Shown here: one piece after another, positions 1 through 64,000 of the stretch
Layout of the letters: each line of letters opens with the position of its first letter
How positions within the stretch are numbered: the stretch's first letter is position 1
NCBI GenBank assembly: GCA_040755995.1
Contig: JBFMAF010000032.1
Coordinates: 257,306 to 321,305 of the forward strand
Source: Acidobacteriota bacterium
GTDB taxonomy: Bacteria; Acidobacteriota; CAIWXX01
DNA length: 64,000 nt
Reading direction: 5' to 3'
Position numbers and translations under genes: made by a program
Notes under the pieces: model-generated
Seen by the model: the letters and a program-made list of their open reading frames with translations, nothing else
The model's database searches: none
What the model was told of the DNA's origin: nothing

Positions 1-522
1 CGCGTCCTGCGGTTCTTCAAGACCGAGTCGTTCGCGTACACCAGCGCGACCATGCTCACGATGTTCCTCGGCGGCCTCTGGCACGGCGCCGCATGGCACT
101 TCGTGCTGTGGGGTGCCATGCACGGCGTGTGGCTGGCTATTGACCGGATGGCCCTGAAGCGGAGCGCCTACCGCAGGGTGCCACGGCCCTTCAGGGTTGG
201 CATCACTTTTCTGCTCGTCATGATCTCGTGGGTCTTTTTTCGCGCAGACAGCATCGCACACGCGGCGCAGTACTGCATGCGGATGGTGGGGGCCGGTGAA
301 TGCGGCCCGGGGGCAGTCATGGTAGGCGGCATCATCCACAACCCCTACTACCTGTCCACACTGATCATCGCAGCAGCCGTGACCTGGACGTGCCCTCAGA
401 CGTGGGATTGGACTCGCAATCTGAGCTGGCAGAAGGCGCTCCTGTCAATCATCCTCCTCTCGCTCTCGCTGGGGATCATGACGACACAGGCTTACAACCC
501 GTTCATATATTTCATCTTCTGA
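1..522 (+). CDS. algI: MBOAT family O-acyltransferase, AlgI/DltB-like (5' end outside the window)
   Basis: TMFLGGLWHGAAWHFVLWG motif with the catalytic His, SWVFFRA and a C-terminal YNPFIYFIF; frame is open back to base 1. Confidence 0.9.
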   Translation, partial: RVLRFFKTESFAYTSATMLTMFLGGLWHGAAWHFVLWGAMHGVWLAIDRMALKRSAYRRVPRPFRVGITFLLVMISWVFFRADSIAHAAQYCMRMVGAGECGPGAVMVGGIIHNPYYLSTLIIAAAVTWTCPQTWDWTRNLSWQKALLSIILLSLSLGIMTTQAYNPFIYFIF

Positions 523-531
523 AGGTAGACC

Positions 532-2166
532 ATGCGACGAGGACTGAACGTGAGCCGCGCCGAGACCGCAGCCGTCGAGCTCGGGCACACCTTTATCCGT
601 AAGCATACCGCCTGGGCGCTCATCGTGGCGTTTCTGACGACGATTCTCTCGCTGCCGCTGGCCTCCGCGGTGCTAAACGGATTACCGGGGCGGGGTACGG
701 TCCGTGCCGCAGCAGAGCGATTCGTCGAGCTGCGACGAGCCTTCGCGGATTCGCCCGTGAGCGGGAACAACATGCTGCTCGCGCAGCTGCGCGGCTTCGA
801 AGACCGGCTCGACCGGGGCTCTGTGCTGGCGCAAAGCCTCGTGCCACCCGTCCAGTGGATCCTGACCGCGGTCATGGGACTGGGCAATGAGCGGGCATAC
901 GATGGAAGGGGGGGGTGGCTGTACTATCGACCCGACGTGGAGTACGTTACCGGTCCCGGCTTCCTGGACGGAGAGGTCCAGGCGGCGCGCGCTCTCTCTG
1001 GAGACTCCTGGCGCGCTCCGATACAGCCGGACCCCGTACGCGCCATAGAGGACTTCGCCGAAGAACTGTCGCGCCGCGGCATCCACCTCATCGTGATGCC
1101 TACGCCGGTCAAGCCTGTCATTGAACCGGAGCACTTCGCCAGGAGAGCGACCGCGCCGTTGCAAAACGCTTCCTTTGACCGCTTCTGCGCCCTGCTTCGA
1201 GATGCGAAGATCGAGGTATTCGATGCGACGGATGCGCTGATGCGGTCGAGAAGCCGAGGGCCACAGTTCCTGCGAACCGATTCGCATTGGACGCCTGAGG
1301 CAATGGAGGTCACGGCGGGCGAGCTGGCGAGGCGGGTACAGAGCGGATTCGCCCGTGTCGTGGAGTACGAGATGACCACCGTCACGGTGCGGAACCGCGG
1401 TGATCTTGCCATCATGCTCGGGCTGCCCGAGTCACGTAACCCCTTCACGTTCGAAGAAGTGCAATTGCATCGCGTTCGCATGCCCGGCGGGGCGCCGTGG
1501 GAGCCCGATCGCAACGCGGACGTGCTGCTGCTCGGCGACAGTTTTGCCAACGTCTACTCGCAGGAGGCGCTCGGCTGGGGCGTCTCGGCCGGGCTCGCCG
1601 AGCAGCTCAGCTACTTCCTCAGGCGCCCGATCGACCGCATCGCGATCAACGACGATGGCGCTTTCGCCACTCGACTGGAGCTCGCAAGAGAGCTCGCGCG
1701 CGGCGAAGACCGCCTGGCGGGGAAGTGCCTCGTCATCTATCAGTTCGCAGTCCGCGAACTGACGTCCGGCGACTGGAGGATGGTCGATCTCGCACCGGTG
1801 CGTAAGACGGTGGAAGCTCCGGCAGCAGCCGGAGAGAGCGTTCTGTGCAGCGGAGTCGTGCGCGAGCTCACACCGCTCCCGGCGCCCGGCCGAACCCCCT
1901 ATCGCGACTGCGTGATCTCGATTCGCCTCGCCGACCTCCAAGTCGAACGCGGCGCGATAGCCGATTCGGAGATACTGGTCTACGCGATGGGGATGCGCGA
2001 CGCTGTACTCACTGACGCATCGCGGCTCATGCCAGGGCAGCGCATCCGGGTGCGCCTGGTCCCGTGGGAGCGAGTTGCCCCGGCGTATGAGGGCTACCAG
2101 AGACTGGAGCTGCCGGGCGACGACGCCTTCTTGCTGCCGGCGTACTGGATGGAGGCGATCTTATGA
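532..2166 (+). CDS. AlgJ/AlgX-like SGNH O-acetyltransferase with N-terminal membrane anchor and C-terminal extra domain
   Basis: GRGGWLYY, RTDSHWT (DxH) and LLGDSF motifs; directly downstream of algI. Confidence 0.85.
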   Translation: MRRGLNVSRAETAAVELGHTFIRKHTAWALIVAFLTTILSLPLASAVLNGLPGRGTVRAAAERFVELRRAFADSPVSGNNMLLAQLRGFEDRLDRGSVLAQSLVPPVQWILTAVMGLGNERAYDGRGGWLYYRPDVEYVTGPGFLDGEVQAARALSGDSWRAPIQPDPVRAIEDFAEELSRRGIHLIVMPTPVKPVIEPEHFARRATAPLQNASFDRFCALLRDAKIEVFDATDALMRSRSRGPQFLRTDSHWTPEAMEVTAGELARRVQSGFARVVEYEMTTVTVRNRGDLAIMLGLPESRNPFTFEEVQLHRVRMPGGAPWEPDRNADVLLLGDSFANVYSQEALGWGVSAGLAEQLSYFLRRPIDRIAINDDGAFATRLELARELARGEDRLAGKCLVIYQFAVRELTSGDWRMVDLAPVRKTVEAPAAAGESVLCSGVVRELTPLPAPGRTPYRDCVISIRLADLQVERGAIADSEILVYAMGMRDAVLTDASRLMPGQRIRVRLVPWERVAPAYEGYQRLELPGDDAFLLPAYWMEAIL

Positions 2167-3221
2167 CGCGCAGGGACATGCTGTGGCGAATGGCATGTGC
2201 ACTCCTCGGAATGCGGGCGTATGCAAACCCGCCGGCGCCGGATGAGTCCCTCGCCGCAGCTTTCCTCCAGGAGATGGCGGAGAGGAGTCGCGGGGCAACC
2301 GGGAGTGTCGTCGCGGGCAAGAACGGGTATCTGTTCTTCGTGCCGGAGCTGCGCCACCTCGGAGTTGGGCAGTTCTGGGGCGACGCGGCACTCCGCGTCA
2401 GCCGTGCGCCAGACCCCAATGACGCCGATCCGCTTCCAGCCATCCTGGACTTTCAGACGCAGCTGGCGAGGGCGGGAATCGAGCTCCTCTTCGTCCCTGT
2501 CCCGGCGAAGGCCATCGTCTACCCGGACATGATCTCGGATCGAGTGAAGATCGCCGGTGATCGCGCGCCCAGGCTCGACATTTGTCACCAGGCTTTCTAC
2601 CGGCTGCTTGGGGAACGCGGCGTCCACGTGCTGGATCTGACCGGCGAATTCCTCGAGAGACGCCGGAACACACAAGGCAGCCTGTACTGCCAGCAGGACA
2701 CCCACTGGTCCGGGCTCGCATGCTCGGTGGCGGCCGAAGCGATCGCGGCGCGGATTCTGCAGAAGGCCGGCCCGATAGCTCCGTCGATCGCGAGACGCTA
2801 CACGACCAAACCGCTCGTCGTCGAGATCACCGGCGATCTCTGGCGCGACCTTGCCGAACCGCGGCCGCCGCGCGAGAAGCTCCAGGTGCTGCAAGTCGGA
2901 TTGGCGACTCCGGACGGTTGGGTGCCAGTCGAGTCCTGGCGGCAGAGCCCCGTGCTGCTGCTGGGCGACAGCCACGATCTCGTGTTCCACGGAGGTGACG
3001 ACATGCACGCGCAGTCGGCCGGGCTGGCCGACCACCTCGCGCTCCACCTCGGCTTCCCCGCCGACCTCCTCGCCGTCCGCGGCTCGGGCGCGACGCCGTC
3101 GCGTGTGAATCTGCTACGCCGCGCCGACAACCTCGCCGGCAAGAGGGTCGTTATCTGGTGCATGAGCGTCCGCGAGTTCACGGAGGGCAGCGGGTGGAAG
3201 AAGGTGCCGGTGGTGAGGTAG
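2163..3221 (+). CDS. AlgJ/AlgX-like SGNH O-acetyltransferase, possible Tat signal
   Basis: GKNGYLFF, QDTHWS and LLGDSH motifs; N-terminal TRRDML; ATGA overlap with the previous gene. Confidence 0.85.
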   Translation: MTRRDMLWRMACALLGMRAYANPPAPDESLAAAFLQEMAERSRGATGSVVAGKNGYLFFVPELRHLGVGQFWGDAALRVSRAPDPNDADPLPAILDFQTQLARAGIELLFVPVPAKAIVYPDMISDRVKIAGDRAPRLDICHQAFYRLLGERGVHVLDLTGEFLERRRNTQGSLYCQQDTHWSGLACSVAAEAIAARILQKAGPIAPSIARRYTTKPLVVEITGDLWRDLAEPRPPREKLQVLQVGLATPDGWVPVESWRQSPVLLLGDSHDLVFHGGDDMHAQSAGLADHLALHLGFPADLLAVRGSGATPSRVNLLRRADNLAGKRVVIWCMSVREFTEGSGWKKVPVVR

Positions 3222-3256
3222 CAGTTGGCAGTTGACGGTTGTCAGTTGACAGTTGT
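3222..3256. repeat. Heptamer tandem array, 5 x CRGTTGN
   Basis: CAGTTGG CAGTTGA CGGTTGT CAGTTGA CAGTTGT. Confidence 0.85.
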
Positions 3257-3293
3257 CGGACTAGACATCGGCCGTCAGCCACATCGCGCGGCC

Positions 3294-3322
3294 TCAGAAG
3301 TCATCGCCTGCTTGATCACCAC
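3294..3322 (-). pseudogene. N-terminal remnant of a MazF/PemK-like toxin
   Basis: GTG GTG ATC AAG CAG G-C GAT GAC TTC TGA overlaps the antitoxin stop; restoring one base gives MVIKQGDDF*, resembling the MazF start MVIxQGDxxW. Confidence 0.6.
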
Positions 3323-3573
3323 GGTTCCGCCTCCTCGTGGCGGCGGCGGACACGCCGGATTCCTCGAAGCACCCTCCGTTCCTCCCGATCGACTCCGTCC
3401 GAGGAGACCCTGTTCAACTTCTCGAACAACCTGCAGTTGCGACGCCGCTCCAAGTACTCCCGGATGGCTTCGGCGTAGAGTCTGCTCCGGCTCACCCGCA
3501 ATTCTCGAGCGGTGCGTTCCGCTTGCTCATAAAGCGTTTCATCAAGCGGGATGACAGTCTTAATCGTACTCAT
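3316..3573 (-). CDS. CopG/ribbon-helix-helix antitoxin (MazE/ChpI-like)
   Basis: IKTVIPLDETLYEQAERTARELRVSRSRLYAEAIREYL RHH pattern; C-terminal ...EPW. Confidence 0.8.
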   Translation of the reverse strand: MSTIKTVIPLDETLYEQAERTARELRVSRSRLYAEAIREYLERRRNCRLFEKLNRVSSDGVDREERRVLRGIRRVRRRHEEAEPW

Positions 3574-3715
3574 TGTCGCACCTTGACACTCAGGCTAAGT
3601 ATAGCATTGTAGCCGCATGTGAACCCGGACGGATCTGGAATGGGGCAGCTTCTGACGACCGGCGCCATTTTGAATCTTGCGGCTTTTGTGCGAGAATGTA
3701 GGGCTTTGCTGAGTC

Positions 3716-4126
3716 ATGGGAGGGGCAGTGGGACAAGGTCGGAGACCGTTGAGGACGGGTGAGGTGGTCCAGCACGAGCTGATGCGGCTGATCCAGCGGG
3801 AGATGCACGACCCGCGGCTCGGCTTCGTTACCGTGACGGAGGTTCGCATGAGCCCGGACCTGCGGTCGGCGCGCGTGTACGTGAGCGTGATGGGCGAGGA
3901 GGAGAAGCAGAAGGAGACGCTCTCGGTGCTTCAGCACGCCGAAGGTTTCCTGCGCAACGGGCTTTCGAAGGTGCTGCAGATGCGCTTCACACCCGAGCTG
4001 CACTTCGTGCTCGACAGGTCCATCGAGCGGTCGATCCGAATCGAGGAGCTGCTGCACGAGGATGAAAAGCAGGTGGTCGAGAACCACGAAGATGAGAAGC
4101 ACGAGGATGAGAAGAAGGAGGAATGA
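3716..4126 (+). CDS. rbfA: Ribosome-binding factor A
   Basis: DPRLGFVTVTEVRMSPDLRSARVYVS and RFTPELHFVLDRSIE. Confidence 0.95.
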   Translation: MGGAVGQGRRPLRTGEVVQHELMRLIQREMHDPRLGFVTVTEVRMSPDLRSARVYVSVMGEEEKQKETLSVLQHAEGFLRNGLSKVLQMRFTPELHFVLDRSIERSIRIEELLHEDEKQVVENHEDEKHEDEKKEE

Positions 4127-5115
4127 TCCAGGTGCTGGACCAGATCGCTGAGGTGATGAGGCGGGGAAGCCGTTTCATGTTGACATCGCACCGGCGGCCC
4201 GACGGCGATTCGATAGGCTCGGAGCTGGCCATCGCCTTCACGCTCGAGCAGCTCGGCAAGGAGGCGGTCATCCGCAATCGCGACCCGCACCCGTCGGCCT
4301 ACCGGCGCATCCCGGGTGTCGACCGTATTCTCGTTGGTGATTGTCCGGAAGGCGAAGTCTTCGATGCCGTGTTCGTGATCGAATGCACCGAGGTCGAACG
4401 GCCCGGGCTCTCGCACCTCGACCGGTATTTCCTCATCAACATCGACCATCACTCCAAGAACCGCATGTTTGCCAACTTGAATTGGGTGGACACGGCCGCC
4501 TGCGCCGTGGGCGAGATGATCTACCGGCTGGTGAGGCACCTGGGCGTACGCCTGACACCGGAGATCGCCACGGCACTCTACGTGTCTATCTCGACCGACA
4601 CGGGCTTTTTCCATTTCAGCAACACGAACGCCCGGACTTTCGAGGTTTGCGCGGAGCTCGCCAAGGCGGGCGCCGACCCGGCATACGTCGCCGATGCGCT
4701 GACCGATCACAACCGCCCCGGTCAGATCCAGCTGCTCGGCCGCTGCCTCTCACGATTGGAGCTCCACTGGGATCTGCGCGCCGCTACGATCGCACTCTTC
4801 CTGAGCGACCTCGCTGAGATCGAGGTGACCGAAGGCGACACCGAGAACATCATCAACTACCCGCGCTCCATCGATGGGATCGACGTGGCGGTTTTCTACA
4901 AAGAGATAGCTCCCGGCGACTTCCGCGTGGGCTTCAGATCGAAGACGGACTTCGATGTAGCCGCGCTGGCGGCGGAATTCGGAGGCGGCGGCCACGCCCA
5001 GGCATCGGGATGCAGCGTGAGCGGCTCCTACGAAGAGGTGCGACGCAAGGTTCTGGGGGCGCTCAGAAAGCGCCTGGGCATGCCGCAGGCCGTCGCGGCC
5101 GACCCCGCCGCCTGA
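4123..5115 (+). CDS. nrnA: Bifunctional oligoribonuclease/PAP phosphatase (DHH/DHHA1)
   Basis: HRRPDGDSIGS, NIDHH, TDTG and FGGGGH motifs; typical position after rbfA. Confidence 0.93.
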   Translation: MIQVLDQIAEVMRRGSRFMLTSHRRPDGDSIGSELAIAFTLEQLGKEAVIRNRDPHPSAYRRIPGVDRILVGDCPEGEVFDAVFVIECTEVERPGLSHLDRYFLINIDHHSKNRMFANLNWVDTAACAVGEMIYRLVRHLGVRLTPEIATALYVSISTDTGFFHFSNTNARTFEVCAELAKAGADPAYVADALTDHNRPGQIQLLGRCLSRLELHWDLRAATIALFLSDLAEIEVTEGDTENIINYPRSIDGIDVAVFYKEIAPGDFRVGFRSKTDFDVAALAAEFGGGGHAQASGCSVSGSYEEVRRKVLGALRKRLGMPQAVAADPAA

Positions 5116-5136
5116 CGTCGTGCCCGCCCCCACGAG

Positions 5137-6048
5137 ATGGCGATGAGCAGGTTGAACGGCGTGCTCCTGGTCGACAAGGGTCCCGGTCCGACCTCGCACG
5201 ACGTCGTCGTGTCCTGCCGGAGAATACTCAAAGAGAAACGCATCGGACACCTTGGGACTCTGGACCCCATCGCCGGCGGCCTGCTGCCGCTGGCCGTCGG
5301 CCAGGCCACCCGCCTCACCCGTTTCTTCCTGATGGAACGGAAGAGCTACGAGGGGACCATCCGGCTCGGCTACTCGACCGATACCTTCGACCGTACCGGC
5401 CAGCGGACCTCGGAGGAGGCGGCGTCGCTGCCGTCAAAGGAAGAAGTGCTGCGCGAGGCGCAGGCTTTCCAAGGCGTCATAAGGCACATGACGCCCCCGT
5501 ACAGCGCGCGGAAGGTCGCCGGCAAGAAGCTTTACGAGCGGGCTCGCCAGGGCGAGATGATCACGACAGAGACGAAGCAGATCGAGATCTTCGCGTTCGA
5601 CGTGCGGCGTGTCGAAGGGAACTGCGTCGAGTTCTTCGTCGACTGTTCGACAGGCACGTATGTTCGTTCGCTTGCCCACGAGCTGGGCATCAAGTTGGGG
5701 TGTGGAGGCCATCTGGAGTCGCTGCGCCGGCTGAGCGTCGGCGAGTTCACGATCGAGAAGGCGGCGACACCGGAGCAGCTGCGCCAGGCGCGCGCGGATG
5801 GGCGCGAGGAGGCATTCCTCATCCCGATGCCGGAGCTGCTCCCGGAGTTCGACACCTTTCTGCTTTCCACTGCCGACCTGTGGGAGATCGCGCACGGGAA
5901 GAACCTGCTTCGCAAGGTCGATGCGCCGCCGCGATCCCGCTACGTCAAGCTCGTGGACGCCGCGCGAACGCTCGCGGCCATCGGCGAGATCGTGGACCAG
6001 CACGCCTGCATCGTGACGGTCCACCCAAGGGTCGTGCTCGTCCGCTGA
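5137..6048 (+). CDS. truB: tRNA pseudouridine(55) synthase
   Basis: DKGPGPTSHDVV, GHLGTLDP, PPYSA and CSTGTYVRSLA. Confidence 0.95.
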   Translation: MAMSRLNGVLLVDKGPGPTSHDVVVSCRRILKEKRIGHLGTLDPIAGGLLPLAVGQATRLTRFFLMERKSYEGTIRLGYSTDTFDRTGQRTSEEAASLPSKEEVLREAQAFQGVIRHMTPPYSARKVAGKKLYERARQGEMITTETKQIEIFAFDVRRVEGNCVEFFVDCSTGTYVRSLAHELGIKLGCGGHLESLRRLSVGEFTIEKAATPEQLRQARADGREEAFLIPMPELLPEFDTFLLSTADLWEIAHGKNLLRKVDAPPRSRYVKLVDAARTLAAIGEIVDQHACIVTVHPRVVLVR

Positions 6049-6069
6049 TCGGTCCCGCAGGGCGGGCAC

Positions 6070-6214
6070 AAGGCGAAAGGGGAAACGGGCCGGGCGAGAG
6101 GCGAAAGGCCAAAGGGTCAAGGGGTAGGCGATCTTGCGGGCATGTCGACCGCGTGCTACCTTCCTCCATGAGATGATTGAGCTGCGCTTCTCCCTTTCCC
6201 CTTTCCCTTTTCGC
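6070..6214. repeat. Inverted pair of purine-rich and pyrimidine-rich ~7-mer arrays between truB and uvrB
   Basis: GGCGAAAGGGGAAACGGG...GGCGAAAGGCCAAAGGGTCAAGGGG versus CCCTTTCCCCTTTCCCTTTTCGC. Confidence 0.7.
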
Positions 6215-6234
6215 TCGTACGTCCCGGGGCCGAC

Positions 6235-8256
6235 ATGAGTCGACTGATGGCGGCCCACCGGCCTCTTCCGGGGCAGTTTGTCCTCGAGTCGGCGTTCGCG
6301 CCGTGCGGCGATCAGCCGAGGGCGATCGCGCAGCTTCTCGACGGCATCCGCGCGGGGACTCCGCTGCAGGTCCTCATGGGGGTGACCGGGTCGGGCAAGA
6401 CGTTCACCATGGCCAAGGTCGTCGAAGCAGTGAACCGCCCGACACTGGTCATCGCGCACAACAAGACGCTCGGCGCGCAGCTCTTCCAGGAGTTCCGGAC
6501 GTTCTTCCCGCGGAACGCGGTCGAGTATTTCGTCTCGTACTATGACTACTACCAGCCGGAAGCGTATATCCCGTCGAGCGACACGTACATCGCCAAGGAG
6601 GCGACGATCAACGAGGAGCTCGATCGTATGCGGCTGGCTGCCACACGGTCGTTGTTCGAGCGGCGCGACGTGATCATCGTGGCGTCCGTCTCGTGCATCT
6701 ACGGCCTGGGTTCGCCCGATTCGTTCTACTCGATGATGCTCTTCCTCGATCGCGGGCAGACGATCCGGCGCCGGCAGCTGCTCGAACGCCTGGTGCAGCT
6801 GCAGTACGAGCGATCGGATCTGGAGTTCAGGCGGGGCACCTTCAGGGTGCGCGGCGACACGGTCGAGATTTACCCGACGTACGAGGATCTGCCGATTCGA
6901 GTCGAGCTCGAGGGCGAGCGCATCGAGCAGCTCGCGCTCTTCGACCCGCTCCGCTCGCGCGTCGTGCAGAGCTACGAGACGGTGCCGATCTATCCCCGCA
7001 CGCATTTCGTTACGCCGCCCGACCGCCTCGCGCGGGCAATCGAGACGATTCAGGTGGAGCTGGAGGAGCGGAAGAGGGAGCTCGAGGAGGCGGGGAAGCG
7101 CGTCGAGGCGCAGCGGCTGTCGGAGAGAACGCTGTACGACCTGGAGATGCTCAGGCAGATCGGCTACTGCTACGGAATCGAGAACTACTCGCGCCATCTG
7201 GACGGGCGTGCCCCGGGCACGCCTCCGGCGACGCTCATCGACTATCTCCCGGAGAACGCGCTCCTGATCATCGACGAGAGCCACCAGACCGTGCCCCAGC
7301 TCAGGGGGATGTACGAGGGGGACCAGTCCAGAAAAACTACGCTTGTAGAATACGGCTTCCGCCTCCCGTCGGCCCTCGACAACCGGCCGCTCAATTTCGA
7401 GGAATTCCGGAAACGGATGCCGCAGGCCATCTGCGTCTCGGCTACGCCGGGCCCGTACGAGCTGGAGCGGACCGGAGGGGTGGTGGCTGAGCAGGTCATC
7501 CGCCCCACGGGGCTGGTGGATCCGCCGATCGAGGTCCGGCCTGTGGCCACACAGATCGACGACCTGCTGCGCGAGATCCGGGCCCGAGCCGCCCGGCGCG
7601 AGCGTGTGCTGGTCACGACACTGACGAAGCGCATGGCCGAGCGCCTGACGGATCACTACCTGGCAGAGGGCGTCCGGGCCCGGTATCTCCATTCCGACAT
7701 CGACACTATCGAGCGCGTCCGGATTCTCAGGGACCTGCGGCGAGGCGACTTCGACGTGCTCGTGGGCATCAATCTGCTCCGCGAGGGTCTCGACCTGCCC
7801 GAGGTCTCGCTCGTAGCGATCCTGGACGCGGACAAGGAGGGGTTCCTGCGGTCGAGCGGGTCGCTGATTCAGACAAGCGGCAGGGCGGCGCGCAACGCGA
7901 ACGGGTCGGTCATCATGTACGCCGACACGGTGACCGATTCCATGGGGCTGGCAATCGAGGAGACGAACAGGAGGAGACTGATTCAGGGCGACTACAACCG
8001 CGAGCACGGGATAACGCCCGAGACCATACAGAAGGCGATCCTCGGCGAGCTCGGGCGCGTGTGCGAAGGGGATTATGTGACCGTGCCGCCCGAGCTGGAT
8101 CGAGAGGAGGCGTTCAAGTCGGCGGAGGATCGCCAGAGGAAGATCCAGAAGCTGGAGGCCGCGATGCGAAAGGCGAGCCTGGACCTGCGTTTCGAGGAGG
8201 CCGCGGAGCTGCGCGATAGAATCAAGAGAATCAAGACGGCAGCGCTCATGGATTGA
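6235..8256 (+). CDS. uvrB: Excinuclease ABC subunit B
   Basis: [42 protein letters not shown] and a C-terminal UVR domain. Confidence 0.98.
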
Positions 8257-8276
8257 GCATGTGCGGAGCGTTGGTG

Positions 8277-8428
8277 GAGCCGAACCGGAGAAACGGTGAA
8301 ACGGAGAAGGGAGACATGGTGACGCCGGGAGGCGGAGAGGAGATCGATGCGGCTCCGATGCATCGCGCCAGAGAGTCGCCGGAAAGTGGCTCGACAATCT
8401 GAAATCTGCAATCTGAGATCTGAAATCG
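8277..8428. repeat. Octamer array (ACGGAGA-like) and heptamer array (GAAATCT-like) between uvrB and uvrC
   Basis: accggaga aacggtga aacggaga agggagac atggtgac...; caatct gaaatct gcaatct gagatct gaaatcg. Confidence 0.8.
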
Positions 8429-8431
8429 ACC

Positions 8432-10090
8432 ATGCTTTCGCCGCGTCTGATCGCCAGGCTCGATAGTCTGCCGGATGCGCCGGGCGTCTATCTCTTCAAG
8501 GGCGCCGCGGGCCGGATTATCTATGTCGGCAAGGCGCTGTCGCTCCGAAATCGCGTGCGGCAGTACTTCCAGAGCCACCGCCCGGACGAGAAGGTGTCGT
8601 TTCTGGTCGAGGAAATCGAGGACCTCGAGCTCGTTGTCGTGGACTCGGAGAAAGAGGCGCTGCTGCTCGAAAGCAGCCTGATCCGGCGGTACCATCCCAG
8701 GTACAACACGAACCTGAAGGATGACAAGCAGTATCCGCTGCTGCGACTGACCGACGAGCCCTTCCCGCGGCTCACGCTCGTCAGGAAGGTCCAGAAAGAC
8801 GGCGCGCGCTATTTCGGCCCGTACATCCCCGCGAGTCTGGCGCGGGTCACGCTCAACACGGCTCAGAAGTTCTTCAAGATCCGGTGGTGCGCGGAGAAGA
8901 TGGGGTCGCGCAAGCGCCCCTGCCTCGACTACTACATCCACCGTTGCCTCGGACCCTGCGCCAACCTGACGTCGCGCGAACAGTACGCGGAGGCCGTAGG
9001 ACACTGCGTGCTGTTGCTCGAGGGGAAGCACCAGGAGCTACTCGGGTCGCTCCGAAGCCGGATGGAGAAGGCGGCGGAGGAGGAGCGATTCGAGGAGGCC
9101 GCGGGGCTGCGCGACATGATCCGCGGAGTCGAGGCCCTCAAAGACAGACAGAAGATCATCCTCCCGCTGCTCGTCGACCAGGACATCTTCGGATGCCATC
9201 GAGAAGGCGGGGAGGCCCTGGTCATGGTCTTCAATCGCCGTCGCGGCGTGGTCGTGGACCGTCGCGAGTTCCTGACCGCGGCGCCCTCAGAGGTCGCAGA
9301 CGACGAGTTGCTCTCGGACCTGATCCTCCAGTACTACGAGCAGGCTCAGGTGCCCCAGCAGGTGCTGGTGCCCACACCGGTGCCGAAGTCGCTGGGCGAG
9401 ATCCTTGCGGAGAAGGCCGGACGAAAGGTGCGTGTGCACTGCCCGTCGAGAGGCGAGGCGGCGAGGCTCGTGAAGCTGCTGGCCCGCAACGCGCGGCAGC
9501 GCTTCGAAACGCGGCGCACGCTCGAGCCGCTCCTGCCGGACTTCCTCGCAGATGTCCAGCGCATTCTCTCCCTCCCGTCCCAGCCGCGGCGGATCGAAGG
9601 ATTCGACATCAGCCACCTCGGCGGCACGGGCACGGTGGCTTCGCTGGTCGTGTTCGAGAACGGCTACCCGCTCAAGCGCGATTATCGCCGGTATCACATA
9701 AGGACGGTCACCGGCGCCGACGATTTCAAGTCGATGAAGGAGGTCGTCTTCAGACGGTACCGGCGGGTGATCGAGGAAGACCTGCCGAGGCCGGACCTGA
9801 TTCTGATAGACGGCGGCAAGGGGCAGCTCGGCGCCGCCCTGGAGGCCCTGCGCGACGTCGGCCTGGCCGGTCCCGCCGTGGTGGCCCTGGCGAAGCGGGA
9901 GGAGGAGATCTACGTGCCGACCGCCACGGAGCCGCTCCACTTGCCGCGCGACAGCGCCCCGCTGAAGCTGATGCAGCGCGTCCGCGACGAGGCGCATCGC
10001 TTCGCCGTAACGTTCCAGCGCAAGACGCGCGAAGCGCCGCTCCGGCGCCGGAGGGGCCGGACCGGCAAGCTCACGGACGAGATGAGCTGA
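8432..10090 (+). CDS. uvrC: Excinuclease ABC subunit C, lacking the C-terminal HhH domain
   Basis: GIY-YIG (PGVYLF..IIYVGKA), UVR domain, RIEGFDISH, PDLILIDGGKGQL and RDEAHRFA. Confidence 0.95.
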   Translation: MLSPRLIARLDSLPDAPGVYLFKGAAGRIIYVGKALSLRNRVRQYFQSHRPDEKVSFLVEEIEDLELVVVDSEKEALLLESSLIRRYHPRYNTNLKDDKQYPLLRLTDEPFPRLTLVRKVQKDGARYFGPYIPASLARVTLNTAQKFFKIRWCAEKMGSRKRPCLDYYIHRCLGPCANLTSREQYAEAVGHCVLLLEGKHQELLGSLRSRMEKAAEEERFEEAAGLRDMIRGVEALKDRQKIILPLLVDQDIFGCHREGGEALVMVFNRRRGVVVDRREFLTAAPSEVADDELLSDLILQYYEQAQVPQQVLVPTPVPKSLGEILAEKAGRKVRVHCPSRGEAARLVKLLARNARQRFETRRTLEPLLPDFLADVQRILSLPSQPRRIEGFDISHLGGTGTVASLVVFENGYPLKRDYRRYHIRTVTGADDFKSMKEVVFRRYRRVIEEDLPRPDLILIDGGKGQLGAALEALRDVGLAGPAVVALAKREEEIYVPTATEPLHLPRDSAPLKLMQRVRDEAHRFAVTFQRKTREAPLRRRRGRTGKLTDEMS

Positions 10091-10107
10091 CACAGCGCTT
10101 TCATTGG

Positions 10108-10218
10108 CGCCGCGGGGATGAATATCTTGCCGTAGTACTCTTTCAGGAGATCCAACAAGCCGATATGAAACAGGAAGAATAGAGGGGAGGTGTCTACAAC
10201 AACCGTCCTGTCAGGCGT
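10108..10218 (-). pseudogene. Truncated DUF3368/PIN-like toxin
   Basis: (T)PDRTVVVDTSPLFFLFHIGLLDLLKEYYGKIFIPAA, after which similarity is lost; the expected overlapping ATG reads ACG. Confidence 0.75.
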
Positions 10219-10462
10219 TCGCTGCATCTCGATCCAGCTCCGAAATGCTCTGTGTGAACGGCGACACGTGGTACCTCCCCACCGACATGAGGAGCTCGAC
10301 GCGCGATAGGCCTGCGAGCTGGGCTGCCCTGCCCGACGACAGCTTCTTCAGTTCAAGGAGCTTGACTGCGGCCATGGTTCTGAGTTCGCGGTCAAACTCC
10401 TCCTCGCTCTCCTTGAGAGAGAGCAAGACTTGATCCGGAACATCCAACTCAATGTGGCTCAT
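10211..10462 (-). CDS. UPF0175 family antitoxin-like protein
   Basis: ELRTMAAVKLLELKKLSSGRAAQLAGLSRVELL; AGGAGG RBS before the ATG at 10462. Confidence 0.85.
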   Translation of the reverse strand: MSHIELDVPDQVLLSLKESEEEFDRELRTMAAVKLLELKKLSSGRAAQLAGLSRVELLMSVGRYHVSPFTQSISELDRDAANA

Positions 10463-10572
10463 GATAGCCTCCTGTTGTCTGACCGGCATCGGGTCCCGGC
10501 GCGCAGCAGAGCCGAGTGCTGGATCTGGCGACAGGCACCTCAGGCGCGTGTTCCATCGCGTCATAACCAACT

Positions 10573-11988
10573 TCACCGGGCCCCGGAATCCAGGGTGTGT
10601 GCATCCTCTGCGGAATAAGCTGCCGGCTGCGAGTACTTGATCAGGACGATGTCCCCTTCGTCACTGAAGAGATGGCTGTTGATTCTCCCCGCTACGAAAA
10701 CGTTGCCGGTTGGATCGACGGCAACGGATGAGGCGGTGTCAAAATGGAAGGGCATGTCGCTGGCGGTGGCGGGTTGGCGCTTCGCCCATATACGCTTGCC
10801 CGTGACGCCGTCTACCTTCAAGGTGCCCACATCGAATTCGATACTGCCACCGGCATAGATATCCCCTTTCGCATCAGTGGCAATCGCATGCGCCTCTGCG
10901 CAGCCATTTGGATTCGAGTACTCCCTCAACCAACCCCCGATTGGGTTGTTGAGTGGTATCTTACACATCAACATTCTCCCAGAACCCTGCCCCGACCCGC
11001 AGAGCCCATCGAACCCCGCGAGAACGACACGGTCGTTTGCTGACAGGGCGATGGCTTCGTAGCCGAGGGTCCCGCTGCTGAGCTCCTCAAACCAATAGCG
11101 GGCGTCTGTGAGATGAAACCCAACCACTCGCGCCGTGGTTCCCAGGTAGCCGTCCCTCCCCCGGCCGCAGACGACCACGTACTTCGAGCGGCTGACGACC
11201 ATGCCTTTGACGGCGTCCCAATCATTGAACGAGTCCGGACGGTCGAGCTTCCACATCCGCGCTCCGTCCAGGCTGTACTGATTTATCACGAGGCGCCCGC
11301 GATAGGTCGACCCCACTGGATCCTCATATAGCCCTGCGACGAAGACGCTGCCGCCGCGCGGATCAAGGGCGATTGCGTTCCCGAGACCCAGCGAGGAGCG
11401 CACCCACTGCTTGTGCCCATCCGAGTCATACTTCAAGGTAATCTGCGTGCGCATGGATCCGCCGGCCTTTTCATGCAGTGTGCCAGCCACGTAGACGTTT
11501 CCCGAGCGATCGACGGCGAGTACATTGCCGAATGCCAGAGACGATCTGCCGCCATCGAAGCGGGCGACCCAGAGCCGATTGCCGTTCGCGTCGTACTTTG
11601 CCGTCACGATACTTGCGTCGCCGACGGATATCAGGTCGGAGAGCCGCTGCGAGGAACCGGTTACATAGACGTTGCCCTGAGCATCGACCGCCATGTCCGC
11701 GAGGTATGCGTCATAGCCATTGGGGTCGCTGTAGCGTTGGACCCACAGCTGGCTCCCTCCGCTGCCGTATTTCAACACGACGTAGTCGATGTGGCCGCTC
11801 TCACCCTGAGAATAGCCTCCGACATACGCGTCGCCCGAACGATCCAGGGCGACGCGCACGCCGACGTCGAGACCGTCCCCCGGTCCTTGATACGTCTGCA
11901 CCCACTCTCTTTGCACGCCCGCGTGGCTGGCTGCTGCCGTGAACAGAATCATAATCAATACGGGCGTCTTACCAGTATGCGTGCTCAT
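10573..11988 (-). CDS. Secreted beta-propeller protein with SBBP-like repeats
   Basis: Signal peptide; repeated AVDxxGNVYVxG...KYDxxGxxLW units; AAGGAG RBS. Confidence 0.8.
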   Translation of the reverse strand: MSTHTGKTPVLIMILFTAAASHAGVQREWVQTYQGPGDGLDVGVRVALDRSGDAYVGGYSQGESGHIDYVVLKYGSGGSQLWVQRYSDPNGYDAYLADMAVDAQGNVYVTGSSQRLSDLISVGDASIVTAKYDANGNRLWVARFDGGRSSLAFGNVLAVDRSGNVYVAGTLHEKAGGSMRTQITLKYDSDGHKQWVRSSLGLGNAIALDPRGGSVFVAGLYEDPVGSTYRGRLVINQYSLDGARMWKLDRPDSFNDWDAVKGMVVSRSKYVVVCGRGRDGYLGTTARVVGFHLTDARYWFEELSSGTLGYEAIALSANDRVVLAGFDGLCGSGQGSGRMLMCKIPLNNPIGGWLREYSNPNGCAEAHAIATDAKGDIYAGGSIEFDVGTLKVDGVTGKRIWAKRQPATASDMPFHFDTASSVAVDPTGNVFVAGRINSHLFSDEGDIVLIKYSQPAAYSAEDAHTLDSGAR

Positions 11989-12178
11989 GAAATACTCCTT
12001 CCGCGGATTGGTGTTGCAGCAATCTCCGCGCGTCTCAACACGAATCGCATTATATACGCTCAGATCCTTCTGTGGGCCCCGCGATAGCTCCCATTCCCAT
12101 TCGATTCCTCGGGAGGCGGCGCATGATGCTCCTGCACAGCGGGTCCTCAGCGCCCATCAGGCCCGCTCCCGGCCGCAG

Positions 12179-12403
12179 TCAGGGCAGCGCATGTCTACCG
12201 AGTGTCCCGATCGGTCTGTTGGCGCTCTCCTCCACGATTGCGCTGGCCGTATCCAATGGAATCACTGCCACCATCTCATCGCTCTGTTTCGACTTGAGGA
12301 TCGCGACGCTTCCACTCATGCTGAGTGTGAGTGCGTCGGCTTCGATTTTAAGGGAAATTTCACCCTCTTTTCCTCCTCGTTGGTACACTAACCAAAGTGC
12401 CAT
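12179..12403 (-). CDS. Small hypothetical protein (74 aa)
   Basis: Strong AAAGGAGGTG RBS upstream; TTGACA-17-CATATT promoter-like site at about 12475-12503 on the minus strand. Confidence 0.6.
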   Translation of the reverse strand: MALWLVYQRGGKEGEISLKIEADALTLSMSGSVAILKSKQSDEMVAVIPLDTASAIVEESANRPIGTLGRHALP

Positions 12404-12562
12404 TCGTCATCACCTCCTTTCAAGCATCTGAGAGTTCGGCGAAAGGCTATTCACTCCTTGTGTGTTGGAGTGCCAATATGCGCCCCTGCAGGGCGGGTGT
12501 CAACATGCGAATGGAGTCCCCTGGCCTCCAGGGCGAGCTGAGTCCGGGCCCGACTGATCTCG

Positions 12563-13022
12563 CTACTTGGTGACGAAATCGAGGTAGTTCTGAGGGCCCA
12601 CGACAGTGTACTCACTGTCCGGATAGGCGTCGTGCCAGCGCCTGGGCGCTGAAGGGTGCTTCTTCGGAGACCACTTGAATTCGTAACCGAACAGCCTGCC
12701 ATCGCGCTCCTCGACGAGATCGACCTCCTGCCTGGTCTGCGATGATCTTCAGCCCCATGCCAACGTTCGGGACGTGCTGCGCTTCGTCCAGAGCGAAGAG
12801 CTGATACCCTTCGACAAACGGGATGATCTTTCGGAAGTCCTGCGAACTGAGCACATGCTGCGTGGGTAGATCATCGCCGGACGCCAACTTGTATTTCAGG
12901 GTACTGCCGGACAACATCGTCCCCAGCAGCGTGGTCTTGCCCGTTCGCCGCGGGCCATAGATGACCAGCACCTTGTTCGGTTGCAGGTAGCGCTCAAGTG
13001 GTTCGTACGCACGTTTTATCAT
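12563..13022 (-). pseudogene. AAA_14/DUF4143 ATPase with a large internal deletion and frameshift
   Basis: N-part has GPRRTGKTT (Walker A) and FALDEAQ (Walker B); after about 12731 another frame encodes QEVDLVEERDGRLFGYEFKWS...NYLDFVTK*. Confidence 0.85.
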
Positions 13023-13248
13023 AAATCTAGTGTACTGCCACTCCACACATTTGTCACAATATTAGGAAGATCGATCCCTGTTTTTCGGGGAAATCAGCGA
13101 GTGCGAGATCCGCGATGCGGGTATCTCCTACACCGGGGCGCCCAGTTGTGAATAAGCTGATTGCTTCGACGGGGATTGCGGGCTAGTATGTTTCCGGGCG
13201 CAGCAAGTCTATCAACCCGAGAGGGGTCACGCTCGCAGGAGGAATGAG

Positions 13249-14643
13249 ATGAGTATGAGGCGAGGGGCAACGGCGGCGTGTCTGGCGCTGGGACTGGCAC
13301 TTGTGTGCGGAACCCCCGCTGCGCTCCACGCGGCGCGTGTCGGTTCGTTTCTGTATTTCTGGTTCGATCCGCAGGTGATTTACAACGATGGCCGGAGCGC
13401 AACCAAGCTGCAGATCGTGACAGACAAGAAGGATGTCCGCGAGGTGTACATCATGGGCCCGAGCAGCACGGGCTGGATCGAGCTCTACGACGACGGCACG
13501 CACGGCGATCGCACCGCGGGTGACGGAACATTCACGGTCAACAACCTGACGTCCGATACGCTTGGGCTGACGAGCTACGCGCTGGACTTCGGTGGAACCC
13601 ACATGGAGTACGGCTTCGACACCAGGATCGTGAAGGGGTCGGGGAAGGTGGAGACCAGCTACGAGGTGGGAATCGGGATCGTGGACAAGGGACAGGTTTT
13701 CACCGCGACCAAGCTGGCGGCGGACATCTGGGCGAGCGAATACGCGATGTTCCTCGTCGATCCCAAGGGCAAGGCGCTCGACTCCAAGATCCCGCTGGGC
13801 TCCGTCAAGTGCGGCAAGACCGCATACTACGCCTTCCAGAAGCTTTACTCAGTCTCCCCCGACTCGTTCGACTTCGTCTTCGTGATGCCGGCAGCGCAGA
13901 TCTTCGACCCCTCCAGAGACTACGCTGAAAACGTCCCGTACGAGGTCCCCGTGAAGAACGCAGTCCAACACATCGGGCAGACGATCTTCGACAACACTGC
14001 GAATTTTGGATCGGAGGGTCGACTCCGCGGAATGGTGTACCACAGCTTTGGATACGGAGCCATACTCGATCATGAGATCGGGCATGGCTGGTCGGCGTGG
14101 GGGTTCGGGCAGAGTCTCGGCATCACGGACGGCGTCCATTGGGAGGAGAATACCGACATCGCCGGGCAGATGAGTTTGTATGTCTTCGCGCCGGGCGGAG
14201 TGACCGGTCACCTCTATTCCAACGGGGACGGCACATGGAGAATCGCTCGTGAGCCGGGTGACGACGACCGCTACTCGATGCTCGACCTCTATCTGATGGG
14301 TCTGGTGCCGCAAGGCAAGGTGCCACCAGTCCACAAGCTCATCAATCCGGACTACTCCGATCCCGACCGAGTCACGGCCGACTCCGTGGAGACTTACACG
14401 ATCAAGCAGCTCATGCAAGCGGCCGGAGGCCCGAGAGTCCCGTCGTCGAAGGATTCGCCGAAGAAGTTCAACGTGGCGCTGATCGCCGTGAAGAACAAGG
14501 CCTTCAAGCCGGCTGAAATCGCGTGGTTCTCGCTAGTGGCGAAGTACTTCAGCTCGGAGGCGAAAGGCGACCTCTCACTCACGACGTTCTACACCGCCAC
14601 CGGCAAGCGCGGGACCCTCGACGCCCGGCTGCCCCTGCCATAG
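13249..14643 (+). CDS. Secreted putative zinc metalloprotease with choice-of-anchor X-like domain
   Basis: Signal peptide; LYDDGTHGDRTAGDGTFT; HEIGH with a downstream H; YSMLDLYLMGL. Confidence 0.75.
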   Translation: MSMRRGATAACLALGLALVCGTPAALHAARVGSFLYFWFDPQVIYNDGRSATKLQIVTDKKDVREVYIMGPSSTGWIELYDDGTHGDRTAGDGTFTVNNLTSDTLGLTSYALDFGGTHMEYGFDTRIVKGSGKVETSYEVGIGIVDKGQVFTATKLAADIWASEYAMFLVDPKGKALDSKIPLGSVKCGKTAYYAFQKLYSVSPDSFDFVFVMPAAQIFDPSRDYAENVPYEVPVKNAVQHIGQTIFDNTANFGSEGRLRGMVYHSFGYGAILDHEIGHGWSAWGFGQSLGITDGVHWEENTDIAGQMSLYVFAPGGVTGHLYSNGDGTWRIAREPGDDDRYSMLDLYLMGLVPQGKVPPVHKLINPDYSDPDRVTADSVETYTIKQLMQAAGGPRVPSSKDSPKKFNVALIAVKNKAFKPAEIAWFSLVAKYFSSEAKGDLSLTTFYTATGKRGTLDARLPLP

Positions 14644-14714
14644 CTGCCAACACGCCACGCCTCCGGCGTCGGCGGCTCTGATTTGACCGGCGTGCCTGCG
14701 TGCGTGAGGAGCCC

Positions 14715-14743
14715 TTGACAGCACCACAACCGGCCGCTACATT
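14715..14743 (+). promoter_or_regulatory. Sigma70-type promoter upstream of the IscA-like gene
   Basis: TTGACA-17 bp-TACATT. Confidence 0.6.
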
Positions 14744-14842
14744 CAGGTCTTGCTTTCGTTGGAAGCAGGACAGGGCAGACGGCAGCTAGCGAACGCCACA
14801 GAGGGAGCAGGGCCGTGCGGCCGCCGGCCTGGAGGAACGACG

Positions 14843-15190
14843 TTGGGAAAAGGGATTACGAAGACCATAGACATCAGCGCGAAGGCGCGCGAGGAGCTCG
14901 TGCGGCTCGATATCAGCCACCAAGACTTTCTGCGCCTGTGGGTGGTCGCGGGAGGGTGCAAGGGGCTGACATACCAGGCCGCGATTGACGACGTGCTTTC
15001 ACCGGAGGACCAGGTCCTTTACCAGGACAGCGACATCAAGGTCGTAGCGGATCCTCAGACTGCCGCGCAGGTCGGGGGATTGCGCATCGATTACTCCGAT
15101 GACCTCATGGCCGGCGGATTCAGGTTCTCGAATCCGAACGCCACTGCGACGTGCGGGTGCGGCGCCAGCTTCTGCGGCAGCGCGCACTAG
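14843..15190 (+). CDS. HesB/IscA family Fe-S cluster assembly protein
   Basis: GGCKGLTY and FRFSNPNATATCGCGASF; TTG start after GGAGG. Confidence 0.9.
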   Translation: MGKGITKTIDISAKAREELVRLDISHQDFLRLWVVAGGCKGLTYQAAIDDVLSPEDQVLYQDSDIKVVADPQTAAQVGGLRIDYSDDLMAGGFRFSNPNATATCGCGASFCGSAH

Positions 15191-15205
15191 CCGGGAGCCT
15201 GTCAG

Positions 15206-15466
15206 GTGAAGTCCGAAACGCTCGCCGTGTCGCCTATCGGCGAGTCTCCTCGACGACACAGTTCCCATCGCGGTCTCGACCTGACCGGCGGCGAGTCAGT
15301 CTTCTGCATCAGCCAGAGACAGATGCGGCAGGCGCTGGATCTCTTCGAAGCGCGCGGGCCGGATGACCCGCTGCGCCTCGCGTTCGACGACCTGACGAGC
15401 CGCTTCACAAGGAACGAGCAAGCGGCGCTGGCCTTCCGGCTGATCGAGCAGCTGAACCGAGGCTGA
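15206..15466 (+). CDS. Small hypothetical protein
   Basis: Fills the gap after the IscA-like gene on the same strand; GGAG upstream; no motif recognised. Confidence 0.45.
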   Translation: MKSETLAVSPIGESPRRHSSHRGLDLTGGESVFCISQRQMRQALDLFEARGPDDPLRLAFDDLTSRFTRNEQAALAFRLIEQLNRG

Positions 15467-15536
15467 TCGACGCGATATCGTCCGTTCGATGTTCATCCGG
15501 ACGGCGTTTGCGGGCATCATAGCGTGCGAAACGGCA

Positions 15537-15565
15537 CCCCGGGCCGGAGGCCGGCCCGGGGGTTT
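15537..15565. terminator. GC-rich hairpin between convergent genes
   Basis: CCCCGGGCCGG-agg-CCGGCCCGGGG followed by GTTT. Confidence 0.6.
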
Positions 15566-15578
15566 GGGGTCGTGCCGG

Positions 15579-18473
15579 CTAGAACGAGTAGCGGACGCCG
15601 AAGCGGACGACGCGCGGGTACATCAGGTCCTGCACCTGGTTGGCGCTGCTGCTGTCGAGACGTTCAGCAATCGCGAGAGGGGTGTTCTTGTTGAGGACGT
15701 TGAAAACGTCGAGGTCCAGGCTGACGTTGCCCTTCTCGCCCAGCGAGATGGCCTTCGACACGCGCAGGTCCAACTCGATCACGTTGGGCATCTTCGTCTC
15801 GCCGATCTCTTGCGCCCAGACGTTCTTGCCCGAGGAGCCGGGGTCGACCCTCGACTCGCGCTGGAAGTACACGATCGGGAATCCCTCTCGGGCGATGAGG
15901 TTGCCGGAGGCGCTGAGGCCATATGGTAGCTGGTACATGCCGTTCATCAGCATCTGCCACTTCGGCGTGCCTACCCAGTAGTCGGTCTTGCCGCTGCCTG
16001 AGATGGTGACGAGATTGCCGCCGTCGACAAGGTTGGTCGGGTCTGCCATGCCCGCTGTACCGTCAAAATACTCCCTGTCCGTCTGATAGTTGAAGGATGC
16101 ATTGAGCATCCACTTGTTGCTCAGGCGCTTGGTCGCGAAGAACTCCATGCCCAGGTACTTCTGGCCATAGTCCTCGCGATTGGTGTAAAGGGAATCGATC
16201 CCGGCTCCGGGCAGTTCCGCGCGAGCGTCCCTCAACCCCCAGTACGGCATGTTGTAGGCCGTTCCGTCGGGGAGCGTCCCCGTGACGTTGCCGGCAAGTT
16301 CGTAGTCGCTGAACGTGTAAGGAGCGTTCGGGTTCTTGTAGTCCGTGCCGACCTTCCACGTGAGGTTGTAGGCCTTGCGCCATACGAAGTTGCCGCCCAC
16401 CGAGAAGTTCTGCACGATCTCACGCTCGCCGCCGACGATGAATTCGAGCCGCTTCGGTGCCGTCAGGTCCCCGTCGACGACAGTGGTGGATCGGTTGGAG
16501 GTCGGATCCAGAGGATCGACGTAGTAGATCCCCACCGGGCCGTAGGCCCAGTCGATCTCATTGTCCTGCGCCAGGTGGTCGCCGTTGAGGTCCGTCCAGT
16601 AGTAATCGAGCTCCCCGGGGTAGGTCACCGGGGATAACAGCCAGTAGTCCTTGACTCCGAGCTGGTCCGCATACTGCGCGAAGCTGGCCCTCGCCAGCGT
16701 CTTGCCGTCGCCCGTCAGATCGTACGTAACCCCCAGCCTGGGCGAGATGTTGTTCCAGGTGAAGGGCGCGTCCTGGGTGGGCACGCTGATGGACGGGAGG
16801 ATGGCCGGGTACGCAGCGTTCCCTCGGACGCTGGTGTCCAGTATGGTGCCGGACTGACTGTCGAAGCGAAGCCCGAGGTTCGCGGTCAAACGGCCCTTGG
16901 TGAACGTGTCGCCTGCATAGAACGATGTGTACTGATTCAGGCTGCGGAGGCTCGAGTCGCGCATGATCCAGACAATTCCGTAGTACGCATCAGCGTACAG
17001 CATGTCCCCAGGGATGCGGGTCGAAGACTCGTTGGTGAACCTTCGGTAAGAGAACCCAAACTTGAATTCGTGGCTGCCACCGAGAGCCCGGACGAAGTAG
17101 TTCGTATCGGCTGTGAAGGTGTAAGCTGGCTGCGATGCGTCGAACCGATCATAGGTGCCGTGCCAGACGCCGTCCTCCGTACGGTACCGCTCGGCGTCCA
17201 ACCCGCCCGCGGGAACGAGGTGGTAGACGCTCTTGAGATAACTGAACTTCGCGTTCAGGTAGAGGTCCTGGTTGAAGATGTGGCTGGCCTCCACCTTGTG
17301 AATATCCGTTGGGCCGTCCTGGTTGTACGTGGTCTCGATCGGCCGAGTGGCGCCCGCGCTCCTGCCGCGCTTTATCTTGTCGCCGCGGAAGTAGAAATAC
17401 GTGAGGCTGGTCCCCTCAGTGGCCTGTGCGTTGAACTTGAGGCTGATGTTCTCGAGAAGCGTGTTGTCGGGGGCTCCGTTGATGGCGGTCGTTTGGATGT
17501 CCTGGATGCCGACGGCGCCCCAGTACCAGGCCTTTTCTTTCACGATCGGGCCGCCGATCTCGATTCCGTAGTCGCGCAACTTCGTCAGCGATACCCTCTG
17601 GAACTCCGGGTTCCACTTATAGCCATCGAGCTCGGTGGAGCCGCCGTGTTGCGGCGTAGCAAGGTCCTTTGTGTTGTCGCTCTGGAGCCCCTCGCTGGTC
17701 GTGATGAACCGCGCCGAGCCCTTCGGGATATCGCCGCCGCGCTTGGTGACGAAGTTCAGTCCCAGGCCGCCGGTGGGTTGCGACGGGTCGTTCCCGCCGG
17801 TCGTGATCTCCATCTCCTCGATGGCGTCGAAATCGAAATAGGTCGTCGTGGCTCCCACGGACGCCATGTCGGTGATATTGACCCCGTCCATGTTCCACAT
17901 CGTGTTGTTGCCGCCGACGTCACCGCGACTGGTAAAGGTGGACTGCTGCCCGCCCTCGGATCCGGCGATATTGACTCGATCGACCACCACCCCCGAGATC
18001 ATCGACATCACGACCCAGGGATCGCGAGCCGTCGGGATGTTGGCGAGCATCTCGTTGCTCACGTTCTGGCCGACGCCCGTCTTCTTGGTGTCGAGGATCG
18101 GCTGCTCGGCGGTCACCGTAACCGTCTCCACGACGGCGCTTGGCTTCATCGTGATCCTGAGGTTCACAGCGCTCCCCGTCTGAACCGAAATCTGCTTCTG
18201 GACGTATGTCGCGAAGCCCTGCAGGCCGCACTCCAGATCGTAGTCGCCGGGGGAGAGCCGGATGAAGTGGAACTCGCCGGTGACTCCGGTGGACTGCGTC
18301 ATCGTCCCGATGAGCGTACCGGTAAGATCAACGGTAACGCCTGGTATCACAGCACCCGTGTCGTCGACAACAACCCCGTAGATGTGGCCCGTGTACGTCT
18401 GAGCCAAGGCGAGCCCAGGCAACACCGCAATCAATGCGACTGCCAGCAGAAACAGTGACCCTCGCGACCTCAT
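15579..18473 (-). CDS. Oar-like TonB-dependent receptor with carboxypeptidase regulatory-like N-domain
   Basis: Signal peptide; GVVVDDTGAVIPGVTV; plug region DAIEEMEITTGG; C-terminal PRVVRFGVRYSF. Confidence 0.9.
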   Translation of the reverse strand: MRSRGSLFLLAVALIAVLPGLALAQTYTGHIYGVVVDDTGAVIPGVTVDLTGTLIGTMTQSTGVTGEFHFIRLSPGDYDLECGLQGFATYVQKQISVQTGSAVNLRITMKPSAVVETVTVTAEQPILDTKKTGVGQNVSNEMLANIPTARDPWVVMSMISGVVVDRVNIAGSEGGQQSTFTSRGDVGGNNTMWNMDGVNITDMASVGATTTYFDFDAIEEMEITTGGNDPSQPTGGLGLNFVTKRGGDIPKGSARFITTSEGLQSDNTKDLATPQHGGSTELDGYKWNPEFQRVSLTKLRDYGIEIGGPIVKEKAWYWGAVGIQDIQTTAINGAPDNTLLENISLKFNAQATEGTSLTYFYFRGDKIKRGRSAGATRPIETTYNQDGPTDIHKVEASHIFNQDLYLNAKFSYLKSVYHLVPAGGLDAERYRTEDGVWHGTYDRFDASQPAYTFTADTNYFVRALGGSHEFKFGFSYRRFTNESSTRIPGDMLYADAYYGIVWIMRDSSLRSLNQYTSFYAGDTFTKGRLTANLGLRFDSQSGTILDTSVRGNAAYPAILPSISVPTQDAPFTWNNISPRLGVTYDLTGDGKTLARASFAQYADQLGVKDYWLLSPVTYPGELDYYWTDLNGDHLAQDNEIDWAYGPVGIYYVDPLDPTSNRSTTVVDGDLTAPKRLEFIVGGEREIVQNFSVGGNFVWRKAYNLTWKVGTDYKNPNAPYTFSDYELAGNVTGTLPDGTAYNMPYWGLRDARAELPGAGIDSLYTNREDYGQKYLGMEFFATKRLSNKWMLNASFNYQTDREYFDGTAGMADPTNLVDGGNLVTISGSGKTDYWVGTPKWQMLMNGMYQLPYGLSASGNLIAREGFPIVYFQRESRVDPGSSGKNVWAQEIGETKMPNVIELDLRVSKAISLGEKGNVSLDLDVFNVLNKNTPLAIAERLDSSSANQVQDLMYPRVVRFGVRYSF

Positions 18474-18648
18474 CCCTTCCTCCTCTTGATGTACAGTTGG
18501 CGTTGGAATCCCCTCGACAAGACAACACGGCAGCCTGACTCGCCCTGCTGCACCCAAACGTGGCCCCAGGCTGACGGCGCTTTCCGAAGCATGATGGCGA
18601 CCAGTCTAGCCAGAGAACGGGGGGCAAGTCAAACCGGGAGTCAGCGAT

Positions 18649-19158
18649 TCAGTGACAGAACGCGCCGGGCGCGTACTTCTCGACTCGCGAACGGTCGGGA
18701 CACTCCGATAGCAGTTCCAGCACAGTCTTGCCGAGCACCGGGTGCACGAAGCTCGGGGCGATCTCGCAGAGAGGCACCAGAACGAAGCGGCGCACGGGAA
18801 GGCGCGGATGAGGGACCGTCAGCGACGGGGTCTCTATGACCTCGCATCCGTGGAACAGCAGATCCAGGTCCAGAGTGCGGGGCTGCCCGGGGCCGGTGCG
18901 AATCCGACCGAGCCCACGCTCTACCGCGAGCATCAGCTCCACGAGCTCCGCTGCGCTCAAGATCGACGATAGCCGCGCGGCGGCGTTCAGGTATTCCGGC
19001 TGCGGGCCGCACTGCCACGGCTCCGTCTGGTAGATCGACGAGACGGCCTCAACCACCGTCGCCTGCGACCGCAGCATCTCCAATCCACGACGGATGTTCT
19101 GCTCCCGGTCCCCCAGGTTCGACCCGACCCCAATGTAGATGCCGGATGCTGCGTTCAT
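18649..19158 (-). CDS. folK: 2-amino-4-hydroxy-6-hydroxymethyldihydropteridine diphosphokinase
   Basis: IGVGSNLGD, PRTLDLDLL, PHPRL and RRFVLVPL. Confidence 0.95.
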   Translation of the reverse strand: MNAASGIYIGVGSNLGDREQNIRRGLEMLRSQATVVEAVSSIYQTEPWQCGPQPEYLNAAARLSSILSAAELVELMLAVERGLGRIRTGPGQPRTLDLDLLFHGCEVIETPSLTVPHPRLPVRRFVLVPLCEIAPSFVHPVLGKTVLELLSECPDRSRVEKYAPGAFCH

Positions 19159-19239
19159 TTCAGAGGATGATTAAACTATAAGCGTCTGGAGAAGATCAAT
19201 CATAGATGGTAAGATTGCTGGAAAGCGAGGTAGGCCGCC

Positions 19240-19719
19240 ATGATCGTGAGGATATCCGGTCTGATATGCATTCCACTAGCCGTCCTGCTCGCCACTGCGC
19301 CAGGCAGAGGCGAGAGCCTGGCCGAGGCGGCGAAGGCGCAGAAGGAATACGAGAAGAAGCTACAGGCTTCGGGCACCAAGGTGCGCACGGTCAGGCTGAC
19401 AGGTCAAGCGCTCCCGGAAGACGTCGGCGCGGTGTCGAAGATGGGGAAGCCCGCCGAGGCGTCCAGGCCGATGCCCGCCGCCGTCACAGGAGAGATCGCC
19501 AAGCAGAAGGCACTCGAGAACACGGTCGGCACGCGCGTTGACTTCATGCGGGCAGAGGTCGACCGACTGCAGAAGGAGGTCGACGAGCTCGCGACCGTCG
19601 ACGGCCGGCATTACGAGTACGGATGGAAGAAGAGCCGCCTGGACCGGCTGAAGAGCGAGCTGTCAGTGCTGGAAGAGGAGGCGCGCAAGCGCGGCCTCCC
19701 GCCGGGCGTTGTGAGGTAG
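19240..19719 (+). CDS. Secreted coiled-coil hypothetical protein
   Basis: Signal peptide, SLAEAAK and a coiled-coil ending LEEEARKRGLPPG. Confidence 0.65.
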   Translation: MIVRISGLICIPLAVLLATAPGRGESLAEAAKAQKEYEKKLQASGTKVRTVRLTGQALPEDVGAVSKMGKPAEASRPMPAAVTGEIAKQKALENTVGTRVDFMRAEVDRLQKEVDELATVDGRHYEYGWKKSRLDRLKSELSVLEEEARKRGLPPGVVR

Positions 19720-19752
19720 GATACTATACAGCCCGACATGAGTCGCGCTGTA

Positions 19753-20013
19753 CTAGGAAGCCCTCTTCCTCAGCACTCTGGCGTACACTTCTCGCAGGCG
19801 TTCATCACAGACCATCTTGATCCATGCCTGGCGTGTGATCCCTATGGACCGGCACTCCTGATCGATCAGTCTCAGAAACGGCAGCGGAAAATCGACGTTT
19901 ACGCGTTGCTTTGCCTGGAACTTCCCGCTGAAGTGCGCCGAGACGTCCTCGCCCCGCTGGGCTGCGTCCGCGATGGCTTCGATCCTGTCACGCTTGGCGA
20001 GTTTCTTGTTCAT
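19753..20013 (-). CDS. BrnA/CopG-like antitoxin
   Basis: QRVNVDFPLPFLRLIDQECRSIGITRQAWIK RHH pattern; overlaps the toxin 3' end. Confidence 0.8.
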   Translation of the reverse strand: MNKKLAKRDRIEAIADAAQRGEDVSAHFSGKFQAKQRVNVDFPLPFLRLIDQECRSIGITRQAWIKMVCDERLREVYARVLRKRAS

Positions 20014-20269
20014 ATGCCCGTTTCTCCTGTTTCGTAGACCTCCATGCAGTAACAACCCAGATGAAGCCGCCGGGCTCGTCCTCTCGGTACTCCACGAGGA
20101 AGGTCGTCGTTACACCGCGTGCGAAACCGATGATTCGGTGTTGCCGAGGATCATCGATGAGCTGGTCCTCGATGTATGGCATATCCAGCATGTCATCGAG
20201 GTCGGCGAAGTCGATGCCTCGCCTGCGTAGGACTTCCTCGCGCTTCGCCTCGTCCCACCGTATTCTCAC
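19988..20269 (-). CDS. BrnT family ribonuclease toxin
   Basis: RIRWDEAKREEVLRRRGIDF...IIG...VTAWRSTKQEKRAYE. Confidence 0.8.
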   Translation of the reverse strand: MRIRWDEAKREEVLRRRGIDFADLDDMLDMPYIEDQLIDDPRQHRIIGFARGVTTTFLVEYREDEPGGFIWVVTAWRSTKQEKRAYEQETRQA

Positions 20270-20512
20270 AGATACAAATGGTATACTTTCTATCCACTCA
20301 TAGCAAGCCGACACGGGCCGGCAGAAACCCGACCGGCAGCGCTGCTACATGAGGTCAGGCCGATGGCCGGTCTCCGTTCTCCGATTCCCGGTTTCCCCGA
20401 TTCATCCGGTCAAGAATCCCAGGGCGTCGGGCCAACGGGCATTGCACCCACGATCCGGCAGCCGGTCTGTCCCCCAGTGCGACGCCGCCAGGAAGGTGGT
20501 AACATATGACCG

Positions 20513-21415
20513 ATGAGCGTGCATGGGCATCGATGCGGCAATCGCACGGCGCTTGCCCGGCACCGGCTCGCGATCACGCTCGGCATCACGGCGGCGATCT
20601 GCGTGGCCGAGACCGTGGGCGGCTTCATCTCCGGGAGCCTCGCCCTGTTGTCCGATGCCGGCCACATGCTCACCGACATCCTCTCGCTCCTCCTCAGCCT
20701 CTTCGCCCTCCTGCTCTCGACCCGCCGCGCCGATTCAAAGCGCACCTACGGGTACTACCGCCTTGAGATCATCGCCGCATTCCTGAACGGCATTCTGCTC
20801 TTCTCGCTCTCCGCCGGCCTCCTGTATTCCGCCTGGCTGCGACTCCAGCACCCACGCGAGATCGAAGGCGGCGTCATGATGCTCTTCGCACTGGTCGGGC
20901 TGGCCGGCAACGTCCTCGGCGCGGTGCTCCTCATGGGTTTCCGCGACAACATCAACCTGCGCGCCGCCTTTCTGCACGTGATGAGCGACGGCATCTCGTC
21001 TGCGGGCGTGCTTCTCGGCAGCCTGGTCATCTACAAGTGGCGCCTCTACTGGATCGACGTCGCGCTGGGCGTTCTCATCGCGGCGCTCATTATCTACAGT
21101 TCGCTCCGCGTGCTGCGCGAGGCGACGAGCATTCTCATGGAATCCATCCCGCACGGCCTGGAGCTCACGCGAGTCCGCGAAATGCTCCTCCGCATCCCTG
21201 GCATTCGCTCAGTCCACGACCTCCACGTCTGGTCAATCTCAACGGATATGCCGGCTCTCTCAGCGCACATCGTGGTCGATGACGCCGAGCAGGCCGACAG
21301 CCACAGGCTTCTCGAGGAGATTCACACGAAGCTGGACGATGAGTTCCGCCTCTCGCACACCACGATCCAGATCGAGACCGAGAGCTTTCGCAAGTGCTGC
21401 GCCAGCGACCATTAG
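20513..21415 (+). CDS. Cation diffusion facilitator (CzcD/ZitB-like Zn/Co/Cd exporter)
   Basis: SLALLSDAGHMLTD, NLRAAFLHVMSD, HDLHVWSI and HTTIQIE. Confidence 0.93.
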   Translation: MSVHGHRCGNRTALARHRLAITLGITAAICVAETVGGFISGSLALLSDAGHMLTDILSLLLSLFALLLSTRRADSKRTYGYYRLEIIAAFLNGILLFSLSAGLLYSAWLRLQHPREIEGGVMMLFALVGLAGNVLGAVLLMGFRDNINLRAAFLHVMSDGISSAGVLLGSLVIYKWRLYWIDVALGVLIAALIIYSSLRVLREATSILMESIPHGLELTRVREMLLRIPGIRSVHDLHVWSISTDMPALSAHIVVDDAEQADSHRLLEEIHTKLDDEFRLSHTTIQIETESFRKCCASDH

Positions 21416-21539
21416 CGAAGGTAATCCGGCCGTCCGGTGTTCAGGTGCGCCCGTGCACATCTGGACGGACACGGAGACGCGGAGAACGCCAGGTCCGGGT
21501 CTCCGCGTGCGTGGCGAGAGGCAGGGGTCTCCCGCCTGG

Positions 21540-22619
21540 CTAAGGTGTCTTCCAGTACTTCGCCTGGATCTTCCAGATCTCCGGGATGAGGTGATCCTTC
21601 ATCACGCGGATCTCGCCCGTGGGATCGGACGGCTCGTTCACCGACGTCTTCGGCGTCGGTGCCTGGGCTGCGGAAAGCGCATCGAGCACGGCCAGAGTTC
21701 CCTGGCGCAATCCATCCAGACTGTAGCCACCCTCGAGCACGAACACGATCTTCCCGCCCGGGCGGGCCTCGGCCGCCCGGCGCAGCTTCGCGCCCAGCAT
21801 CCCGAATCCGGCGGCGCTCACGTCCATCCCGCCCAAGGGATCATCCTTGTAGATGTCGAATCCGGCGGAGACCAGAACCAGCTCCGGCGCGTACTGCTCC
21901 AGTATCGGGCATATGATTCGATCGTAGACGAGCTCGAATGTCGGGTCGCCGCAGCCGCCCGGGAGCGGCACGTTCACGGTGAACCCGAGTCCAGGCCCTT
22001 TGCCTACTTCGCCCGCAGAGCCCGTGCCTGGGTAGAAGGGGAACCTGTGTGAGGAGATGTACAGGATTTCTCTACGATCGTAGAAAATGTGCTGCGTTCC
22101 GTTCCCATGGTGGACGTCGAAGTCCACGATGGCGACGCGCTTCAGTCCGCGCTCGGCGCTGGCCCACGCCGCCGCCACGGCGACGTTGTTGATCAGGCAG
22201 AATCCCATGGCCCCCTCGGCCTCGGCGTGGTGGCCCGGAGGCCGGGGAAATGCGAAGCCTGTCGAGACTTCGGAATCGAGCACCGCCTTCACCAGCTCGA
22301 TCGATCCGCCCGCCGCCATCCTGGCGACGCGGAAGGAATGGCGCGAGGTGGGGGTGTCGCCGTCGAGAAAGAAGTGGTCCGTGCCCTCCGTCTCGGCCAG
22401 CATGCCGAGATGATGGCGCGTGTGCACTCGAAGCATCTCCGCCTCGGTCGCTTCCCGTGGCTTCACGTAGATTAGTTCCGCCCCGGCCTTGAACGAGTCC
22501 AGGCCCTCCTTGATAGCCTTCAGCCGCTCCGGACGCTCCGGGTGGCCCGACCCCGTGTCGTGCTCGAGAAACACGCGGTCCCAAAGAATGCCGATCCGCC
22601 GAGGCGAAGGTGTCGTCAT
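21540..22619 (-). CDS. Zn-dependent histone deacetylase family (acetylpolyamine/acetyl-lysine deacetylase)
   Basis: HPERPERL, RPPGHHA, GFC, DFDVHHGNGTQ, SAGFD and LEGGY. Confidence 0.93.
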   Translation of the reverse strand: MTTPSPRRIGILWDRVFLEHDTGSGHPERPERLKAIKEGLDSFKAGAELIYVKPREATEAEMLRVHTRHHLGMLAETEGTDHFFLDGDTPTSRHSFRVARMAAGGSIELVKAVLDSEVSTGFAFPRPPGHHAEAEGAMGFCLINNVAVAAAWASAERGLKRVAIVDFDVHHGNGTQHIFYDRREILYISSHRFPFYPGTGSAGEVGKGPGLGFTVNVPLPGGCGDPTFELVYDRIICPILEQYAPELVLVSAGFDIYKDDPLGGMDVSAAGFGMLGAKLRRAAEARPGGKIVFVLEGGYSLDGLRQGTLAVLDALSAAQAPTPKTSVNEPSDPTGEIRVMKDHLIPEIWKIQAKYWKTP

Positions 22620-22626
22620 GGCTCAC

Positions 22627-23943
22627 CTACGCAGGACGGACCGGCCGGCGCCCGATCGAGTAGTACGTGAATCCCAGCTCTGCCATATGCTGCACCTCGT
22701 AGAGATTGCGGCCGTCGAAGATGACGGGCTTGGCGAGCGACGCCCTGATGCGTTCGAAATCCGGCACGCGGAACTCGTTCCATTCCGTCAGGATGATCAG
22801 GGCATCGGCCCCTGAGAGCGGCTCGTACGCCTTTTCGCAAAGGCGGACTCGGGGACCGAATATGCGACGGGCCGTTGGAGACGCCACCGGATCGAATGCG
22901 GCCACGGCGGCGCCGGCTTCGAGCAGCCGGTTGAGGATGACCAGCGACGGCGCCTCGCGCATGTCGTCGGTACGGGGCTTGAAGGCGAGCCCCCAGACTG
23001 CGAACTTCAACCCGACCAGCTTGCCTCCGAAGTGCACGCGGATCTTGTCGAAGAGCAGCTCCTTCTGGAGCGTGTTCACCTCTTCGACGGCGCGCGTCAC
23101 CTTCATGTCCACACCGTTCTCCTCGCCGGTCTTGCGCAGGGCGCGGATGTCCTTTGGGAAGCAGCTCCCGCCGAACCCCACCCCGGCGAACAGGAACGAC
23201 GGCCCTATGCGGCCATCGCTCCCGAGGCCCCTCCGTATCATCTCGATATCGGCTCCGACCTTCTCGCACAGCTTCGCGAACTCGTTCATCATGGAGATGC
23301 GTGTGGCCAGCATGGTGTTGGCCGCGTACTTCGTCATCTCGGCGCTGGGCGGATCCATCACCAAGATAGGTTTGCCGGTTCGAGTGAAAGGGGCGTAGAC
23401 TTCCTGCATCACCTGCAGCGCCTTCCCGTCGTCGCAGCCCAACACCACCCGGTCCGGCCGCAAGAAGTCATCCATCGCCGTACCTTCCTTCAGGAACTCC
23501 GGATTGCTGACCACCGACATCGGATGGGAGGTCTTCGATCGGATGAGATCGCGGACGCGGCGGTTTGTCCCGACCGGCACCGTCGACTTCAGCACGACGA
23601 TTTTCTCGCCGTTGGCGTGCCGGGCGATCTGCTCGGCCACCGCCAGCACGTGCTGGAGATCCGCCGAACCGTCTTCGTTCTCGGGCGTGCCGACCGCTAT
23701 GAAGATCACGTACGCTTCGCTGATCGCCGTCGCGATATCGGTCGTGAACGTGAGTCGCTCTTCGCGCACACATCTCTCGATGACCTCGCCCAGCCCCGGT
23801 TCGTAGAACGGCACCTGGCCGTTTCTCAGCTTCCCGACTTTCTCCTCGTCGATATCCACCCCGATGCAGCTGTTGCCGGCATCAGCCAGGCAGGCCGCCG
23901 CCACCAACCCCACGTACCCGGTTCCAACCACTGCTATGTTCAT
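22627..23943 (-). CDS. ugd: UDP-glucose/GDP-mannose 6-dehydrogenase
   Basis: GTGYVGL, KSTVPVGT, SNPEFLKEG and GFGGSCFPKD. Confidence 0.95.
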   Translation of the reverse strand: MNIAVVGTGYVGLVAAACLADAGNSCIGVDIDEEKVGKLRNGQVPFYEPGLGEVIERCVREERLTFTTDIATAISEAYVIFIAVGTPENEDGSADLQHVLAVAEQIARHANGEKIVVLKSTVPVGTNRRVRDLIRSKTSHPMSVVSNPEFLKEGTAMDDFLRPDRVVLGCDDGKALQVMQEVYAPFTRTGKPILVMDPPSAEMTKYAANTMLATRISMMNEFAKLCEKVGADIEMIRRGLGSDGRIGPSFLFAGVGFGGSCFPKDIRALRKTGEENGVDMKVTRAVEEVNTLQKELLFDKIRVHFGGKLVGLKFAVWGLAFKPRTDDMREAPSLVILNRLLEAGAAVAAFDPVASPTARRIFGPRVRLCEKAYEPLSGADALIILTEWNEFRVPDFERIRASLAKPVIFDGRNLYEVQHMAELGFTYYSIGRRPVRPA

Positions 23944-24164
23944 GTTCGCTCAGTACTCCTTATCGCATTCATGAAACTCGTATTGGTAACACACGGGCGG
24001 TTGGCGGGTCAACACGGTTGACGCAGGCGCGTCTTGCCGCCATAATGACGGCTCTCGCGCAGGACGCTGCGCGAGACGAAGAATGGTATGCCGACGGACG
24101 CAATACCGAACCACCCGCTCATCCCAACCACAGCACGGCACCGATCGAACAGGTGAGGCACACA

Positions 24165-26261
24165 ATGAGTCCATATCAGAGAGAAGAGAAACCCGCCGCC
24201 GGTCGCGAAGACGTCGACGTCCACCTTCCGGAGAACGCCTTCCGTGAGCTGAAAGCCGGGGAGACCTATGAGCCCATTATCAGACCGGAACAGACTGTGC
24301 CCGAGGTCACGCTCAGGTCGGTGGGCCAAGGGATCCTTTGGTCCATCGTCTTCTCCGCAGCGGCCACTTATATTGCTCTGAAGTTGGGGCAGGGGATCGA
24401 ATCGGCTATTCCGATTTCGATTCTGGCGGTGGGGCTCTCGGTCTTTCTGGTGAAATTCTTCGGGAGCCGTGCCTCGACTCTGATCGAGAACGTCAACGTC
24501 CTGGCCGTCGGCGCCACGTCCGGGATCGTCGCCGGCGGTTCGGTGTTCACGATGCCGGCGATCTACATCCTCGGCCTGCAGAACCGGTCGTCATTCTTTC
24601 AGATATTCCTGGTGCCTCTCCTTGGAGCCATTCTCGGGGTCTTCTTCCTCTCGCCCTTCCGCAGGTACTTCGTCCGCGACCTGCACGGAAAGCTGCCGTT
24701 TCCCGAGGGGACGGCCACGACCGAGATTCTCGTGGCAGGCAAGCGAGGCGGCAAGAGCGCCGTGGTGCTCACGTACTCGGCCGCGGTCGCGGCGGCGTTC
24801 GACTTCGTCGGACCGTCGATGCGCGCGTGGGCCGAGAACTTCTCGACTGCGGGCATAGGCGCTCTGAGCGGCTTGACGCACAAGGCGAAGGCGGTTTTCA
24901 ACATGAACACCAGCGCCGCGGTGCTCGGGCTGGGCTACATCATGGGGATCGACTACGCCGCAATCATCATGGCGGGGTCGATGATCTCTTTCTTCGTACT
25001 GGTGCCCGTGTTCGCGTACCTGGGCGCGTTGATACCGGCAGCCATCCCTCCGGGCACGGCGCCTATTGCATCCCTGGACGCCGAGGCGATATTCAGTCTC
25101 TACGTGCAGCCGATCGGGATCGGCGGGATTTTCGCGGCCGGCCTGATTTCGATCTTGAAGATGTCGCCGGTCATCCTGCAGGCTGTCCGGAAGGCGTTCG
25201 GCGAGGTCGCGAGACTCGCCCGGGGCGCGGGCGCTGCGGCCGAGGACGTACGGACCGAGCGATCGCTGCCGATGTCGGCGATCCTGCTCGGGATCGCAGC
25301 CACGGGCCTGCTGGTCTTCCTGTACTTCCGCTTCTCGGTCCTCTCGGCGGAGGCGTCCGCCACATCCGTCTCCCTGCTGGCGGCGCTGATGACGCTTGTG
25401 ATCGGGTTCCTGTTCGCCGCGGTCTCGGCCTGGGCCGTCGCGATCATATCCATCACGCCGGTTTCCGGCATGACCCTGACCACTCTCATCGTGAGCGCCG
25501 TGGCGCTGTCGGCCCTGGGCCTGAGAGGACAGAGCGGCATGCTCCAGACGCTTCTCATCGGCGGTGTCGTCTGCACCTCACTGTCAATGACGGCCTCGCT
25601 GGTGACCCAGTACAAGATAGGGTACTGGCTGGGCGCAACGCCGCGCAAGATCGAGATCTGGAATCTCGCCGGATGCTTCATAGCATCCGCGGCGACGACC
25701 GCCGTGATCATGCTGATGTCCAGCGTCTACGGATTTTCGCCGAGCCCCGAGCACCTGGAACCGCTGGCGGCCCCACAGGCCAATGCGATGGCGGCGGTGC
25801 TTCGAGGCGTGATGGGGTCCGGCGAGGCCTCGTGGTTCCTGTACGGAGTCGGAGCCGTGTTCGCCGTTGCCGCAGAGATGTGCGGTGTCTCCGGCCTGGC
25901 GTTCGGGCTTGGCATGTATCTGCCCATGGAACTGAACTCGCCGCTGGTTCTCGGAGCGGCCGTGTCGTGGCTGCTGCAGCGGTCGTCGAAAGACAAGAAG
26001 CTGGCGAAGACGCGACAGGAGAAGGGCACGCTGATCGCATCGGGCTTCATCGCCGGCGGCGCGCTCGTCGGAGTACTGGCAGCTCTGCTCCGCTTCATCG
26101 AGGACTGGCGCGATGTCACGATCGTTCCCGACCTCACCAAAGTCGCAGCCCTCGACATCGGCGCATGGCTGGACAGCTGGGGAAACTGGATCGGCCTGCT
26201 CATGTTCCTGGGCCTCGCGGGCGGCCTCTACTGGGATTCGTGGCGGGAGAAGGCGGAGTAG
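24165..26261 (+). CDS. OPT family oligopeptide transporter
   Basis: EVTLRS, ESAIPISIL, LPFPEG and APQANAM; many TM segments; start placed after a GAGG RBS. Confidence 0.9.
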   Translation: MSPYQREEKPAAGREDVDVHLPENAFRELKAGETYEPIIRPEQTVPEVTLRSVGQGILWSIVFSAAATYIALKLGQGIESAIPISILAVGLSVFLVKFFGSRASTLIENVNVLAVGATSGIVAGGSVFTMPAIYILGLQNRSSFFQIFLVPLLGAILGVFFLSPFRRYFVRDLHGKLPFPEGTATTEILVAGKRGGKSAVVLTYSAAVAAAFDFVGPSMRAWAENFSTAGIGALSGLTHKAKAVFNMNTSAAVLGLGYIMGIDYAAIIMAGSMISFFVLVPVFAYLGALIPAAIPPGTAPIASLDAEAIFSLYVQPIGIGGIFAAGLISILKMSPVILQAVRKAFGEVARLARGAGAAAEDVRTERSLPMSAILLGIAATGLLVFLYFRFSVLSAEASATSVSLLAALMTLVIGFLFAAVSAWAVAIISITPVSGMTLTTLIVSAVALSALGLRGQSGMLQTLLIGGVVCTSLSMTASLVTQYKIGYWLGATPRKIEIWNLAGCFIASAATTAVIMLMSSVYGFSPSPEHLEPLAAPQANAMAAVLRGVMGSGEASWFLYGVGAVFAVAAEMCGVSGLAFGLGMYLPMELNSPLVLGAAVSWLLQRSSKDKKLAKTRQEKGTLIASGFIAGGALVGVLAALLRFIEDWRDVTIVPDLTKVAALDIGAWLDSWGNWIGLLMFLGLAGGLYWDSWREKAE

Positions 26262-26267
26262 TTTTCA

Positions 26268-26698
26268 CTACCCGTAGCCTACCTCTGGACTGAGAGGGAT
26301 TGTGCTTCGTATGAACGTACCCCGGGCCAGTGGTCGTTGATTACCGTCTCTCAACTTTGTCTCCGCAACGAGCAGGTTCCGAGAGCCGTGTACGAGGCGT
26401 CCGAACGCGATGATGATACCCTCTGCGGCTGGACGAATGTGCACTACGCTGAAGCTGACCGTGAGGACGAAGACATCCTGCACCACAGATTCGCCGCAAA
26501 GAACGCGTCGTCGTCGAGTGCCTTGAAGTACACGGAGCCATGAATAGCATGGGCTGCATGGAAGAAGTCAGGCCTCACCGCGATTGTGACTTCGGCCGGG
26601 CCCTCGGACACCCGCAACGTCGGCGCGAAGTACGCATTGATTGGAGCCGTGCGGTGCATCCGCTCAAGACGCCGGAAGTGCTCTTCAGAACTTGACAT
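26268..26698 (-). pseudogene. PaaI family thioesterase, frameshifted
   Basis: MSSSEEHFRRLERM...HGSVYFKALDD..FFAAN continues in another frame as VQDVFVLTVSF...ARGTFIRSTIPLSPEVGYG; shift near 26487. Confidence 0.8.
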
Positions 26699-26728
26699 GG
26701 CCTTGTCGAGACCCAGGTGATCGGCGCC

Positions 26729-26863
26729 AGCTAACACAGCGTTTGGCCGCCGGGCGCGCCTGCCTGCCCGCCCTCGCTTCTGCCAGTTCCCCCGCTTCGG
26801 CATCCGAGCTGGAGAGTATCGATGTGAGCCTCAGGGACGGTCCGCTGCAGGCGCGGATTCGGC
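26729..26863 (-). mobile_element. Degenerate attC-like site
   Basis: Minus strand GCCGAAT-ccgcgcctgcagcggac...aaacgctgt-GTTAGCT between two co-oriented genes; arms pair poorly. Confidence 0.45.
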
Positions 26864-26875
26864 CCCGCGACGCCC

Positions 26876-27349
26876 CTATTCGCCCTTGGCCTTTTCAAGA
26901 TACATCTCTCTCGGGAAGAAGCGCTTGGGATGCTTGCCCGATGACTCAAGCTCGTGCCGCCGGATTCGCGTGCCTTGCTTGTTAACCAGATCGTGGCCCT
27001 CGGAGAGGAAGTACCGGATCAGCGCTCGTTCGGTCAAAGTCAGGCTCTTAGCAAGTCGTTGGCCTCGCTTGGTAAGAATCTCTCCAGTCAGAACAAAGCG
27101 CCTGCCCGTCTTGGCATTGCGAAGATGCTGCATCAGACGGAGATTGTTGAGGTGATTCTTTACGCGGCCGCGAACGCTGTTGCTCGCCTTTCCGACGTAC
27201 AGCGCCTCGAATTGGGAACCCCACCGACGGCCAAAAATGTAGATACCTGCGCCAGTGCCAACACGGTTGAGGTCTAGAGTGTAGATCATGTTGTCCTTGC
27301 TAGCGTCTCGGAGCTGGATCGGTCGAGACCATTCAACATGCAGCTTCAT
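26876..27349 (-). CDS. GIY-YIG-like nuclease domain protein, probable gene cassette
   Basis: GAGIYIF...LYVGKASNSVRGRVKNH...E..LI...N; lower GC than the backbone. Confidence 0.65.
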   Translation of the reverse strand: MKLHVEWSRPIQLRDASKDNMIYTLDLNRVGTGAGIYIFGRRWGSQFEALYVGKASNSVRGRVKNHLNNLRLMQHLRNAKTGRRFVLTGEILTKRGQRLAKSLTLTERALIRYFLSEGHDLVNKQGTRIRRHELESSGKHPKRFFPREMYLEKAKGE

Positions 27350-27541
27350 AAAGGATGCCTTTCCTTCGCGGGCCGAACGGCCGCGCCGCCTTTGCTTATC
27401 TTTCCGCATAGTACTCCGCGTGGAAGACCCCGTCAACATGGTAGGCGTCAATAGTAGCAATAGCTTGGACAACTCCTCTTGGCCTTCCAGCCTCCTACTA
27501 TTAGCGAGGCCCCGCCTCAAACCGACGAGGCGTGGCCTCGC

Positions 27542-27651
27542 GTTGAAAGTTGAATGTCGAAGGTCGAAATGCTGAATCCGCCGAGTCGGTTCCTAGACTT
27601 CTCGACTTCTCGCTGTCAACCGCTTTCAACATTTGACCTTCAGCCTTCGAC
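27542..27651. repeat. Inverted heptamer arrays (GTYGAAN / NTTCRAC) with internal octamer units
   Basis: gttgaaa gttgaat gtcgaag gtcgaaa ... tttcaac atttgac cttcagc cttcgac. Confidence 0.75.
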
Positions 27652-27855
27652 GTTGCCTTGTCCGCGCCGGAAAAACTCGTCACATTCGTTCATATTCGCC
27701 GCGGACAAGGCAACTAGACCGTTTCCGCATAACACGCTGCGGTTCTTTCCTTACAGGGTGTCCGCGGTGCTTCTTATGGTCCGGAATCCCCGATCCACGC
27801 CGAGGAGCGGATTCCATCTGCCTACCGGCCGTGATATCCTAAGTGAAGGAAGAGA

Positions 27856-28116
27856 ATGGGGTTGCGGCGGATGGGTACACAAGTCGACACGCTAGCGGGG
27901 AGCGGCATTTCGAACCGGTCCGGTTCGGGAGATGCCGAGTCAACGGCTGCCGGTGCGTTTCAGCCGAGAACGGACCTGGGCCGTCGCCTCTGGCAGCTGC
28001 GCCAACAGTACATCGCGGGGGGTGGCAGGCTCTATTCAGCCGAGGAGATCCAGGCGGAGATAGACCGGCAGCGCAGCCGCGCTCCAGGCTCGGATGAAGA
28101 CGACGTTCATCGATAG
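27856..28116 (+). CDS. Putative antitoxin upstream of the PIN toxin (start uncertain)
   Basis: PRTDLGRRLWQLRQQYIAGGGRLYSAEEIQAEIDRQR; overlaps the toxin start. Confidence 0.6.
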   Translation: MGLRRMGTQVDTLAGSGISNRSGSGDAESTAAGAFQPRTDLGRRLWQLRQQYIAGGGRLYSAEEIQAEIDRQRSRAPGSDEDDVHR

Positions 28117-28516
28117 CGGGGTCCTCATCGCCGCTTTTCGCGGCGAGGAGAAGCTCGCAGAACATGCCTTGCGGATCATCGACGATCCCGAAAGAGCACT
28201 CGTGTCGAGTTCGTTCGTGAGGCTGGAGCTCTTGCCGAAGGCGCGATACCACCGTCGAACGGAGGAAGTGAAGTTCTACGAGGAGTTCTTTGGCCGGGCG
28301 GCTCGGTGGATCGAGCCCAGCTCTGAGCTGGACGCCCTCGCCCTCGAAGAGGGGTCGAAGGCCGGATTGAGTGCGCTCGACTCCTTGCACGTGGCCGCAG
28401 CGCTTCAGGCCGGAGCGGAGGAACTGGCGACTACGGAGCGTCGCGAGAGAGCGATCCACAGGACCCGTAGCATTCGTGTCATCTCTGTTCTTGTGGATCG
28501 CGAAAATGACCAGTAG
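28094..28516 (+). CDS. VapC-like PIN domain toxin
   Basis: TFIDSGVLIAA, RLELLPK, LSALDSLHVAAA and LATTE. Confidence 0.88.
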   Translation: MKTTFIDSGVLIAAFRGEEKLAEHALRIIDDPERALVSSSFVRLELLPKARYHRRTEEVKFYEEFFGRAARWIEPSSELDALALEEGSKAGLSALDSLHVAAALQAGAEELATTERRERAIHRTRSIRVISVLVDRENDQ

Positions 28517-28729
28517 CATTCGTGCCGAATCCAAGTGCGATCGGCGGCGAGATCGGAAAGCTGCCTGAACAGGTCGCATGAGCGGCATGGGCGCAACCGC
28601 GCTCTTGGCCCAGGCTCGCCATTTGCGTTTGCGTTTGCGTTTGCGAGCTGGCGGTTGACAGTATGAGACGGCCCGTGCTAGGCTCGGGACAGGAATTGGC
28701 GATCACTCACAGAGGTCGCGGAGTGTGAG

Positions 28730-29344
28730 ATGAAGAGGCGGCTTCGGTTTCCAGGTGCTCTGGTCGGAATCTGGCTCGCCGGTGTCTCTTGCCAGGGGCG
28801 CATGACGACGTCGGTCGCGCCTGCCAGTCTGACACTCACCCAGCTTGTGGCGATCGACGCGCAGGGGCAGACGCGCCCCACGCTCGACTATGATCTCTGC
28901 GCCCAGACGCCGCAGGGTATTATCCCCAGCCTTCTGGGGCAGGTGAGCGTTTCGAACGGACCTGGAGTCGTCGACGCGAACGGCGTGTCGCTCAACGACG
29001 TGAGGCTCACGCGCTACCGCGTCGAATACACGCGCTACGACGGCCGGTCCACTCCCCTCGTCGACGTACCATTGGCGTTCGAAGCTGGCAATGAGATCAC
29101 CATCGGTGCTGGCGAGACGAAGACGCTCCAGATACTGCTGCTCAGGGCAGTAGCACTCACCGAGCCGCCTCTCCTCCAGTTGGCTGAGGGGATAGGACTG
29201 AAGGAGATCCGCGGCGACATCGTGGTAACGTTCTCCGGGAGTGAGATGTCTGGCCATCCGGTGAGCGTCTCCGGTTCGACCCCGTTCTGGTTCCACTGCG
29301 CGAAGCACCCGAATGCGGAATGCGGAATGCGGAGTGCGGAATAG
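28730..29344 (+). CDS. Putative lipoprotein, hypothetical
   Basis: Lipobox-like LAGVSC; beta-rich body; C-terminus runs into the heptamer repeat (NAECGMRSAE). Confidence 0.6.
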   Translation: MKRRLRFPGALVGIWLAGVSCQGRMTTSVAPASLTLTQLVAIDAQGQTRPTLDYDLCAQTPQGIIPSLLGQVSVSNGPGVVDANGVSLNDVRLTRYRVEYTRYDGRSTPLVDVPLAFEAGNEITIGAGETKTLQILLLRAVALTEPPLLQLAEGIGLKEIRGDIVVTFSGSEMSGHPVSVSGSTPFWFHCAKHPNAECGMRSAE

Positions 29345-29637
29345 GGCAAACTAGCTGACGGTGGTGGGAACCACATAAGGGCGTCCTGCCACTCGGCGTG
29401 AGGCGGAAGACAGCGGCTCTTGACCGCTGGCTGAGGTTGCGGCAGATTCCGCATTCCGCATTCCGAATTCCGCATTATGGCTGCGTGGCCCCGAGACCGG
29501 ACTGAGAGCCTCGGCACGGAAGGCCGAGCAGCGTCTCATCCCGCGGCAGATTCCGCATTCCGCATTCCGAATTCCGCATTATGGCTGCGTGGCCCCGAGA
29601 TCCGACTGAGAGGCTCAGCAAGGAAGGCTGAGCAGCG
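29311..29637. repeat. GAATGCG heptamer array plus two inverted ATTCCGC arrays carried in a ~95-bp direct repeat (period 104 bp)
   Basis: GAATGCG-type x4 at 29311-29342; copies at 29439-29533 and 29543-29637 are near-identical. Confidence 0.9.
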
Positions 29638-29658
29638 AATTCTGCTAGAATCGAGCGC

Positions 29659-30273
29659 ATGGAATTCGATCAGGCCAACCGGATCATCCGGACTCTCTAC
29701 GCGGGCATCAACCCATACGAAGTGTCGCACGACGCGCGAGATCTCCTGCCGGCGAAAGATCCTAATCTCGGCTACGGCGAAGTGATGCCGCACGCGTTGC
29801 ACCAGATCCTTCGCGACATGCCTGCCAGAGAAGGAGCAGTGTTCTACGACCTGGGCTCGGGCACCGGCAGGACGCTCATGCTGGCGGCGCTGCTCTTCGA
29901 CTTCCCCAGGCTCGTCGGCATCGAGATTGTCGAAGCTCTTCACCAGACCGCGCTGGCGGCGTTGGACCGGTACAACCACGAGATTCGGCCGGGCCTGCCT
30001 GCGGCGAAGCAGCAGCAGACAATCGAGTTCCGCTGCGCGGATCTCCGCACCGAGGACTTCTCCGACGCAGACGTCGTGTTCGTCCATGCCACCTGCTTCC
30101 GGCCGAAGCTGATGGAGGCGCTCGCCCGACAGCTCGAGAGACTCAGGCCCGGCGCCCGCGTAGCGATCACCAGCAAGGTGATCACGAGCAGCCGGTTCGA
30201 GACGACCCGCATCGAAACATACGAGATGGACTGGGGCGCTACGCCGGTCCTGTTCCTCGAAAGGCGCGCGTAG
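29659..30273 (+). CDS. Class I SAM methyltransferase, DOT1-like
   Basis: LGYGEV, VFYDLGSGTGR, GIEI and FSDADVVFV. Confidence 0.8.
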   Translation: MEFDQANRIIRTLYAGINPYEVSHDARDLLPAKDPNLGYGEVMPHALHQILRDMPAREGAVFYDLGSGTGRTLMLAALLFDFPRLVGIEIVEALHQTALAALDRYNHEIRPGLPAAKQQQTIEFRCADLRTEDFSDADVVFVHATCFRPKLMEALARQLERLRPGARVAITSKVITSSRFETTRIETYEMDWGATPVLFLERRA

Positions 30274-30338
30274 CAGAGGCTACACGGGCCTGACTACATG
30301 GCGCAGCAAGGCACCGGCACCGCCGCACGGGCGCTGCG

Positions 30339-31538
30339 TCACTCGGCCCGGAGCGCTTCCAGCGGGTCCAGGCGCGCGGCCCGCCGCGCCGGCACGACGC
30401 CGCTCGCGATGCCCACACAGATGCTCACCAGAAGCGACAGCCCCACGTAAAGCACGGGCACCTCCACCGGAAGCGCGGGCACCATGATCCCCAGAAGCTG
30501 CGCGATCACGATGCCCGCCAGGACGCCGAAAACTCCCCCGGTGGTCGACAGCAGCACGGCTTCGCTCAAGAACAGCAGCAGGATCTGCCGGGGCTCCGCA
30601 CCCACCGCCTTCTCCAGGCCGATCTCGCCCACCCGTTCGTTGACCGAGATCCACATCATCGTCAGGATCCCGATGCTCCCGACAACCAGCGAGATGGCCG
30701 CAATCGCGCCGATGGCCATCGTTATCATGTTGAGGATCTTGTTGAGGCTCTCGAGCATCTCGGTCTGCGTGATGATCGTGAAATCCTCCTCGTTGTCGTG
30801 CCGTTCTTTGACCACATGCCGGATGCCCTCCTCGACGAAGTCCGCACGCACGCCGGCCGAGAACAGCACGTCGACCCCCATCAAGCCTTCTTTGTTGAAG
30901 ATCTTCATGGCCAGGGCGACCGGGATGTATGCCGTGTCGTCCAGATCGAGGCCCAACATCTGGCCCTTGGGCTCCATGACACCTACTACCGCGAAACGGC
31001 GGCCGCCGATGTGGACCCGCTCGCCGAGTGCGTTGGCAGTCCCGAACAGCTCGCGCTTGAGCGTCGGGCCCAGCACAGCGACCGGTGCACCTCGGTGCAG
31101 ATCCGTCTGCGGCAGAAACGTGCCTTGCCCGATGTGGAATTGCCAGACGTCAGGCGCGTCCGGACTGACGCCGTAGACCACCACCGATCTCCCGCGCTCA
31201 CCCGCTTCCACCCTCGCCGAGCCGAAGCAGACTGGCGCGATCTTCAGTACGCCCGGGACTCGCAGCAGCGCCAGCGCGTCGTCGAGCGTGACCTTGCGCT
31301 GTGTAGTGGCAACCCCCGGCATTCCGAACGTCTCGGCCTTGCCCGGCTGCAAACTGATGATGTTCGTCCCGAACTGGGTGAACTGGTGCAGGATATATAC
31401 TCGCAGCCCTTCGCCAATCGACGTCAGCAGGATGACTGAGGCCGTGCCGATTGTGATCCCGAGCATCGTGAGGAACGTGCGCAACCTGTGCGCCATCACG
31501 ACGCCGGACGTCAGATGAACGACGTCTCTCAGCTCCAT
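30339..31538 (-). CDS. MacB-like ABC transporter permease
   Basis: RTFLTMLGITIG, SVNERVGEIGLEKAVGA and PARRAARLDPLEALRAE. Confidence 0.93.
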   Translation of the reverse strand: MELRDVVHLTSGVVMAHRLRTFLTMLGITIGTASVILLTSIGEGLRVYILHQFTQFGTNIISLQPGKAETFGMPGVATTQRKVTLDDALALLRVPGVLKIAPVCFGSARVEAGERGRSVVVYGVSPDAPDVWQFHIGQGTFLPQTDLHRGAPVAVLGPTLKRELFGTANALGERVHIGGRRFAVVGVMEPKGQMLGLDLDDTAYIPVALAMKIFNKEGLMGVDVLFSAGVRADFVEEGIRHVVKERHDNEEDFTIITQTEMLESLNKILNMITMAIGAIAAISLVVGSIGILTMMWISVNERVGEIGLEKAVGAEPRQILLLFLSEAVLLSTTGGVFGVLAGIVIAQLLGIMVPALPVEVPVLYVGLSLLVSICVGIASGVVPARRAARLDPLEALRAE

Positions 31539-31579
31539 GGGACTCTCCGCAAGTCTGGGGGCGGCTGGCCGTCGCCGCA

Positions 31580-31660
31580 GACGCGGATACGCGGAGACAC
31601 GGAGACGCGGAGAAAACGCCGCGCGCGTTCACCGCGTCTCCGCGTCACCGTGTCACTGCG
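31580..31660. repeat. Inverted octamer arrays (ACRCGGAG / CTCCGYGT) between the two permease genes
   Basis: acgcggat acgcggag acacggag acgcggag ... caccgcgt ctccgcgt caccgtgt. Confidence 0.85.
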
Positions 31661-31694
31661 CCGGTCGCGCATCGTTCGAATCCTCATGAGACGC

Positions 31695-32900
31695 TCAGCG
31701 CCTCCCCAGGGCAAGGATCGGGTCCAGGCGCGCCGCGCGGCGCGCGGGTAAGACCCCGAACAGTATCCCGACGCCGAGCGCCACAACCAGCGCCGCCAGC
31801 ACGGCCCAGTCTGGCACCTGTGCCGGGAGGGCGGGGAGGAGGCGGACGGAGAGGCGTACGAGGACCCCGGCCGACACAAGGCCTACGACACCGCCGAGGA
31901 CCGAGAGCAGCCCGGCCTCGGCGAGGAAAGCCATGACAACCTGCGACCTGGTGACTCCAACCGCCTTCAGCAGCCCGATTTCGGTTGTTCGCTCCGAGAC
32001 GGACACCAGCATGACATTCATGATGCCGACCCCGGCAACCGTCAGAGAGATGGCGGCTATCCCGACCAGCGCGAGCGTGAGCGCCCTGAAGATATTGTTG
32101 AAGGCGGCCAGCACCGAGTCCTGGGTGATAACCGTGATGTCCTCTTCATCGTCATGGCGCTCGGTGATTACCTTGAGGATCTCGTTCTTGACGTGGAGGA
32201 GCGCCTGGTGTGAGTTCGCCTCGATCAGCATCCGGAAGAGCGTCGTCTGATTGAAGAGCTTCATCGCGGTCGCGACCGGGATGAAGACTACGTCGTCGAA
32301 ATCGAATCCGACGCTGCGACCCCGCGGTGCGAGGACACCGATGACGCGGAATCTCCAGTCGCCGATCCGCACGAACTGGCCCAGCGGATTGGCTCCGGCG
32401 AAGAGCTTCTGCTGGATGGTCGTGCCGACGACACAGACTGGGGATCCGCGGTCGAGCTCGCCGGGCGGAAGGAAGCTCCCGCGCGGGAGGCGCAGCTTGC
32501 GCAGCTCAAGCATGTCCGACGTCGTCCCGATGATCGTCACGTCGCGGTGCAGCCCGCCGTAGGCGACGGGCGCCTGGCTGATGGTGAGGGGCGCCAAGCG
32601 GCGTATGGCCGGTATCCTGCGCCTGAGGGCCTCGGCGTCGGCGAGCGTGAGGTCGTGAGGCACTCCGCCGATGACCGGCAGCGTGCCGGTCGTCTCGATC
32701 TTGCCCGGGAGCACGATGAGCAAATCGCTGCCGAGCGTGGAAAGCTCGCCCGTGACGTAGATCCTGGCGCCTTCGCCGAGCGCCGTGAGCAGCACAACCG
32801 AGGTCACGCCGATCGCGACTCCCATGGCGCTCAGGCCGCTCCTCAGCTTGTGACCGCGCAGCGCAGTCCACGCGAAGCGAACCAGATCCACAGGGCTCAC
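31695..32900 (-). CDS. MacB-like ABC transporter permease
   Basis: GIMNVMLVSVSERTTEIGLLKAVG and PARRAARLDPI. Confidence 0.93.
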   Translation of the reverse strand: MSPVDLVRFAWTALRGHKLRSGLSAMGVAIGVTSVVLLTALGEGARIYVTGELSTLGSDLLIVLPGKIETTGTLPVIGGVPHDLTLADAEALRRRIPAIRRLAPLTISQAPVAYGGLHRDVTIIGTTSDMLELRKLRLPRGSFLPPGELDRGSPVCVVGTTIQQKLFAGANPLGQFVRIGDWRFRVIGVLAPRGRSVGFDFDDVVFIPVATAMKLFNQTTLFRMLIEANSHQALLHVKNEILKVITERHDDEEDITVITQDSVLAAFNNIFRALTLALVGIAAISLTVAGVGIMNVMLVSVSERTTEIGLLKAVGVTRSQVVMAFLAEAGLLSVLGGVVGLVSAGVLVRLSVRLLPALPAQVPDWAVLAALVVALGVGILFGVLPARRAARLDPILALGRR

Positions 32901-32981
32901 TGTGCGCCCTCTATGCCTCTCCTCGTGACCGCGTCTCTCCCTCTTCGCCGAACTGGTGCCGATGTGCGACGATTGGCGCGA

Positions 32982-33656
32982 TCATTGGTTTGGCTGGTCG
33001 ACGATCATTCCGTCACGCAAGGAGACGATCCGGCGCGCTCGCTGGCCGATGGTGGGATCGTGCGTGACGACGATGAGTGTGAGGCCGTCACGGTTCATTC
33101 GTTCTATCAGCTCGACCACTTCTCGTCCGGAATGGGTGTCGAGGTTTCCGGTGGGCTCGTCGGCGAGGAGCACCGAAGGGCCCATCACTACAGCGCGGGC
33201 TATGGCAGTTCGCTGGCGTTCGCCGCCGGAGAGCTGGTTGGGGCGGTGCCTGGCGCGGTGGGAGAGGCCGACGCTTTCGAGAGCCTTGGCCACTCGCTGC
33301 CTCCGCTCGGCGCCCGGCACTCCGGCAAAGACCATCGGCAGTTCCACGTTGCCGGCGGCATCGAGCCGCGGTATGAGATGGAAGAACTGGAAGACGAAGC
33401 CCATGTGGTGCCGGCGCACCATCGACAGCTCGGCCTCCGACAGCCGGGTCACGTCTTTGCCGCCCAGGCTGTAGGTGCCGGTAGTTGGACGGTCGAGACA
33501 CCCGACGACGTTCAACAGTGTCGACTTCCCGGATCCGGAAGGACCCATCAGGGCGATGTACTCGCCATCCTGGATCTCCAAAGTAATGTCCCGCAGTGCA
33601 TGCACAGTTTCGTCACCGACCTGAAACTCTCGCGAGACCCCTTCGAGCTGGATCAC
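32982..33656 (-). CDS. ABC transporter ATP-binding protein (LolD/MacB-type)
   Basis: GPSGSGKS, LSGGERQR, LLADEPTGNLD and VTHD. Confidence 0.96.
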   Translation of the reverse strand: MIQLEGVSREFQVGDETVHALRDITLEIQDGEYIALMGPSGSGKSTLLNVVGCLDRPTTGTYSLGGKDVTRLSEAELSMVRRHHMGFVFQFFHLIPRLDAAGNVELPMVFAGVPGAERRQRVAKALESVGLSHRARHRPNQLSGGERQRTAIARAVVMGPSVLLADEPTGNLDTHSGREVVELIERMNRDGLTLIVVTHDPTIGQRARRIVSLRDGMIVDQPNQ

Positions 33657-34807
33657 CGTGTGACCTCCTCGGAGACTCTGACCAACGCTCCTTCCTTCAC
33701 CTCCACGCGGTCCAACGACACGGCAACGCGGTCTCCCGCTTTCAGTCCGCCGCGCACCTCGACGAACTCCCAGTTCCTGATGCCTGGCTCGACCTTCCGC
33801 GCAGCCAGGCGGTCCTTGTCGATCACCAACACGCGATCGCCCTCGGTGAGCGCGTGCGCAGGTATGCGGAGCACGTTGTCACGGGCCTGTAGGATCACCT
33901 CAACGTCGGCCGATGTGCCCGGCAGAAGGGTTCTGGCGAACTGCACGTCTTCGAACTCCGCCTCCACGTCCACCGTCCGATTCTGCCCCTCGAAATCGCG
34001 CACGAAGGGTGCCACTCGCGTGAGGCGGCCGGGGAAGGACTTGCCCGGATGCGAATCCAGGCTGATCCTCACGGGCAGGCCTGGTCTCAGCTTAGCGGAG
34101 TCGGTCTCGTCCATCGGGGCTTCAACGTAGATCCCGCGGTCGTCGAGCATATCGATGACCGGAGGGACCGGGAGCGCCGGCGGTGACGGAGTGACCCACT
34201 CGCCGAGTTGCGTGCCGATCTCGACGACAACGCCGTCGAATGGCGCTCGCAGCTCTGTCTTGGCCAGATTCGCCCGCGCCACGTCCACAGCCGCATCTGC
34301 TCGCCGCACCTCGGCCCGGCTCGCCTCGCATCGCGCTTCCGCGGCCTCCCACCCGTTCGAGAGTTGGTCGATCACCGAGTCGCTGATGATGCCCTGCTGC
34401 CGCAGTGCCTGGTTGCGATCGAGCTCGCGTCGAGCCAGGTCAGCTACCAGGCAAGCCTCCTGCTGGGTCGCCCGGGCTGCCTGCGCCGCACGCTCGGAGA
34501 GCATGAGGGCGGCGCGAAGCTCGGAGTCGTCGATGCGGAGGAGCACGTCGCCGCCCCTGACGCGCTGGCCCTCGATCGCTCCAAGATACGTGACCCTGCC
34601 GCCGATCTCCGGGCTGAGCTTCGCGCGACGCCGGACCTTGACCGTGCCGGACTTGCTGTTGGCGACCGTATCCTCGACGCGACCGGCGGCCACACGGTAA
34701 GCCGACACGGGCACGGGCTTCGGGGCGAAGACCGTGAAGCGAAGGACAAGGACGGAAGCTGCAACCACCGCAAGGACAATGAGCCTGTTACGCCACTTGG
34801 GAGTCAT
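33653..34807 (-). CDS. MacA-like periplasmic adaptor (membrane fusion protein)
   Basis: N-terminal TM, lipoyl halves (GGRV..GQRVRGGDVL; LRAPFDGVV) and an alpha-hairpin. Confidence 0.92.
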   Translation of the reverse strand: MTPKWRNRLIVLAVVAASVLVLRFTVFAPKPVPVSAYRVAAGRVEDTVANSKSGTVKVRRRAKLSPEIGGRVTYLGAIEGQRVRGGDVLLRIDDSELRAALMLSERAAQAARATQQEACLVADLARRELDRNQALRQQGIISDSVIDQLSNGWEAAEARCEASRAEVRRADAAVDVARANLAKTELRAPFDGVVVEIGTQLGEWVTPSPPALPVPPVIDMLDDRGIYVEAPMDETDSAKLRPGLPVRISLDSHPGKSFPGRLTRVAPFVRDFEGQNRTVDVEAEFEDVQFARTLLPGTSADVEVILQARDNVLRIPAHALTEGDRVLVIDKDRLAARKVEPGIRNWEFVEVRGGLKAGDRVAVSLDRVEVKEGALVRVSEEVTR

Positions 34808-35148
34808 CTTCTCTCCATTCGGAATTCAACCAGCGAACCATACCACAAGGCGGCCGTCCGTCGCTCCTCAGCACGCGTCCACCAAGCTCTAGACGGCGAT
34901 CCGCGGCCCCGGGGTTACTCGCCTTCGCATTTCGTAGGAAGGGGTGCCTGCAGCGAGCCGATCCGAATTCCCATCTGATTGCCTCCTGTTAGAGTGTACG
35001 GGCCGGCCCAGGAGCTGGTTTCGTTCGGCCCGGGCAGACATGTATGTGCGGGAGGTCACATCACGCAGCGCCGTGGGGCGCGGGACCTTGATTTCGAGCT
35101 TCCCTATGCGATACTCCGATGGTGTCGCACACAAGGAGGAAGAACGGC

Positions 35149-35739
35149 ATGAGGAAGAACACTTGTACACTGGTATTTGCACTTCTCATTTCGGCAGCTC
35201 TGGCGCACGGCGCCACCGAGACCTACTCCATCGATCAAGTCCACTCGCAGGTCGGGTTCTCTATCAGGCATTTCTTCAGCAAGGTGCCCGGAAAGTTCAC
35301 CAGGTTCGCCGGGACTCTCAGCGGAGATCGCTCCGACCTGCAAACCGCCAAGGTGAGCGTCGAGATCGAAGCGGCCAGCATCGACACCGGCAACAACGAT
35401 CGCGACAAGCATCTGCGATCTGCGGATTTCTTCGACGTGGAGAAGTACCCGAAGATCACTTTCGACAGCAAATCGGTCAGAGTGGAGAGCCCGACCCACG
35501 TCGTCGTCACCGGCGACCTCTCGATGCACGGTGTGACAAAGAGTGTTGATCTTCAGGTAGATGTTCTGGGATTCGGTCCAGACGGCATGGGCGGCTTCCG
35601 CGCTGGTTTCGAGGCGAAGACGAAGCTCAACCGCAAAGACTTCGGAGTCGTGTGGAACAAGATCCTCGAAGCCGGCGGCACACTTCTCGGCGATCAGGTC
35701 GAGATCACGATCAACGTCGAAGCCATCCGCCTGCAGTAG
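35149..35739 (+). CDS. YceI family periplasmic lipid/quinone-binding protein
   Basis: YSIDQVHSQVGFSIRH, SIDTGNNDRDKHLRSADFFD and LNRKDFG. Confidence 0.93.
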   Translation: MRKNTCTLVFALLISAALAHGATETYSIDQVHSQVGFSIRHFFSKVPGKFTRFAGTLSGDRSDLQTAKVSVEIEAASIDTGNNDRDKHLRSADFFDVEKYPKITFDSKSVRVESPTHVVVTGDLSMHGVTKSVDLQVDVLGFGPDGMGGFRAGFEAKTKLNRKDFGVVWNKILEAGGTLLGDQVEITINVEAIRLQ

Positions 35740-36035
35740 GCGAAAGGGGAAAGGGAAAAGGGTCAAGGGACGAGGCGTTGCTGCCTCTCACCTGCGGGCC
35801 GGGTCTCGCAGGAGAAGTAGGCGAAAGGGCAAAGGGGCAAGGGCCAAGGGACGTGGCATCGCTGGCTCTCACACTCGGGGCTGGTGCTCGCAGGAGAAGA
35901 GGACCACACAGCCGACCGAAGATGCGGTCTGAGACCCACTTGCCTTTCTGCCCTATCCGATACGCCTGCGCGCAGGCTCCCTGCGGATAGAGGCAGCGTT
36001 GGACCGTCGCTTTGCCCTTGCCCCTTTCCCCGCCT
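35736..36035. repeat. ~81-bp tandem duplication carrying G-rich heptamer arrays, with an inverted C-rich array at about 36005-36035
   Basis: gtaggcgaaagggN..caagggacgNggc..ctctcac..ctcgcaggagaag twice (35736, 35817); same unit type as 6070-6214. Confidence 0.8.
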
Positions 36036-36179
36036 GTCCCCCTACAGCATCCTTGCGCCAGTCGCCAGAGTCGCTGCTCCTGCTGCTAAGTCTTTGATTC
36101 TGAGGCTGTAACAAGAACAAGCGCCGCGGCTACCTGTCGAGCCAACCCAACCTCCCGCGCCAGATTCGTATCTCGGCTC

Positions 36180-36208
36180 TTGACTTTCCGCTAATATGCG
36201 ACTATATT
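36180..36208 (+). promoter_or_regulatory. Sigma70-type promoter of the cytochrome operon, in an AT-rich block
   Basis: TTGACT-17 bp-TATATT. Confidence 0.65.
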
Positions 36209-36272
36209 AATATTCGAGTATTTGATTTAATACTTAGCTACTTGATTCAGGTTGGAGATAAGGAGGAAGCCA

Positions 36273-36623
36273 ATGATGAAATCAAGTTACGGTCTGATTC
36301 TCGCCGGCCTGCTGATCGCAGGTGTCGGCCTCGCGTGGGCGAAGGACAAGGAGAAGGACGGGCAGGCACTGTACAAGGAGTACTGCAAGACCTGTCATCA
36401 GGCCAAGTCGCCCAACGGCGAGTACACGCCGATGACGCTCATTCAGGAGCAGTGGGAGAGGTTCTTCAAGGACAAGCTGGTGTCAAGCCACGAGAAGGTC
36501 ACCGATCCCAGTCACGAAGGAAAGAAGGTCCTGGAGCTGCTCACGCCGGAGATGCTCGAGACGCTCAAGAAGTGGGTCATCGACCATGCCGCTGACTCAG
36601 AGCACCCGATGACGTGCGGATAA
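36273..36623 (+). CDS. Small periplasmic monoheme c-type cytochrome
   Basis: Signal peptide, GQALYKEYCKTCH and C-terminal HAADSEHPMTCG; AGGAGG RBS. Confidence 0.88.
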   Translation: MMKSSYGLILAGLLIAGVGLAWAKDKEKDGQALYKEYCKTCHQAKSPNGEYTPMTLIQEQWERFFKDKLVSSHEKVTDPSHEGKKVLELLTPEMLETLKKWVIDHAADSEHPMTCG

Positions 36624-36654
36624 GGACCTGACTTTGGAAGAAAGGAATACCGGA

Positions 36655-38382
36655 ATGAAGCGGATTCATATCGCCACTCTGATTCTAACCCTCATGTTTG
36701 CGCCCGGCGTTGTGGCGTGGGCGCAGTCCGGCGGGGAAGAGCCGGAGGAGAACGCCCCCGCCGAAACCCCTTCCGCGGAACCCGAGCAGCCGGCACCAGC
36801 AGAGGACGAAGGGAAGGGGGAAGTCGAGAAGCTCAAGGACGAGCTCAAGAACGCCGAGAAGCAAATCCAGAAACTCGAGCGGCAGGACGCGCTGGACCGA
36901 ATCCAGTTCGGCGGCGACTACCGGTTCGAGGCGCACACGATCGATGCCACAATCCCCGATCACTACGACGGCATGCTGCTGCAGAACGCCCTGGTGAACA
37001 CGCTATTCTACTACGGAGCCACAGGACAGTTCCCCCAGAACCCGACGCAGGTGAACCAGTTCATCGCCGGCCACTACGGCGACTACATGTACTTCACGGA
37101 TCATCTGACGTTTGACGCTCTCAAGGGCTACATGTCGCAATTCCCGCCCGAGATGCAGCAGCAGCTCATGGGGATGCTGCTTCCGTACACCTATGTGCCG
37201 GGATACGACGCCAACAACACCATCCTGTACACCAACCGCCTTCGGTTGACGTTGGAAGCTCCAGTCGGAGAGAACATCAGCTTCTCGGGGCGGCTCTCCA
37301 TGTACAAGGTGTTCGGCGACTCGACCGGCGTACAGGTATTCAACGGCCAGCCCAACTCGATCGCGATCGACGGCACCACAGTGGGCGTTCCCAATTCCGA
37401 CATCCTGCGCGTCGAGAGAGCCTACTTCGACTGGAAGAACATCGGCGGGCTTCCCATCTATCTCTCGATCGGCCGCAGGCCGTCGACCGGCGGAGCCCCG
37501 CTGCACTTGCGACAGGACGAGCCGCGAGGCGGGTCGCCTCTGGGCTCGGTCATCGACTACCAGTTCGACGGCATCACCTTCGGCGTGCATATCGGTGAGC
37601 ACTCGACCGCCCGGCTCTGCTACGGGCTCGGCTACGAGTCAGGCTTCGGCAACGGCGACGTACTGAAGCTCCCTCAAGACCGCCTCGACGACGCGCAGTT
37701 CATCGGCATCAACTGGGACATCTGGAACAGCGACGCGACCTTCGTGCAGACCACACTCGCCTGGGCTATCGACGTGACCGACGGGTTCAACGGGCTGGTG
37801 GTTCTGCCGAACAACCCCGTCACCGGACAGCCCATCGGCGCCCCCGTCATCCTGCGGTTCACCCCGTCTGCCAATCTCGGCAACATCACGCTCGCGAGCG
37901 GTGTAGTCACGCGACGCGACGGCCCGCTCGACTGGTTCGTGAGCGGCAACTACATGTCGTCGGACCCGACGCTGGCGACGACGCCGTTCGGCGGCCTCTT
38001 CAGCGATCCGTTCGAGAAGCCGGAATCCCATAGCGGCGGCATGATCTACGTCGGCGCCCGATACAACTTCGCGAACGAAAAGACGAAGCTCGGCCTGGAA
38101 TACAACCACGGTTCGAAGTACTGGTTCAACTTCTCGGCCGCGGAAGACGACATCATCGCCCCGAAGACCAACACGCGCGGCGACGTGGTCGAGCTCTACC
38201 TGACGCACCGCATCGCGAAGCGGTTCATCTTCAAGGCGGATTTCATGCACTACAAGTACGACTACTCCGGCTCCGGCTGGCACCTCGGCGCCCCCAAGCC
38301 GTTGGATGAGAAGCCTATCCTGGGATTCCCAACCTACGACAGGATCTCGAAGCTCGCCGTGAGCATGGTCGCACGCTTCTAG
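36655..38382 (+). CDS. DUF3373-like outer-membrane beta-barrel protein
   Basis: Signal peptide, short coiled coil, GGDYRF, YTNRLRL, RLSMYKVFGD, SIGRRPSTGG, EYNHGSKYW and a terminal F. Confidence 0.75.
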   Translation: MKRIHIATLILTLMFAPGVVAWAQSGGEEPEENAPAETPSAEPEQPAPAEDEGKGEVEKLKDELKNAEKQIQKLERQDALDRIQFGGDYRFEAHTIDATIPDHYDGMLLQNALVNTLFYYGATGQFPQNPTQVNQFIAGHYGDYMYFTDHLTFDALKGYMSQFPPEMQQQLMGMLLPYTYVPGYDANNTILYTNRLRLTLEAPVGENISFSGRLSMYKVFGDSTGVQVFNGQPNSIAIDGTTVGVPNSDILRVERAYFDWKNIGGLPIYLSIGRRPSTGGAPLHLRQDEPRGGSPLGSVIDYQFDGITFGVHIGEHSTARLCYGLGYESGFGNGDVLKLPQDRLDDAQFIGINWDIWNSDATFVQTTLAWAIDVTDGFNGLVVLPNNPVTGQPIGAPVILRFTPSANLGNITLASGVVTRRDGPLDWFVSGNYMSSDPTLATTPFGGLFSDPFEKPESHSGGMIYVGARYNFANEKTKLGLEYNHGSKYWFNFSAAEDDIIAPKTNTRGDVVELYLTHRIAKRFIFKADFMHYKYDYSGSGWHLGAPKPLDEKPILGFPTYDRISKLAVSMVARF

Positions 38383-38410
38383 TCCGAGTCGAATCGAGCC
38401 TCTTTGTGAA

Positions 38411-38453
38411 AGGCGCGAGGCCTCCGGCAAGGGCCTCGCGCCTCCTCTTTTCT
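38411..38453 (+). terminator. Intrinsic terminator-like hairpin
   Basis: AGGCGCGAGGCC...GGCCTCGCGCCT followed by CCTCTTTTCT. Confidence 0.7.
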
Positions 38454-38510
38454 CTTGCCATAGGCGACACCGCCCCGTGATATGCTCTCTGAATGGAGCG
38501 AGGAGGACTT

Positions 38511-39926
38511 ATGCGGAGATTTCATGCTTCCGCAATCGCACTATTGACGGCGGCTGCACCAGTGTTTGCCGCCGCGGAGTATTCCCACAGCAAGTACTTC
38601 GAGCACTATGAAGGCACGAAAACCTGCCTGAAGTGCCACCTGAACGCCGCTCAGTCTTTTTTCAACTCACAGCACTACCAATGGCAAGGTGAAGCGCCGC
38701 AGATCGTGAACGCCGCCGGGAGAAGGCTGGGCAAGATCAACACGATAAACGATTTCTGCACCAGCCCACGCGCGAGCTGGATCGGCATCCTCCACAACTC
38801 GCGAGGCGATGTCATATCCAAAGGATGTTCGGCCTGCCACGCCGGTCTCGGGAAACTCCCTGACTCCAGGATGACCACCGAGCAGCTCGAGAACATCGAC
38901 TGCCTCATCTGTCACGCGTCCGGCTACCAGCGCGATCTGTATCCCGGAGCGAAGAAGGGATGGGAATGGAAACCGGTTCTCTGGAAGAACCAGGAGGGCC
39001 TGGATTCGGTCTCCAAGAGGATCGGCATGCCGACGCGCAAGAACTGCCTGCGATGCCACGCCGGCTCAGGCGGCGGACCGAACTTCAAGCGCGGCGATAT
39101 CGAGTACAAGCTGTCCGAGTGCGATCGGGACTTCGACGTGCATATGGCCGCGGACGGGACCAACTTCCAGTGCATCGACTGCCATCAGGGCGAAGACCAC
39201 CGCGTCCGCGGGCGCGGCGCCGACCTGTCCGGCACCGACATGCCCGGGAAGCCCCTTTCGTGCGACGGCGGGGAATGCCACGGACCGGCTCCGCACGAAG
39301 CCGAGGTGCTGAACTATCACACGAAGCGCGTCTACTGCGCCACCTGCCATATACCGACCTTCGCCAGGGCCGATTCAACCGACATGGCGCGCGATTGGTC
39401 CAAGCCTGTTCACAACGAGGAACTGGACAAGTGGAGTGCGACGATCACGCTGGAGAAGGATGTGATGCCGGTCTATGCCTGGTACAACGGGACCACCGAG
39501 GAGCAGCTGCCGGGCGAGCCGGTGAAGAAGCTCGCCGGCGGTGCCGTCGGCATGATGATGCCGCAGGGCGGCAAGGACGATCCCAAGTCTCGCATCTATC
39601 CGTTCAAGCTCCATCGCGGCAAGCTGCCGGTGCTCGACGGGAAGAACTTCCTCCTCCCGATAGTCGTCGAGGAGTTCTTCGCGGACGGGAACATCGACAG
39701 GGCAGTCAAGGGCGCGGCGCTGGAGATGTACAATGTGAAGAATGCGACGTATACGTGGGTCGACACGGTGCGATACATGGGCATCTACCACGAGGTCCAG
39801 CCCAAGGAAAAGGCATTGGAGTGTCTCGACTGCCACGGGGCCAAGGGCCGGCTCGACTGGAAGGCGCTCGGGTACGCCGGCGATCCCGTTCTGGCGAGGC
39901 TGGAAGTCGCGCACACTGCCAGGTAG
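38511..39926 (+). CDS. Octaheme c-type cytochrome, octaheme tetrathionate reductase (OTR)-like
   Basis: 7 CxxCH plus one CX4CH (CDGGECH); GKINTINDFC, HAGSGGG..KRGD, DVHM and CATCHIPTFAR. Confidence 0.85.
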   Translation: MRRFHASAIALLTAAAPVFAAAEYSHSKYFEHYEGTKTCLKCHLNAAQSFFNSQHYQWQGEAPQIVNAAGRRLGKINTINDFCTSPRASWIGILHNSRGDVISKGCSACHAGLGKLPDSRMTTEQLENIDCLICHASGYQRDLYPGAKKGWEWKPVLWKNQEGLDSVSKRIGMPTRKNCLRCHAGSGGGPNFKRGDIEYKLSECDRDFDVHMAADGTNFQCIDCHQGEDHRVRGRGADLSGTDMPGKPLSCDGGECHGPAPHEAEVLNYHTKRVYCATCHIPTFARADSTDMARDWSKPVHNEELDKWSATITLEKDVMPVYAWYNGTTEEQLPGEPVKKLAGGAVGMMMPQGGKDDPKSRIYPFKLHRGKLPVLDGKNFLLPIVVEEFFADGNIDRAVKGAALEMYNVKNATYTWVDTVRYMGIYHEVQPKEKALECLDCHGAKGRLDWKALGYAGDPVLARLEVAHTAR

Positions 39927-39968
39927 ACATCGCAAGTGCCGAGGCGATCGTGCCATGGGTGACGGACG

Positions 39969-41081
39969 ATGAAGAGCGACCTTCCGGCTGCCTGGTCACC
40001 CGCCAGGCGGACTCAGGGGACCCGGGCGCTCGTCATCGTCATCGCGATTCTGGCCGTCTCCGCGCTGCACTACTTCACGCCCGTCCATCACCCGCTGCTC
40101 CACCAGGTCTATCAGCGGCTATATTATCTGCCGGTCGTTGCGGCGGCGCTATGGTTCGGCCTGCGCGGCGGGATCGGAGCCAGCCTGCTCAGCGTCGCGC
40201 TCTACATTCCGCACATCTTCCACGCGTGGTCCGGAGACAGGAGCTACACCTGGAATCAGTACGGTGAGACGGTTATCATCATACTCGTGGGCACGCTCAC
40301 GGGTGCACTGTCGTCGCTGGAGAGCCGGCAGCGGCGCAAGCTCGAACGGGCCATGGACGACCTGGCCGCAGCCTACGCGCGCCTCCAGCGCGCGTTCGGC
40401 GAGCTGCAGAAACGCGAGAGCATGACGATGCTGGGGAAGCTCGCGGCTGGACTCGCCCACGAGATACACAATCCCCTCGGCAGCATCCGGGGCGCAGTGG
40501 AAATCATCGAGGGAGGCGGAGAGGAGGCCCGGCGGGAGTTCATCGGGATCGTGAAGAAGGAGCTGGATCGGCTGCAGACGATGCTCCGCGACTTCCTCGA
40601 CTTCGCACGCCCGAGACCTCTGCAGTTCCAGGTGAACAACATCAACCAAATCCTGCAGAGCCTGGTACGCCTGGTTCGGCCGCGCGCCGAATCCGCGGGT
40701 GTCGAGATAGAGGAACGCTACGGGCAGGTCCGCGACGCTAATGTCGACTCCGAACAGCTGAAGGCGGCCATCATGAACGTAGTCTTGAACGGCGTCGAAG
40801 CCATGCCGAACGGGGGAAAGCTGTCAGTCGAGACGACGGCCACCGCGGATCGCCTCCGCATCCGCGTTCTCGACCACGGGCAGGGCATCTCAGAGGACAA
40901 TCGGGCGAGGCTCTTCGAGCCGTTCTTCTCTACCAAGAAGAACGGAACCGGCCTTGGGCTGGCGATCGCCGAACAGACCGTCAGGAACCACGGAGGAAGA
41001 TTGCAGCTGGAGTCCACGGGGCCTTCAGGGAGCGTCTTCGAGATCGAGCTGCCCGTCACACCGCGTACCTCCGCCGGGTAG
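39969..41081 (+). CDS. Membrane sensor histidine kinase
   Basis: Multi-TM input domain with a His-rich first loop; AHEIHNPL H-box; N, G1, F and G2 boxes. Confidence 0.93.
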   Translation: MKSDLPAAWSPARRTQGTRALVIVIAILAVSALHYFTPVHHPLLHQVYQRLYYLPVVAAALWFGLRGGIGASLLSVALYIPHIFHAWSGDRSYTWNQYGETVIIILVGTLTGALSSLESRQRRKLERAMDDLAAAYARLQRAFGELQKRESMTMLGKLAAGLAHEIHNPLGSIRGAVEIIEGGGEEARREFIGIVKKELDRLQTMLRDFLDFARPRPLQFQVNNINQILQSLVRLVRPRAESAGVEIEERYGQVRDANVDSEQLKAAIMNVVLNGVEAMPNGGKLSVETTATADRLRIRVLDHGQGISEDNRARLFEPFFSTKKNGTGLGLAIAEQTVRNHGGRLQLESTGPSGSVFEIELPVTPRTSAG

Positions 41082-41103
41082 AATCGGGGATGAGGGAGGC
41101 AAC

Positions 41104-42516
41104 ATGAGCCGGGACAGAGCAGAGCGCACCAAGATACTCCTGGTCGAAGATGACGACAGCATGCGCCGCGTCATCGAGTTCCACCTGAGTGAAGCCGGCT
41201 ACGACGTGTCGGGCGTGTCCGGGTTCGCCACGGCTCAGGATGCGCTCCCGGCCTCCGAGTTCAGTCTGCTGATCACCGACCTGCAGCTGGGGGATGGGAG
41301 CGGTCTGGAGCTTCTCCGCATCGCCGGGGCGACCGTGCCCGCGATCATCATCACTGCGTTCGCCACGGTGGAATCGGCCGTCGACGCGATGAAGATGGGC
41401 GCCAGCGATTATCTGATCAAACCGTTCGGCAAGGAACAGCTATTGATATCGGTGCAGAAGGCGCTCCGCTACAGCGCACTCCTTGCCGAGAACCGCCGCC
41501 TCCGGCTGCTCCTCGAATCCGACTTCGACAACGCGGGCATGCTCGGCACATCCGCGGTGATGCGCGATCTCTTTCGCGATGCGCTCCAGGCCGCCGCCAG
41601 CGATTCGACAATTCTGATCACGGGGGAGAGCGGCACCGGAAAGGAGCTGCTGGCCCGCGCCATTCACCTGAACAGCCCGCGCCGCGACGCTCCTTTCATC
41701 CCCGTGAGCTGCGCAGCCGTTCCGGAGAACCTGGTCGAGGCCGAGTTCTTCGGCTTCAAGAAGGGCGCTTTCACCGGAGCCGTGATGGACAAGCGCGGCA
41801 AGTTCGAGGAAGCCGATGGCGGCACGGTGTTCTTGGACGAAATCGGCGACATCCCCCCGTCGCTGCAGGTGAAGCTGCTGCGGCTGCTTCAGGAGCGCGA
41901 GATACAGAAAATCGGCGAGGCGAAGCCGCGCAAGGTGGACGTCCGAATCCTGGCGGCAACTAACAGGGACCTTGCGAAGCTGGTTGCCGAGAACGTGTTC
42001 CGCGAGGATCTATTCTACAGGCTCGCGGTCATCCCGCTCTGTGTGCAGCCGCTGCGCTACCGCAGGGACGACATCCCCGCGCTCGTCGATCATTTCCTGC
42101 GACGGAGCTGCGAGCGACTTGGACGCCCGCTGATCGCGATCGAGCCCGACGCCATGCGACTGCTGGAAGCGTATCGCTGGCCCGGCAACGTCCGCGAGCT
42201 GGAGAACAACATGGAGCGCCTGGTCGTGATGAATCGAACAGGGAGGGTGGCAGCGGAGGATCTGGCGGAGCAGATACGCGAGCCGGCCGCGGCAGCGCCG
42301 AGGCCGGTTTCACCCGGCGCGCCGCGAGGCGCTCTGCCGTTCGCCCTGCCGGCAGAGGGACTCCCGTTCGAGGAGCTTGAGCGCAGCGTGCTTCTTGCCG
42401 CCTTGGAGAAGCACGACTGGAACCAGAGCCAGGCAGCGCGCTACCTCGGGCTCACCCGCAACACGCTCCTCTACCGCATGCAGAAGTTCGGACTGAAGAA
42501 GCGCCAGCCGGCCTGA
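41104..42516 (+). CDS. Sigma54-dependent response regulator (NtrC/AtoC family)
   Basis: Receiver domain, GESGTGKEL, GAFTGA, WPGNVRELEN and a Fis HTH. Confidence 0.95.
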   Translation: MSRDRAERTKILLVEDDDSMRRVIEFHLSEAGYDVSGVSGFATAQDALPASEFSLLITDLQLGDGSGLELLRIAGATVPAIIITAFATVESAVDAMKMGASDYLIKPFGKEQLLISVQKALRYSALLAENRRLRLLLESDFDNAGMLGTSAVMRDLFRDALQAAASDSTILITGESGTGKELLARAIHLNSPRRDAPFIPVSCAAVPENLVEAEFFGFKKGAFTGAVMDKRGKFEEADGGTVFLDEIGDIPPSLQVKLLRLLQEREIQKIGEAKPRKVDVRILAATNRDLAKLVAENVFREDLFYRLAVIPLCVQPLRYRRDDIPALVDHFLRRSCERLGRPLIAIEPDAMRLLEAYRWPGNVRELENNMERLVVMNRTGRVAAEDLAEQIREPAAAAPRPVSPGAPRGALPFALPAEGLPFEELERSVLLAALEKHDWNQSQAARYLGLTRNTLLYRMQKFGLKKRQPA

Positions 42517-42686
42517 GGCGGAGAACATGAGTTCTCGTGGAGGCGCTGTGGATGACACACCGAGCTGCTCAGCATCGGGCCGTTTCACCCCGCGCTACAT
42601 GAGTCCGAGACGCGGCATTCTCATTCCGCCATGGACCAGTTGCGGCCCGGGCTCACGTTGACCGAAGCCCAGAAGGAGGGGTCGAC

Positions 42687-44726
42687 ATGAAGCAGCTATA
42701 CAATCTCTTCATCGCGCTGATGTTCGGGATCTGGATGATCGCAGGCTCCGAGCCGGCCGACGCTATGCGGGACGTCGCTGATTGTGCCGAGTGGTTTTCC
42801 GTGACGGCGACCTCGATGGACGGGTCCACCTGCCGCGCCAGCTCCGAGTCATGGACCAAGATCGGTCCAGAATCCGGGTACATCATCGACATTATGGTCG
42901 ACCCGGGGAATGCCGGAATTGTCTACGCCTCTGCGGGTCAGGGCGGGGTGTTCAAGAGCACAAACGGCGGAGGCGACTGGATGCCGGCGATCGCTGGTCT
43001 GCCGGACACGAACCTTGCGACGGTCTGGGCGGTCCTGCCGGACGGGGCCGGCTCGGTCTATGCAGCGACGCGCGGCAAGGGTGTCTACAAGAGCACGGAT
43101 GGCGGCGGCAGGTGGAGGCCTGTCAACAAAGGACTTGTGGGCAAGGACGTCCTGTCACTCGTAGCCAGCCCCGAGGCTTCGAGCACCATCTATGCAGCGA
43201 CTTCGGGAAAGGGCGTGATGAAGAGCACGAATGGAGGGGCGAATTGGAGCGCCGTCAACACTGGGCTGCCGGCCCAGGCCGTTGCTGTGATCCTTGTCGC
43301 CGATCGAGCGAATCCCGCAACAATATACGCCGCGCTTCCATCAGATGGCGTCTACAAGACGGTGAACGCCGGGCAGTCATGGACGGCCGTGAACACCGGC
43401 CTGCGCGAGTCGCACGATCTTCGCGCCCTGGCTATCTCACGCAGCTCCCCGTCAACTCTCTACGCCAACGACCTTACCGGGGTGTACAGGACTACCAACG
43501 GTGGGCAGCTCTGGTCGGCGACGTCGTACGCGTACCGGAACTACATCAACGACCTTGCGGTCGACGCGGAATCTCCGGAGATCATCTATGTCGCCGCCTC
43601 TGACGGTGTTTACAAGAGCACGGACGGCGGGGATACCTGGAGTGCGATCAGGAAGGGCCTCACCGTGCCGACGGCGCAGGCTCTGGCACACGACCCCACC
43701 GAGCCGTCGACGCTATATGTCGGAACCGAAGGAGGTGTCTTCAAGAGCACCAACAGCGGCTCGATCTGGAAGGAGGCCAACCGCGGACTCGAAGCAGCCC
43801 TGATAAGGGCGGTTGCACCGGATCCATCATCGAGCGGCACTGTGTACGTGGGGACGGCCGGCGGGGGGATATTCAAGACCACCGATAGCGGTGCAGCGTG
43901 GGCGATCAAGAACAACGGCTTGAAGAAGATCATGGCGCAGTACGACTACTCCCTGGCAGTCGACCCGTCCTCTCCGCAGATCGTCTACGCAGGCACATAC
44001 GGGGTGGGCATGTTCAAGAGCACGAACGGCGGAGGCAAATGGAAGGCGGTGAACAACGGCTTGGGCGATCCCCAATGGGCAAGCCGCGTCATCGCAATTG
44101 CCATTGACCCGGTTCACCCATCCACGCTGTATGCCGGGCAGGAGTCTGTCGGCGTATTCAAGAGCACGGATGCTGGTGCGAGCTGGGTTGCAGCGAACAC
44201 CGGCCTCACCGAGACAAAGGTAAGAGGCCTTTGCGTCGATCCGATCAGTCCCAGCACGGTCTACGCGGCGATCTATTCGGGAGGCGTATTCAAGAGCACC
44301 AACGGCGGGGGAAGCTGGTACGCCGCCAGCGACGGGCTGGTCTCGCTCAATTTCTCGGGCATGGCGATCAATCCGGCGTCGCCCGCGACGGTCTACGTGT
44401 ATACGTGGGACTCGGGCGTATTCAAGACCACAAACGGCGGGACGAACTGGAATGCTGCCAACACGGGCCTGACGAGCGCGGCCGCGCGCGATGTCCGATG
44501 CATGGCGATCAATCCGGCAACACCCAGCACCGTATATGTCGGTACCTACGGCGCCGGAGTCTTCAGGAGTACCGACGGCGGCGCAAAGTGGACCGCCCTC
44601 AACGCGGGGCTGGGAGTCAAGTACGTGCGGGCAATCGCCGTCGATCCGGTCACCTCTGAACTGGTCTACGCCGGGACCAACGGCCAGGGCGTCTACAAGC
44701 TGGGTCCGCCGGGGCGGCTGCGATAG
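42687..44726 (+). CDS. Secreted BNR/Asp-box (VPS10-like) repeat beta-propeller protein
   Basis: About 13 repeats of GVFKSTxGGxxWxxxNxGL...AVDP...TVYA. Confidence 0.88.
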   Translation: MKQLYNLFIALMFGIWMIAGSEPADAMRDVADCAEWFSVTATSMDGSTCRASSESWTKIGPESGYIIDIMVDPGNAGIVYASAGQGGVFKSTNGGGDWMPAIAGLPDTNLATVWAVLPDGAGSVYAATRGKGVYKSTDGGGRWRPVNKGLVGKDVLSLVASPEASSTIYAATSGKGVMKSTNGGANWSAVNTGLPAQAVAVILVADRANPATIYAALPSDGVYKTVNAGQSWTAVNTGLRESHDLRALAISRSSPSTLYANDLTGVYRTTNGGQLWSATSYAYRNYINDLAVDAESPEIIYVAASDGVYKSTDGGDTWSAIRKGLTVPTAQALAHDPTEPSTLYVGTEGGVFKSTNSGSIWKEANRGLEAALIRAVAPDPSSSGTVYVGTAGGGIFKTTDSGAAWAIKNNGLKKIMAQYDYSLAVDPSSPQIVYAGTYGVGMFKSTNGGGKWKAVNNGLGDPQWASRVIAIAIDPVHPSTLYAGQESVGVFKSTDAGASWVAANTGLTETKVRGLCVDPISPSTVYAAIYSGGVFKSTNGGGSWYAASDGLVSLNFSGMAINPASPATVYVYTWDSGVFKTTNGGTNWNAANTGLTSAAARDVRCMAINPATPSTVYVGTYGAGVFRSTDGGAKWTALNAGLGVKYVRAIAVDPVTSELVYAGTNGQGVYKLGPPGRLR

Positions 44727-44956
44727 CGGTGCGGCTCCCGCCGTACTACTCGCACGCCTGCTTCGTCATCTGAAAATCGACGGCCCGCGCGGGTTGGCCG
44801 TTGGCGCCTTGTATGCTAGATTGGATCGAAGACGATTGTTTAGGCAGGCAGGAGGGACGGCTCGGTGAATGGGACTCTTGGCGAGACCAGAGAGAGCCAC
44901 GATGCGCCCAACGAACACCTGGCGCTCCCGAAGAATCTCCGCCTGGCTTCCAGGTG

Positions 44957-45730
44957 ATGGCGAACGAACAATCGAACGTCAGACGCTTTTTCAAGCGCTC
45001 TGAGCTGCTCGTACAGATCGTGCGGCGAGTTCGGCGCCGGTACCGGCGGATCAGAGGTGTCGTGAGACGAGGCGGGCAGACCAGACGGTACCTTCGGGAG
45101 CTCTCCGTGCGGAAGCTCCAGCTCGGCGCCGGGCGCAACCTCCTCGACGGCTGGCTCAACACCGATTTCAACCCGACCACCCCGGCACACGTCTATGTCG
45201 ACGCGAGGGATCCGCTTCCGTTCGGCGACCGCATATTCGACTATATCTTCACCGAGCACCTGATCGAGCACCTCTCGTTCGATCACGGTGCCCGGATGCT
45301 CGCGGAGTGCCGGCGCGTATTGCGACCAGGCGGTTGGCTCCGCGTGGCGACACCCGATCTGGGAGCGCTCATCGGGCTCTACGGGCCGCACAAGACCGAC
45401 ATGCAACTCCGCTACGTGAGATGGATCGCGGACAACTTCCTACCGGCTGGCGACGGTCCCCACGAGGTGTTCGTCATCAACAATGCCTTTCATAACTATG
45501 GCCACAAGTTCCTCTATGATTTCTCTGCCCTGCGATACTCCCTGGAAAAGGCAGGTTTCGTCTCGATCAAGAGATGCGTTCCTGGGGAGAGCGACGACGT
45601 AGCGCTTCGCGGCATCGAGTCGCACGGCAGGGACGTGGGCGACGAGGAGATGAACCGATTCGAGACGATGGTTGTGGAGGCCAGACGCCCGGCCGAGCAG
45701 GCAGCCCCAGCGCCACACAGCGCTTCATGA
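44957..45730 (+). CDS. Class I SAM-dependent methyltransferase
   Basis: KLQLGAG..GWLNTD, EHLIEHL and RVLRPGGWLRVATPD. Confidence 0.85.
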   Translation: MANEQSNVRRFFKRSELLVQIVRRVRRRYRRIRGVVRRGGQTRRYLRELSVRKLQLGAGRNLLDGWLNTDFNPTTPAHVYVDARDPLPFGDRIFDYIFTEHLIEHLSFDHGARMLAECRRVLRPGGWLRVATPDLGALIGLYGPHKTDMQLRYVRWIADNFLPAGDGPHEVFVINNAFHNYGHKFLYDFSALRYSLEKAGFVSIKRCVPGESDDVALRGIESHGRDVGDEEMNRFETMVVEARRPAEQAAPAPHSAS

Positions 45731-45744
45731 GTCCACAACAGGTT

Positions 45745-46698
45745 TCAACGTGTCGACGTGGCCCGTGACGCTGCTTGGACGGCTCCCCTGGCCGCCATGA
45801 GCGCGCGCAGGTTGCGGCCCAACACGTCTCCCATGGCAGGTTGGCCGAGCCATGCCAGCTTGTGACGGATCCCAGTCTCGGGACCATAGCCATCCGGCGC
45901 CGACTCTCCGAGGAGCGAGCGCGTGTCGGCTGCGGAGAAGCTCAGCGCAGTCCTCTCGATTGGCAGCTCCGGGTTGGCCGGGCAGATGCGCTGGCACAGC
46001 AGGCAGCCGATCATGCAGTGATGCGAGGACCCAGGGAGTCCGGCGGGCCATTCGCCGGCATTCTCGTTGAGATGCGTCAGACAGCGCTCGCCGTGCAAGA
46101 GCACACGATCGTCGCCGATGGCGCCGGTCGGACACGCCGCGAGGCACGCCGCGCAATTCTCGCACTCGGCCAGAAGCTCCGGCTCGCACGGGCTCCAACC
46201 CTGCGGGACCGGCAGCCGGGCGCCGGTCAGGTACCCGCAGAGTTGCATGTAACTGCCGAAGTCCTCGGCGTATGCAATGTTATTGCGGCCGTACCGGACG
46301 AGTCCGAGCCGCGCCGCAACCGCTTTCAGCGGCCAGACGAAATGCTCGACCCGCGCGCCAGCCAGGCCGCTGGTCTCCAGATCCTGGCGTACCTCCTCGA
46401 AGGTCTGCCGATACCGGAAATATGTCGGCGGCAGCAGCGCCTCGAAGCGCGCACCGTCCACTTCGAAACCAATCAGGTGCGCGGGACGCGGCATCGACAC
46501 GACAACCACCGTCCCGCAGTCCCGCAACGGCTCACCCCTGGCAAGCGCCTGCAGCTCGCCCCGGTAGAATTCCTCATCCAGCTCGGCCGAAGCGTGCCTC
46601 CGGGCGATCTCCGCCCGCGCCTCCTGCACCACCTCCGCCGGCCCCCACGCCACACTGTAGCCGCGCTCACGCGCCCACCGCAGCAATGCGTCGATCAT
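45745..46698 (-). CDS. QueG/reductive dehalogenase-like 2x[4Fe-4S] protein
   Basis: LKAVAARLGLVRYGRNNI..FGS, CENCAACLAACPTGAI, RCLT and GCLLCQRICP. Confidence 0.8.
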   Translation of the reverse strand: MIDALLRWARERGYSVAWGPAEVVQEARAEIARRHASAELDEEFYRGELQALARGEPLRDCGTVVVVSMPRPAHLIGFEVDGARFEALLPPTYFRYRQTFEEVRQDLETSGLAGARVEHFVWPLKAVAARLGLVRYGRNNIAYAEDFGSYMQLCGYLTGARLPVPQGWSPCEPELLAECENCAACLAACPTGAIGDDRVLLHGERCLTHLNENAGEWPAGLPGSSHHCMIGCLLCQRICPANPELPIERTALSFSAADTRSLLGESAPDGYGPETGIRHKLAWLGQPAMGDVLGRNLRALMAARGAVQAASRATSTR

Positions 46699-46810
46699 GA
46701 CTGCCTCCTTGCACAAGTCGTTTGTAACGCCCTATTCAGGTGAACGGTCATTACATCTTTACAATAGTGCAATTCTGTGAAATAGTCAAGGGGGACGATT
46801 GGTAATTACG

Positions 46811-47377
46811 ATGAGTGATCCGCTCTGGGCCGACCTGCTGAATTCGGACTGGCACGACCATCTGGGCAGCGGCAGGCGGGAGGAGCGTCTGGAGAACGAC
46901 GCGTGGCTGTCGGCCTTTCTGGCGCGGATGGCGTGGAAGGGACCGTTGCCGTCCGCGAGGGAACGGGGCCGCCTGCGGCGCCTCCGCGTGCTGCTGTGCC
47001 GCATCGTCGAGGCAGTGCGTGCGGGCGGAAGGGTGGATGCTAAGGACATCGCATTGCTCAACGGCGCCCTCGCCGAGTCTCCGCTTGCCCGACGCATCGA
47101 GCGAACGCGCGGTGGATGGTCGATCACGACCGCGCCCGTTTCAGGCGGCATCGACGGTGTGGTCGCGGAGCTGGCTAGCTCGTTCGCGTCGATGCTCGCC
47201 GACGGAGACCCGTCGCGCATCAGGATCTGCGCCAACCGCGACTGCAATTGGGTGTTCTACGACTGGAGCCGGAACCGCACACGGCGGTGGTGCAACGCGG
47301 CCGAGTGCGGCAACCTGATAAAGGTGAGGCGCTTCCGCGAACGCCACCGCGCCCGGCGGAAGCTCCCCGTGCGGTGA
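46811..47377 (+). CDS. ABATE/CGNR zinc-finger protein
   Basis: DLLNS; RIRICANRDCNWVFYDWSRNRTRRWC...CGNLIKVRRFR. Confidence 0.9.
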   Translation: MSDPLWADLLNSDWHDHLGSGRREERLENDAWLSAFLARMAWKGPLPSARERGRLRRLRVLLCRIVEAVRAGGRVDAKDIALLNGALAESPLARRIERTRGGWSITTAPVSGGIDGVVAELASSFASMLADGDPSRIRICANRDCNWVFYDWSRNRTRRWCNAAECGNLIKVRRFRERHRARRKLPVR

Positions 47378-47609
47378 GGCGCGGCCCGATGGCGGTCGGG
47401 CGGACTCAGTGCACGCCGGGACGAGCATAACTGCCACTCGGCATCTCGTCCCGCAGATGCGCCGGCTCATCCCACCCGGCGAAACTACCACCGGGAGGAC
47501 CGCGTATCCGCCAGACGTGAAAAGCGACTCTCTTTCGCGCACGATCGGCAGGATGCGTCGGACCGCGCGAGCGAGTCGCCCCGGGTCAATAGACTTCGCA
47601 GGAGACACC

Positions 47610-48122
47610 ATGACAAAGACCAGGATGTGTTGGGAAGCCATCGCGACTCTGTGCATGCTGACACTGCTGTTCGCTGCCTCGTCGATATCAGCTGGCGGAG
47701 ATCGGGCTGCGCTCGCCAAAGAAATCAGCCAGGCCGTCCGTGACTACATTGAGTTCATCGACGCCGGGGATCTCGATCGGCAGATGAGCTTCTGGAGTAC
47801 GGACCCCGAAGCCACCTCGGTTATCATGGGTGAGATCTGGACAGGCGTGGCGAACATTCGAGTCCGATCCGCCGAGTACGTCCCGGTGTCGAAGGTCATG
47901 CGGAATGAACTGGGCGAGATCCGGGTCGTGGCTCTCGGTGCGGACACCGCCCTTGCCGTCGTGCCGTACCGTTCAGTCCGCCGCAACCCCGCGGACGAGA
48001 GGCTCAAGCCGTTCGAGCTTGACTCCATGCTTACCTTGGTCTGGAAGCGAACGCCCGAGGGCTGGCGAATCATCCACGAGCACGTCAGCGTCAAGGTCCC
48101 GCCTCCGGCCGTCACGCAGTAA
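47610..48122 (+). CDS. Secreted SnoaL/NTF2-like (DUF4440) protein
   Basis: Signal peptide and TLVWKRTPEGWRIIHEHVS; GGAG RBS. Confidence 0.8.
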   Translation: MTKTRMCWEAIATLCMLTLLFAASSISAGGDRAALAKEISQAVRDYIEFIDAGDLDRQMSFWSTDPEATSVIMGEIWTGVANIRVRSAEYVPVSKVMRNELGEIRVVALGADTALAVVPYRSVRRNPADERLKPFELDSMLTLVWKRTPEGWRIIHEHVSVKVPPPAVTQ

Positions 48123-48194
48123 TGTCGAGCGAACCAGCCGTCGCGATCAGTCCACGCGATGAGGCTTCGAGGTCCTGGACGCTCGCGATCCCGA

Positions 48195-49925
48195 TCACCT
48201 CGCGGCGCCGACCTGGTAGATCTCGATCGTGGGATTCAGGATGACATCGTTGCCGTCGAACACCGCGAGCCGCCGCGCGTCCAGCCTGCGCAGCAGGCGA
48301 TCGTAGCGTGCCTCGTTCTCCAGGTTGCGGGTGTAAATGGATCTGCTGAGCAGCAGGTACCGGAGGTCGACCCTGAGAAGATCGCTGGCCGTCGTGTCGA
48401 CTGCCCGATTCCTCCGGATGGCCCTGGTATACCTCTGCGGCAGGAACGGCGTCCTCTCTTCCAGAAGGATCGCTGCGCCCGCGTCGATATTTGCATCGAT
48501 CCAGGCGCGCGCCTGCGCCGGCGCCGAGGGGGCTCTGTAGTGATGTAGCCACCTGATCTGGCTGCGGACGGGCGAGAAGAAGAACAGCGACATGCTCGCG
48601 ACCCAGATGCCGATCGATGCCTTTCTGGGCAGCCACTGGGAGATGGCCCCCATTACGCGCACGAGACCGTGCGCCGCCAGCAACGCGTAGATCGGCACCG
48701 CCGGCCCCATATAGCGACCGAAGCCGCTCGGATAGGCGCCTACGAAACCGAGGTGCAGGAACACGAAGCCGAAGAGTAGCAGGCGCCTGGTATGGAATGC
48801 TGCGATGTCAGCGAGGGCACATGCTGTGAAGAACAGCCCTGCCGCATATCCGAATCCGTGTACCAATCCTCCGGCATATTGTAGTGCAGTGGTTCCCCCG
48901 GTCGACCCGATGCCCCAACCGACATTGGCTACCGCCATGTGAATGCGCTCGCCGAATTGAGTGGCGAAGGTGCCGAGATCCAAGAGCGCATATGGGGACA
49001 CGGCGAAGAACCCGGCGGTCGTGGCCGCCAACGCACAAGCTGCCAGCACGATGCGCTGCTTGCGCGCTCCGAGAAGCGCGCCCGCCACGACGACGGGCAC
49101 GAGACTGGCGCAATAGTACATCGTGGACACCGCCAGTCCAGCCAGCGCGCCCGCCGCAAGGATGAGGTACGTCGAGCCCAGGTCGACGAATTCGAGAAGG
49201 GCCCAGAGCGCCAGTGCGACGAGGAGCGGGGCGATGCTGTGGAAGCTGGCGAGGCGCCCTTCGGCGACGGACACCGGAGACAGGGCGATCAGGAGGGCTC
49301 CGATCGCCGCAGCGCCTTTCGTCGCGACTCTCCTGCCGATCGCATACACCACCGGCACGGTGGCCGCGCTGGAGACTGCGGACAGCAGGCGCGCGTAGTA
49401 GTACGGGACGTATGACGGCAGGTCGCCGAAGTGCGCGCAAACGCCCGCACCGGCCTCGCGGAAGTAGCCGATCAGCAGGGTCAGCGCGGCAAGGTAGTAG
49501 CCGAAGGAAGGGTAGTGGAAGAAATGAGGATTCAGATCGCCCGTGGTGATGATTCGAGTCGCAGGATAGACAACCGCCTCCTCGTCGACCCCAGTGCAGA
49601 ACGGAAGCCCGAAGTAGAGGCCTGCGCGGCGCACGGCGAAGGCCAGAACGGTCAGTGCACCGAGCAGACATACCTCCCAGTACCTGCGCCAGATCTCGTG
49701 GAGCTGCCTCGATGTGAAGCGATAGCGCCACCAGAGCGCCACGGACACAAGCGCGGATGAGAGCACGAGGTCAAGCCATCGAGGCGCCCAGAAAAAGAGC
49801 GCAGAGTGGCGCAGCACCAACGCGCTGATCAGGTTCAAGATCGCGGCTGCGGCCCGCCAGCCAGGTCCACCACTCGATGTGATCACAGGGCTGCCATGAT
49901 AGCACGCACTGGCAGCGCAATCCAC
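48195..49925 (-). CDS. GT-C fold membrane glycosyltransferase (PMT/ArnT-like; start uncertain)
   Basis: Multi-TM protein; DE motif (GVDEE), GDLNPHFFHYPS, ARLLSA and GLAVSTMY. Confidence 0.8.
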   Translation of the reverse strand: MDCAASACYHGSPVITSSGGPGWRAAAAILNLISALVLRHSALFFWAPRWLDLVLSSALVSVALWWRYRFTSRQLHEIWRRYWEVCLLGALTVLAFAVRRAGLYFGLPFCTGVDEEAVVYPATRIITTGDLNPHFFHYPSFGYYLAALTLLIGYFREAGAGVCAHFGDLPSYVPYYYARLLSAVSSAATVPVVYAIGRRVATKGAAAIGALLIALSPVSVAEGRLASFHSIAPLLVALALWALLEFVDLGSTYLILAAGALAGLAVSTMYYCASLVPVVVAGALLGARKQRIVLAACALAATTAGFFAVSPYALLDLGTFATQFGERIHMAVANVGWGIGSTGGTTALQYAGGLVHGFGYAAGLFFTACALADIAAFHTRRLLLFGFVFLHLGFVGAYPSGFGRYMGPAVPIYALLAAHGLVRVMGAISQWLPRKASIGIWVASMSLFFFSPVRSQIRWLHHYRAPSAPAQARAWIDANIDAGAAILLEERTPFLPQRYTRAIRRNRAVDTTASDLLRVDLRYLLLSRSIYTRNLENEARYDRLLRRLDARRLAVFDGNDVILNPTIEIYQVGAAR

Positions 49926-49976
49926 GCATCGAGCGAGCTTGCGTTCGCGTGTGCGCGGGAGCCAGCCGTCCCGGTT

Positions 49977-50882
49977 TCAGTGGGCTATGCGGAGAATGCA
50001 GTACAACAGAAACAACAGAAAATCGACGATATCGCCTGCGTCGGGGGATCCCCATTCGATGGTCGGCCATGATGTCCCAGCTGACTTTCGTGCGGTGTCT
50101 GAGTGCTTCGGCGCGCATTCCCTGTTCGCACGGGTTCGAAAAGCAGGAGAAGCCACGTCCAGGTCCCTGATGTCCCTCAGGCCGCCAGCCGCCACGAAGT
50201 CCGCGATCTTGCGCAGCTCCCCCTGGTCGAGCCAGATCCCGTGCTTCGCGCACTCATCCACAATCACCCCGCTGACGTGTGCGAAGTTCAGGCGCGTCAT
50301 GTGCTCGGAGCATCTCGGGCAACAGACGAAGAGATCCGGGCCGGCGCTATCCTCATTCGATACCGCCCTGGCGCGCTCCGCGCAGGGTGTGAACCCAAAT
50401 CGCCGAGCCTGGCGATCCACGAGATGCTCGAAGACGTCCGTCTCTATCCAGAGTCCCTCGCAATCCGGGCAGCTGTGCACGAACAACCGGCGAACGGGGC
50501 GCTTGAATAGTTGCTGCGTTCGGCATCGAGGACATCGCAGCGAGCCCGGAGCCGGATCGGGGGCCACCGGATCGATCGCCCTGCCGCACGACTGGCAGAA
50601 GCGGCTGTCGCGCGCCGTGCGGCAGAAGCAGAAGGGGCACATCCAGACCAGGCGCGACGGTTCCATCGTGGGGAAGCTGCCGCACGAATCGCACGCGGCA
50701 AGCGATGCGGCGCGCGGCGATCCGCACGTCTCGCAATAGGAGAATGACGGAGGGCGCGGTCTCGCAGTCTGAACGCGGATCTCTGAGCCGCAGCGGCATT
50801 TCAGGACCTCGCCCGCCGCACGCGATGCCAGGTCCCACTGGAGACCACACTGCGGGCAGGCCGCGATGCGCTTCAGTCCCAT
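49977..50882 (-). CDS. Multi-zinc-ribbon protein (double zinc ribbon plus TFIIB-type zinc fingers)
   Basis: Many CxxC pairs; CPDCEGLW and VDECAKHGIWLDQGEL. Confidence 0.75.
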   Translation of the reverse strand: MGLKRIAACPQCGLQWDLASRAAGEVLKCRCGSEIRVQTARPRPPSFSYCETCGSPRAASLAACDSCGSFPTMEPSRLVWMCPFCFCRTARDSRFCQSCGRAIDPVAPDPAPGSLRCPRCRTQQLFKRPVRRLFVHSCPDCEGLWIETDVFEHLVDRQARRFGFTPCAERARAVSNEDSAGPDLFVCCPRCSEHMTRLNFAHVSGVIVDECAKHGIWLDQGELRKIADFVAAGGLRDIRDLDVASPAFRTRANRECAPKHSDTARKSAGTSWPTIEWGSPDAGDIVDFLLFLLYCILRIAH

Positions 50883-50921
50883 CGACTTGCAGAGGGCAGC
50901 GCGTCACGAGCCATCGTCCGC

Positions 50922-52241
50922 TCAGACGCCGAGAAGCTCGAGATATGCGCCCAGACGGTTTGCCGCCTGCTCCTCGGAGAACGCGCGCGGATCGCTGTGG
51001 TCGGCCTCCAGAAGCAGCGACGGCAGTCCGCACTCGCGCGCGAGCCGCGCGCACTGATCCACCTGCCCGATGGAGTAGGGCTTGCAGGAGCGGTCCGAGT
51101 GCAGGATGACGCCGTCGATCCCGTAGCGCTCCGCCAGCCGCTTCATCGTCGCGAGCTTGTGCCCTGTGCCGCGATTCAGAATCGGATGAAGGTACGTGCG
51201 CGCCGCGGACTCGAACGGGCGCTCCGGATCGATCATCGGCGCCAATTCGCCCCACGCGTTCGTGTACGTCGATGCAATGAGCGCCACACCGCGCCGGCCG
51301 AGCAGCTCCGCGAGGTACCGCAAGCGGTACCATATCGGAAGGTTGTCCCACAAGAGGCGCTTCTTCTCGTTCCGGACCGCGCCCACACCTCCGGCCACCC
51401 GATCATCCACCTCCTTCAGCATCCTCGAGTAGAAATCCACGGTGTAGGCTTCGCCGCGCATTTCGACGACGGGAGCCATGTGGATGAACTGATCGAAGGC
51501 CGAGATCGGCGCGGGCCGGTGGACGGCCCGGTCGAGAATCTGCATCCAGAGCTCGACGGCGTCGCGGCTGTGCCGCGTCACGTCTCTAAGCCGCCGCTCA
51601 TCTAGCGATTGTTTCGCAACCTGCTCGGCCACCGGCACCGACTCCTCCAGCTGCCGCCTGACGTATTCGATCGCGTGCTCCTGGGCTTCGCTGTAGATGA
51701 AGGGCGTATCGATCAGAATCAGCGGCACCTTCAGCCTGTCCGCCAACACCTGGTACCAGAACAGAACTGTCTGGCAGATGTTGGTGCACGCCACCAGAAG
51801 GTCGGGCCTGGGCAGACGCCCCGCAGGGGTTCTGCCGGAGAGCACCGAGCCGATGTCGGTCCGGGCGTACGAGCAGATGTCGCGCGAGTAGCCGGCTTTC
51901 TCTGCTTCGCCGCAGATCTCCTCGGCCACCCTCGTCGTCCCGCACACGGCTGCATGGTTCTCGGGGTAGAGAACGAAGAAGTCGAGCGCGCGGAGGAACT
52001 CCACGGGTGCGCCCGATGTCACCCAGGCGACTTTGCGCCGGAGGTTCGCGTACCGGCCTTGCAGGTAGTGGCTGAAGATCAGTTCCTTGGTGCGAGGAGT
52101 GATCCGGAGCGGTGGAGCCAGATCCGAGCTCCTTCGCGACCGATTGCCGCGGAGCTCCGCCCGCCACCGCCGGCCTCGCAGTGCGACCTTGCCAAACACG
52201 TTCACGTTCCAGTGGTAGGACACGAGGCCGCCGATGCTCAT
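50922..52241 (-). CDS. 2-hydroxyacyl-CoA dehydratase / benzoyl-CoA reductase-like subunit (HgdA/BcrB-like)
   Basis: [32 protein letters not shown] and LEADHSDPR. Confidence 0.88.
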
Positions 52242-53338
52242 CCGATCATCTCCAGAAACGCCTCCAGCCGCGTGAGCGCGCTCTGCGACAGGGGATCGGA
52301 GAGGTCCACTTCGAGGTTCAGCGTGCGGACACCGATCTCCTGCAGCCCGGTGCGCAGCGCCGGCAGCTGAAACAGCTCGGGTTCGCAGAACTTGATCGTG
52401 TAGAAGACGACTCCTCTGGCGCCGCTCGTGCCCGCGAGGCGCGCAAGGTGAGCGAGCCGGTCCTGGATGCTGCAGCCGCGCATCGGATCCGGCGGTCCCT
52501 GGATGATGCTCTCGGCCATCCGAACGAAGGGCTCCGAGCTCCGGCCGGCGGGGTAGAGCCTGCGGCCGCAGCAAGCGAAGTCGTCGGATGCGACCCTTCC
52601 ACCCATCTTCTCCAGGCTCCGGAGCATCTCCATCGGCTCTGGCACGATGCCTGACATGAGAACGGGTATGTCGTCACGACGGGGATAGCCGCCGGCCCGA
52701 GCGATGATCGTCTCTGCGAGCGCGCACAATCTGTCGGCCGGGAGAAACTCGCGCGAGCGCAACACGCGGTAGAGGTCATACTGCGACAGCGGGAGCTCCG
52801 TGCGCCGCTGATGCAGATCCGCCAGCCAGCGGTCGGCGGCCTCTTCCTGTTCGATGCATTCCATGAGGCGCGTCTCGGAGGGCGTGTACGCCGTGAGCTG
52901 CTCCAGGCGATTGGATAGCGAGCGAAGCTCGGAGGCCAGGAAAGTCAGATCGCTCGGGCGATTGCCGCGGGGCAGATAGATCGGATAGACGGGGCGGGCA
53001 GGGGTGATGAAGTCGATGAGGACGCTGGCCAGGCCCTGGAGCGAGTCGCATGTGTGAGGGACGATGATGAGATCGGCGACGTCGAGGCCTCCGCCGAGAA
53101 CGAACGCCAGGGCGTTCCTGGCGATCGAGCAGATGTAGGGCTGGAGGTGGGTGGCGGCGGATGAGGCGTCGATCTTCGGCGGCCCCCAAACTTCGACGGG
53201 CAGGATATCGAACGCCCGAAACAGCGCCCGCGGGTAGTGAATCGGAAGCACTGCCGCCACGCGGCCACCGCGACCCTTGAACTCGCGAATCACCTCGGCT
53301 CGGCGAGGGATGCTGACGGCATCGTTCGGCGTGCTCAT
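52238..53338 (-). CDS. 2-hydroxyacyl-CoA dehydratase / benzoyl-CoA reductase-like subunit (HgdB/BcrC-like)
   Basis: [28 protein letters not shown] and [10 protein letters not shown]. Confidence 0.88.
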
Positions 53339-53528
53339 CCGAGTGACTCAGGTTTGCGCCGTCGCAAGCCGGGAAATCGCCTGTTCATCTCGGCAGGACC
53401 ATATCAGCCCATGGGGTAGTGATGTCAAGCGCCCGCATTGCCCCGCATTGCGAGGCGAAGCAGGACCGGCGCTGCCCGTGCTGCCGCGCGTTGGTGCATA
53501 ATAGGTATGAGTCGAAGGTCGGTCGCTG

Positions 53529-55352
53529 GTGCACAAGGAACTGGTCGGCATCGCAGGAGTCGTTGGCAGGGATCCCTGTCCGAAGGTTGTCCAGGAGAGG
53601 CTGCCAACGGCGAGTCGTTTCGCGCGTCTCTCTCCAGACGGGCGGGCATGCTTCGTTCACGAGTCCCCCGCAGCCTCGAGCTCGGGCCTGGGCTCGGTGC
53701 AGCTGGCTTTCGACGGGCGGATATACAATCATGATGCGTTGCGGCGTGAGCTGGGGGAGCTCGGTCACGAATTCCGCTCCGACGACGATGCCGAGCTTGT
53801 CATTCGCGGTTACGCGCAGTGGGGAGAGGACGTACTGCGGCGGCTCAACGGGGTTTGGGCTTTCGCCCTGTATGATACCGACTCCAGGAATGCGTTTTGC
53901 GCGCGGGACCGCCTGGGCGTAAGGCCGTTCTACTGGCTGGATCGAGACGAACGGTTCCACTTTTCCTCGGAGATCAGGCCGTTGCTACAGCTGAGCCGTA
54001 CCCGCGCCTCTCCACACCGGCAGCGCGTCTGCGATTTTCTGACACATGGAGGGATGTTCGCTGAGGACGAGCACGAGACATTCTTCGAAGGAGTGCGCAA
54101 GCTCCCGCCTGGCTGCTGCATGCAGGTCGACGCCGGCGGCATGAAAGTCCGGCGGTGGTGGGATCCGGAACCTGGGCGTTCGCATGACAACCTCCGGGAT
54201 CCGGCAGCCCGTTTGCGTGAGCTGCTCGATGACGCAGTCAGGCTGAGGGTGGAGTGCGCAGCCCCGTGCGTTGTGGCGGCAAGCGGCGGTCTGGACTCAT
54301 CCGCGGCTTTGTTCCTTTCCCTCCCGTATACGCCCCTCACTCCATCTACCATCTCTCTCTGCCAGACGGTTCCCTTGTTCGATGAGCGCGAATTCATCAC
54401 CCTGGCTGTCCGGGAATCGAGGAGTCGAGGCACGTTCGTTCATCCTACGGCGGAGCGGATGACGGCAGATCTCCCCGAGCTTTGGCGGGCGCATGAAGAG
54501 CCGCTCCCATCGCCCTCGTCATACGGGCATTTCCTGTTGATCAAGGAGGCTGCAGCCCGGGGATTCAAGAACATAGTTTTCGGCCATGGGCTCGACGAGA
54601 TCGCCGCGGGGTACCCCGAGCACTACTCGTTCCATCTCGCAGATCTCCGACTTGCCGGAAAGGATGATGAGTTCGAACGCGAGATCGAGTTCTGGAAGAC
54701 GCTCTATTGGGGCACCAACGAGCTCTACGAGGATTTCTTCCTGAATCATGTCACTCCGTCCGGAACCTGGAACCGCGCTGGGCACGCGGCCGGGATCGAG
54801 GCGGCCTGCGAGCTGCTCACACCCGATTTCGCCGCACTCTGTCGAGAAATCCCGGACTTCCCGCGGCCTTATCCGACGCTGCTGAAGAACGCCCTGTACC
54901 GCGACCTCCGCTTCACCTCCCTACCCACGCTTCTCCGCATCGAAGCTGCGCATTGCCGGGAGCTCGGAGTCGAGAGCCATGCGCCGTTCCTTGACCACCG
55001 GGTGGTGGAATTCATCATGTCGCTGCCGGGAGAATGCCTGATCAGTGAAGGCCAGCCCAAGTGGATAGTCCGGCGCGCGTTGGAGGGCGTGCTTCCCGAG
55101 CCTCTGCGCTGCCGGGTGAACAAGACGGGCCTGAACGTTCCCCTACAGCAGTGGTACAAAGAGGCCCTGGGCGCGGCCTTGCGCAAGGAACTGGACTCGG
55201 GCATGCCAGCCTCACTCGGCATCTTCGACACCGAGAAGCTGCGCGCCGTCGCTTCACGTCCCAACCTCGATCAGCTGACACTCATCTGGCGCGCGGTGGC
55301 CGTGTCGAGCTGGTACGTGCATTTTGCAGAAGCAGGATCGACCTCATGGTAG
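53529..55352 (+). CDS. Asparagine synthetase B-like ATP-dependent amide ligase with a degenerate glutaminase domain
   Basis: ARDRLGVRP, SGGLDSS, GLDEIAAGY and APFLDHRVVEF; no N-terminal Cys. Confidence 0.85.
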   Translation: MHKELVGIAGVVGRDPCPKVVQERLPTASRFARLSPDGRACFVHESPAASSSGLGSVQLAFDGRIYNHDALRRELGELGHEFRSDDDAELVIRGYAQWGEDVLRRLNGVWAFALYDTDSRNAFCARDRLGVRPFYWLDRDERFHFSSEIRPLLQLSRTRASPHRQRVCDFLTHGGMFAEDEHETFFEGVRKLPPGCCMQVDAGGMKVRRWWDPEPGRSHDNLRDPAARLRELLDDAVRLRVECAAPCVVAASGGLDSSAALFLSLPYTPLTPSTISLCQTVPLFDEREFITLAVRESRSRGTFVHPTAERMTADLPELWRAHEEPLPSPSSYGHFLLIKEAAARGFKNIVFGHGLDEIAAGYPEHYSFHLADLRLAGKDDEFEREIEFWKTLYWGTNELYEDFFLNHVTPSGTWNRAGHAAGIEAACELLTPDFAALCREIPDFPRPYPTLLKNALYRDLRFTSLPTLLRIEAAHCRELGVESHAPFLDHRVVEFIMSLPGECLISEGQPKWIVRRALEGVLPEPLRCRVNKTGLNVPLQQWYKEALGAALRKELDSGMPASLGIFDTEKLRAVASRPNLDQLTLIWRAVAVSSWYVHFAEAGSTSW

Positions 55353-55634
55353 GTCCGCGCAGACAAGCAATACCCAGCAGTGGATGCACGCTCTGAATCG
55401 AGGAGGCCGAAGCGTCGAGAGCGCCGCGGGAAGAGCAGCGCGCGTAGTCGGCATCGGCCCGTTCGTTTTGACGGCAGAGGCCGCAATAGCCCCGGGCTTT
55501 CGCGCCTCGTCCTCCTTCACTCCACCGTCTGAGTCGACACGAGCGCGCCGTCCCGCCTCGGCTCGGCGACGTAGGCGATCGCCCCTGCCGTAGCCGCCGC
55601 CGCGCCCCAGTCTCGCGATTGCAGCGAAGACCCC

Positions 55635-55673
55635 TTGACATGCAGCATGAACTATTCTATTATTCCATTGAAT
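55635..55673 (+). promoter_or_regulatory. Sigma70 promoter overlapped by a palindromic ArsR-type operator
   Basis: TTGACA-17-TATTAT; inverted repeat CTATTC-N12-GAATAG spanning the -10 box. Confidence 0.7.
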
Positions 55674-55688
55674 AGGAGCATATAAGGC

Positions 55689-56366
55689 ATGCGAGGACGT
55701 GACTTCAAGGATGCGGTTTTCGGCCAGTTCGCTCTGATCGCGTCGGCCTTCGCCAGTCCCAAACGGATCGAGATCATCGACATCCTGGCGCAGGGCGAGC
55801 GCAACGTGGAGACTATCGCCGCTGAGAGCGGCCTCACGGTTGCGAATACCTCCCGGCATCTGCAGGTCCTCAAGGGCGCGCACCTCGTACTCTGGCGCAA
55901 GGAGGGTCTGCAGGTCTTCTACCGCCTGGCCGATCCGATGGTTCTGAGCGGATACCGCGCCCTGCGGGGGCTCGCCGAGGCACGCCTGGCCGAGGTTGAG
56001 CGGCTGGTATGCGACTACTTCTCGGGCACTGACGGATTGGAGCCGGTGGAGTCGACGGAGCTGCTCAGGCGCGTGCGCGACCGCGATGCGATCGTAATTG
56101 ACGTGCGCCCGCGGGAGGAGTACGAGGCGGGGCACGTCAGGGGAGCGCTGTCCATCCCGCTCTCCCAGCTCAAACAACGCCTGGCCGGCCTGCCCCGGGG
56201 AAAGCAGATCGTCGCCTACTGCCGCGGACCATACTGCGTCCTCGCGGCGGAGGCCGTGCGGCTGCTCCGAACGCGCGGCTTCGATGCCGTGCGGCTGAAA
56301 GAAGGATACCCGGAATGGCGCGATGCCGGCCTCCCGGTCGCATCCGGTCCTGCCGCATCGGCGTAG
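55689..56366 (+). CDS. ArsR/SmtB regulator fused to a rhodanese domain
   Basis: ASPKRIEIIDILAQGE..SRHLQVL HTH; IDVRPREEYEAGHVRGA and YCRGPYC. Confidence 0.92.
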   Translation: MRGRDFKDAVFGQFALIASAFASPKRIEIIDILAQGERNVETIAAESGLTVANTSRHLQVLKGAHLVLWRKEGLQVFYRLADPMVLSGYRALRGLAEARLAEVERLVCDYFSGTDGLEPVESTELLRRVRDRDAIVIDVRPREEYEAGHVRGALSIPLSQLKQRLAGLPRGKQIVAYCRGPYCVLAAEAVRLLRTRGFDAVRLKEGYPEWRDAGLPVASGPAASA

Positions 56367-56384
56367 AGGAGGGAGGGCACGGCG

Positions 56385-56738
56385 ATGAGACTACTCGTGA
56401 TCCTCAACGATCCGCCGTACGGGACGGAGCGGTCCTACAACGGCCTGCGGCTCGCACTGAGCGTTCTGAAGAGCAGCGAAGAGACCGGCGTCACCGTATT
56501 CCTGATGGGGGACGCTGTCGCCGCGGCCAAGGCCGGACAACAGACCCCGACTGGATACTACAACATCGAGCGAATGCTGCGGGGCGTCCTGACCCGCCGG
56601 GGGGACGTCCTTCTTTGTGGAACGTGCATGGATGCCCGCGGCCTCCGCGACGAGGAGATCCTGGAAGGAGGTCGCCGGAGCACAATGGATGAGCTCACCG
56701 GGCTCACGACTACCGCCGACAAGGTTCTGGTTTTCTAA
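56385..56738 (+). CDS. DsrE/YchN family sulfur-relay protein
   Basis: NDPPYGTERSYNGLRLA, FLMGDAV and LCGTCMDARG. Confidence 0.9.
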   Translation: MRLLVILNDPPYGTERSYNGLRLALSVLKSSEETGVTVFLMGDAVAAAKAGQQTPTGYYNIERMLRGVLTRRGDVLLCGTCMDARGLRDEEILEGGRRSTMDELTGLTTTADKVLVF

Positions 56739-56749
56739 AGGGAGAGACA

Positions 56750-57277
56750 ATGACAGAGCAGATAGTCCACTCGATACTACTCGCCCTGCACAACATCGCG
56801 CTGGTCGGCTGTGCCGCAGCGCCGTTCTACAACCGGGCGCTCGTCGTGAAACGCGGCCAGTACGGTCCGAGACTTCACTATGAGCTGGACAAGGTGGTGG
56901 AGGATACTCTGCAGGGCAACACACCATACTGCATCACCTTCATCATCACGCTTTTCGCGACCGGAATTGCGATGCCGCTCAACCACTACCTGTTCCAAGG
57001 ATCTCTTCGGACGACGAACACTGTGGTGCTGACGGCGCTGGCCGTCAAGCTGGTCGCCGTCTTTGCGATGGTGGGGATCATGTTGGTGATCTTCGGCCGG
57101 ATCAACCCGCGCCTTCGCGCGCTCTGGTCCCGCTTCGCCCCCGGCGTGAAGCCTGATGAGGTTGAGGAGAAGGAATTCTTCGCCCTTCGCTCCCGGCGAA
57201 AGGCACTCTGCGAGACCTGCCTCAAGTTCGCCGTGGTCGTTCTCGTGGCCAGCGCCTTTCTCGGGTTCGGGGCGTGA
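56750..57277 (+). CDS. Four-TM hypothetical membrane protein
   Basis: Four hydrophobic segments; His residues in TM1 and a CETC motif near the last TM. Confidence 0.75.
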   Translation: MTEQIVHSILLALHNIALVGCAAAPFYNRALVVKRGQYGPRLHYELDKVVEDTLQGNTPYCITFIITLFATGIAMPLNHYLFQGSLRTTNTVVLTALAVKLVAVFAMVGIMLVIFGRINPRLRALWSRFAPGVKPDEVEEKEFFALRSRRKALCETCLKFAVVVLVASAFLGFGA

Positions 57278-57303
57278 GGATGAAGTCGAATATGGAGGAT
57301 GCA

Positions 57304-57831
57304 GTGAAACCTAACAACGTGAACATGACAGGGATGATGGCCTTCGTCGAGCAGGCCAAGAGCGACCCGGCGGTGCTGAAGAAGCAGAAGCGGGTCGATG
57401 GCGTTTGGAACCTGGCGGAAGGGCAGCCGCAATTTGCGGCGACGCTCGCCTACCCGGCGGGCGAGAGAACGCTCGAGACCGACCTTCCGCCGTTCATGGG
57501 CGGCGCCGGTCTTGCGCCGGATCCCATCCAATATTGTCTCTTCGGCCTGGCGGCGTGTTTCGCAGGGACCTTCGTTTCGCTGGCCGCCATGGACGGCGTC
57601 ACGCTGTCGAGCCTGCGTGTCATCGCCGAGAATCAGCTCGATCTGACGCGCCCGATGGGGCTGGGAGACAAGCCGGTGGTCGAGAAGGTCACGCTGAGGC
57701 TGCTCGTCGAGTCTGACGCAGACGACGCGAGGCTTCAGGAGCTCGAGCGGCTGGCGCGCGAGCGCTGCCCCGGCGTCTACTGCCTGACGCAGCCGATTCC
57801 TCTCGAAACGCGCGTCGAGCGGCCCCGCTGA
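57304..57831 (+). CDS. OsmC/Ohr family protein (start could be 57280)
   Basis: DLPPFMGGAGLAPDP..LAAC and RCPGVYCL. Confidence 0.88.
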   Translation: MKPNNVNMTGMMAFVEQAKSDPAVLKKQKRVDGVWNLAEGQPQFAATLAYPAGERTLETDLPPFMGGAGLAPDPIQYCLFGLAACFAGTFVSLAAMDGVTLSSLRVIAENQLDLTRPMGLGDKPVVEKVTLRLLVESDADDARLQELERLARERCPGVYCLTQPIPLETRVERPR

Positions 57832-57898
57832 CGCCGCGTCTACGCGGGACAGCACGATGTCAGGCGCATAGGGACCAAAGAGCAGGAGTCAAAGCATC

Positions 57899-60208
57899 GT
57901 GATAGGTTTTTCTCTGGTGGAGTTTTCGGTGCGCCGCCCGAGGCTCGTCGTGGGTCTCGCCGCGACTCTCACTATCCTCTTCCTGCTACCGTTTCGAAAG
58001 ATCAGCACGGATACCAATCCGAAGAACATGCTGCCCCCGACCTCAGATGTGCGTCTGTCCAACGACGAGGTCGAGAAGACCTTCGGGCTCTACGAAGACA
58101 TGATCGTCGTCGGGATCCAGAACGACGCCGGCATTCTCAATGAGGCAACCCTGGGGAGGATACAGCGGATCACCGAGGAGACCCTCACGATCGAGGGCGT
58201 GGCGGCAAGGGACGTATCGAGTTTCACGACGATCGACAACGTGACGATCAGGGAGGGGACTCTGACGATCGAGCCCCTCATGCCCCAAACTCCCACAGAG
58301 GTAGCCCAGATCGAGTCACTCAGGGAGCAGCTTTTCGAGAACCCGTTGTTTCTCGGGCGCATCATCTCTCGCGACGCCAGGACGGCGGCCATCTACGTAC
58401 CGCTCGAAAAAGGGGCGAACGGCAAGGCGGTGGCCGATCGCATCCGTGAGATTGTGGCGAAGGAGAACGGCCCCGAGAGGTATTACATAGCCGGCGATCC
58501 GGTGGCGCGAGACACCTTCGGCGCAGTGATGTTCAAGCTGATGGCGATCTTCTCTCCGATTGCCGGCCTGATCATGTTCGTGGTGATGTTCGTGATGTTC
58601 CGCAATCTCGCGCTGCCCATGGTGATGATGGGCGCCGCGATGATCAGCATCATCTGGAGCATGGGCCTGGTGATTGCGCTGGGCTTCCCCATTCACATCA
58701 TGTCGTCGATGAGCCCGGTCTTCCTGATGGCCATCGCCACCGACAGCATCCACATCTTCAACGAGTTGTATTTTCGCCTTCGCGAAGGCAAAGACCGCCG
58801 CGTCGCCGTGCTCGAGACGATGCAGGCGGTCAGCAGGCCCGTCCGGTACACCGCGCTCGCGACCGCCGCCGGATTCGCTGCGCTCATGCTCATGAGCATC
58901 GTGCCGGTCAGGGTCTTCGGCGGTTTGATTGCTTTCGGCACGATAGCTCTCCGGTTGCTGAGCTTCAGTTTCATCCCCGCTGTGTTGATGCTGTTGGACG
59001 AAGGCCGGCTCCTCGGCACGTCGACGGGGGAGGACAGCGAGCGTGGGCCGGTGGCGAGGTGGCTGCGGGCACTTGGCGGGATCGGGGCATATCATCCGGC
59101 GGCCACAGTGATCGTGGCCGTGGTGCTGGCGGCCGGTTCCATTCTTGGAACCACCCGGATCGTGGTCAACAACAACATGGTCAAGTGGTTCAAGGAAGGG
59201 AGCGAGGTCAGGACGGCCGATGCGGTCATGAACAGGGCTTTGGGCGGCACCTCCCTTGGCTACGTCGTGGCGATCTCGGGTTCGCCTGAGGAGGAGCTCA
59301 TCAAGAACCCTGCGGCGATGCGCTACATCGAGGGTCTCCAGCGGGATCTCGAAAAGCTCCCGCTGGTCGGGAAAACAACGTCGGTCGTGGATTACGTGAA
59401 GAGAATCAACCGAGTCCTGCACGGCGACGATCCTGCGTACGATGTTGTGCCGGACTCCAAGGACCAGATCGGCCAATATCTGTTTCTCTTCTCGATGAGC
59501 GCGAAACCGGCCGATCTCGACAACGTGGTGGACTCGGCCTTCCAAAAGGCGAACATCTGGGTCCAGCTGAAGAGCTGGGACGCGGAAGCAATGCGCGAGG
59601 TCATCCGCCAGATGGAGGAGTACCAGAGATCGCATCACGCGGCGATGACCCTGAAGCCGGCGGGCATCGCCTACTTCAACCTCGTGTGGAACGACGAGGT
59701 CCTCTGGGACATGCTCCGAGGCTTTCTCCTTGCGCTCGTCGTGGTTTTCGGTATCCTCGCAATCAACTTCCGTTCGTTCAAGTGGGCGATCGTCGGATAC
59801 ACTCCGCTGCTTCTGACGGTGCTCTTCATCTACGGGGCCGTAGGGCTGATGAGAAAGGACTTCGACATGCCGATCTCCGTGCTCTCTTGCCTGTCGCTCG
59901 GCATGGCGGTCGACTTCTCGATCCATTTCATCAACCGGTTGAGGCAGCGGGTGGCGGAGGGGCCGGAGCCGCTCCCGGAAGCGTTGCTGTGGACAGCCGC
60001 CCGCCCCGGAAGGGGCATCATTCGGAACGCCCTTCTGTTTGCGCTCGCATTCTCGGTGATGATCTTCGCGCCGCTGACCCCATACGTCACCGTGGGCGCC
60101 TTCATCGCAAGCATGATGATGCTGAGCGCGTTGTTCTCTATCATCCTTCTTCCCGCGCTGATCGTACTGCTCCGGCGCCGGTTGTTTTCGTCACAGGAGG
60201 GATACTGA
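57899..60208 (+). CDS. MMPL/RND family transporter
   Basis: Duplicated architecture with ATDSIH and GMAVDFSIH TM4/TM10 motifs. Confidence 0.9.
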   Translation: MIGFSLVEFSVRRPRLVVGLAATLTILFLLPFRKISTDTNPKNMLPPTSDVRLSNDEVEKTFGLYEDMIVVGIQNDAGILNEATLGRIQRITEETLTIEGVAARDVSSFTTIDNVTIREGTLTIEPLMPQTPTEVAQIESLREQLFENPLFLGRIISRDARTAAIYVPLEKGANGKAVADRIREIVAKENGPERYYIAGDPVARDTFGAVMFKLMAIFSPIAGLIMFVVMFVMFRNLALPMVMMGAAMISIIWSMGLVIALGFPIHIMSSMSPVFLMAIATDSIHIFNELYFRLREGKDRRVAVLETMQAVSRPVRYTALATAAGFAALMLMSIVPVRVFGGLIAFGTIALRLLSFSFIPAVLMLLDEGRLLGTSTGEDSERGPVARWLRALGGIGAYHPAATVIVAVVLAAGSILGTTRIVVNNNMVKWFKEGSEVRTADAVMNRALGGTSLGYVVAISGSPEEELIKNPAAMRYIEGLQRDLEKLPLVGKTTSVVDYVKRINRVLHGDDPAYDVVPDSKDQIGQYLFLFSMSAKPADLDNVVDSAFQKANIWVQLKSWDAEAMREVIRQMEEYQRSHHAAMTLKPAGIAYFNLVWNDEVLWDMLRGFLLALVVVFGILAINFRSFKWAIVGYTPLLLTVLFIYGAVGLMRKDFDMPISVLSCLSLGMAVDFSIHFINRLRQRVAEGPEPLPEALLWTAARPGRGIIRNALLFALAFSVMIFAPLTPYVTVGAFIASMMMLSALFSIILLPALIVLLRRRLFSSQEGY

Positions 60209-60209
60209 G

Positions 60210-61019
60210 ATGTCATTGACGAGGTTTCTCGGAGTTGTGTTCGCCGCAGCCGGCATGGCGACTGCCAGCGCCAGCCCGCTTGTTGCCGAGCCGCTAGATG
60301 CGACGGAGGTGGTGAACCGGATGCACAAGGCGTTCTTCTATCAGGGAGAGAGCCTGCGCGCCCGCGTCAAGATGACACTATCGAGCGCGGATGTGAAGCA
60401 GCGGATTCGCGAGCTCGTCATGCTGCGGCTCAACATGCCTCTGGCCGGCGAGCAGCGGTATTTCATGTATTTCCACTCTCCCGGGGACGTTCGAGGGATG
60501 AGCTTCCTGGTCTACAAGTACCCGGCCAAGGAAGACGATCGGTGGCTGTTCATTCCAGCGCTGAGCCTGGTGCAGCGCGTTGCCGCGAGAGATGCTGGTT
60601 CCAGCTTTGTCGGCTCTGACTTCACTTACGAGGATGTCTCCGGACGAGACTTGGAAGCCGACGAGCACAAACTGTTGCGGGAGGAGGACCACAAGGGCAA
60701 GCCCTGCTTTGTGATTGAGAGCGTGGCGAAAGGAGCCGCGTCGTACAAGAAAAGGATCTCATGGATCGACAAGAGCAGCTACCTCCCGCTCCGGGAGGAG
60801 TACTCCGACGTTCAGGGCAAGGTCTTCAAGGAATTCACCGCAGGTGAGATCCGCGAGGTCGAGGGCATTCCCACGATGATGACACGCACCATGAAGAGTC
60901 TCAAGACAGGACATCAGACGCTCGTGGAGTTCTCCGATGTGCGGTACCGCCTTGCGCTCAAGCCCGATGACTTCGGCGAGCGATCGTTGCGGAATCCACC
61001 CAATAGCTGGATCGAATGA
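60210..61019 (+). CDS. LolA-like outer membrane lipoprotein-sorting protein
   Basis: FHSPGDVRGMSFL, DDRWLFIPAL and SFVGSDFTYED. Confidence 0.88.
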   Translation: MSLTRFLGVVFAAAGMATASASPLVAEPLDATEVVNRMHKAFFYQGESLRARVKMTLSSADVKQRIRELVMLRLNMPLAGEQRYFMYFHSPGDVRGMSFLVYKYPAKEDDRWLFIPALSLVQRVAARDAGSSFVGSDFTYEDVSGRDLEADEHKLLREEDHKGKPCFVIESVAKGAASYKKRISWIDKSSYLPLREEYSDVQGKVFKEFTAGEIREVEGIPTMMTRTMKSLKTGHQTLVEFSDVRYRLALKPDDFGERSLRNPPNSWIE

Positions 61020-62278
61020 GCGCTGTGGTGAGACGCGCAGCCTTGTTGGGCTGCATCATGCTCGCCGGAGAGTCGAGCCTGATCGCGAGTCTCCAATGGC
61101 ACGGATTCGTTTTGGGAAACTACGCGGCTCGCCTAGACGCGCCAAATGGACACAAGCCGGCATCAGGCGATTTCCTTCTGGCCGAGGAAAGATTTCAACT
61201 TAAGATGGCGGCCTCCGCATCGGAAGGCCAGATGCACTGCTTCGTCAAGACCGACCTCGTTCGCGACGAGGTCGACAGCGATGTTTCGGTCGATGTTCGC
61301 GAAGTCTATGTCAGCTTCGCCGAAGGGCCGCTCGATCTCAGCATCGGCCGGCAGATTCACACGTGGGGAGTCGGTGATCTCCTGTTCATCAATGATCTGT
61401 TTCCAAAGGACTACGCCGCGCTTTTCTCGGGCCGGCCGATGGAGTATTTGAAAGTGGGATCGAGCGGCGTCAAGGCCAGCCTCTACGGCACGTCGCTGTC
61501 CCTCGACGTCGTCGTCACACCCTTCTTCGAGGCCGATGTGCTCCCGAGCGCCGATCGATTCTTCCTGTTCGATCCTTTCTCGGGGCTCGTCCCCCGCGTC
61601 GAGGCGAAGCCGCGGCGCGATCTTCAAAACACGGAGATCGCTGCGAGGCTTCGCCGTTCGGTTGCCGGTTTCGACGTGGCGGCGTATGCGTATCGGGGGT
61701 TCTATCGGATCCCTTCGACGCAACCCGACTCGCCCACCACGCCGACGATGGTGTCGCTCGTCTATCCGAAACTTTCGTCGTACGGCGCGAGCGCTCAGGG
61801 CAACGCGCTCGGCGGGGTGCTGAGCATCGAGGCGGGCTATCACGACTCAAGAGAGGACCGCGACGGCTCCAACCCGGTCATCCCCAACTCGCAAACCCGG
61901 TTCCTCATCGGCTACCAGCGCTCCCCCTGGAGCGACACCATCATCGGCTTCCAGTACTATGGAGAGTACATGCAACGCTACCGTCGGTACGAGGCCTCGC
62001 TGCCGGCTGGATTCCCGAAGCAGGATCGACTCCGGCAGGTCCTGACCCTGAGGCTGATGCAGTCGCTGAAGTACCAGACATGGAGAATCTCTCTCTTCAC
62101 GTTCTGGAGCCCGACCGATCACGACTTCTACGCCATCCCCGAGCTGGCACATCGCCTGAGCGATGAGCTCTCTCTGACCCTCGGGGCCAACATTTTCGGC
62201 GGATCGTCCGCGGCTACCTTCTTCGGCCAGCTCAGCCACAACGACAACCTGTACTTCGCAGCTCGCTACGATTTCTGA
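61016..62278 (+). CDS. Outer-membrane beta-barrel protein (DUF1302-like)
   Basis: Signal peptide, REVYV, IGRQIHTWGVGD, FFGQL and terminal ARYDF. Confidence 0.8.
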   Translation: MSAVVRRAALLGCIMLAGESSLIASLQWHGFVLGNYAARLDAPNGHKPASGDFLLAEERFQLKMAASASEGQMHCFVKTDLVRDEVDSDVSVDVREVYVSFAEGPLDLSIGRQIHTWGVGDLLFINDLFPKDYAALFSGRPMEYLKVGSSGVKASLYGTSLSLDVVVTPFFEADVLPSADRFFLFDPFSGLVPRVEAKPRRDLQNTEIAARLRRSVAGFDVAAYAYRGFYRIPSTQPDSPTTPTMVSLVYPKLSSYGASAQGNALGGVLSIEAGYHDSREDRDGSNPVIPNSQTRFLIGYQRSPWSDTIIGFQYYGEYMQRYRRYEASLPAGFPKQDRLRQVLTLRLMQSLKYQTWRISLFTFWSPTDHDFYAIPELAHRLSDELSLTLGANIFGGSSAATFFGQLSHNDNLYFAARYDF

Positions 62279-62548
62279 ACGATTCGCGCAAGCGAGGCGT
62301 GGCAGGCTGCCGCGTCCCGCCATTCGCCATGTGGGCGAGATGTCGTCGGGCCCCCCCACTTCCTCTGGTTCCCCTGGGCGAGGCGGGCAGAGGAAGCTCA
62401 GATCGGTCTCTCATCACGCGAGCAGTCTTGGGGAGTGCGGCAACGCACGATGGTAGCTGAGAGCTGCTGCGAGACCGCGGTTCCGCATCATCGTGTGGTC
62501 CGAAGGCCGGTGCAGGGACAGCAGTCGGCGGGAGGCAGCACAACCAAC

Positions 62549-62577
62549 TTGACTGCGGCGCTCCGGTGTCCTACATT
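62549..62577 (+). promoter_or_regulatory. Sigma70-type promoter facing the cassette array
   Basis: TTGACT-17 bp-TACATT. Confidence 0.55.
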
Positions 62578-62632
62578 CTCGTATACCTGCGGGGATTGTC
62601 TCGTGAAGGAAGACAGGCGGAGAGGATAGATC

Positions 62633-62691
62633 GTCGAACCACGGCTTTCAGCGTATGCGCTAGCGCGCGCCGCTGAAGCCGAACGTTGGGG
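62633..62691 (+). mobile_element. Integron attC site 1
   Basis: GTCGAAC-cacggctttcagcg...cgctgaagccg-aac-GTTGGGG; arms pair with one extra base. Confidence 0.85.
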
Positions 62692-62699
62692 ACACGAGG

Positions 62700-63248
62700 A
62701 TGAAGACTTCAATCGCCCTGATTCTGCTCACATCGTGCGCGCTGGCTCAGGCTGAGGATATCCGAGTGCAGCAGATTCCCGTGAAGCGTATCGCCGGGGT
62801 TCTGCCAAGAGCCTGGTTCATCGAATCCGTGGACACGGCGGCAACCGTGTCCGGGTGGGACAGACTCCAAGGCTCCCGAGGGATTAGGATCATCATATCG
62901 CGACACCCCTACGATCTCACACTAGCTCCGACGAAGGCCGGCGGACTCTCAGTCGACATCCCGCAAGTCGTTCTCTACGTCTTCCCATCGGACTTCGAAG
63001 GGAAGCATGTGAACAACTCCTCAATCTTCCGAGCAGGGAAGGTCATTCCGTCAGACACGACAGCATTCGCGGATCGCGCCGTGCTGATCATGGACAAATT
63101 CACGAAGGTCGGGCAGTGGTATGTCTTTCACAACGCTCCGTCGTTCTCCGATTGGAGGAATCCCGTCGGAGACATGACGGAAGCAATGAAGGAAATCCCC
63201 AACCAGGGGCTATTGCATACGCCGCTACGCGGCGCCGCTGAGCCCTAA
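62700..63248 (+). CDS. Gene cassette: secreted hypothetical protein
   Basis: Signal peptide; starts 8 bp after attC1 and reads into attC2. Confidence 0.8.
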   Translation: MKTSIALILLTSCALAQAEDIRVQQIPVKRIAGVLPRAWFIESVDTAATVSGWDRLQGSRGIRIIISRHPYDLTLAPTKAGGLSVDIPQVVLYVFPSDFEGKHVNNSSIFRAGKVIPSDTTAFADRAVLIMDKFTKVGQWYVFHNAPSFSDWRNPVGDMTEAMKEIPNQGLLHTPLRGAAEP

Positions 63249-63256
63249 CGTTCGGC
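63197..63256 (+). mobile_element. Integron attC site 2
   Basis: CCCCAAC-caggggct...cgccgctacgcggcg...gagccct-aac-GTTCGGC. Confidence 0.8.
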
Positions 63257-63267
63257 ACAGGAGAAAG

Positions 63268-63768
63268 ATGAGAGCAACTCTCGCCATGTTGATCCTCATG
63301 GGAGGTATATGCCCGGCTTCCGAAGAGAAGCCGATGATCCCGGTAGGTTTCCACGCCCAAGCAGAACTCGCCGTATTCAAGAGCGGCAAGCCCCTCCTCA
63401 TGAGTCTCACGCTCACCAACGATTCATCCAGACCGATTCGTTTCACAACTTTCTCGACCGAACCCAATGAATGGAACGGCGAGACCTTCAACATCAGCCT
63501 TGTTGATGTCCACAGGATCGGAGAGAGGCGGAATCTGTGCTTGGCCCGTCCCGAGTTGAGAGTCCCGTTGACCGTATCGGGCCCCGGCTCACATTCGATC
63601 CAGCCAGGGAGGAATCTTCGCGTCACGATCGATACGAGCAAATGGAGAATAGACGGGGATTGGATCAAAGGAGAATACGCCCTGGTTTTCAGAATGGACA
63701 ACATCACGGTTGAGGACAAGATCAGCATATCGATACTAAGTGAGCCCGTCCACGTAATCGTACAATGA
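63268..63768 (+). CDS. Gene cassette: secreted beta-sandwich-like hypothetical protein
   Basis: Signal peptide, AGGAG RBS and lower GC; lies between attC2 and attC3. Confidence 0.8.
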   Translation: MRATLAMLILMGGICPASEEKPMIPVGFHAQAELAVFKSGKPLLMSLTLTNDSSRPIRFTTFSTEPNEWNGETFNISLVDVHRIGERRNLCLARPELRVPLTVSGPGSHSIQPGRNLRVTIDTSKWRIDGDWIKGEYALVFRMDNITVEDKISISILSEPVHVIVQ

Positions 63769-63773
63769 AGAAT

Positions 63774-63852
63774 GCCGAACCAACAGATCCAGGTGACAAG
63801 CAATAGCCTCTCGGACACGACTATTGCTTGCCCCTGATCTGAGTCGTTGGGC
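63774..63852 (+). mobile_element. Integron attC site 3
   Basis: GCCGAAC-caacagatccagg..caagcaatag...ctattgcttg..cctgatctg-agtc-GTTGGGC. Confidence 0.88.
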
Positions 63853-63904
63853 GGGCCCGGCTTTGCAGGTGGCGGAACGCCAGCGATCCTCTAAGGAGCA
63901 ATCG

Positions 63905-64000
63905 ATGAAACAATTGAAGGGGTTGGCAGTGCTTCTGACGGGCGGGTCCCGCGGTATCGGGCCAATAGTGGCTGAGGCTCTGGCAAAGCGAGGTGCCAAC
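63905..64000 (+). CDS. SDR family oxidoreductase (runs off the window; not in the ORF track)
   Basis: TAAGGAG RBS; MKQLKGLAVLLTGGSRGIGPIVAEALAKRGAN contains TGxxxGIG. Confidence 0.85.
   Translation, partial: MKQLKGLAVLLTGGSRGIGPIVAEALAKRGAN

What the first reader, a model, noticed from the sequence alone, without database searches (positions are those of the whole stretch)
55635..62278. Persulfide-sensing operon coupled to an MMPL + LolA-like + beta-barrel trans-envelope trio
Seen: seven closely spaced co-oriented genes behind one promoter with an overlapping palindrome. They encode ArsR-rhodanese (CRGPYC), DsrE (CGTC), a 4-TM protein (His, CETC), OsmC (two Cys sites), an MMPL transporter, a LolA-like carrier and an outer-membrane barrel. 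Known: rhodanese and DsrE carry sulfane sulfur, ArsR repressors such as BigR/SqrR sense persulfides, and MMPL/LolA-fold proteins move hydrophobic molecules. Inference: a candidate, to my knowledge uncharacterised, pathway that moves hydrophobic sulfur species (S8, organic polysulfides) or oxidised lipids across the envelope under sulfur-redox control.
Basis: partly seen in the sequence, partly recalled or inferred. Interest (0 to 1): 0.72.

Follow-up and report, generated by a model that had tools for sequence, protein, structure and literature searches.

The report
Sulfur-stress operon with envelope pump
A sulfate-reducing bacterium has seven adjacent genes that place a three-part envelope pump behind sulfur-carrier genes and a repressor fused to a sulfur-transfer domain, a pairing that recurs in many uncultured bacteria and likely expels greasy elemental sulfur or polysulfides, although the cargo is untested.

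Summary
Observation confirmed: seven co-oriented genes (gaps of -4 to 67 nt) behind an 11/12 sigma-70 promoter. The MMPL + LolA-like + DUF1302 trio is a known kind (AmeABCD-like), but this branch is sulfur-linked. Of 40 non-redundant close loci, 31 carry rhodanese, DsrE, TusA, SQR or NifS genes within 5 kb, against 0 of 17 distant trios, 13 of which have TetR. Barrel and carrier are predicted to bind (0.91; control 0.01). Correction: the regulator is not BigR/SqrR; it lacks the helix-2 cysteine and likely senses through its rhodanese CRGPYC. Its palindrome is a conserved operator, TATTCAA-N8-TTGAATA, also found at 9 of 15 trio-less fusions. The genome's second-best site lies at window 36210, ahead of a porin and an octaheme tetrathionate-reductase-like cytochrome. 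Against a simple model: the host has dsrAB/aprAB but no SQR, only 4 of 19 fusions adjoin a trio, OsmC is rarely present, and no expression data were found. Best reading (0.45): an efflux route for apolar zero-valent sulfur or polysulfanes; cargo and direction are untested. This scan reported the sulfur-trio link before on other genomes (three findings).

The parts
55635..55663 (+). sigma-70-type promoter TTGACA-17-TATTAT
   Evidence: 11 of 12 consensus matches, best site in the 10 kb scanned
55652..55675 (.). Palindromic operator of the ArsR-rhodanese family (13/14 to TATTCAA-N8-TTGAATA), overlapping the -10 box
   Evidence: Inverted repeat; motif at >=11/14 upstream of 11 of 18 homologous fusions versus 0.9% of shuffles; best weight-matrix site of the genome, 29.2
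55689..56366 (+). ArsR-rhodanese fusion repressor, 225 aa; active-site loop CRGPYC (C178, C183); no BigR/SqrR helix-2 cysteine
   Evidence: Pfam and NCBIfam; CRG[PS]YC in 16 of 17 homologues from loci, the 17th being frame-broken
56385..56738 (+). DsrE-family sulfur carrier of the YchN type, 117 aa, C78 and C81
   Evidence: PF02635 E 5e-22; only PDB match is E. coli YchN 1JX7, E 2e-20; below the TusD cut-off
56750..57277 (+). Four-helix membrane protein, 175 aa, CopD/DUF2269-like; invariant H14, C61, C157 and nearly invariant C21, C154
   Evidence: 469 homologues, the best 120 at 66-81% identity, one fused to a DsrE domain (P0092); alignment; four-helix model pLDDT 92; no specific fold match
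57274..57831 (+). OsmC-like thiol protein (C88, C95, C165, C170); accessory, rarely in related loci
   Evidence: PF02566 E 4e-15; one homologue among the loci, L056, 52%
57899..60208 (+). HAE3/MMPL-type RND inner-membrane transporter, 769 aa, with D282 and D672 in the predicted proton-relay helices
   Evidence: PF03176; best NCBIfam model TIGR00921 HAE3, 189 bits, below its 352 cut-off; motifs; in-frame fusions to the LolA-like domain in 4 of the best 120 homologues
60210..61019 (+). Periplasmic LolA-like (PF17131, LolA3-type) carrier, 269 aa, signal peptide without a lipobox cysteine
   Evidence: Pfam E 2e-56; PDB 9TP6, 3BK5, 4Z48, 3BUU by sequence and by fold
61016..62278 (+). DUF1302-family outer-membrane barrel, 420 aa, C-terminal Phe
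   Evidence: PF06980 above cut-off; Atlas neighbours are DUF1302/porin clusters; predicted to bind the LolA-like protein, 0.91 versus best control 0.01; no solved relative by sequence
36180..36233 (+). Second promoter (TTGACT-17-TATATT, 36180-36208) followed directly by a second operator-like site (36210-36233): candidate regulon member
   Evidence: Weight-matrix score 27.1, second in the genome; third is 18.4; best of 8 local shuffles 13.7-21.2; promoter
36273..39926 (+). Candidate co-regulated operon: monoheme cytochrome c, DUF3373 barrel (36634-38382), octaheme tetrathionate-reductase-like cytochrome c (38493-39926)
   Evidence: ORFs; DUF3373; TIGR04315 319.5 bits, below its 375 cut-off; PDB 1SP3 E 6e-62

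Best explanation
The seven genes likely form one self-repressed sulfur-stress operon whose inner-membrane pump, periplasmic carrier and outer-membrane barrel are predicted to join into a single channel that would expel apolar zero-valent sulfur (S8 or organic polysulfanes) from the cell envelope. Steps. (1) Shown in sequence: gene order, promoter, and an operator conserved with the ArsR-rhodanese family. (2) Inferred: sulfane sulfur persulfidates or bridges the rhodanese CRGPYC cysteines, and the repressor leaves the -10 box. (3) Inferred: the YchN-type DsrE, the four-cysteine membrane protein (fused to DsrE elsewhere) and OsmC accept, shuttle or reduce sulfane sulfur at the cytoplasmic face of the membrane. 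(4) From family knowledge: the HAE3/MMPL pump uses proton motive force to lift apolar cargo out of the inner membrane. (5) Predicted: the LolA-like protein docks a conserved loop (residues 117-137) on the barrel and hands the cargo over. The trio has no branch-specific cysteine, so the cargo would travel non-covalently. This host has no SQR, so the sulfur would come from outside or from re-oxidised sulfide; in relatives with an adjacent SQR it would be the enzyme's product.
For: Neighbourhoods: 31 of 40 close non-redundant loci have rhodanese, DsrE/H/E2, TusA, SQR or NifS genes within 5 kb (27 without counting rhodanese; 30 on the same strand within 2 kb); ArsR 30 of 40, TetR 0 of 40. The 17 distant loci have 0, 0 and 13. 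An independent Pfam scan of 16 distant loci found no DsrE, rhodanese or TusA gene and no Pyr_redox_2 (SQR-type) flavoprotein. On the MMPL tree the sulfur label needs 8 changes against a shuffled mean of 19.4 (0 of 500 as low), and TetR trios lie on a separate branch (SH-aLRT 89). Reverse test: of 15 fusions without a trio, 13 sit beside a YchN-like DsrE and/or a type III SQR, and 9 carry the operator at >=12/14. In G001 the operator lies ahead of an SQR-DsrE-fusion-trio run. Barrel + carrier model: 0.91 in three runs, best of 3 controls 0.01, at least 88% contact agreement, partner pLDDT at least 88; the mark was reached by 116 of 157 solved complexes and 2 of 215 mismatched pairs. Gene fusions: MMPL-LolA-like and 4TM-DsrE. 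The one studied system of this architecture that I found exports apolar monoterpenes (PMC6394551). A second operator-like site precedes an octaheme tetrathionate-reductase-like operon.
Against: Nothing here identifies the cargo or the direction. SQR is adjacent in only 15 of 40 close loci; a type III SQR query found nothing in the host or in 8 of 12 other trio-bearing genomes of the phylum, and neither a type I nor a type III query hit the host by tblastn. dsrA over cut-off in only 1 of those 12. Only 4 of 19 other fusion-bearing genomes have the trio next to the fusion, so it is dispensable to the module. Nine of 40 close loci lack any core sulfur gene. NifS (7 of 40), cystathionine lyase (2) and SelD (2) make rather than remove reactive S/Se, and methyltransferases occur in 9 of 40, which fits export of a modified product equally well. 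Close loci are mostly metagenomic while all distant loci come from one phylum, and kin are not independent. The operator is missing ahead of 11 of 11 other octaheme operons, so that link rests on this genome alone.
Confidence: 0.45

Rival explanations
1. The operon is controlled by sulfur-redox stress, but the pump exports a non-sulfur apolar load: oxidised lipids, lipid hydroperoxide products or lipophilic toxins, like AmeABCD.
For: OsmC is in this operon. Fatty-acid-hydroxylase-family genes (3 of 40) and FadL (2 of 40) are near close trios. Related systems respond to monoterpenes (PMC6394551) and long alkanes (an MMPL-LolA-like fusion with a porin, PMC6304351). The trio has no special cysteines.
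Against: OsmC occurs in only one other locus. The recurring partners are sulfur carriers and SQR, not peroxidases. Trios under TetR, the usual lipid or drug sensor (own knowledge), form the other branch.
Confidence: 0.2
2. The module makes a thiolated or methylated product (methylated sulfur or selenium species, thio-arsenicals) and the trio exports it.
For: NifS-like desulfurase 7 of 40, methyltransferases 9 of 40 (2 ArsM-like), SelD 2, TsoC-like selenoprotein 3. L074 and L075 carry an ArsC-like phosphatase, ArsF and ArsG genes; these two loci fell out of the count for short flanks.
Against: The window's operon has none of these enzymes. ArsC/F/G 0 of 40 in the counted set. The regulator has no helix-3 CXC arsenic site (site definition from PMC10054925).
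Confidence: 0.13
3. The channel runs inward and supplies elemental sulfur or polysulfanes to DsrE carriers and the host's Dsr/DsrL pathway as an electron acceptor.
For: The host has dsrAB, dsrC, dsrN, a DsrL-like gene, aprBA and qmoA-like genes but no SQR. The second operator precedes a porin and an octaheme reductase-like cytochrome. dsrA is over cut-off in 3 of 5 trio genomes reached through GTDB loci.
Against: RND proteins are as a rule exporters (family knowledge; AmeABCD behaves as one). dsrA is over cut-off in 1 of 12 trio genomes of the phylum. The proven zero-valent sulfur importer YedE1E2 needs membrane cysteines (PMC10812762), which the trio lacks.
Confidence: 0.12
4. It is a soft-metal (Cu/Ag/Hg) or metal-sulfide efflux system with sulfur relay as a helper.
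For: Branch-specific Met/His residues in the MMPL (M44, M211, M248, M255, H266, M268, M565, M605). The 4-TM protein resembles CopD-clan proteins. CusA/AcrB (3), CopD (2) and P-type ATPase (1) genes are near some of the 40 loci.
Against: Metal genes are rare next to the trio. The regulator scores far below the CmtR cut-off and has no helix-3 CXC. The CopD likeness is weak (hhalign probability 32%). A LolA-type groove suits apolar cargo (PMC13103446).
Confidence: 0.07
5. The linkage is incidental: a general envelope trio sits in a stress island beside a sulfur module.
For: The trio is absent from 15 of 19 fusion loci, and gene order varies.
Against: The link persists across two MMPL sub-branches only about 40% identical and through many rearrangements, on the same strand within 2 kb in 30 of 40 loci.
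Confidence: 0.03

Closest known systems
AmeABCD apolar-monoterpene efflux system of Castellaniella defragrans (PMC6394551)
   Same: HAE3 RND pump, DUF1302 outer-membrane protein and LolA-superfamily periplasmic protein in one cassette; the paper names the same PDB relatives (4Z48, 3BK5, 3BUU) found here.
   Different: No AmeC (COG4447/Ycf48-like) gene here; the carrier is a 269-aa PF17131 protein, not a 451-aa DUF1329; the barrel is 420 aa, not 605; gene order is pump-carrier-barrel; the context is sulfur relay under ArsR, not terpene catabolism.
LolA3 of Porphyromonas gingivalis (PDB 9TP6; PMC13103446) and the TetR-MMPL-lipoprotein-sorting-protein operons of Bacteroidota (PMC10434189)
   Same: Best solved relative of the carrier (E 7e-58 by profile; TM 0.70-0.78, 27% identity). 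LolA3 binds LolB only weakly and has no known function.
   Different: The Bacteroidota operons are TetR-led and induced by iron limitation; this branch is ArsR-led and sulfur-linked. I did not check that LolA3 is the gene of that operon.
BigR / SqrR / HlyU persulfide-sensing ArsR repressors (SSN cluster 4; PMC10054925)
   Same: ArsR fold, operator over the promoter, neighbourhood of sulfurtransferases and SQR.
   Different: No helix-2/helix-5 cysteine pair; instead a fused rhodanese domain with a conserved CRG[PS]YC loop. NF040642 BigR scores 35 bits against a cut-off of 155. True BigR-like genes head two more divergent trios (L139, L032).
YedE1E2 / YeeE (PmpAB-like) sulfur transporters (PMC10812762)
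   Same: Membrane transport genes placed beside ArsR, rhodanese and SQR; YedE1E2 moves zero-valent sulfur.
   Different: YedE1E2 spans only the inner membrane, imports but does not export, and depends on cysteines. The trio spans both membranes and has no branch-specific cysteine. The 4-TM protein has membrane cysteines but no YeeE/YedE Pfam match.
E. coli YchN (PDB 1JX7) and DsrE/TusD sulfur carriers
   Same: Whole-length match to YchN, E 2e-20; C78 at the DsrE active-site position (numbering recalled).
   Different: Not a TusD/DsrEFH subunit by NCBIfam cut-off; single gene here, although DsrEFH-like sets flank other trios.

Membership tests
BigR/SqrR persulfide sensors | ArsR winged-helix domain | tested here: met
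   PF01022 E 5e-9; NF033788 above cut-off
BigR/SqrR persulfide sensors | Cysteine pair in helices 2 and 5 (PMC10054925, section 5) | tested here: not met
   Asp at the helix-2 position in an alignment with two BigR-like proteins from loci; the only ArsR-side Cys (108) is not conserved
BigR/SqrR persulfide sensors | DNA release on reaction with persulfide | not testable with these tools
   Needs EMSA and mass spectrometry
Catalytic single-domain rhodanese | Active-site cysteine in a six-residue loop, conserved | tested here: met
   CRG[PS]YC in the window and in 16 of 17 homologues; activity not tested
AmeABCD-type HAE3 envelope system | HAE3/COG1033 RND with 12 helices and two periplasmic domains | tested here: inconclusive
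   Full-length best match to TIGR00921 but 189 bits against a cut-off of 352; 11 helices above the hydropathy threshold, D282 and D672 present
AmeABCD-type HAE3 envelope system | DUF1302 outer-membrane protein | tested here: met
   PF06980 27 bits, cut-off 23.2; Atlas DUF1302 clusters at 0.98-0.99
AmeABCD-type HAE3 envelope system | LolA-superfamily periplasmic partner (DUF1329 in AmeB) | tested here: met
   PF17131 E 2e-56; DUF1329 itself only 21.8 bits, below 23.1; fold match to 4Z48
AmeABCD-type HAE3 envelope system | Fourth component AmeC (COG4447, Ycf48-like) in the cassette | tested here: not met
   No such ORF in the block; none among the recurring neighbour clusters. A BNR/Ycf48-like ORF lies 11 kb upstream, unlinked
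AmeABCD-type HAE3 envelope system | Export of apolar cargo | not testable with these tools
   Needs mutant and transport assays
Lol lipoprotein-sorting pathway (LolA) | Canonical LolA family, partnered with LolCDE/LolB | tested here: not met
   No PF03548 match; canonical LolA structures match only at TM about 0.3 against 0.6-0.7 for LolA3-type
CopD-like membrane proteins (4-TM gene) | PF05425/DUF2269 profile match | tested here: inconclusive
   No hit for this protein; PF05425 on record for 10 of the 120 listed homologues; Atlas 0.89-0.90; hhalign 32%
SQR-coupled sulfide oxidation operons | SQR in the operon or genome | tested here: not met
   Not found in the 99.8%-complete host with type I and type III queries; adjacent in 15 of 40 related loci

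The most novel reading that the evidence does not exclude
A dedicated two-membrane exporter for zero-valent sulfur exists: an ArsR-linked branch of HAE3/LolA3/DUF1302 channels, spread over many anaerobic and microaerobic phyla, switched on by an undescribed class of persulfide sensor (ArsR fused to a CRGPYC rhodanese, operator TATTCAA-N8-TTGAATA). In this sulfate reducer the same sensor also controls a porin-octaheme cytochrome unit, and an undescribed His/Cys four-helix membrane protein couples DsrE to the membrane sulfur pool.
Probability: 0.4. Interest if true: 0.85.

Novelty: new variant of a known kind. Interest (0 to 1): 0.62.

Why it matters
How elemental sulfur crosses bacterial envelopes is unsettled: PMC6378623 lists only possible uptake routes, and the one proven zero-valent sulfur transporter I read about, YedE1E2, imports only (PMC10812762). 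If the cargo is S8 or polysulfanes, this names the export route and gives LolA3/DUF1302 proteins a function. Even if the cargo is something else, the work yields three directly testable items: an operator for ArsR-rhodanese fusions, a predicted barrel-carrier interface, and a conserved cysteine-bearing membrane protein fused to DsrE.

Tried and rejected
Rfam: no match in 54000-64000. Fold of the 4-TM protein: Foldseek gave no match at E<=0.001, and the best VIA-align rows (Z 13-15) were mostly designed helical bundles, so no family can be named. A covalent persulfide relay inside the trio was rejected: no cysteine column is branch-specific and conserved. A conserved regulon link to the octaheme operon was not supported in other genomes: none of the 19 with that cytochrome has the fusion, and 0 of 11 upstream regions have the operator; this is expected if the site needs the regulator, but it gives no outside support. 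By plain mismatch count the second site is one of five 12/14 sites in the genome (shuffles 0-2); only the weight matrix and its position behind a promoter single it out. The other 12/14 site of G001 lies inside a gene and that of G121 has no clear target. Plasmids: only distant trios, 24-34% identity. Literature: no paper tying MMPL/HAE3 + LolA-like + DUF1302 to sulfur genes surfaced in searches (open-access library only; listings and abstract starts read). PMC13047784 has no RND/MMPL/LolA mention; PMC13490349 and PMC6378623 have no MMPL/RND mention in the main text. Only one 8-kb supplementary file of PMC13490349 was held, so its proteome tables could not be checked. The careful tree did not finish; the quick tree was used, and row L076 is a long-branch misfit. 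The host's phylum was not determined.
Full report
OBSERVATION. Gaps are 18, 11, -4, 67, 1 and -4 nt, and one search found no promoter or terminator inside the block. One transcript is therefore likely but not shown. The window is part of a 7.7-Mb, 99.8%-complete genome with a dissimilatory sulfate-reduction cluster: dsrA over cut-off, dsrC, aprB and aprA over cut-off, and a DsrL-like gene. No SQR was found with type I and type III queries.

THE TRIO IS ONE UNIT. MMPL, LolA-like and barrel clusters occurred in 95, 106 and 95 of the 126 loci clustered; the loci were fetched with the LolA-like or MMPL query, and many are short. Four of the best 120 MMPL homologues are in-frame fusions to the LolA-like domain, probably from one lineage. 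The barrel + carrier model scored 0.91 in three runs against a best control of 0.01, with at least 88% contact agreement and partner pLDDT of at least 88. The mark was reached by 116 of 157 solved complexes and 2 of 215 mismatched pairs, and these counts hold only roughly with my own alignments. No solved relative of the barrel was found by sequence. The contact centres on carrier residues 117-137, which were low-confidence in the monomer model (108-145), and on the barrel's conserved 112-118 stretch and its termini. This supports binding; it does not show it. The carrier's closest structures are LolA3 (9TP6), 3BK5, 4Z48 and 3BUU.

THE SULFUR LINK. Loci came from GTDB (9), metagenomes (the best 80 of 532 confirmed) and the window's phylum. 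125 loci with trio hits collapsed to 109 groups at 90% identity. 39 groups with under 3 kb of flank were dropped (among them the arsenic-type L074/L075), leaving 40 close, 3 intermediate, 17 distant and 10 without a detected MMPL. Within 5 kb, close loci had rhodanese 13, DsrE 22, DsrH 4, DsrE2 6, TusA 2, SQR 15, NifS 7 (any of these: 31 of 40), ArsR 30 and TetR 0. Distant loci had none of the sulfur genes, no ArsR and 13 TetR. The profiles were built from close loci and so favour them. As an independent check, Pfam was run on 158 ORFs around 16 distant and 3 intermediate loci (ORFs over 480 aa, nine of 437-477 aa and three short loci left out). It found no DsrE, rhodanese, TusA or Pyr_redox_2 gene there; one class V aminotransferase beside a 2-hydroxyacid dehydrogenase (L045) I judged not to be a desulfurase. 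Within the phylum alone, 6 of 9 genomes with a close trio have a sulfur gene beside it (G001, G121, G014, G046, G228, G154), two more an ArsR only. The two flavoprotein clusters best match an SQR model, below its cut-off, and carry conserved Cys motifs that I read from memory as type I-like and type III. On a quick IQ-TREE of 57 MMPLs the sulfur label needs 8 changes (shuffled mean 19.4; 0 of 500 as low). It spans two sub-branches about 40% identical, while TetR trios lie apart (SH-aLRT 89). Kin are not independent, so this shows clustering, not co-evolution.

THE REGULATOR. It is not a BigR/SqrR. PMC10054925 (section 5 read in full, other passages by search) defines those by a helix-2/helix-5 cysteine pair. 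This protein has Asp at the helix-2 position, and no ArsR-side cysteine is shared by all homologues, while CRG[PS]YC is kept in 16 of 17. In 300 genomes of the phylum, 19 others encode the fusion; 4 lie beside a trio. Of the other 15, 13 lie beside a YchN-like DsrE and/or a type III SQR (one hit is a 42-residue piece at a contig end). The fusion + DsrE + SQR set is thus the core module and the trio an optional addition. The palindrome matches TATTCAA-N8-TTGAATA at 13/14. It is found at >=11/14 within 110 nt upstream of 11 of 18 fusions (shuffles 0.9%) and of 3 of 19 stand-alone ArsR genes. In the 15 trio-less loci, not used to derive it, 9 have a >=12/14 site, 8 of them directly upstream of the fusion. 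In G001 it precedes an SQR-DsrE-fusion-trio run. A weight matrix from 10 sites of other loci ranks the window's site first in the genome (29.2) and window 36210-36233 second (27.1); the third scores 18.4 and the best of 8 local shuffles 13.7-21.2. The second site directly follows a 10/12 promoter of a cytochrome c / DUF3373 / octaheme cytochrome operon (TIGR04315 below cut-off; 1SP3 E 6e-62). This regulon link has no support from other genomes.

ACCESSORY GENES. The DsrE is YchN-like. The 4-TM protein belongs to a tight family of 469 hits with invariant H14, C61 and C157; one member is fused to DsrE, which ties it to sulfur handling. It folds as a four-helix bundle without a specific match. 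OsmC is peripheral (one other locus).

MECHANISM. The trio has no branch-specific cysteine; the MMPL has branch-specific Met/His residues and keeps D282 and D672. With a LolA-type groove and the export precedent of AmeABCD (PMC6394551, passages of abstract, results and conclusion), the simplest reading is non-covalent export of an apolar species. Given the partners, zero-valent sulfur or organic polysulfanes are the best candidates (0.45). The main weaknesses are that SQR is optional, that sulfur-donating enzymes and methyltransferases accompany some copies, and that no expression or ligand data exist. Rivals: non-sulfur apolar cargo 0.20, thiolated or methylated product 0.13, import 0.12, metal 0.07, incidental 0.03.

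KNOWN VERSUS NEW. It works like AmeABCD but lacks AmeC, so it is not filed as a member. Other papers were seen as search passages only: PMC13103446 (LolA3 structure, function open), PMC10434189 (TetR-MMPL-lipoprotein-sorting operons induced by low iron), PMC6304351 (alkane-induced MMPL-LolA-like fusion), PMC10812762 (YedE1E2 imports but does not export zero-valent sulfur), PMC13490349, PMC6378623, PMC13047784, PMC11267869 and PMC9774590. Searches of the open-access library showed no description of the sulfur-linked branch or of this operator; subscription papers and most supplements were not visible. This scan noted the sulfur-trio link on three other genomes; those notes gave me the AmeABCD and LolA3 leads and are not independent evidence. 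Added here: the matched TetR control, the reverse test, the operator with its second site, the 4TM-DsrE fusion, the barrel-carrier model and an SQR-less sulfate-reducing host.

VERDICT. A real, conserved and apparently undescribed variant of a known envelope system, with a well-supported sulfur context and an untested cargo. Interest 0.62.

Noticed in passing
window 36180-39926: Second operator-like site directly behind a sigma-70 promoter, ahead of a monoheme cytochrome c, a DUF3373 barrel and an octaheme tetrathionate-reductase-like cytochrome. The three-gene unit recurs in the phylum, twice with a rhodanese gene next to it (L170, L172). A DUF3373 protein is among the abundant proteins under thiosulfate disproportionation in PMC13490349 (table row only).
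   Followed up: partly
G000:C34:50411-64886 (L147, L148): Dissimilatory sulfate-reduction cluster: dsrAB, dsrC, dsrN (CobB-like), a short dsrD-like ORF (no model hit), a DsrL-like GltD-family gene, aprBA and qmoA-like. The DsrL and DsrD labels are my reading of position and motifs.
   Followed up: partly
P0092; L056, L062, L063, L066, L073, L088, L097, L128, L132: The 4-TM family has a DsrE-fused member and a longer DUF2269-like sister family that also sits beside trios; H14, C61 and C157 are invariant across both.
   Followed up: partly
P0138, P0172, P0188, P0201: In-frame MMPL-LolA-like fusions of 1034-1037 aa that keep a signal-peptide-like segment at the joint; probably one lineage.
   Followed up: partly
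L122:8057-8248, L031:8841-9044, L143:12486-12689, L062, L094, L086, L033: A 60-70 aa YgaP-like two-helix gene often abuts the MMPL or lies between MMPL and carrier; a possible accessory subunit.
   Followed up: no
L031, L032, L033, L139: MMPLs of 857-955 aa with acidic insertions in the periplasmic domains; L139 and L032 are headed by true BigR-like repressors.
   Followed up: partly
L074, L075, L086, L129; L080, L082, L099; L103, L122: Some trios sit with arsenic genes (ArsC-like, ArsF, ArsG, ArsM-like), a TsoC-type selenoprotein, or SelD.
   Followed up: partly
L186, L189: Trio-less ArsR-rhodanese/DsrE/SQR modules carry an MFS transporter instead; L186 also has a rhodanese-metallo-beta-lactamase (PDO-like) fusion.
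   Followed up: no
G000:C40:103393-103932 and C36:123433-123915: Two further LolA-like paralogues (27-29%) without an MMPL neighbour.
   Followed up: partly
G000:C11:113926-120718 (L149): A stand-alone ArsR and a YgaP-like gene 6 kb apart; region fetched but not analysed.
   Followed up: no
window 50922-55352: Two 2-hydroxyacyl-CoA dehydratase (HGD-D) subunit genes on the minus strand and an asparagine-synthetase-like amidotransferase upstream of the operon; no link seen.
   Followed up: no
window 62700-63768: Two short ORFs with signal-peptide-like starts and no Pfam or NCBIfam match follow the barrel after a 421-nt gap.
   Followed up: no
window 30339-35739: HlyD + ABC ATPase + two MacB-type permeases (minus strand) and a YceI gene beside the cytochrome operon.
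   Followed up: no
G000:C36:276365: Another 12/14 operator-like site with a low weight-matrix score; context not examined.
   Followed up: no

Follow-up and report, generated by a model that had tools for sequence, protein, structure and literature searches.

The window analysed here is the whole 64,000-bp stretch at positions 257306-321305 of contig C32 (419,211 bp) of an Acidobacteriota genome (7.7 Mb, 56 contigs). At its right-hand end, three attC-like palindromes separate genes of one orientation; they lie ~320 kb and ~97 kb from the two ends of the contig, so the arrangement is not a contig-edge artefact. The features are listed in window numbering, which is extended for those beyond position 64000.

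62268..62286, + strand: 19-bp direct repeat, left copy; covers the stop codon of the DUF1302-like gene upstream
62279..62632, + strand: leader, with no recognisable attI or intI remnant
62549..62577, + strand: candidate sigma70-like promoter, TTGACT-17-TACATT, weak (9/12 consensus bases)
62633..62691, + strand: attC1, 59 bp; L box 7/7 paired; model R2 36.9 bits, model R1 16.3 bits
62700..63248, + strand: cassette 1 gene (182 aa), near-orphan with a predicted signal peptide; attC2 is read through by its last 16 codons
63197..63256, + strand: attC2, 60 bp; decayed L box with 5/7 pairs; R2 18.9 bits, R1 17.8 bits
63268..63768, + strand: cassette 2 gene, 166 aa, predicted signal peptide and predicted Ig-like beta-sandwich, unnamed family
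63774..63852, + strand: attC3, 79 bp; L box 7/7 paired; R2 35.8 bits, R1 22.4 bits; folding z -4.5
63905..64711 (outside the window beyond 64000), + strand: cassette 3 gene, short-chain dehydrogenase (SDR), 268 aa; PF00106 E 2e-51
64716-64832: fourth attC, broken, with a recognisable left arm and no proper fold
64972-64990: right copy of the 19-bp direct repeat, remnant of a duplicated gene end

Three attC sites on one strand

An initial sequence-only reading had described palindromes of 59, 60 and 79 bp, and all three are present. In attC sites the R'' box ends in AAC and the R' box starts with GTT, the spacers to the L boxes are 5 bp and 5-6 bp long and the total length is 55-141 bp; all three sites agree in boxes and spacers and share the anatomy R''-5-L''-VTS-L'-6-R'. 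The RYYY and RRRY parts deviate (e.g. GTCGAAC), as they do in other sites of this genome and in another Acidobacteriota locus, L054. Pairing of L'' with L' around one extrahelical bottom-strand base is complete in attC1 and attC3 (7/7), partial in attC2 (5/7) and lacking in the fourth site. The core sites cross-match over each cassette just as had been read from the letters, GTTGGGG at 62685 with CCCCAAC at 63197 and GTTCGGC at 63250 with GCCGAAC at 63774, each in 7/7 positions.

Two covariance models were searched against the window. R1, for which 17 attC sites were taken from class 1 plasmid integrons and Gemmatirosa and this genome was left out, gave four matches at E<=1; the top three are the array sites at their exact coordinates (22.4, 17.8 and 16.3 bits), and since the fourth, an unrelated site, reaches 15.5 bits, R1 alone separates sites poorly. 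R2 was built from 27 attC sites, which include 10 from elsewhere in this genome but not the three under study; it scored the latter at 36.9, 35.8 and 18.9 bits, with the next best match at 14.7. The structure imposed on the R2 training set covaries, with 92.6% of cells paired and 0/500 shuffles as high. An Rfam search of the window returned no match. A position-weight scan of the genome was dropped for site counts because it missed attC2 and because the true genome and a reversed control separate only above 25-30 bits (18 vs 4 and 10 vs 0).

Folding of the bottom strands, a check suggested at the outset, gave z -2.9 for attC1, z -4.5 for attC3 and z -1.2 for attC2, which folds no better than shuffles; top strands gave similar values, and folding energy shows no preference for the bottom strand. 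attC2, which is read through by the gene of cassette 1, is degenerate and would be doubtful on its own. Junctions of the modelled cassette circles fold with the full R box (-19.1 vs -14.7 and -24.9 vs -19.6 kcal/mol).

On another reading the palindromes would be hairpins that arose by chance, terminators or REP-like repeats, and the genes around them ordinary residents. It can draw on the poor folding of attC2, which 27/200 shuffles equal, and on the unrelated window site that R1 scores nearly as high as attC1. Set against it are the two 7/7 core cross-matches, the two sites with R2 E-values near 1e-6 and homology breakpoints at G|TT in two independent data sets, described below; the breakpoints already refute it. 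This explanation is extremely improbable.

No integrase on the contig

Clusters with two attC sites or more and no nearby intI are defined as CALINs in the cited part of PMC4889954. Here three sites lie on one strand within 1.22 kb, against a requirement of two within 4 kb, and past the window the array continues with the SDR cassette and then the broken fourth site, which has 7.8 bits with R1, no match with R2, a folding z of -0.4 and a core that agrees with the R' box of attC3 in 5/7 positions. Within 10 kb on either side the best IntI match has E 1.1, and the whole 419-kb contig holds none at E<=0.1, so the early suggestion that intI might lie just beyond the window falls away. Neither intI nor attI, which together would mark a complete integron, was found beside the array.

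Across the genome, one IntI match (TIGR02249) exceeds the cut-off, at C36:325985-326929, with an internal TAA; judged by the catalytic motif, it presumably also lacks the first catalytic arginine. This copy (L018, G000:C36:325694-328930) has an N-terminal extension of ~100 residues; downstream of it, in the same orientation, are two apparent cassettes. Further intI fragments lie on C55 (two), C47 and C34, and the N-terminal piece of the C36 copy is found again in internally deleted fragments on C47, C55 and C34. An intact intI may lie in a gap of the 56-contig assembly. IntI matches above the cut-off occur in 11/40 related genomes (10 without the unpublished G025), so an integrase could come from outside. 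We infer that the array is now inactive.

The array has each defining feature of a CALIN that could be tested, and the locus is very probably such an attC cluster without integrase, in which three mobile gene cassettes are stranded far from any integrase. The reading of an attC cluster without an adjacent intI thus holds, in that the covariance models match and C32 carries no IntI. It had been staked on covariance-model hits and on the lack of conserved synteny without attC sites; R1 and R2 match all three sites, and neither cassette 1 nor cassette 2 is syntenic in relatives. At the DNA level, the 2.85-kb array region gave only two short, chance-level matches in 40 relatives. GC3 of the cassette genes is 0.70, 0.66 and 0.49, compared with 0.76-0.83 in the genes upstream.

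With 150 of 12,032 candidates scored, R2 lists 20 attC matches in this genome, of which 10 are training sites and 2 belong to this array. A second cluster without integrase lies ~90 kb upstream on C32 (L020, G000:C32:228454-230803) and has three strong sites and one weak site; one 79-bp site of it has a near-identical counterpart on C55. Two contigs share one and the same 66-bp attC, palindromic almost throughout, at C28:49230-49295 and C33:134883-134948. A Gemmatirosa replicon (L015:9607-16876) carries an integron arranged as on C36, with intI and, on its strand, at least 15 attC sites.

Leader and transcription

A 64-codon ORF in the leader (62435-62629) stops 3 bp short of attC1 and may be what is left of a truncated cassette's end. 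The leader resembles neither IntI nor the region behind the C36 intI (279/300 shuffles score as well), and no second copy of it was found in the genome. A relative, X4, shares the leader only up to 62532.

The promoter that had been proposed to drive the array, TTGACT-17-TACATT, is present at 62549-62577, in the part of the leader absent from X4. The proposal stays weak: the site matches 9/12 consensus bases, and 1.8 kb held two such sites compared with 0.5 +/- 0.7 in shuffles. No plus-strand terminator-like site was found in 62200-64000, and read-through from the co-oriented upstream genes is therefore as plausible as the leader promoter. The cassettes are likely to be transcribed jointly by one of these two routes. 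The upstream operon (55689-62278) comprises ArsR-rhodanese, DsrE, membrane protein, OsmC, MMPL/RND, LolA-like and DUF1302-like genes; it is partly conserved in the related genomes G001 and G014 and is possibly linked to sulfur- or redox-related export.

Cargo of the cassettes

Cassettes 1 and 2 both encode proteins with hydrophobic N-termini, in line with the signal peptides ascribed to them. Neither could be assigned to a family at the outset and this still holds for both, although cassette 2 now has a confidently predicted fold. Cassette 1 has one homologue, P0002 (51% over 146 aa), among 5.8 billion clusters in the length range searched, and P0002 ends about where attC2 begins. No copy was found in 400 other genomes of the phylum and no match in Pfam, NCBIfam, PHROG or PADLOC; one weak viral match covers a short stretch at 29%. 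The Atlas model of cassette 1 was unusable, with pLDDT 0.43 and every TM by query below 0.4.

The family of cassette 2 comprises 137 clusters at 50% identity and corresponds to no Pfam family; its record titles name Planctomycetota, Verrucomicrobiota, Gemmatimonadota and Acidobacteriota. A hydrophobic N-terminus is present in 63/67 single-domain members of 160-200 aa. Structure prediction and Foldseek comparison, as had been suggested, yielded a confident Ig-like sandwich for the mature domain (pLDDT 96.7, pTM 0.89) from a 75-sequence alignment, which replaced a first model from 22 close sequences (pLDDT 56.9, no Foldseek match at E<=0.001).

The best structural match is the N-terminal domain of AsaP1 (residues 23-152, PDB 2x3a; Z 9.8, rmsd 3.4, 117 aligned, Foldseek E 4e-4), which we take to be the inhibitory propeptide of a metalloendopeptidase. 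It is in effect tied with Bacillus subtilis IPI (PDB 3isy; Z 9.6, rmsd 4.1, 116 residues) and a TRAP subunit (Z 9.4, rmsd 3.3, 112 aligned), and ApaG-type domains score similarly. The nearest named Atlas cluster is BsuPI (0.90, 189/256 features), and 0/75 family members match the BsuPI model PF12690 at E<=0.1; the family profile gave nothing below E 0.069 among PDB sequences. Like IPI (BsuPI, PF12690, PDB 3isy), in the part of PMC3901451 cited here, cassette 2 has an Ig-like sandwich, and its homologues have signal peptides and also occur in multidomain proteins, but it is 15% identical to IPI, ~30 residues longer and has its own conserved motifs, PNxWNGET and KWxxxxGWxxGxY. It differs from AsaP1 in its 16% identity and in that no peptidase domain occurs in the longer homologues examined: 0/30 scanned carry one, and 31 read yielded one chance HExxH. 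These longer members are fusions to LRR, TPR, HEAT and Big_5 modules.

The model suggests that cassette 2 probably encodes a secreted protein-binding Ig-like module, a reading held with moderate confidence. A peptidase inhibitor would be the best specific guess, and quite an unlikely one, weakened by the three unrelated folds that tie at Z 9.4-9.8, by the 0/75 BsuPI matches and by the questioned role of IPI, whose function as an inhibitor is itself doubted in the cited part of PMC3901451.

Among 34 loci with homologues of cassette 2, seven carry an attC that scores over 20 bits and lies no more than ~110 bp from the gene (L021, L023, L029, L030, L036, L037 and L054; two pairs share flanks, leaving ~5 independent cases). 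One of the other 27 has a weak attC and the rest have none, so the family is not mainly cassette-borne. In L054 (273-10374) the homologue lies in a large array with 14 full plus-strand attC matches in 10.4 kb.

The SDR of cassette 3 has 672 relatives at E<=1e-60, and the best 120 of these 672, itself aside, are 78-91% identical. In run X1 one relative has a GTTAGGC core before the gene.

Evidence of past cassette exchange

Past mobility is recorded twice in sequence comparisons, in the metagenome locus L021 and in X4. L021 carries cassette 2 with its 79-bp attC between unrelated flanks. Between 63250 and 63848, the G|TT of attC2 and the GTT of attC3, 560/600 positions (93%) are identical; outside these crossover points identity is at background level (27/74 and 20/108 columns). 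Cassette 2 thus occurs, from core site to attC, as one unit next to different neighbours, as expected of a gene cassette. In L021:1-310 it is preceded by a transposase-like gene end (assigned by eye) and a pyrimidine-rich tract with GTCTGACCCC, without an attC; this motif is one that occurs in REP-like elements.

Along 55573-62532 the 27-kb contig from X4 is colinear with the window, with 591 differences over 6,960 bases. The 1,312 bases that follow here are replaced there by 1,146 unlike ones; from 63845, a single base ahead of the G|TT crossover of attC3, the two sequences align again for 908 bases with 42 differences. The left junction (62532) is not at a GTT, so the swap was not a clean IntI event at both ends and a deletion or a truncated cassette is likely in one lineage.

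A bracketing repeat and the origin of the array

The two copies of the 19-bp repeat are 18/19 identical and 2,704 bp apart, and they are the only matches with <=2 mismatches in the 7.7-Mb genome. At the same right-hand place X4 keeps at least 116+14 bp of a duplicated DUF1302-like gene end. G001, a member of the same family, has behind the same operon 466 bp duplicated from this gene's 3' end and 745 bp duplicated from elsewhere in the operon. Neither model finds an attC there; what look like attC relics at this place were dismissed for want of a model match and for a folding z of +0.65. Behind the operon in G001 (L069:8630-13490), the partial duplicates lie among three apparent toxin-antitoxin pairs and insertion-sequence remnants (assigned by eye), which gives this gene end the look of a hot spot for insertion.

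An integrative island would end up flanked by direct repeats of its target gene end. The array may accordingly have come as one block, a segment with the DUF1302-like 3' end and cassettes that recombined into the gene end and was left between two gene-end copies, with cassettes swapped afterwards. The 18/19 repeat over the stop codon, which encloses the entire array and has no further copy in the genome, fits such an entry, as do the longer duplicate in X4 (at least 130 bp, in the matching position) and the 466-bp duplicate in G001. Between the repeats, however, only the three cassette genes and no recombinase gene or integrase of the element's own were found, and the 745-bp duplicate and lack of attC in G001 point to local duplication and deletion rather than to a site-specific island. 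Block insertion at the gene end is possible, local duplication explains the data equally well, and entry as one block is rather unlikely.

Insertion of cassettes one by one at an attG site behind the operon, by an IntI encoded elsewhere at a time when a now-broken copy worked, is a serious candidate, though short of an even chance. In the cited part of 10.1101/2022.09.11.507474, insertion by IntI at short GWT sites genome-wide is a demonstrated route and a proposed source of small CALINs. Several small attC clusters in this genome (on C32, C33, C34 and C55), the exchange of cassettes at the locus after the split from X4, and the position of cassette 2 behind non-attC sequence in L021 are consistent with it. 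No GTT core matching the R'' box of attC1 lies in 55000-62632, however, so the first insertion point is not visible, and the bracketing repeat is left unexplained.

The array could instead be what remains of a complete integron at this place after deletion of intI and attI. Several internally deleted intI pieces occur in the genome, one beside the attC cluster on C34; in the layout of C36 an intI would sit upstream in the same orientation, and the lineages differ in their leader. Yet no trace of IntI appears within 10 kb on either side, the leader does not resemble the region behind the C36 intI, and X4 shares it to 62532, which leaves little room for intI. This origin is unlikely.

Discussion

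The system itself is ordinary and of a known kind; the cargo is the unfamiliar part. In the cited parts of PMC4889954 and PMC9024848, CALINs have at least two attC sites on one strand <4 kb apart, few cassettes and mostly unknown cargo, with no intI or intI pseudogene within 10 kb and an intI elsewhere in the genome, and the present array does not differ in kind. Its particulars are local: all intI copies found are broken, and the array lies between duplicated gene-end remnants. According to the portion of PMC4889954 used here, 95% of CALINs have no nearby intI pseudogene and about half lie on a replicon with an intI. CALINs are common, with 2,961 counted in 21,105 complete genomes (PMC9024848; 10.1101/2022.09.11.507474, in the parts cited), 1,362 of which hold two cassettes by the count in the cited part of 10.1101/2022.09.11.507474. 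Signal peptides are enriched in cassette cargo (16.1% vs 6.8%, as given in the cited section of PMC10661359). The array also resembles the SALINs and attG-site insertions described in part of 10.1101/2022.09.11.507474, in being a small orphan cassette group at a chromosomal site without attI; the copy of cassette 2 in L021 resembles a single insertion of this type, whereas at the array itself the first insertion junction is not identifiable.

Recombination of cassette attC sites as bottom strands, and the origins of CALINs, are treated in the cited parts of PMC8352920, PMC4889954 and 10.1101/2022.09.11.507474. The order of events at the present array is one that we infer. The cassettes likely came in as circles, each joined to the preceding site by recombination through its own attC, folded as a bottom strand; such integration would explain the agreement between the start of each cassette and its own R'' box. 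If an integrase came in, units could still be excised via attC1 and attC3.

A bolder proposal combines the guesses about cargo and entry: cassette 2 would be the first example of an undescribed and widespread family of stand-alone secreted peptidase inhibitors, with an IPI- or propeptide-like Ig fold, passed by integrons against foreign proteases, and the array would have entered as a block at the duplicated gene end. Taken as a whole, it is very unlikely.

The array adds one small CALIN to the thousands already counted. Cassette 2 defines an unnamed secreted Ig-like family with a confident predicted model and conserved motifs, and if its protein were truly a protease inhibitor, it would represent a new class of cassette function. 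Furthermore, the locus provides a natural, base-precise record of cassette exchange at a place without an integrase, between two relatives, which bears on the question whether CALINs stay active as reservoirs.
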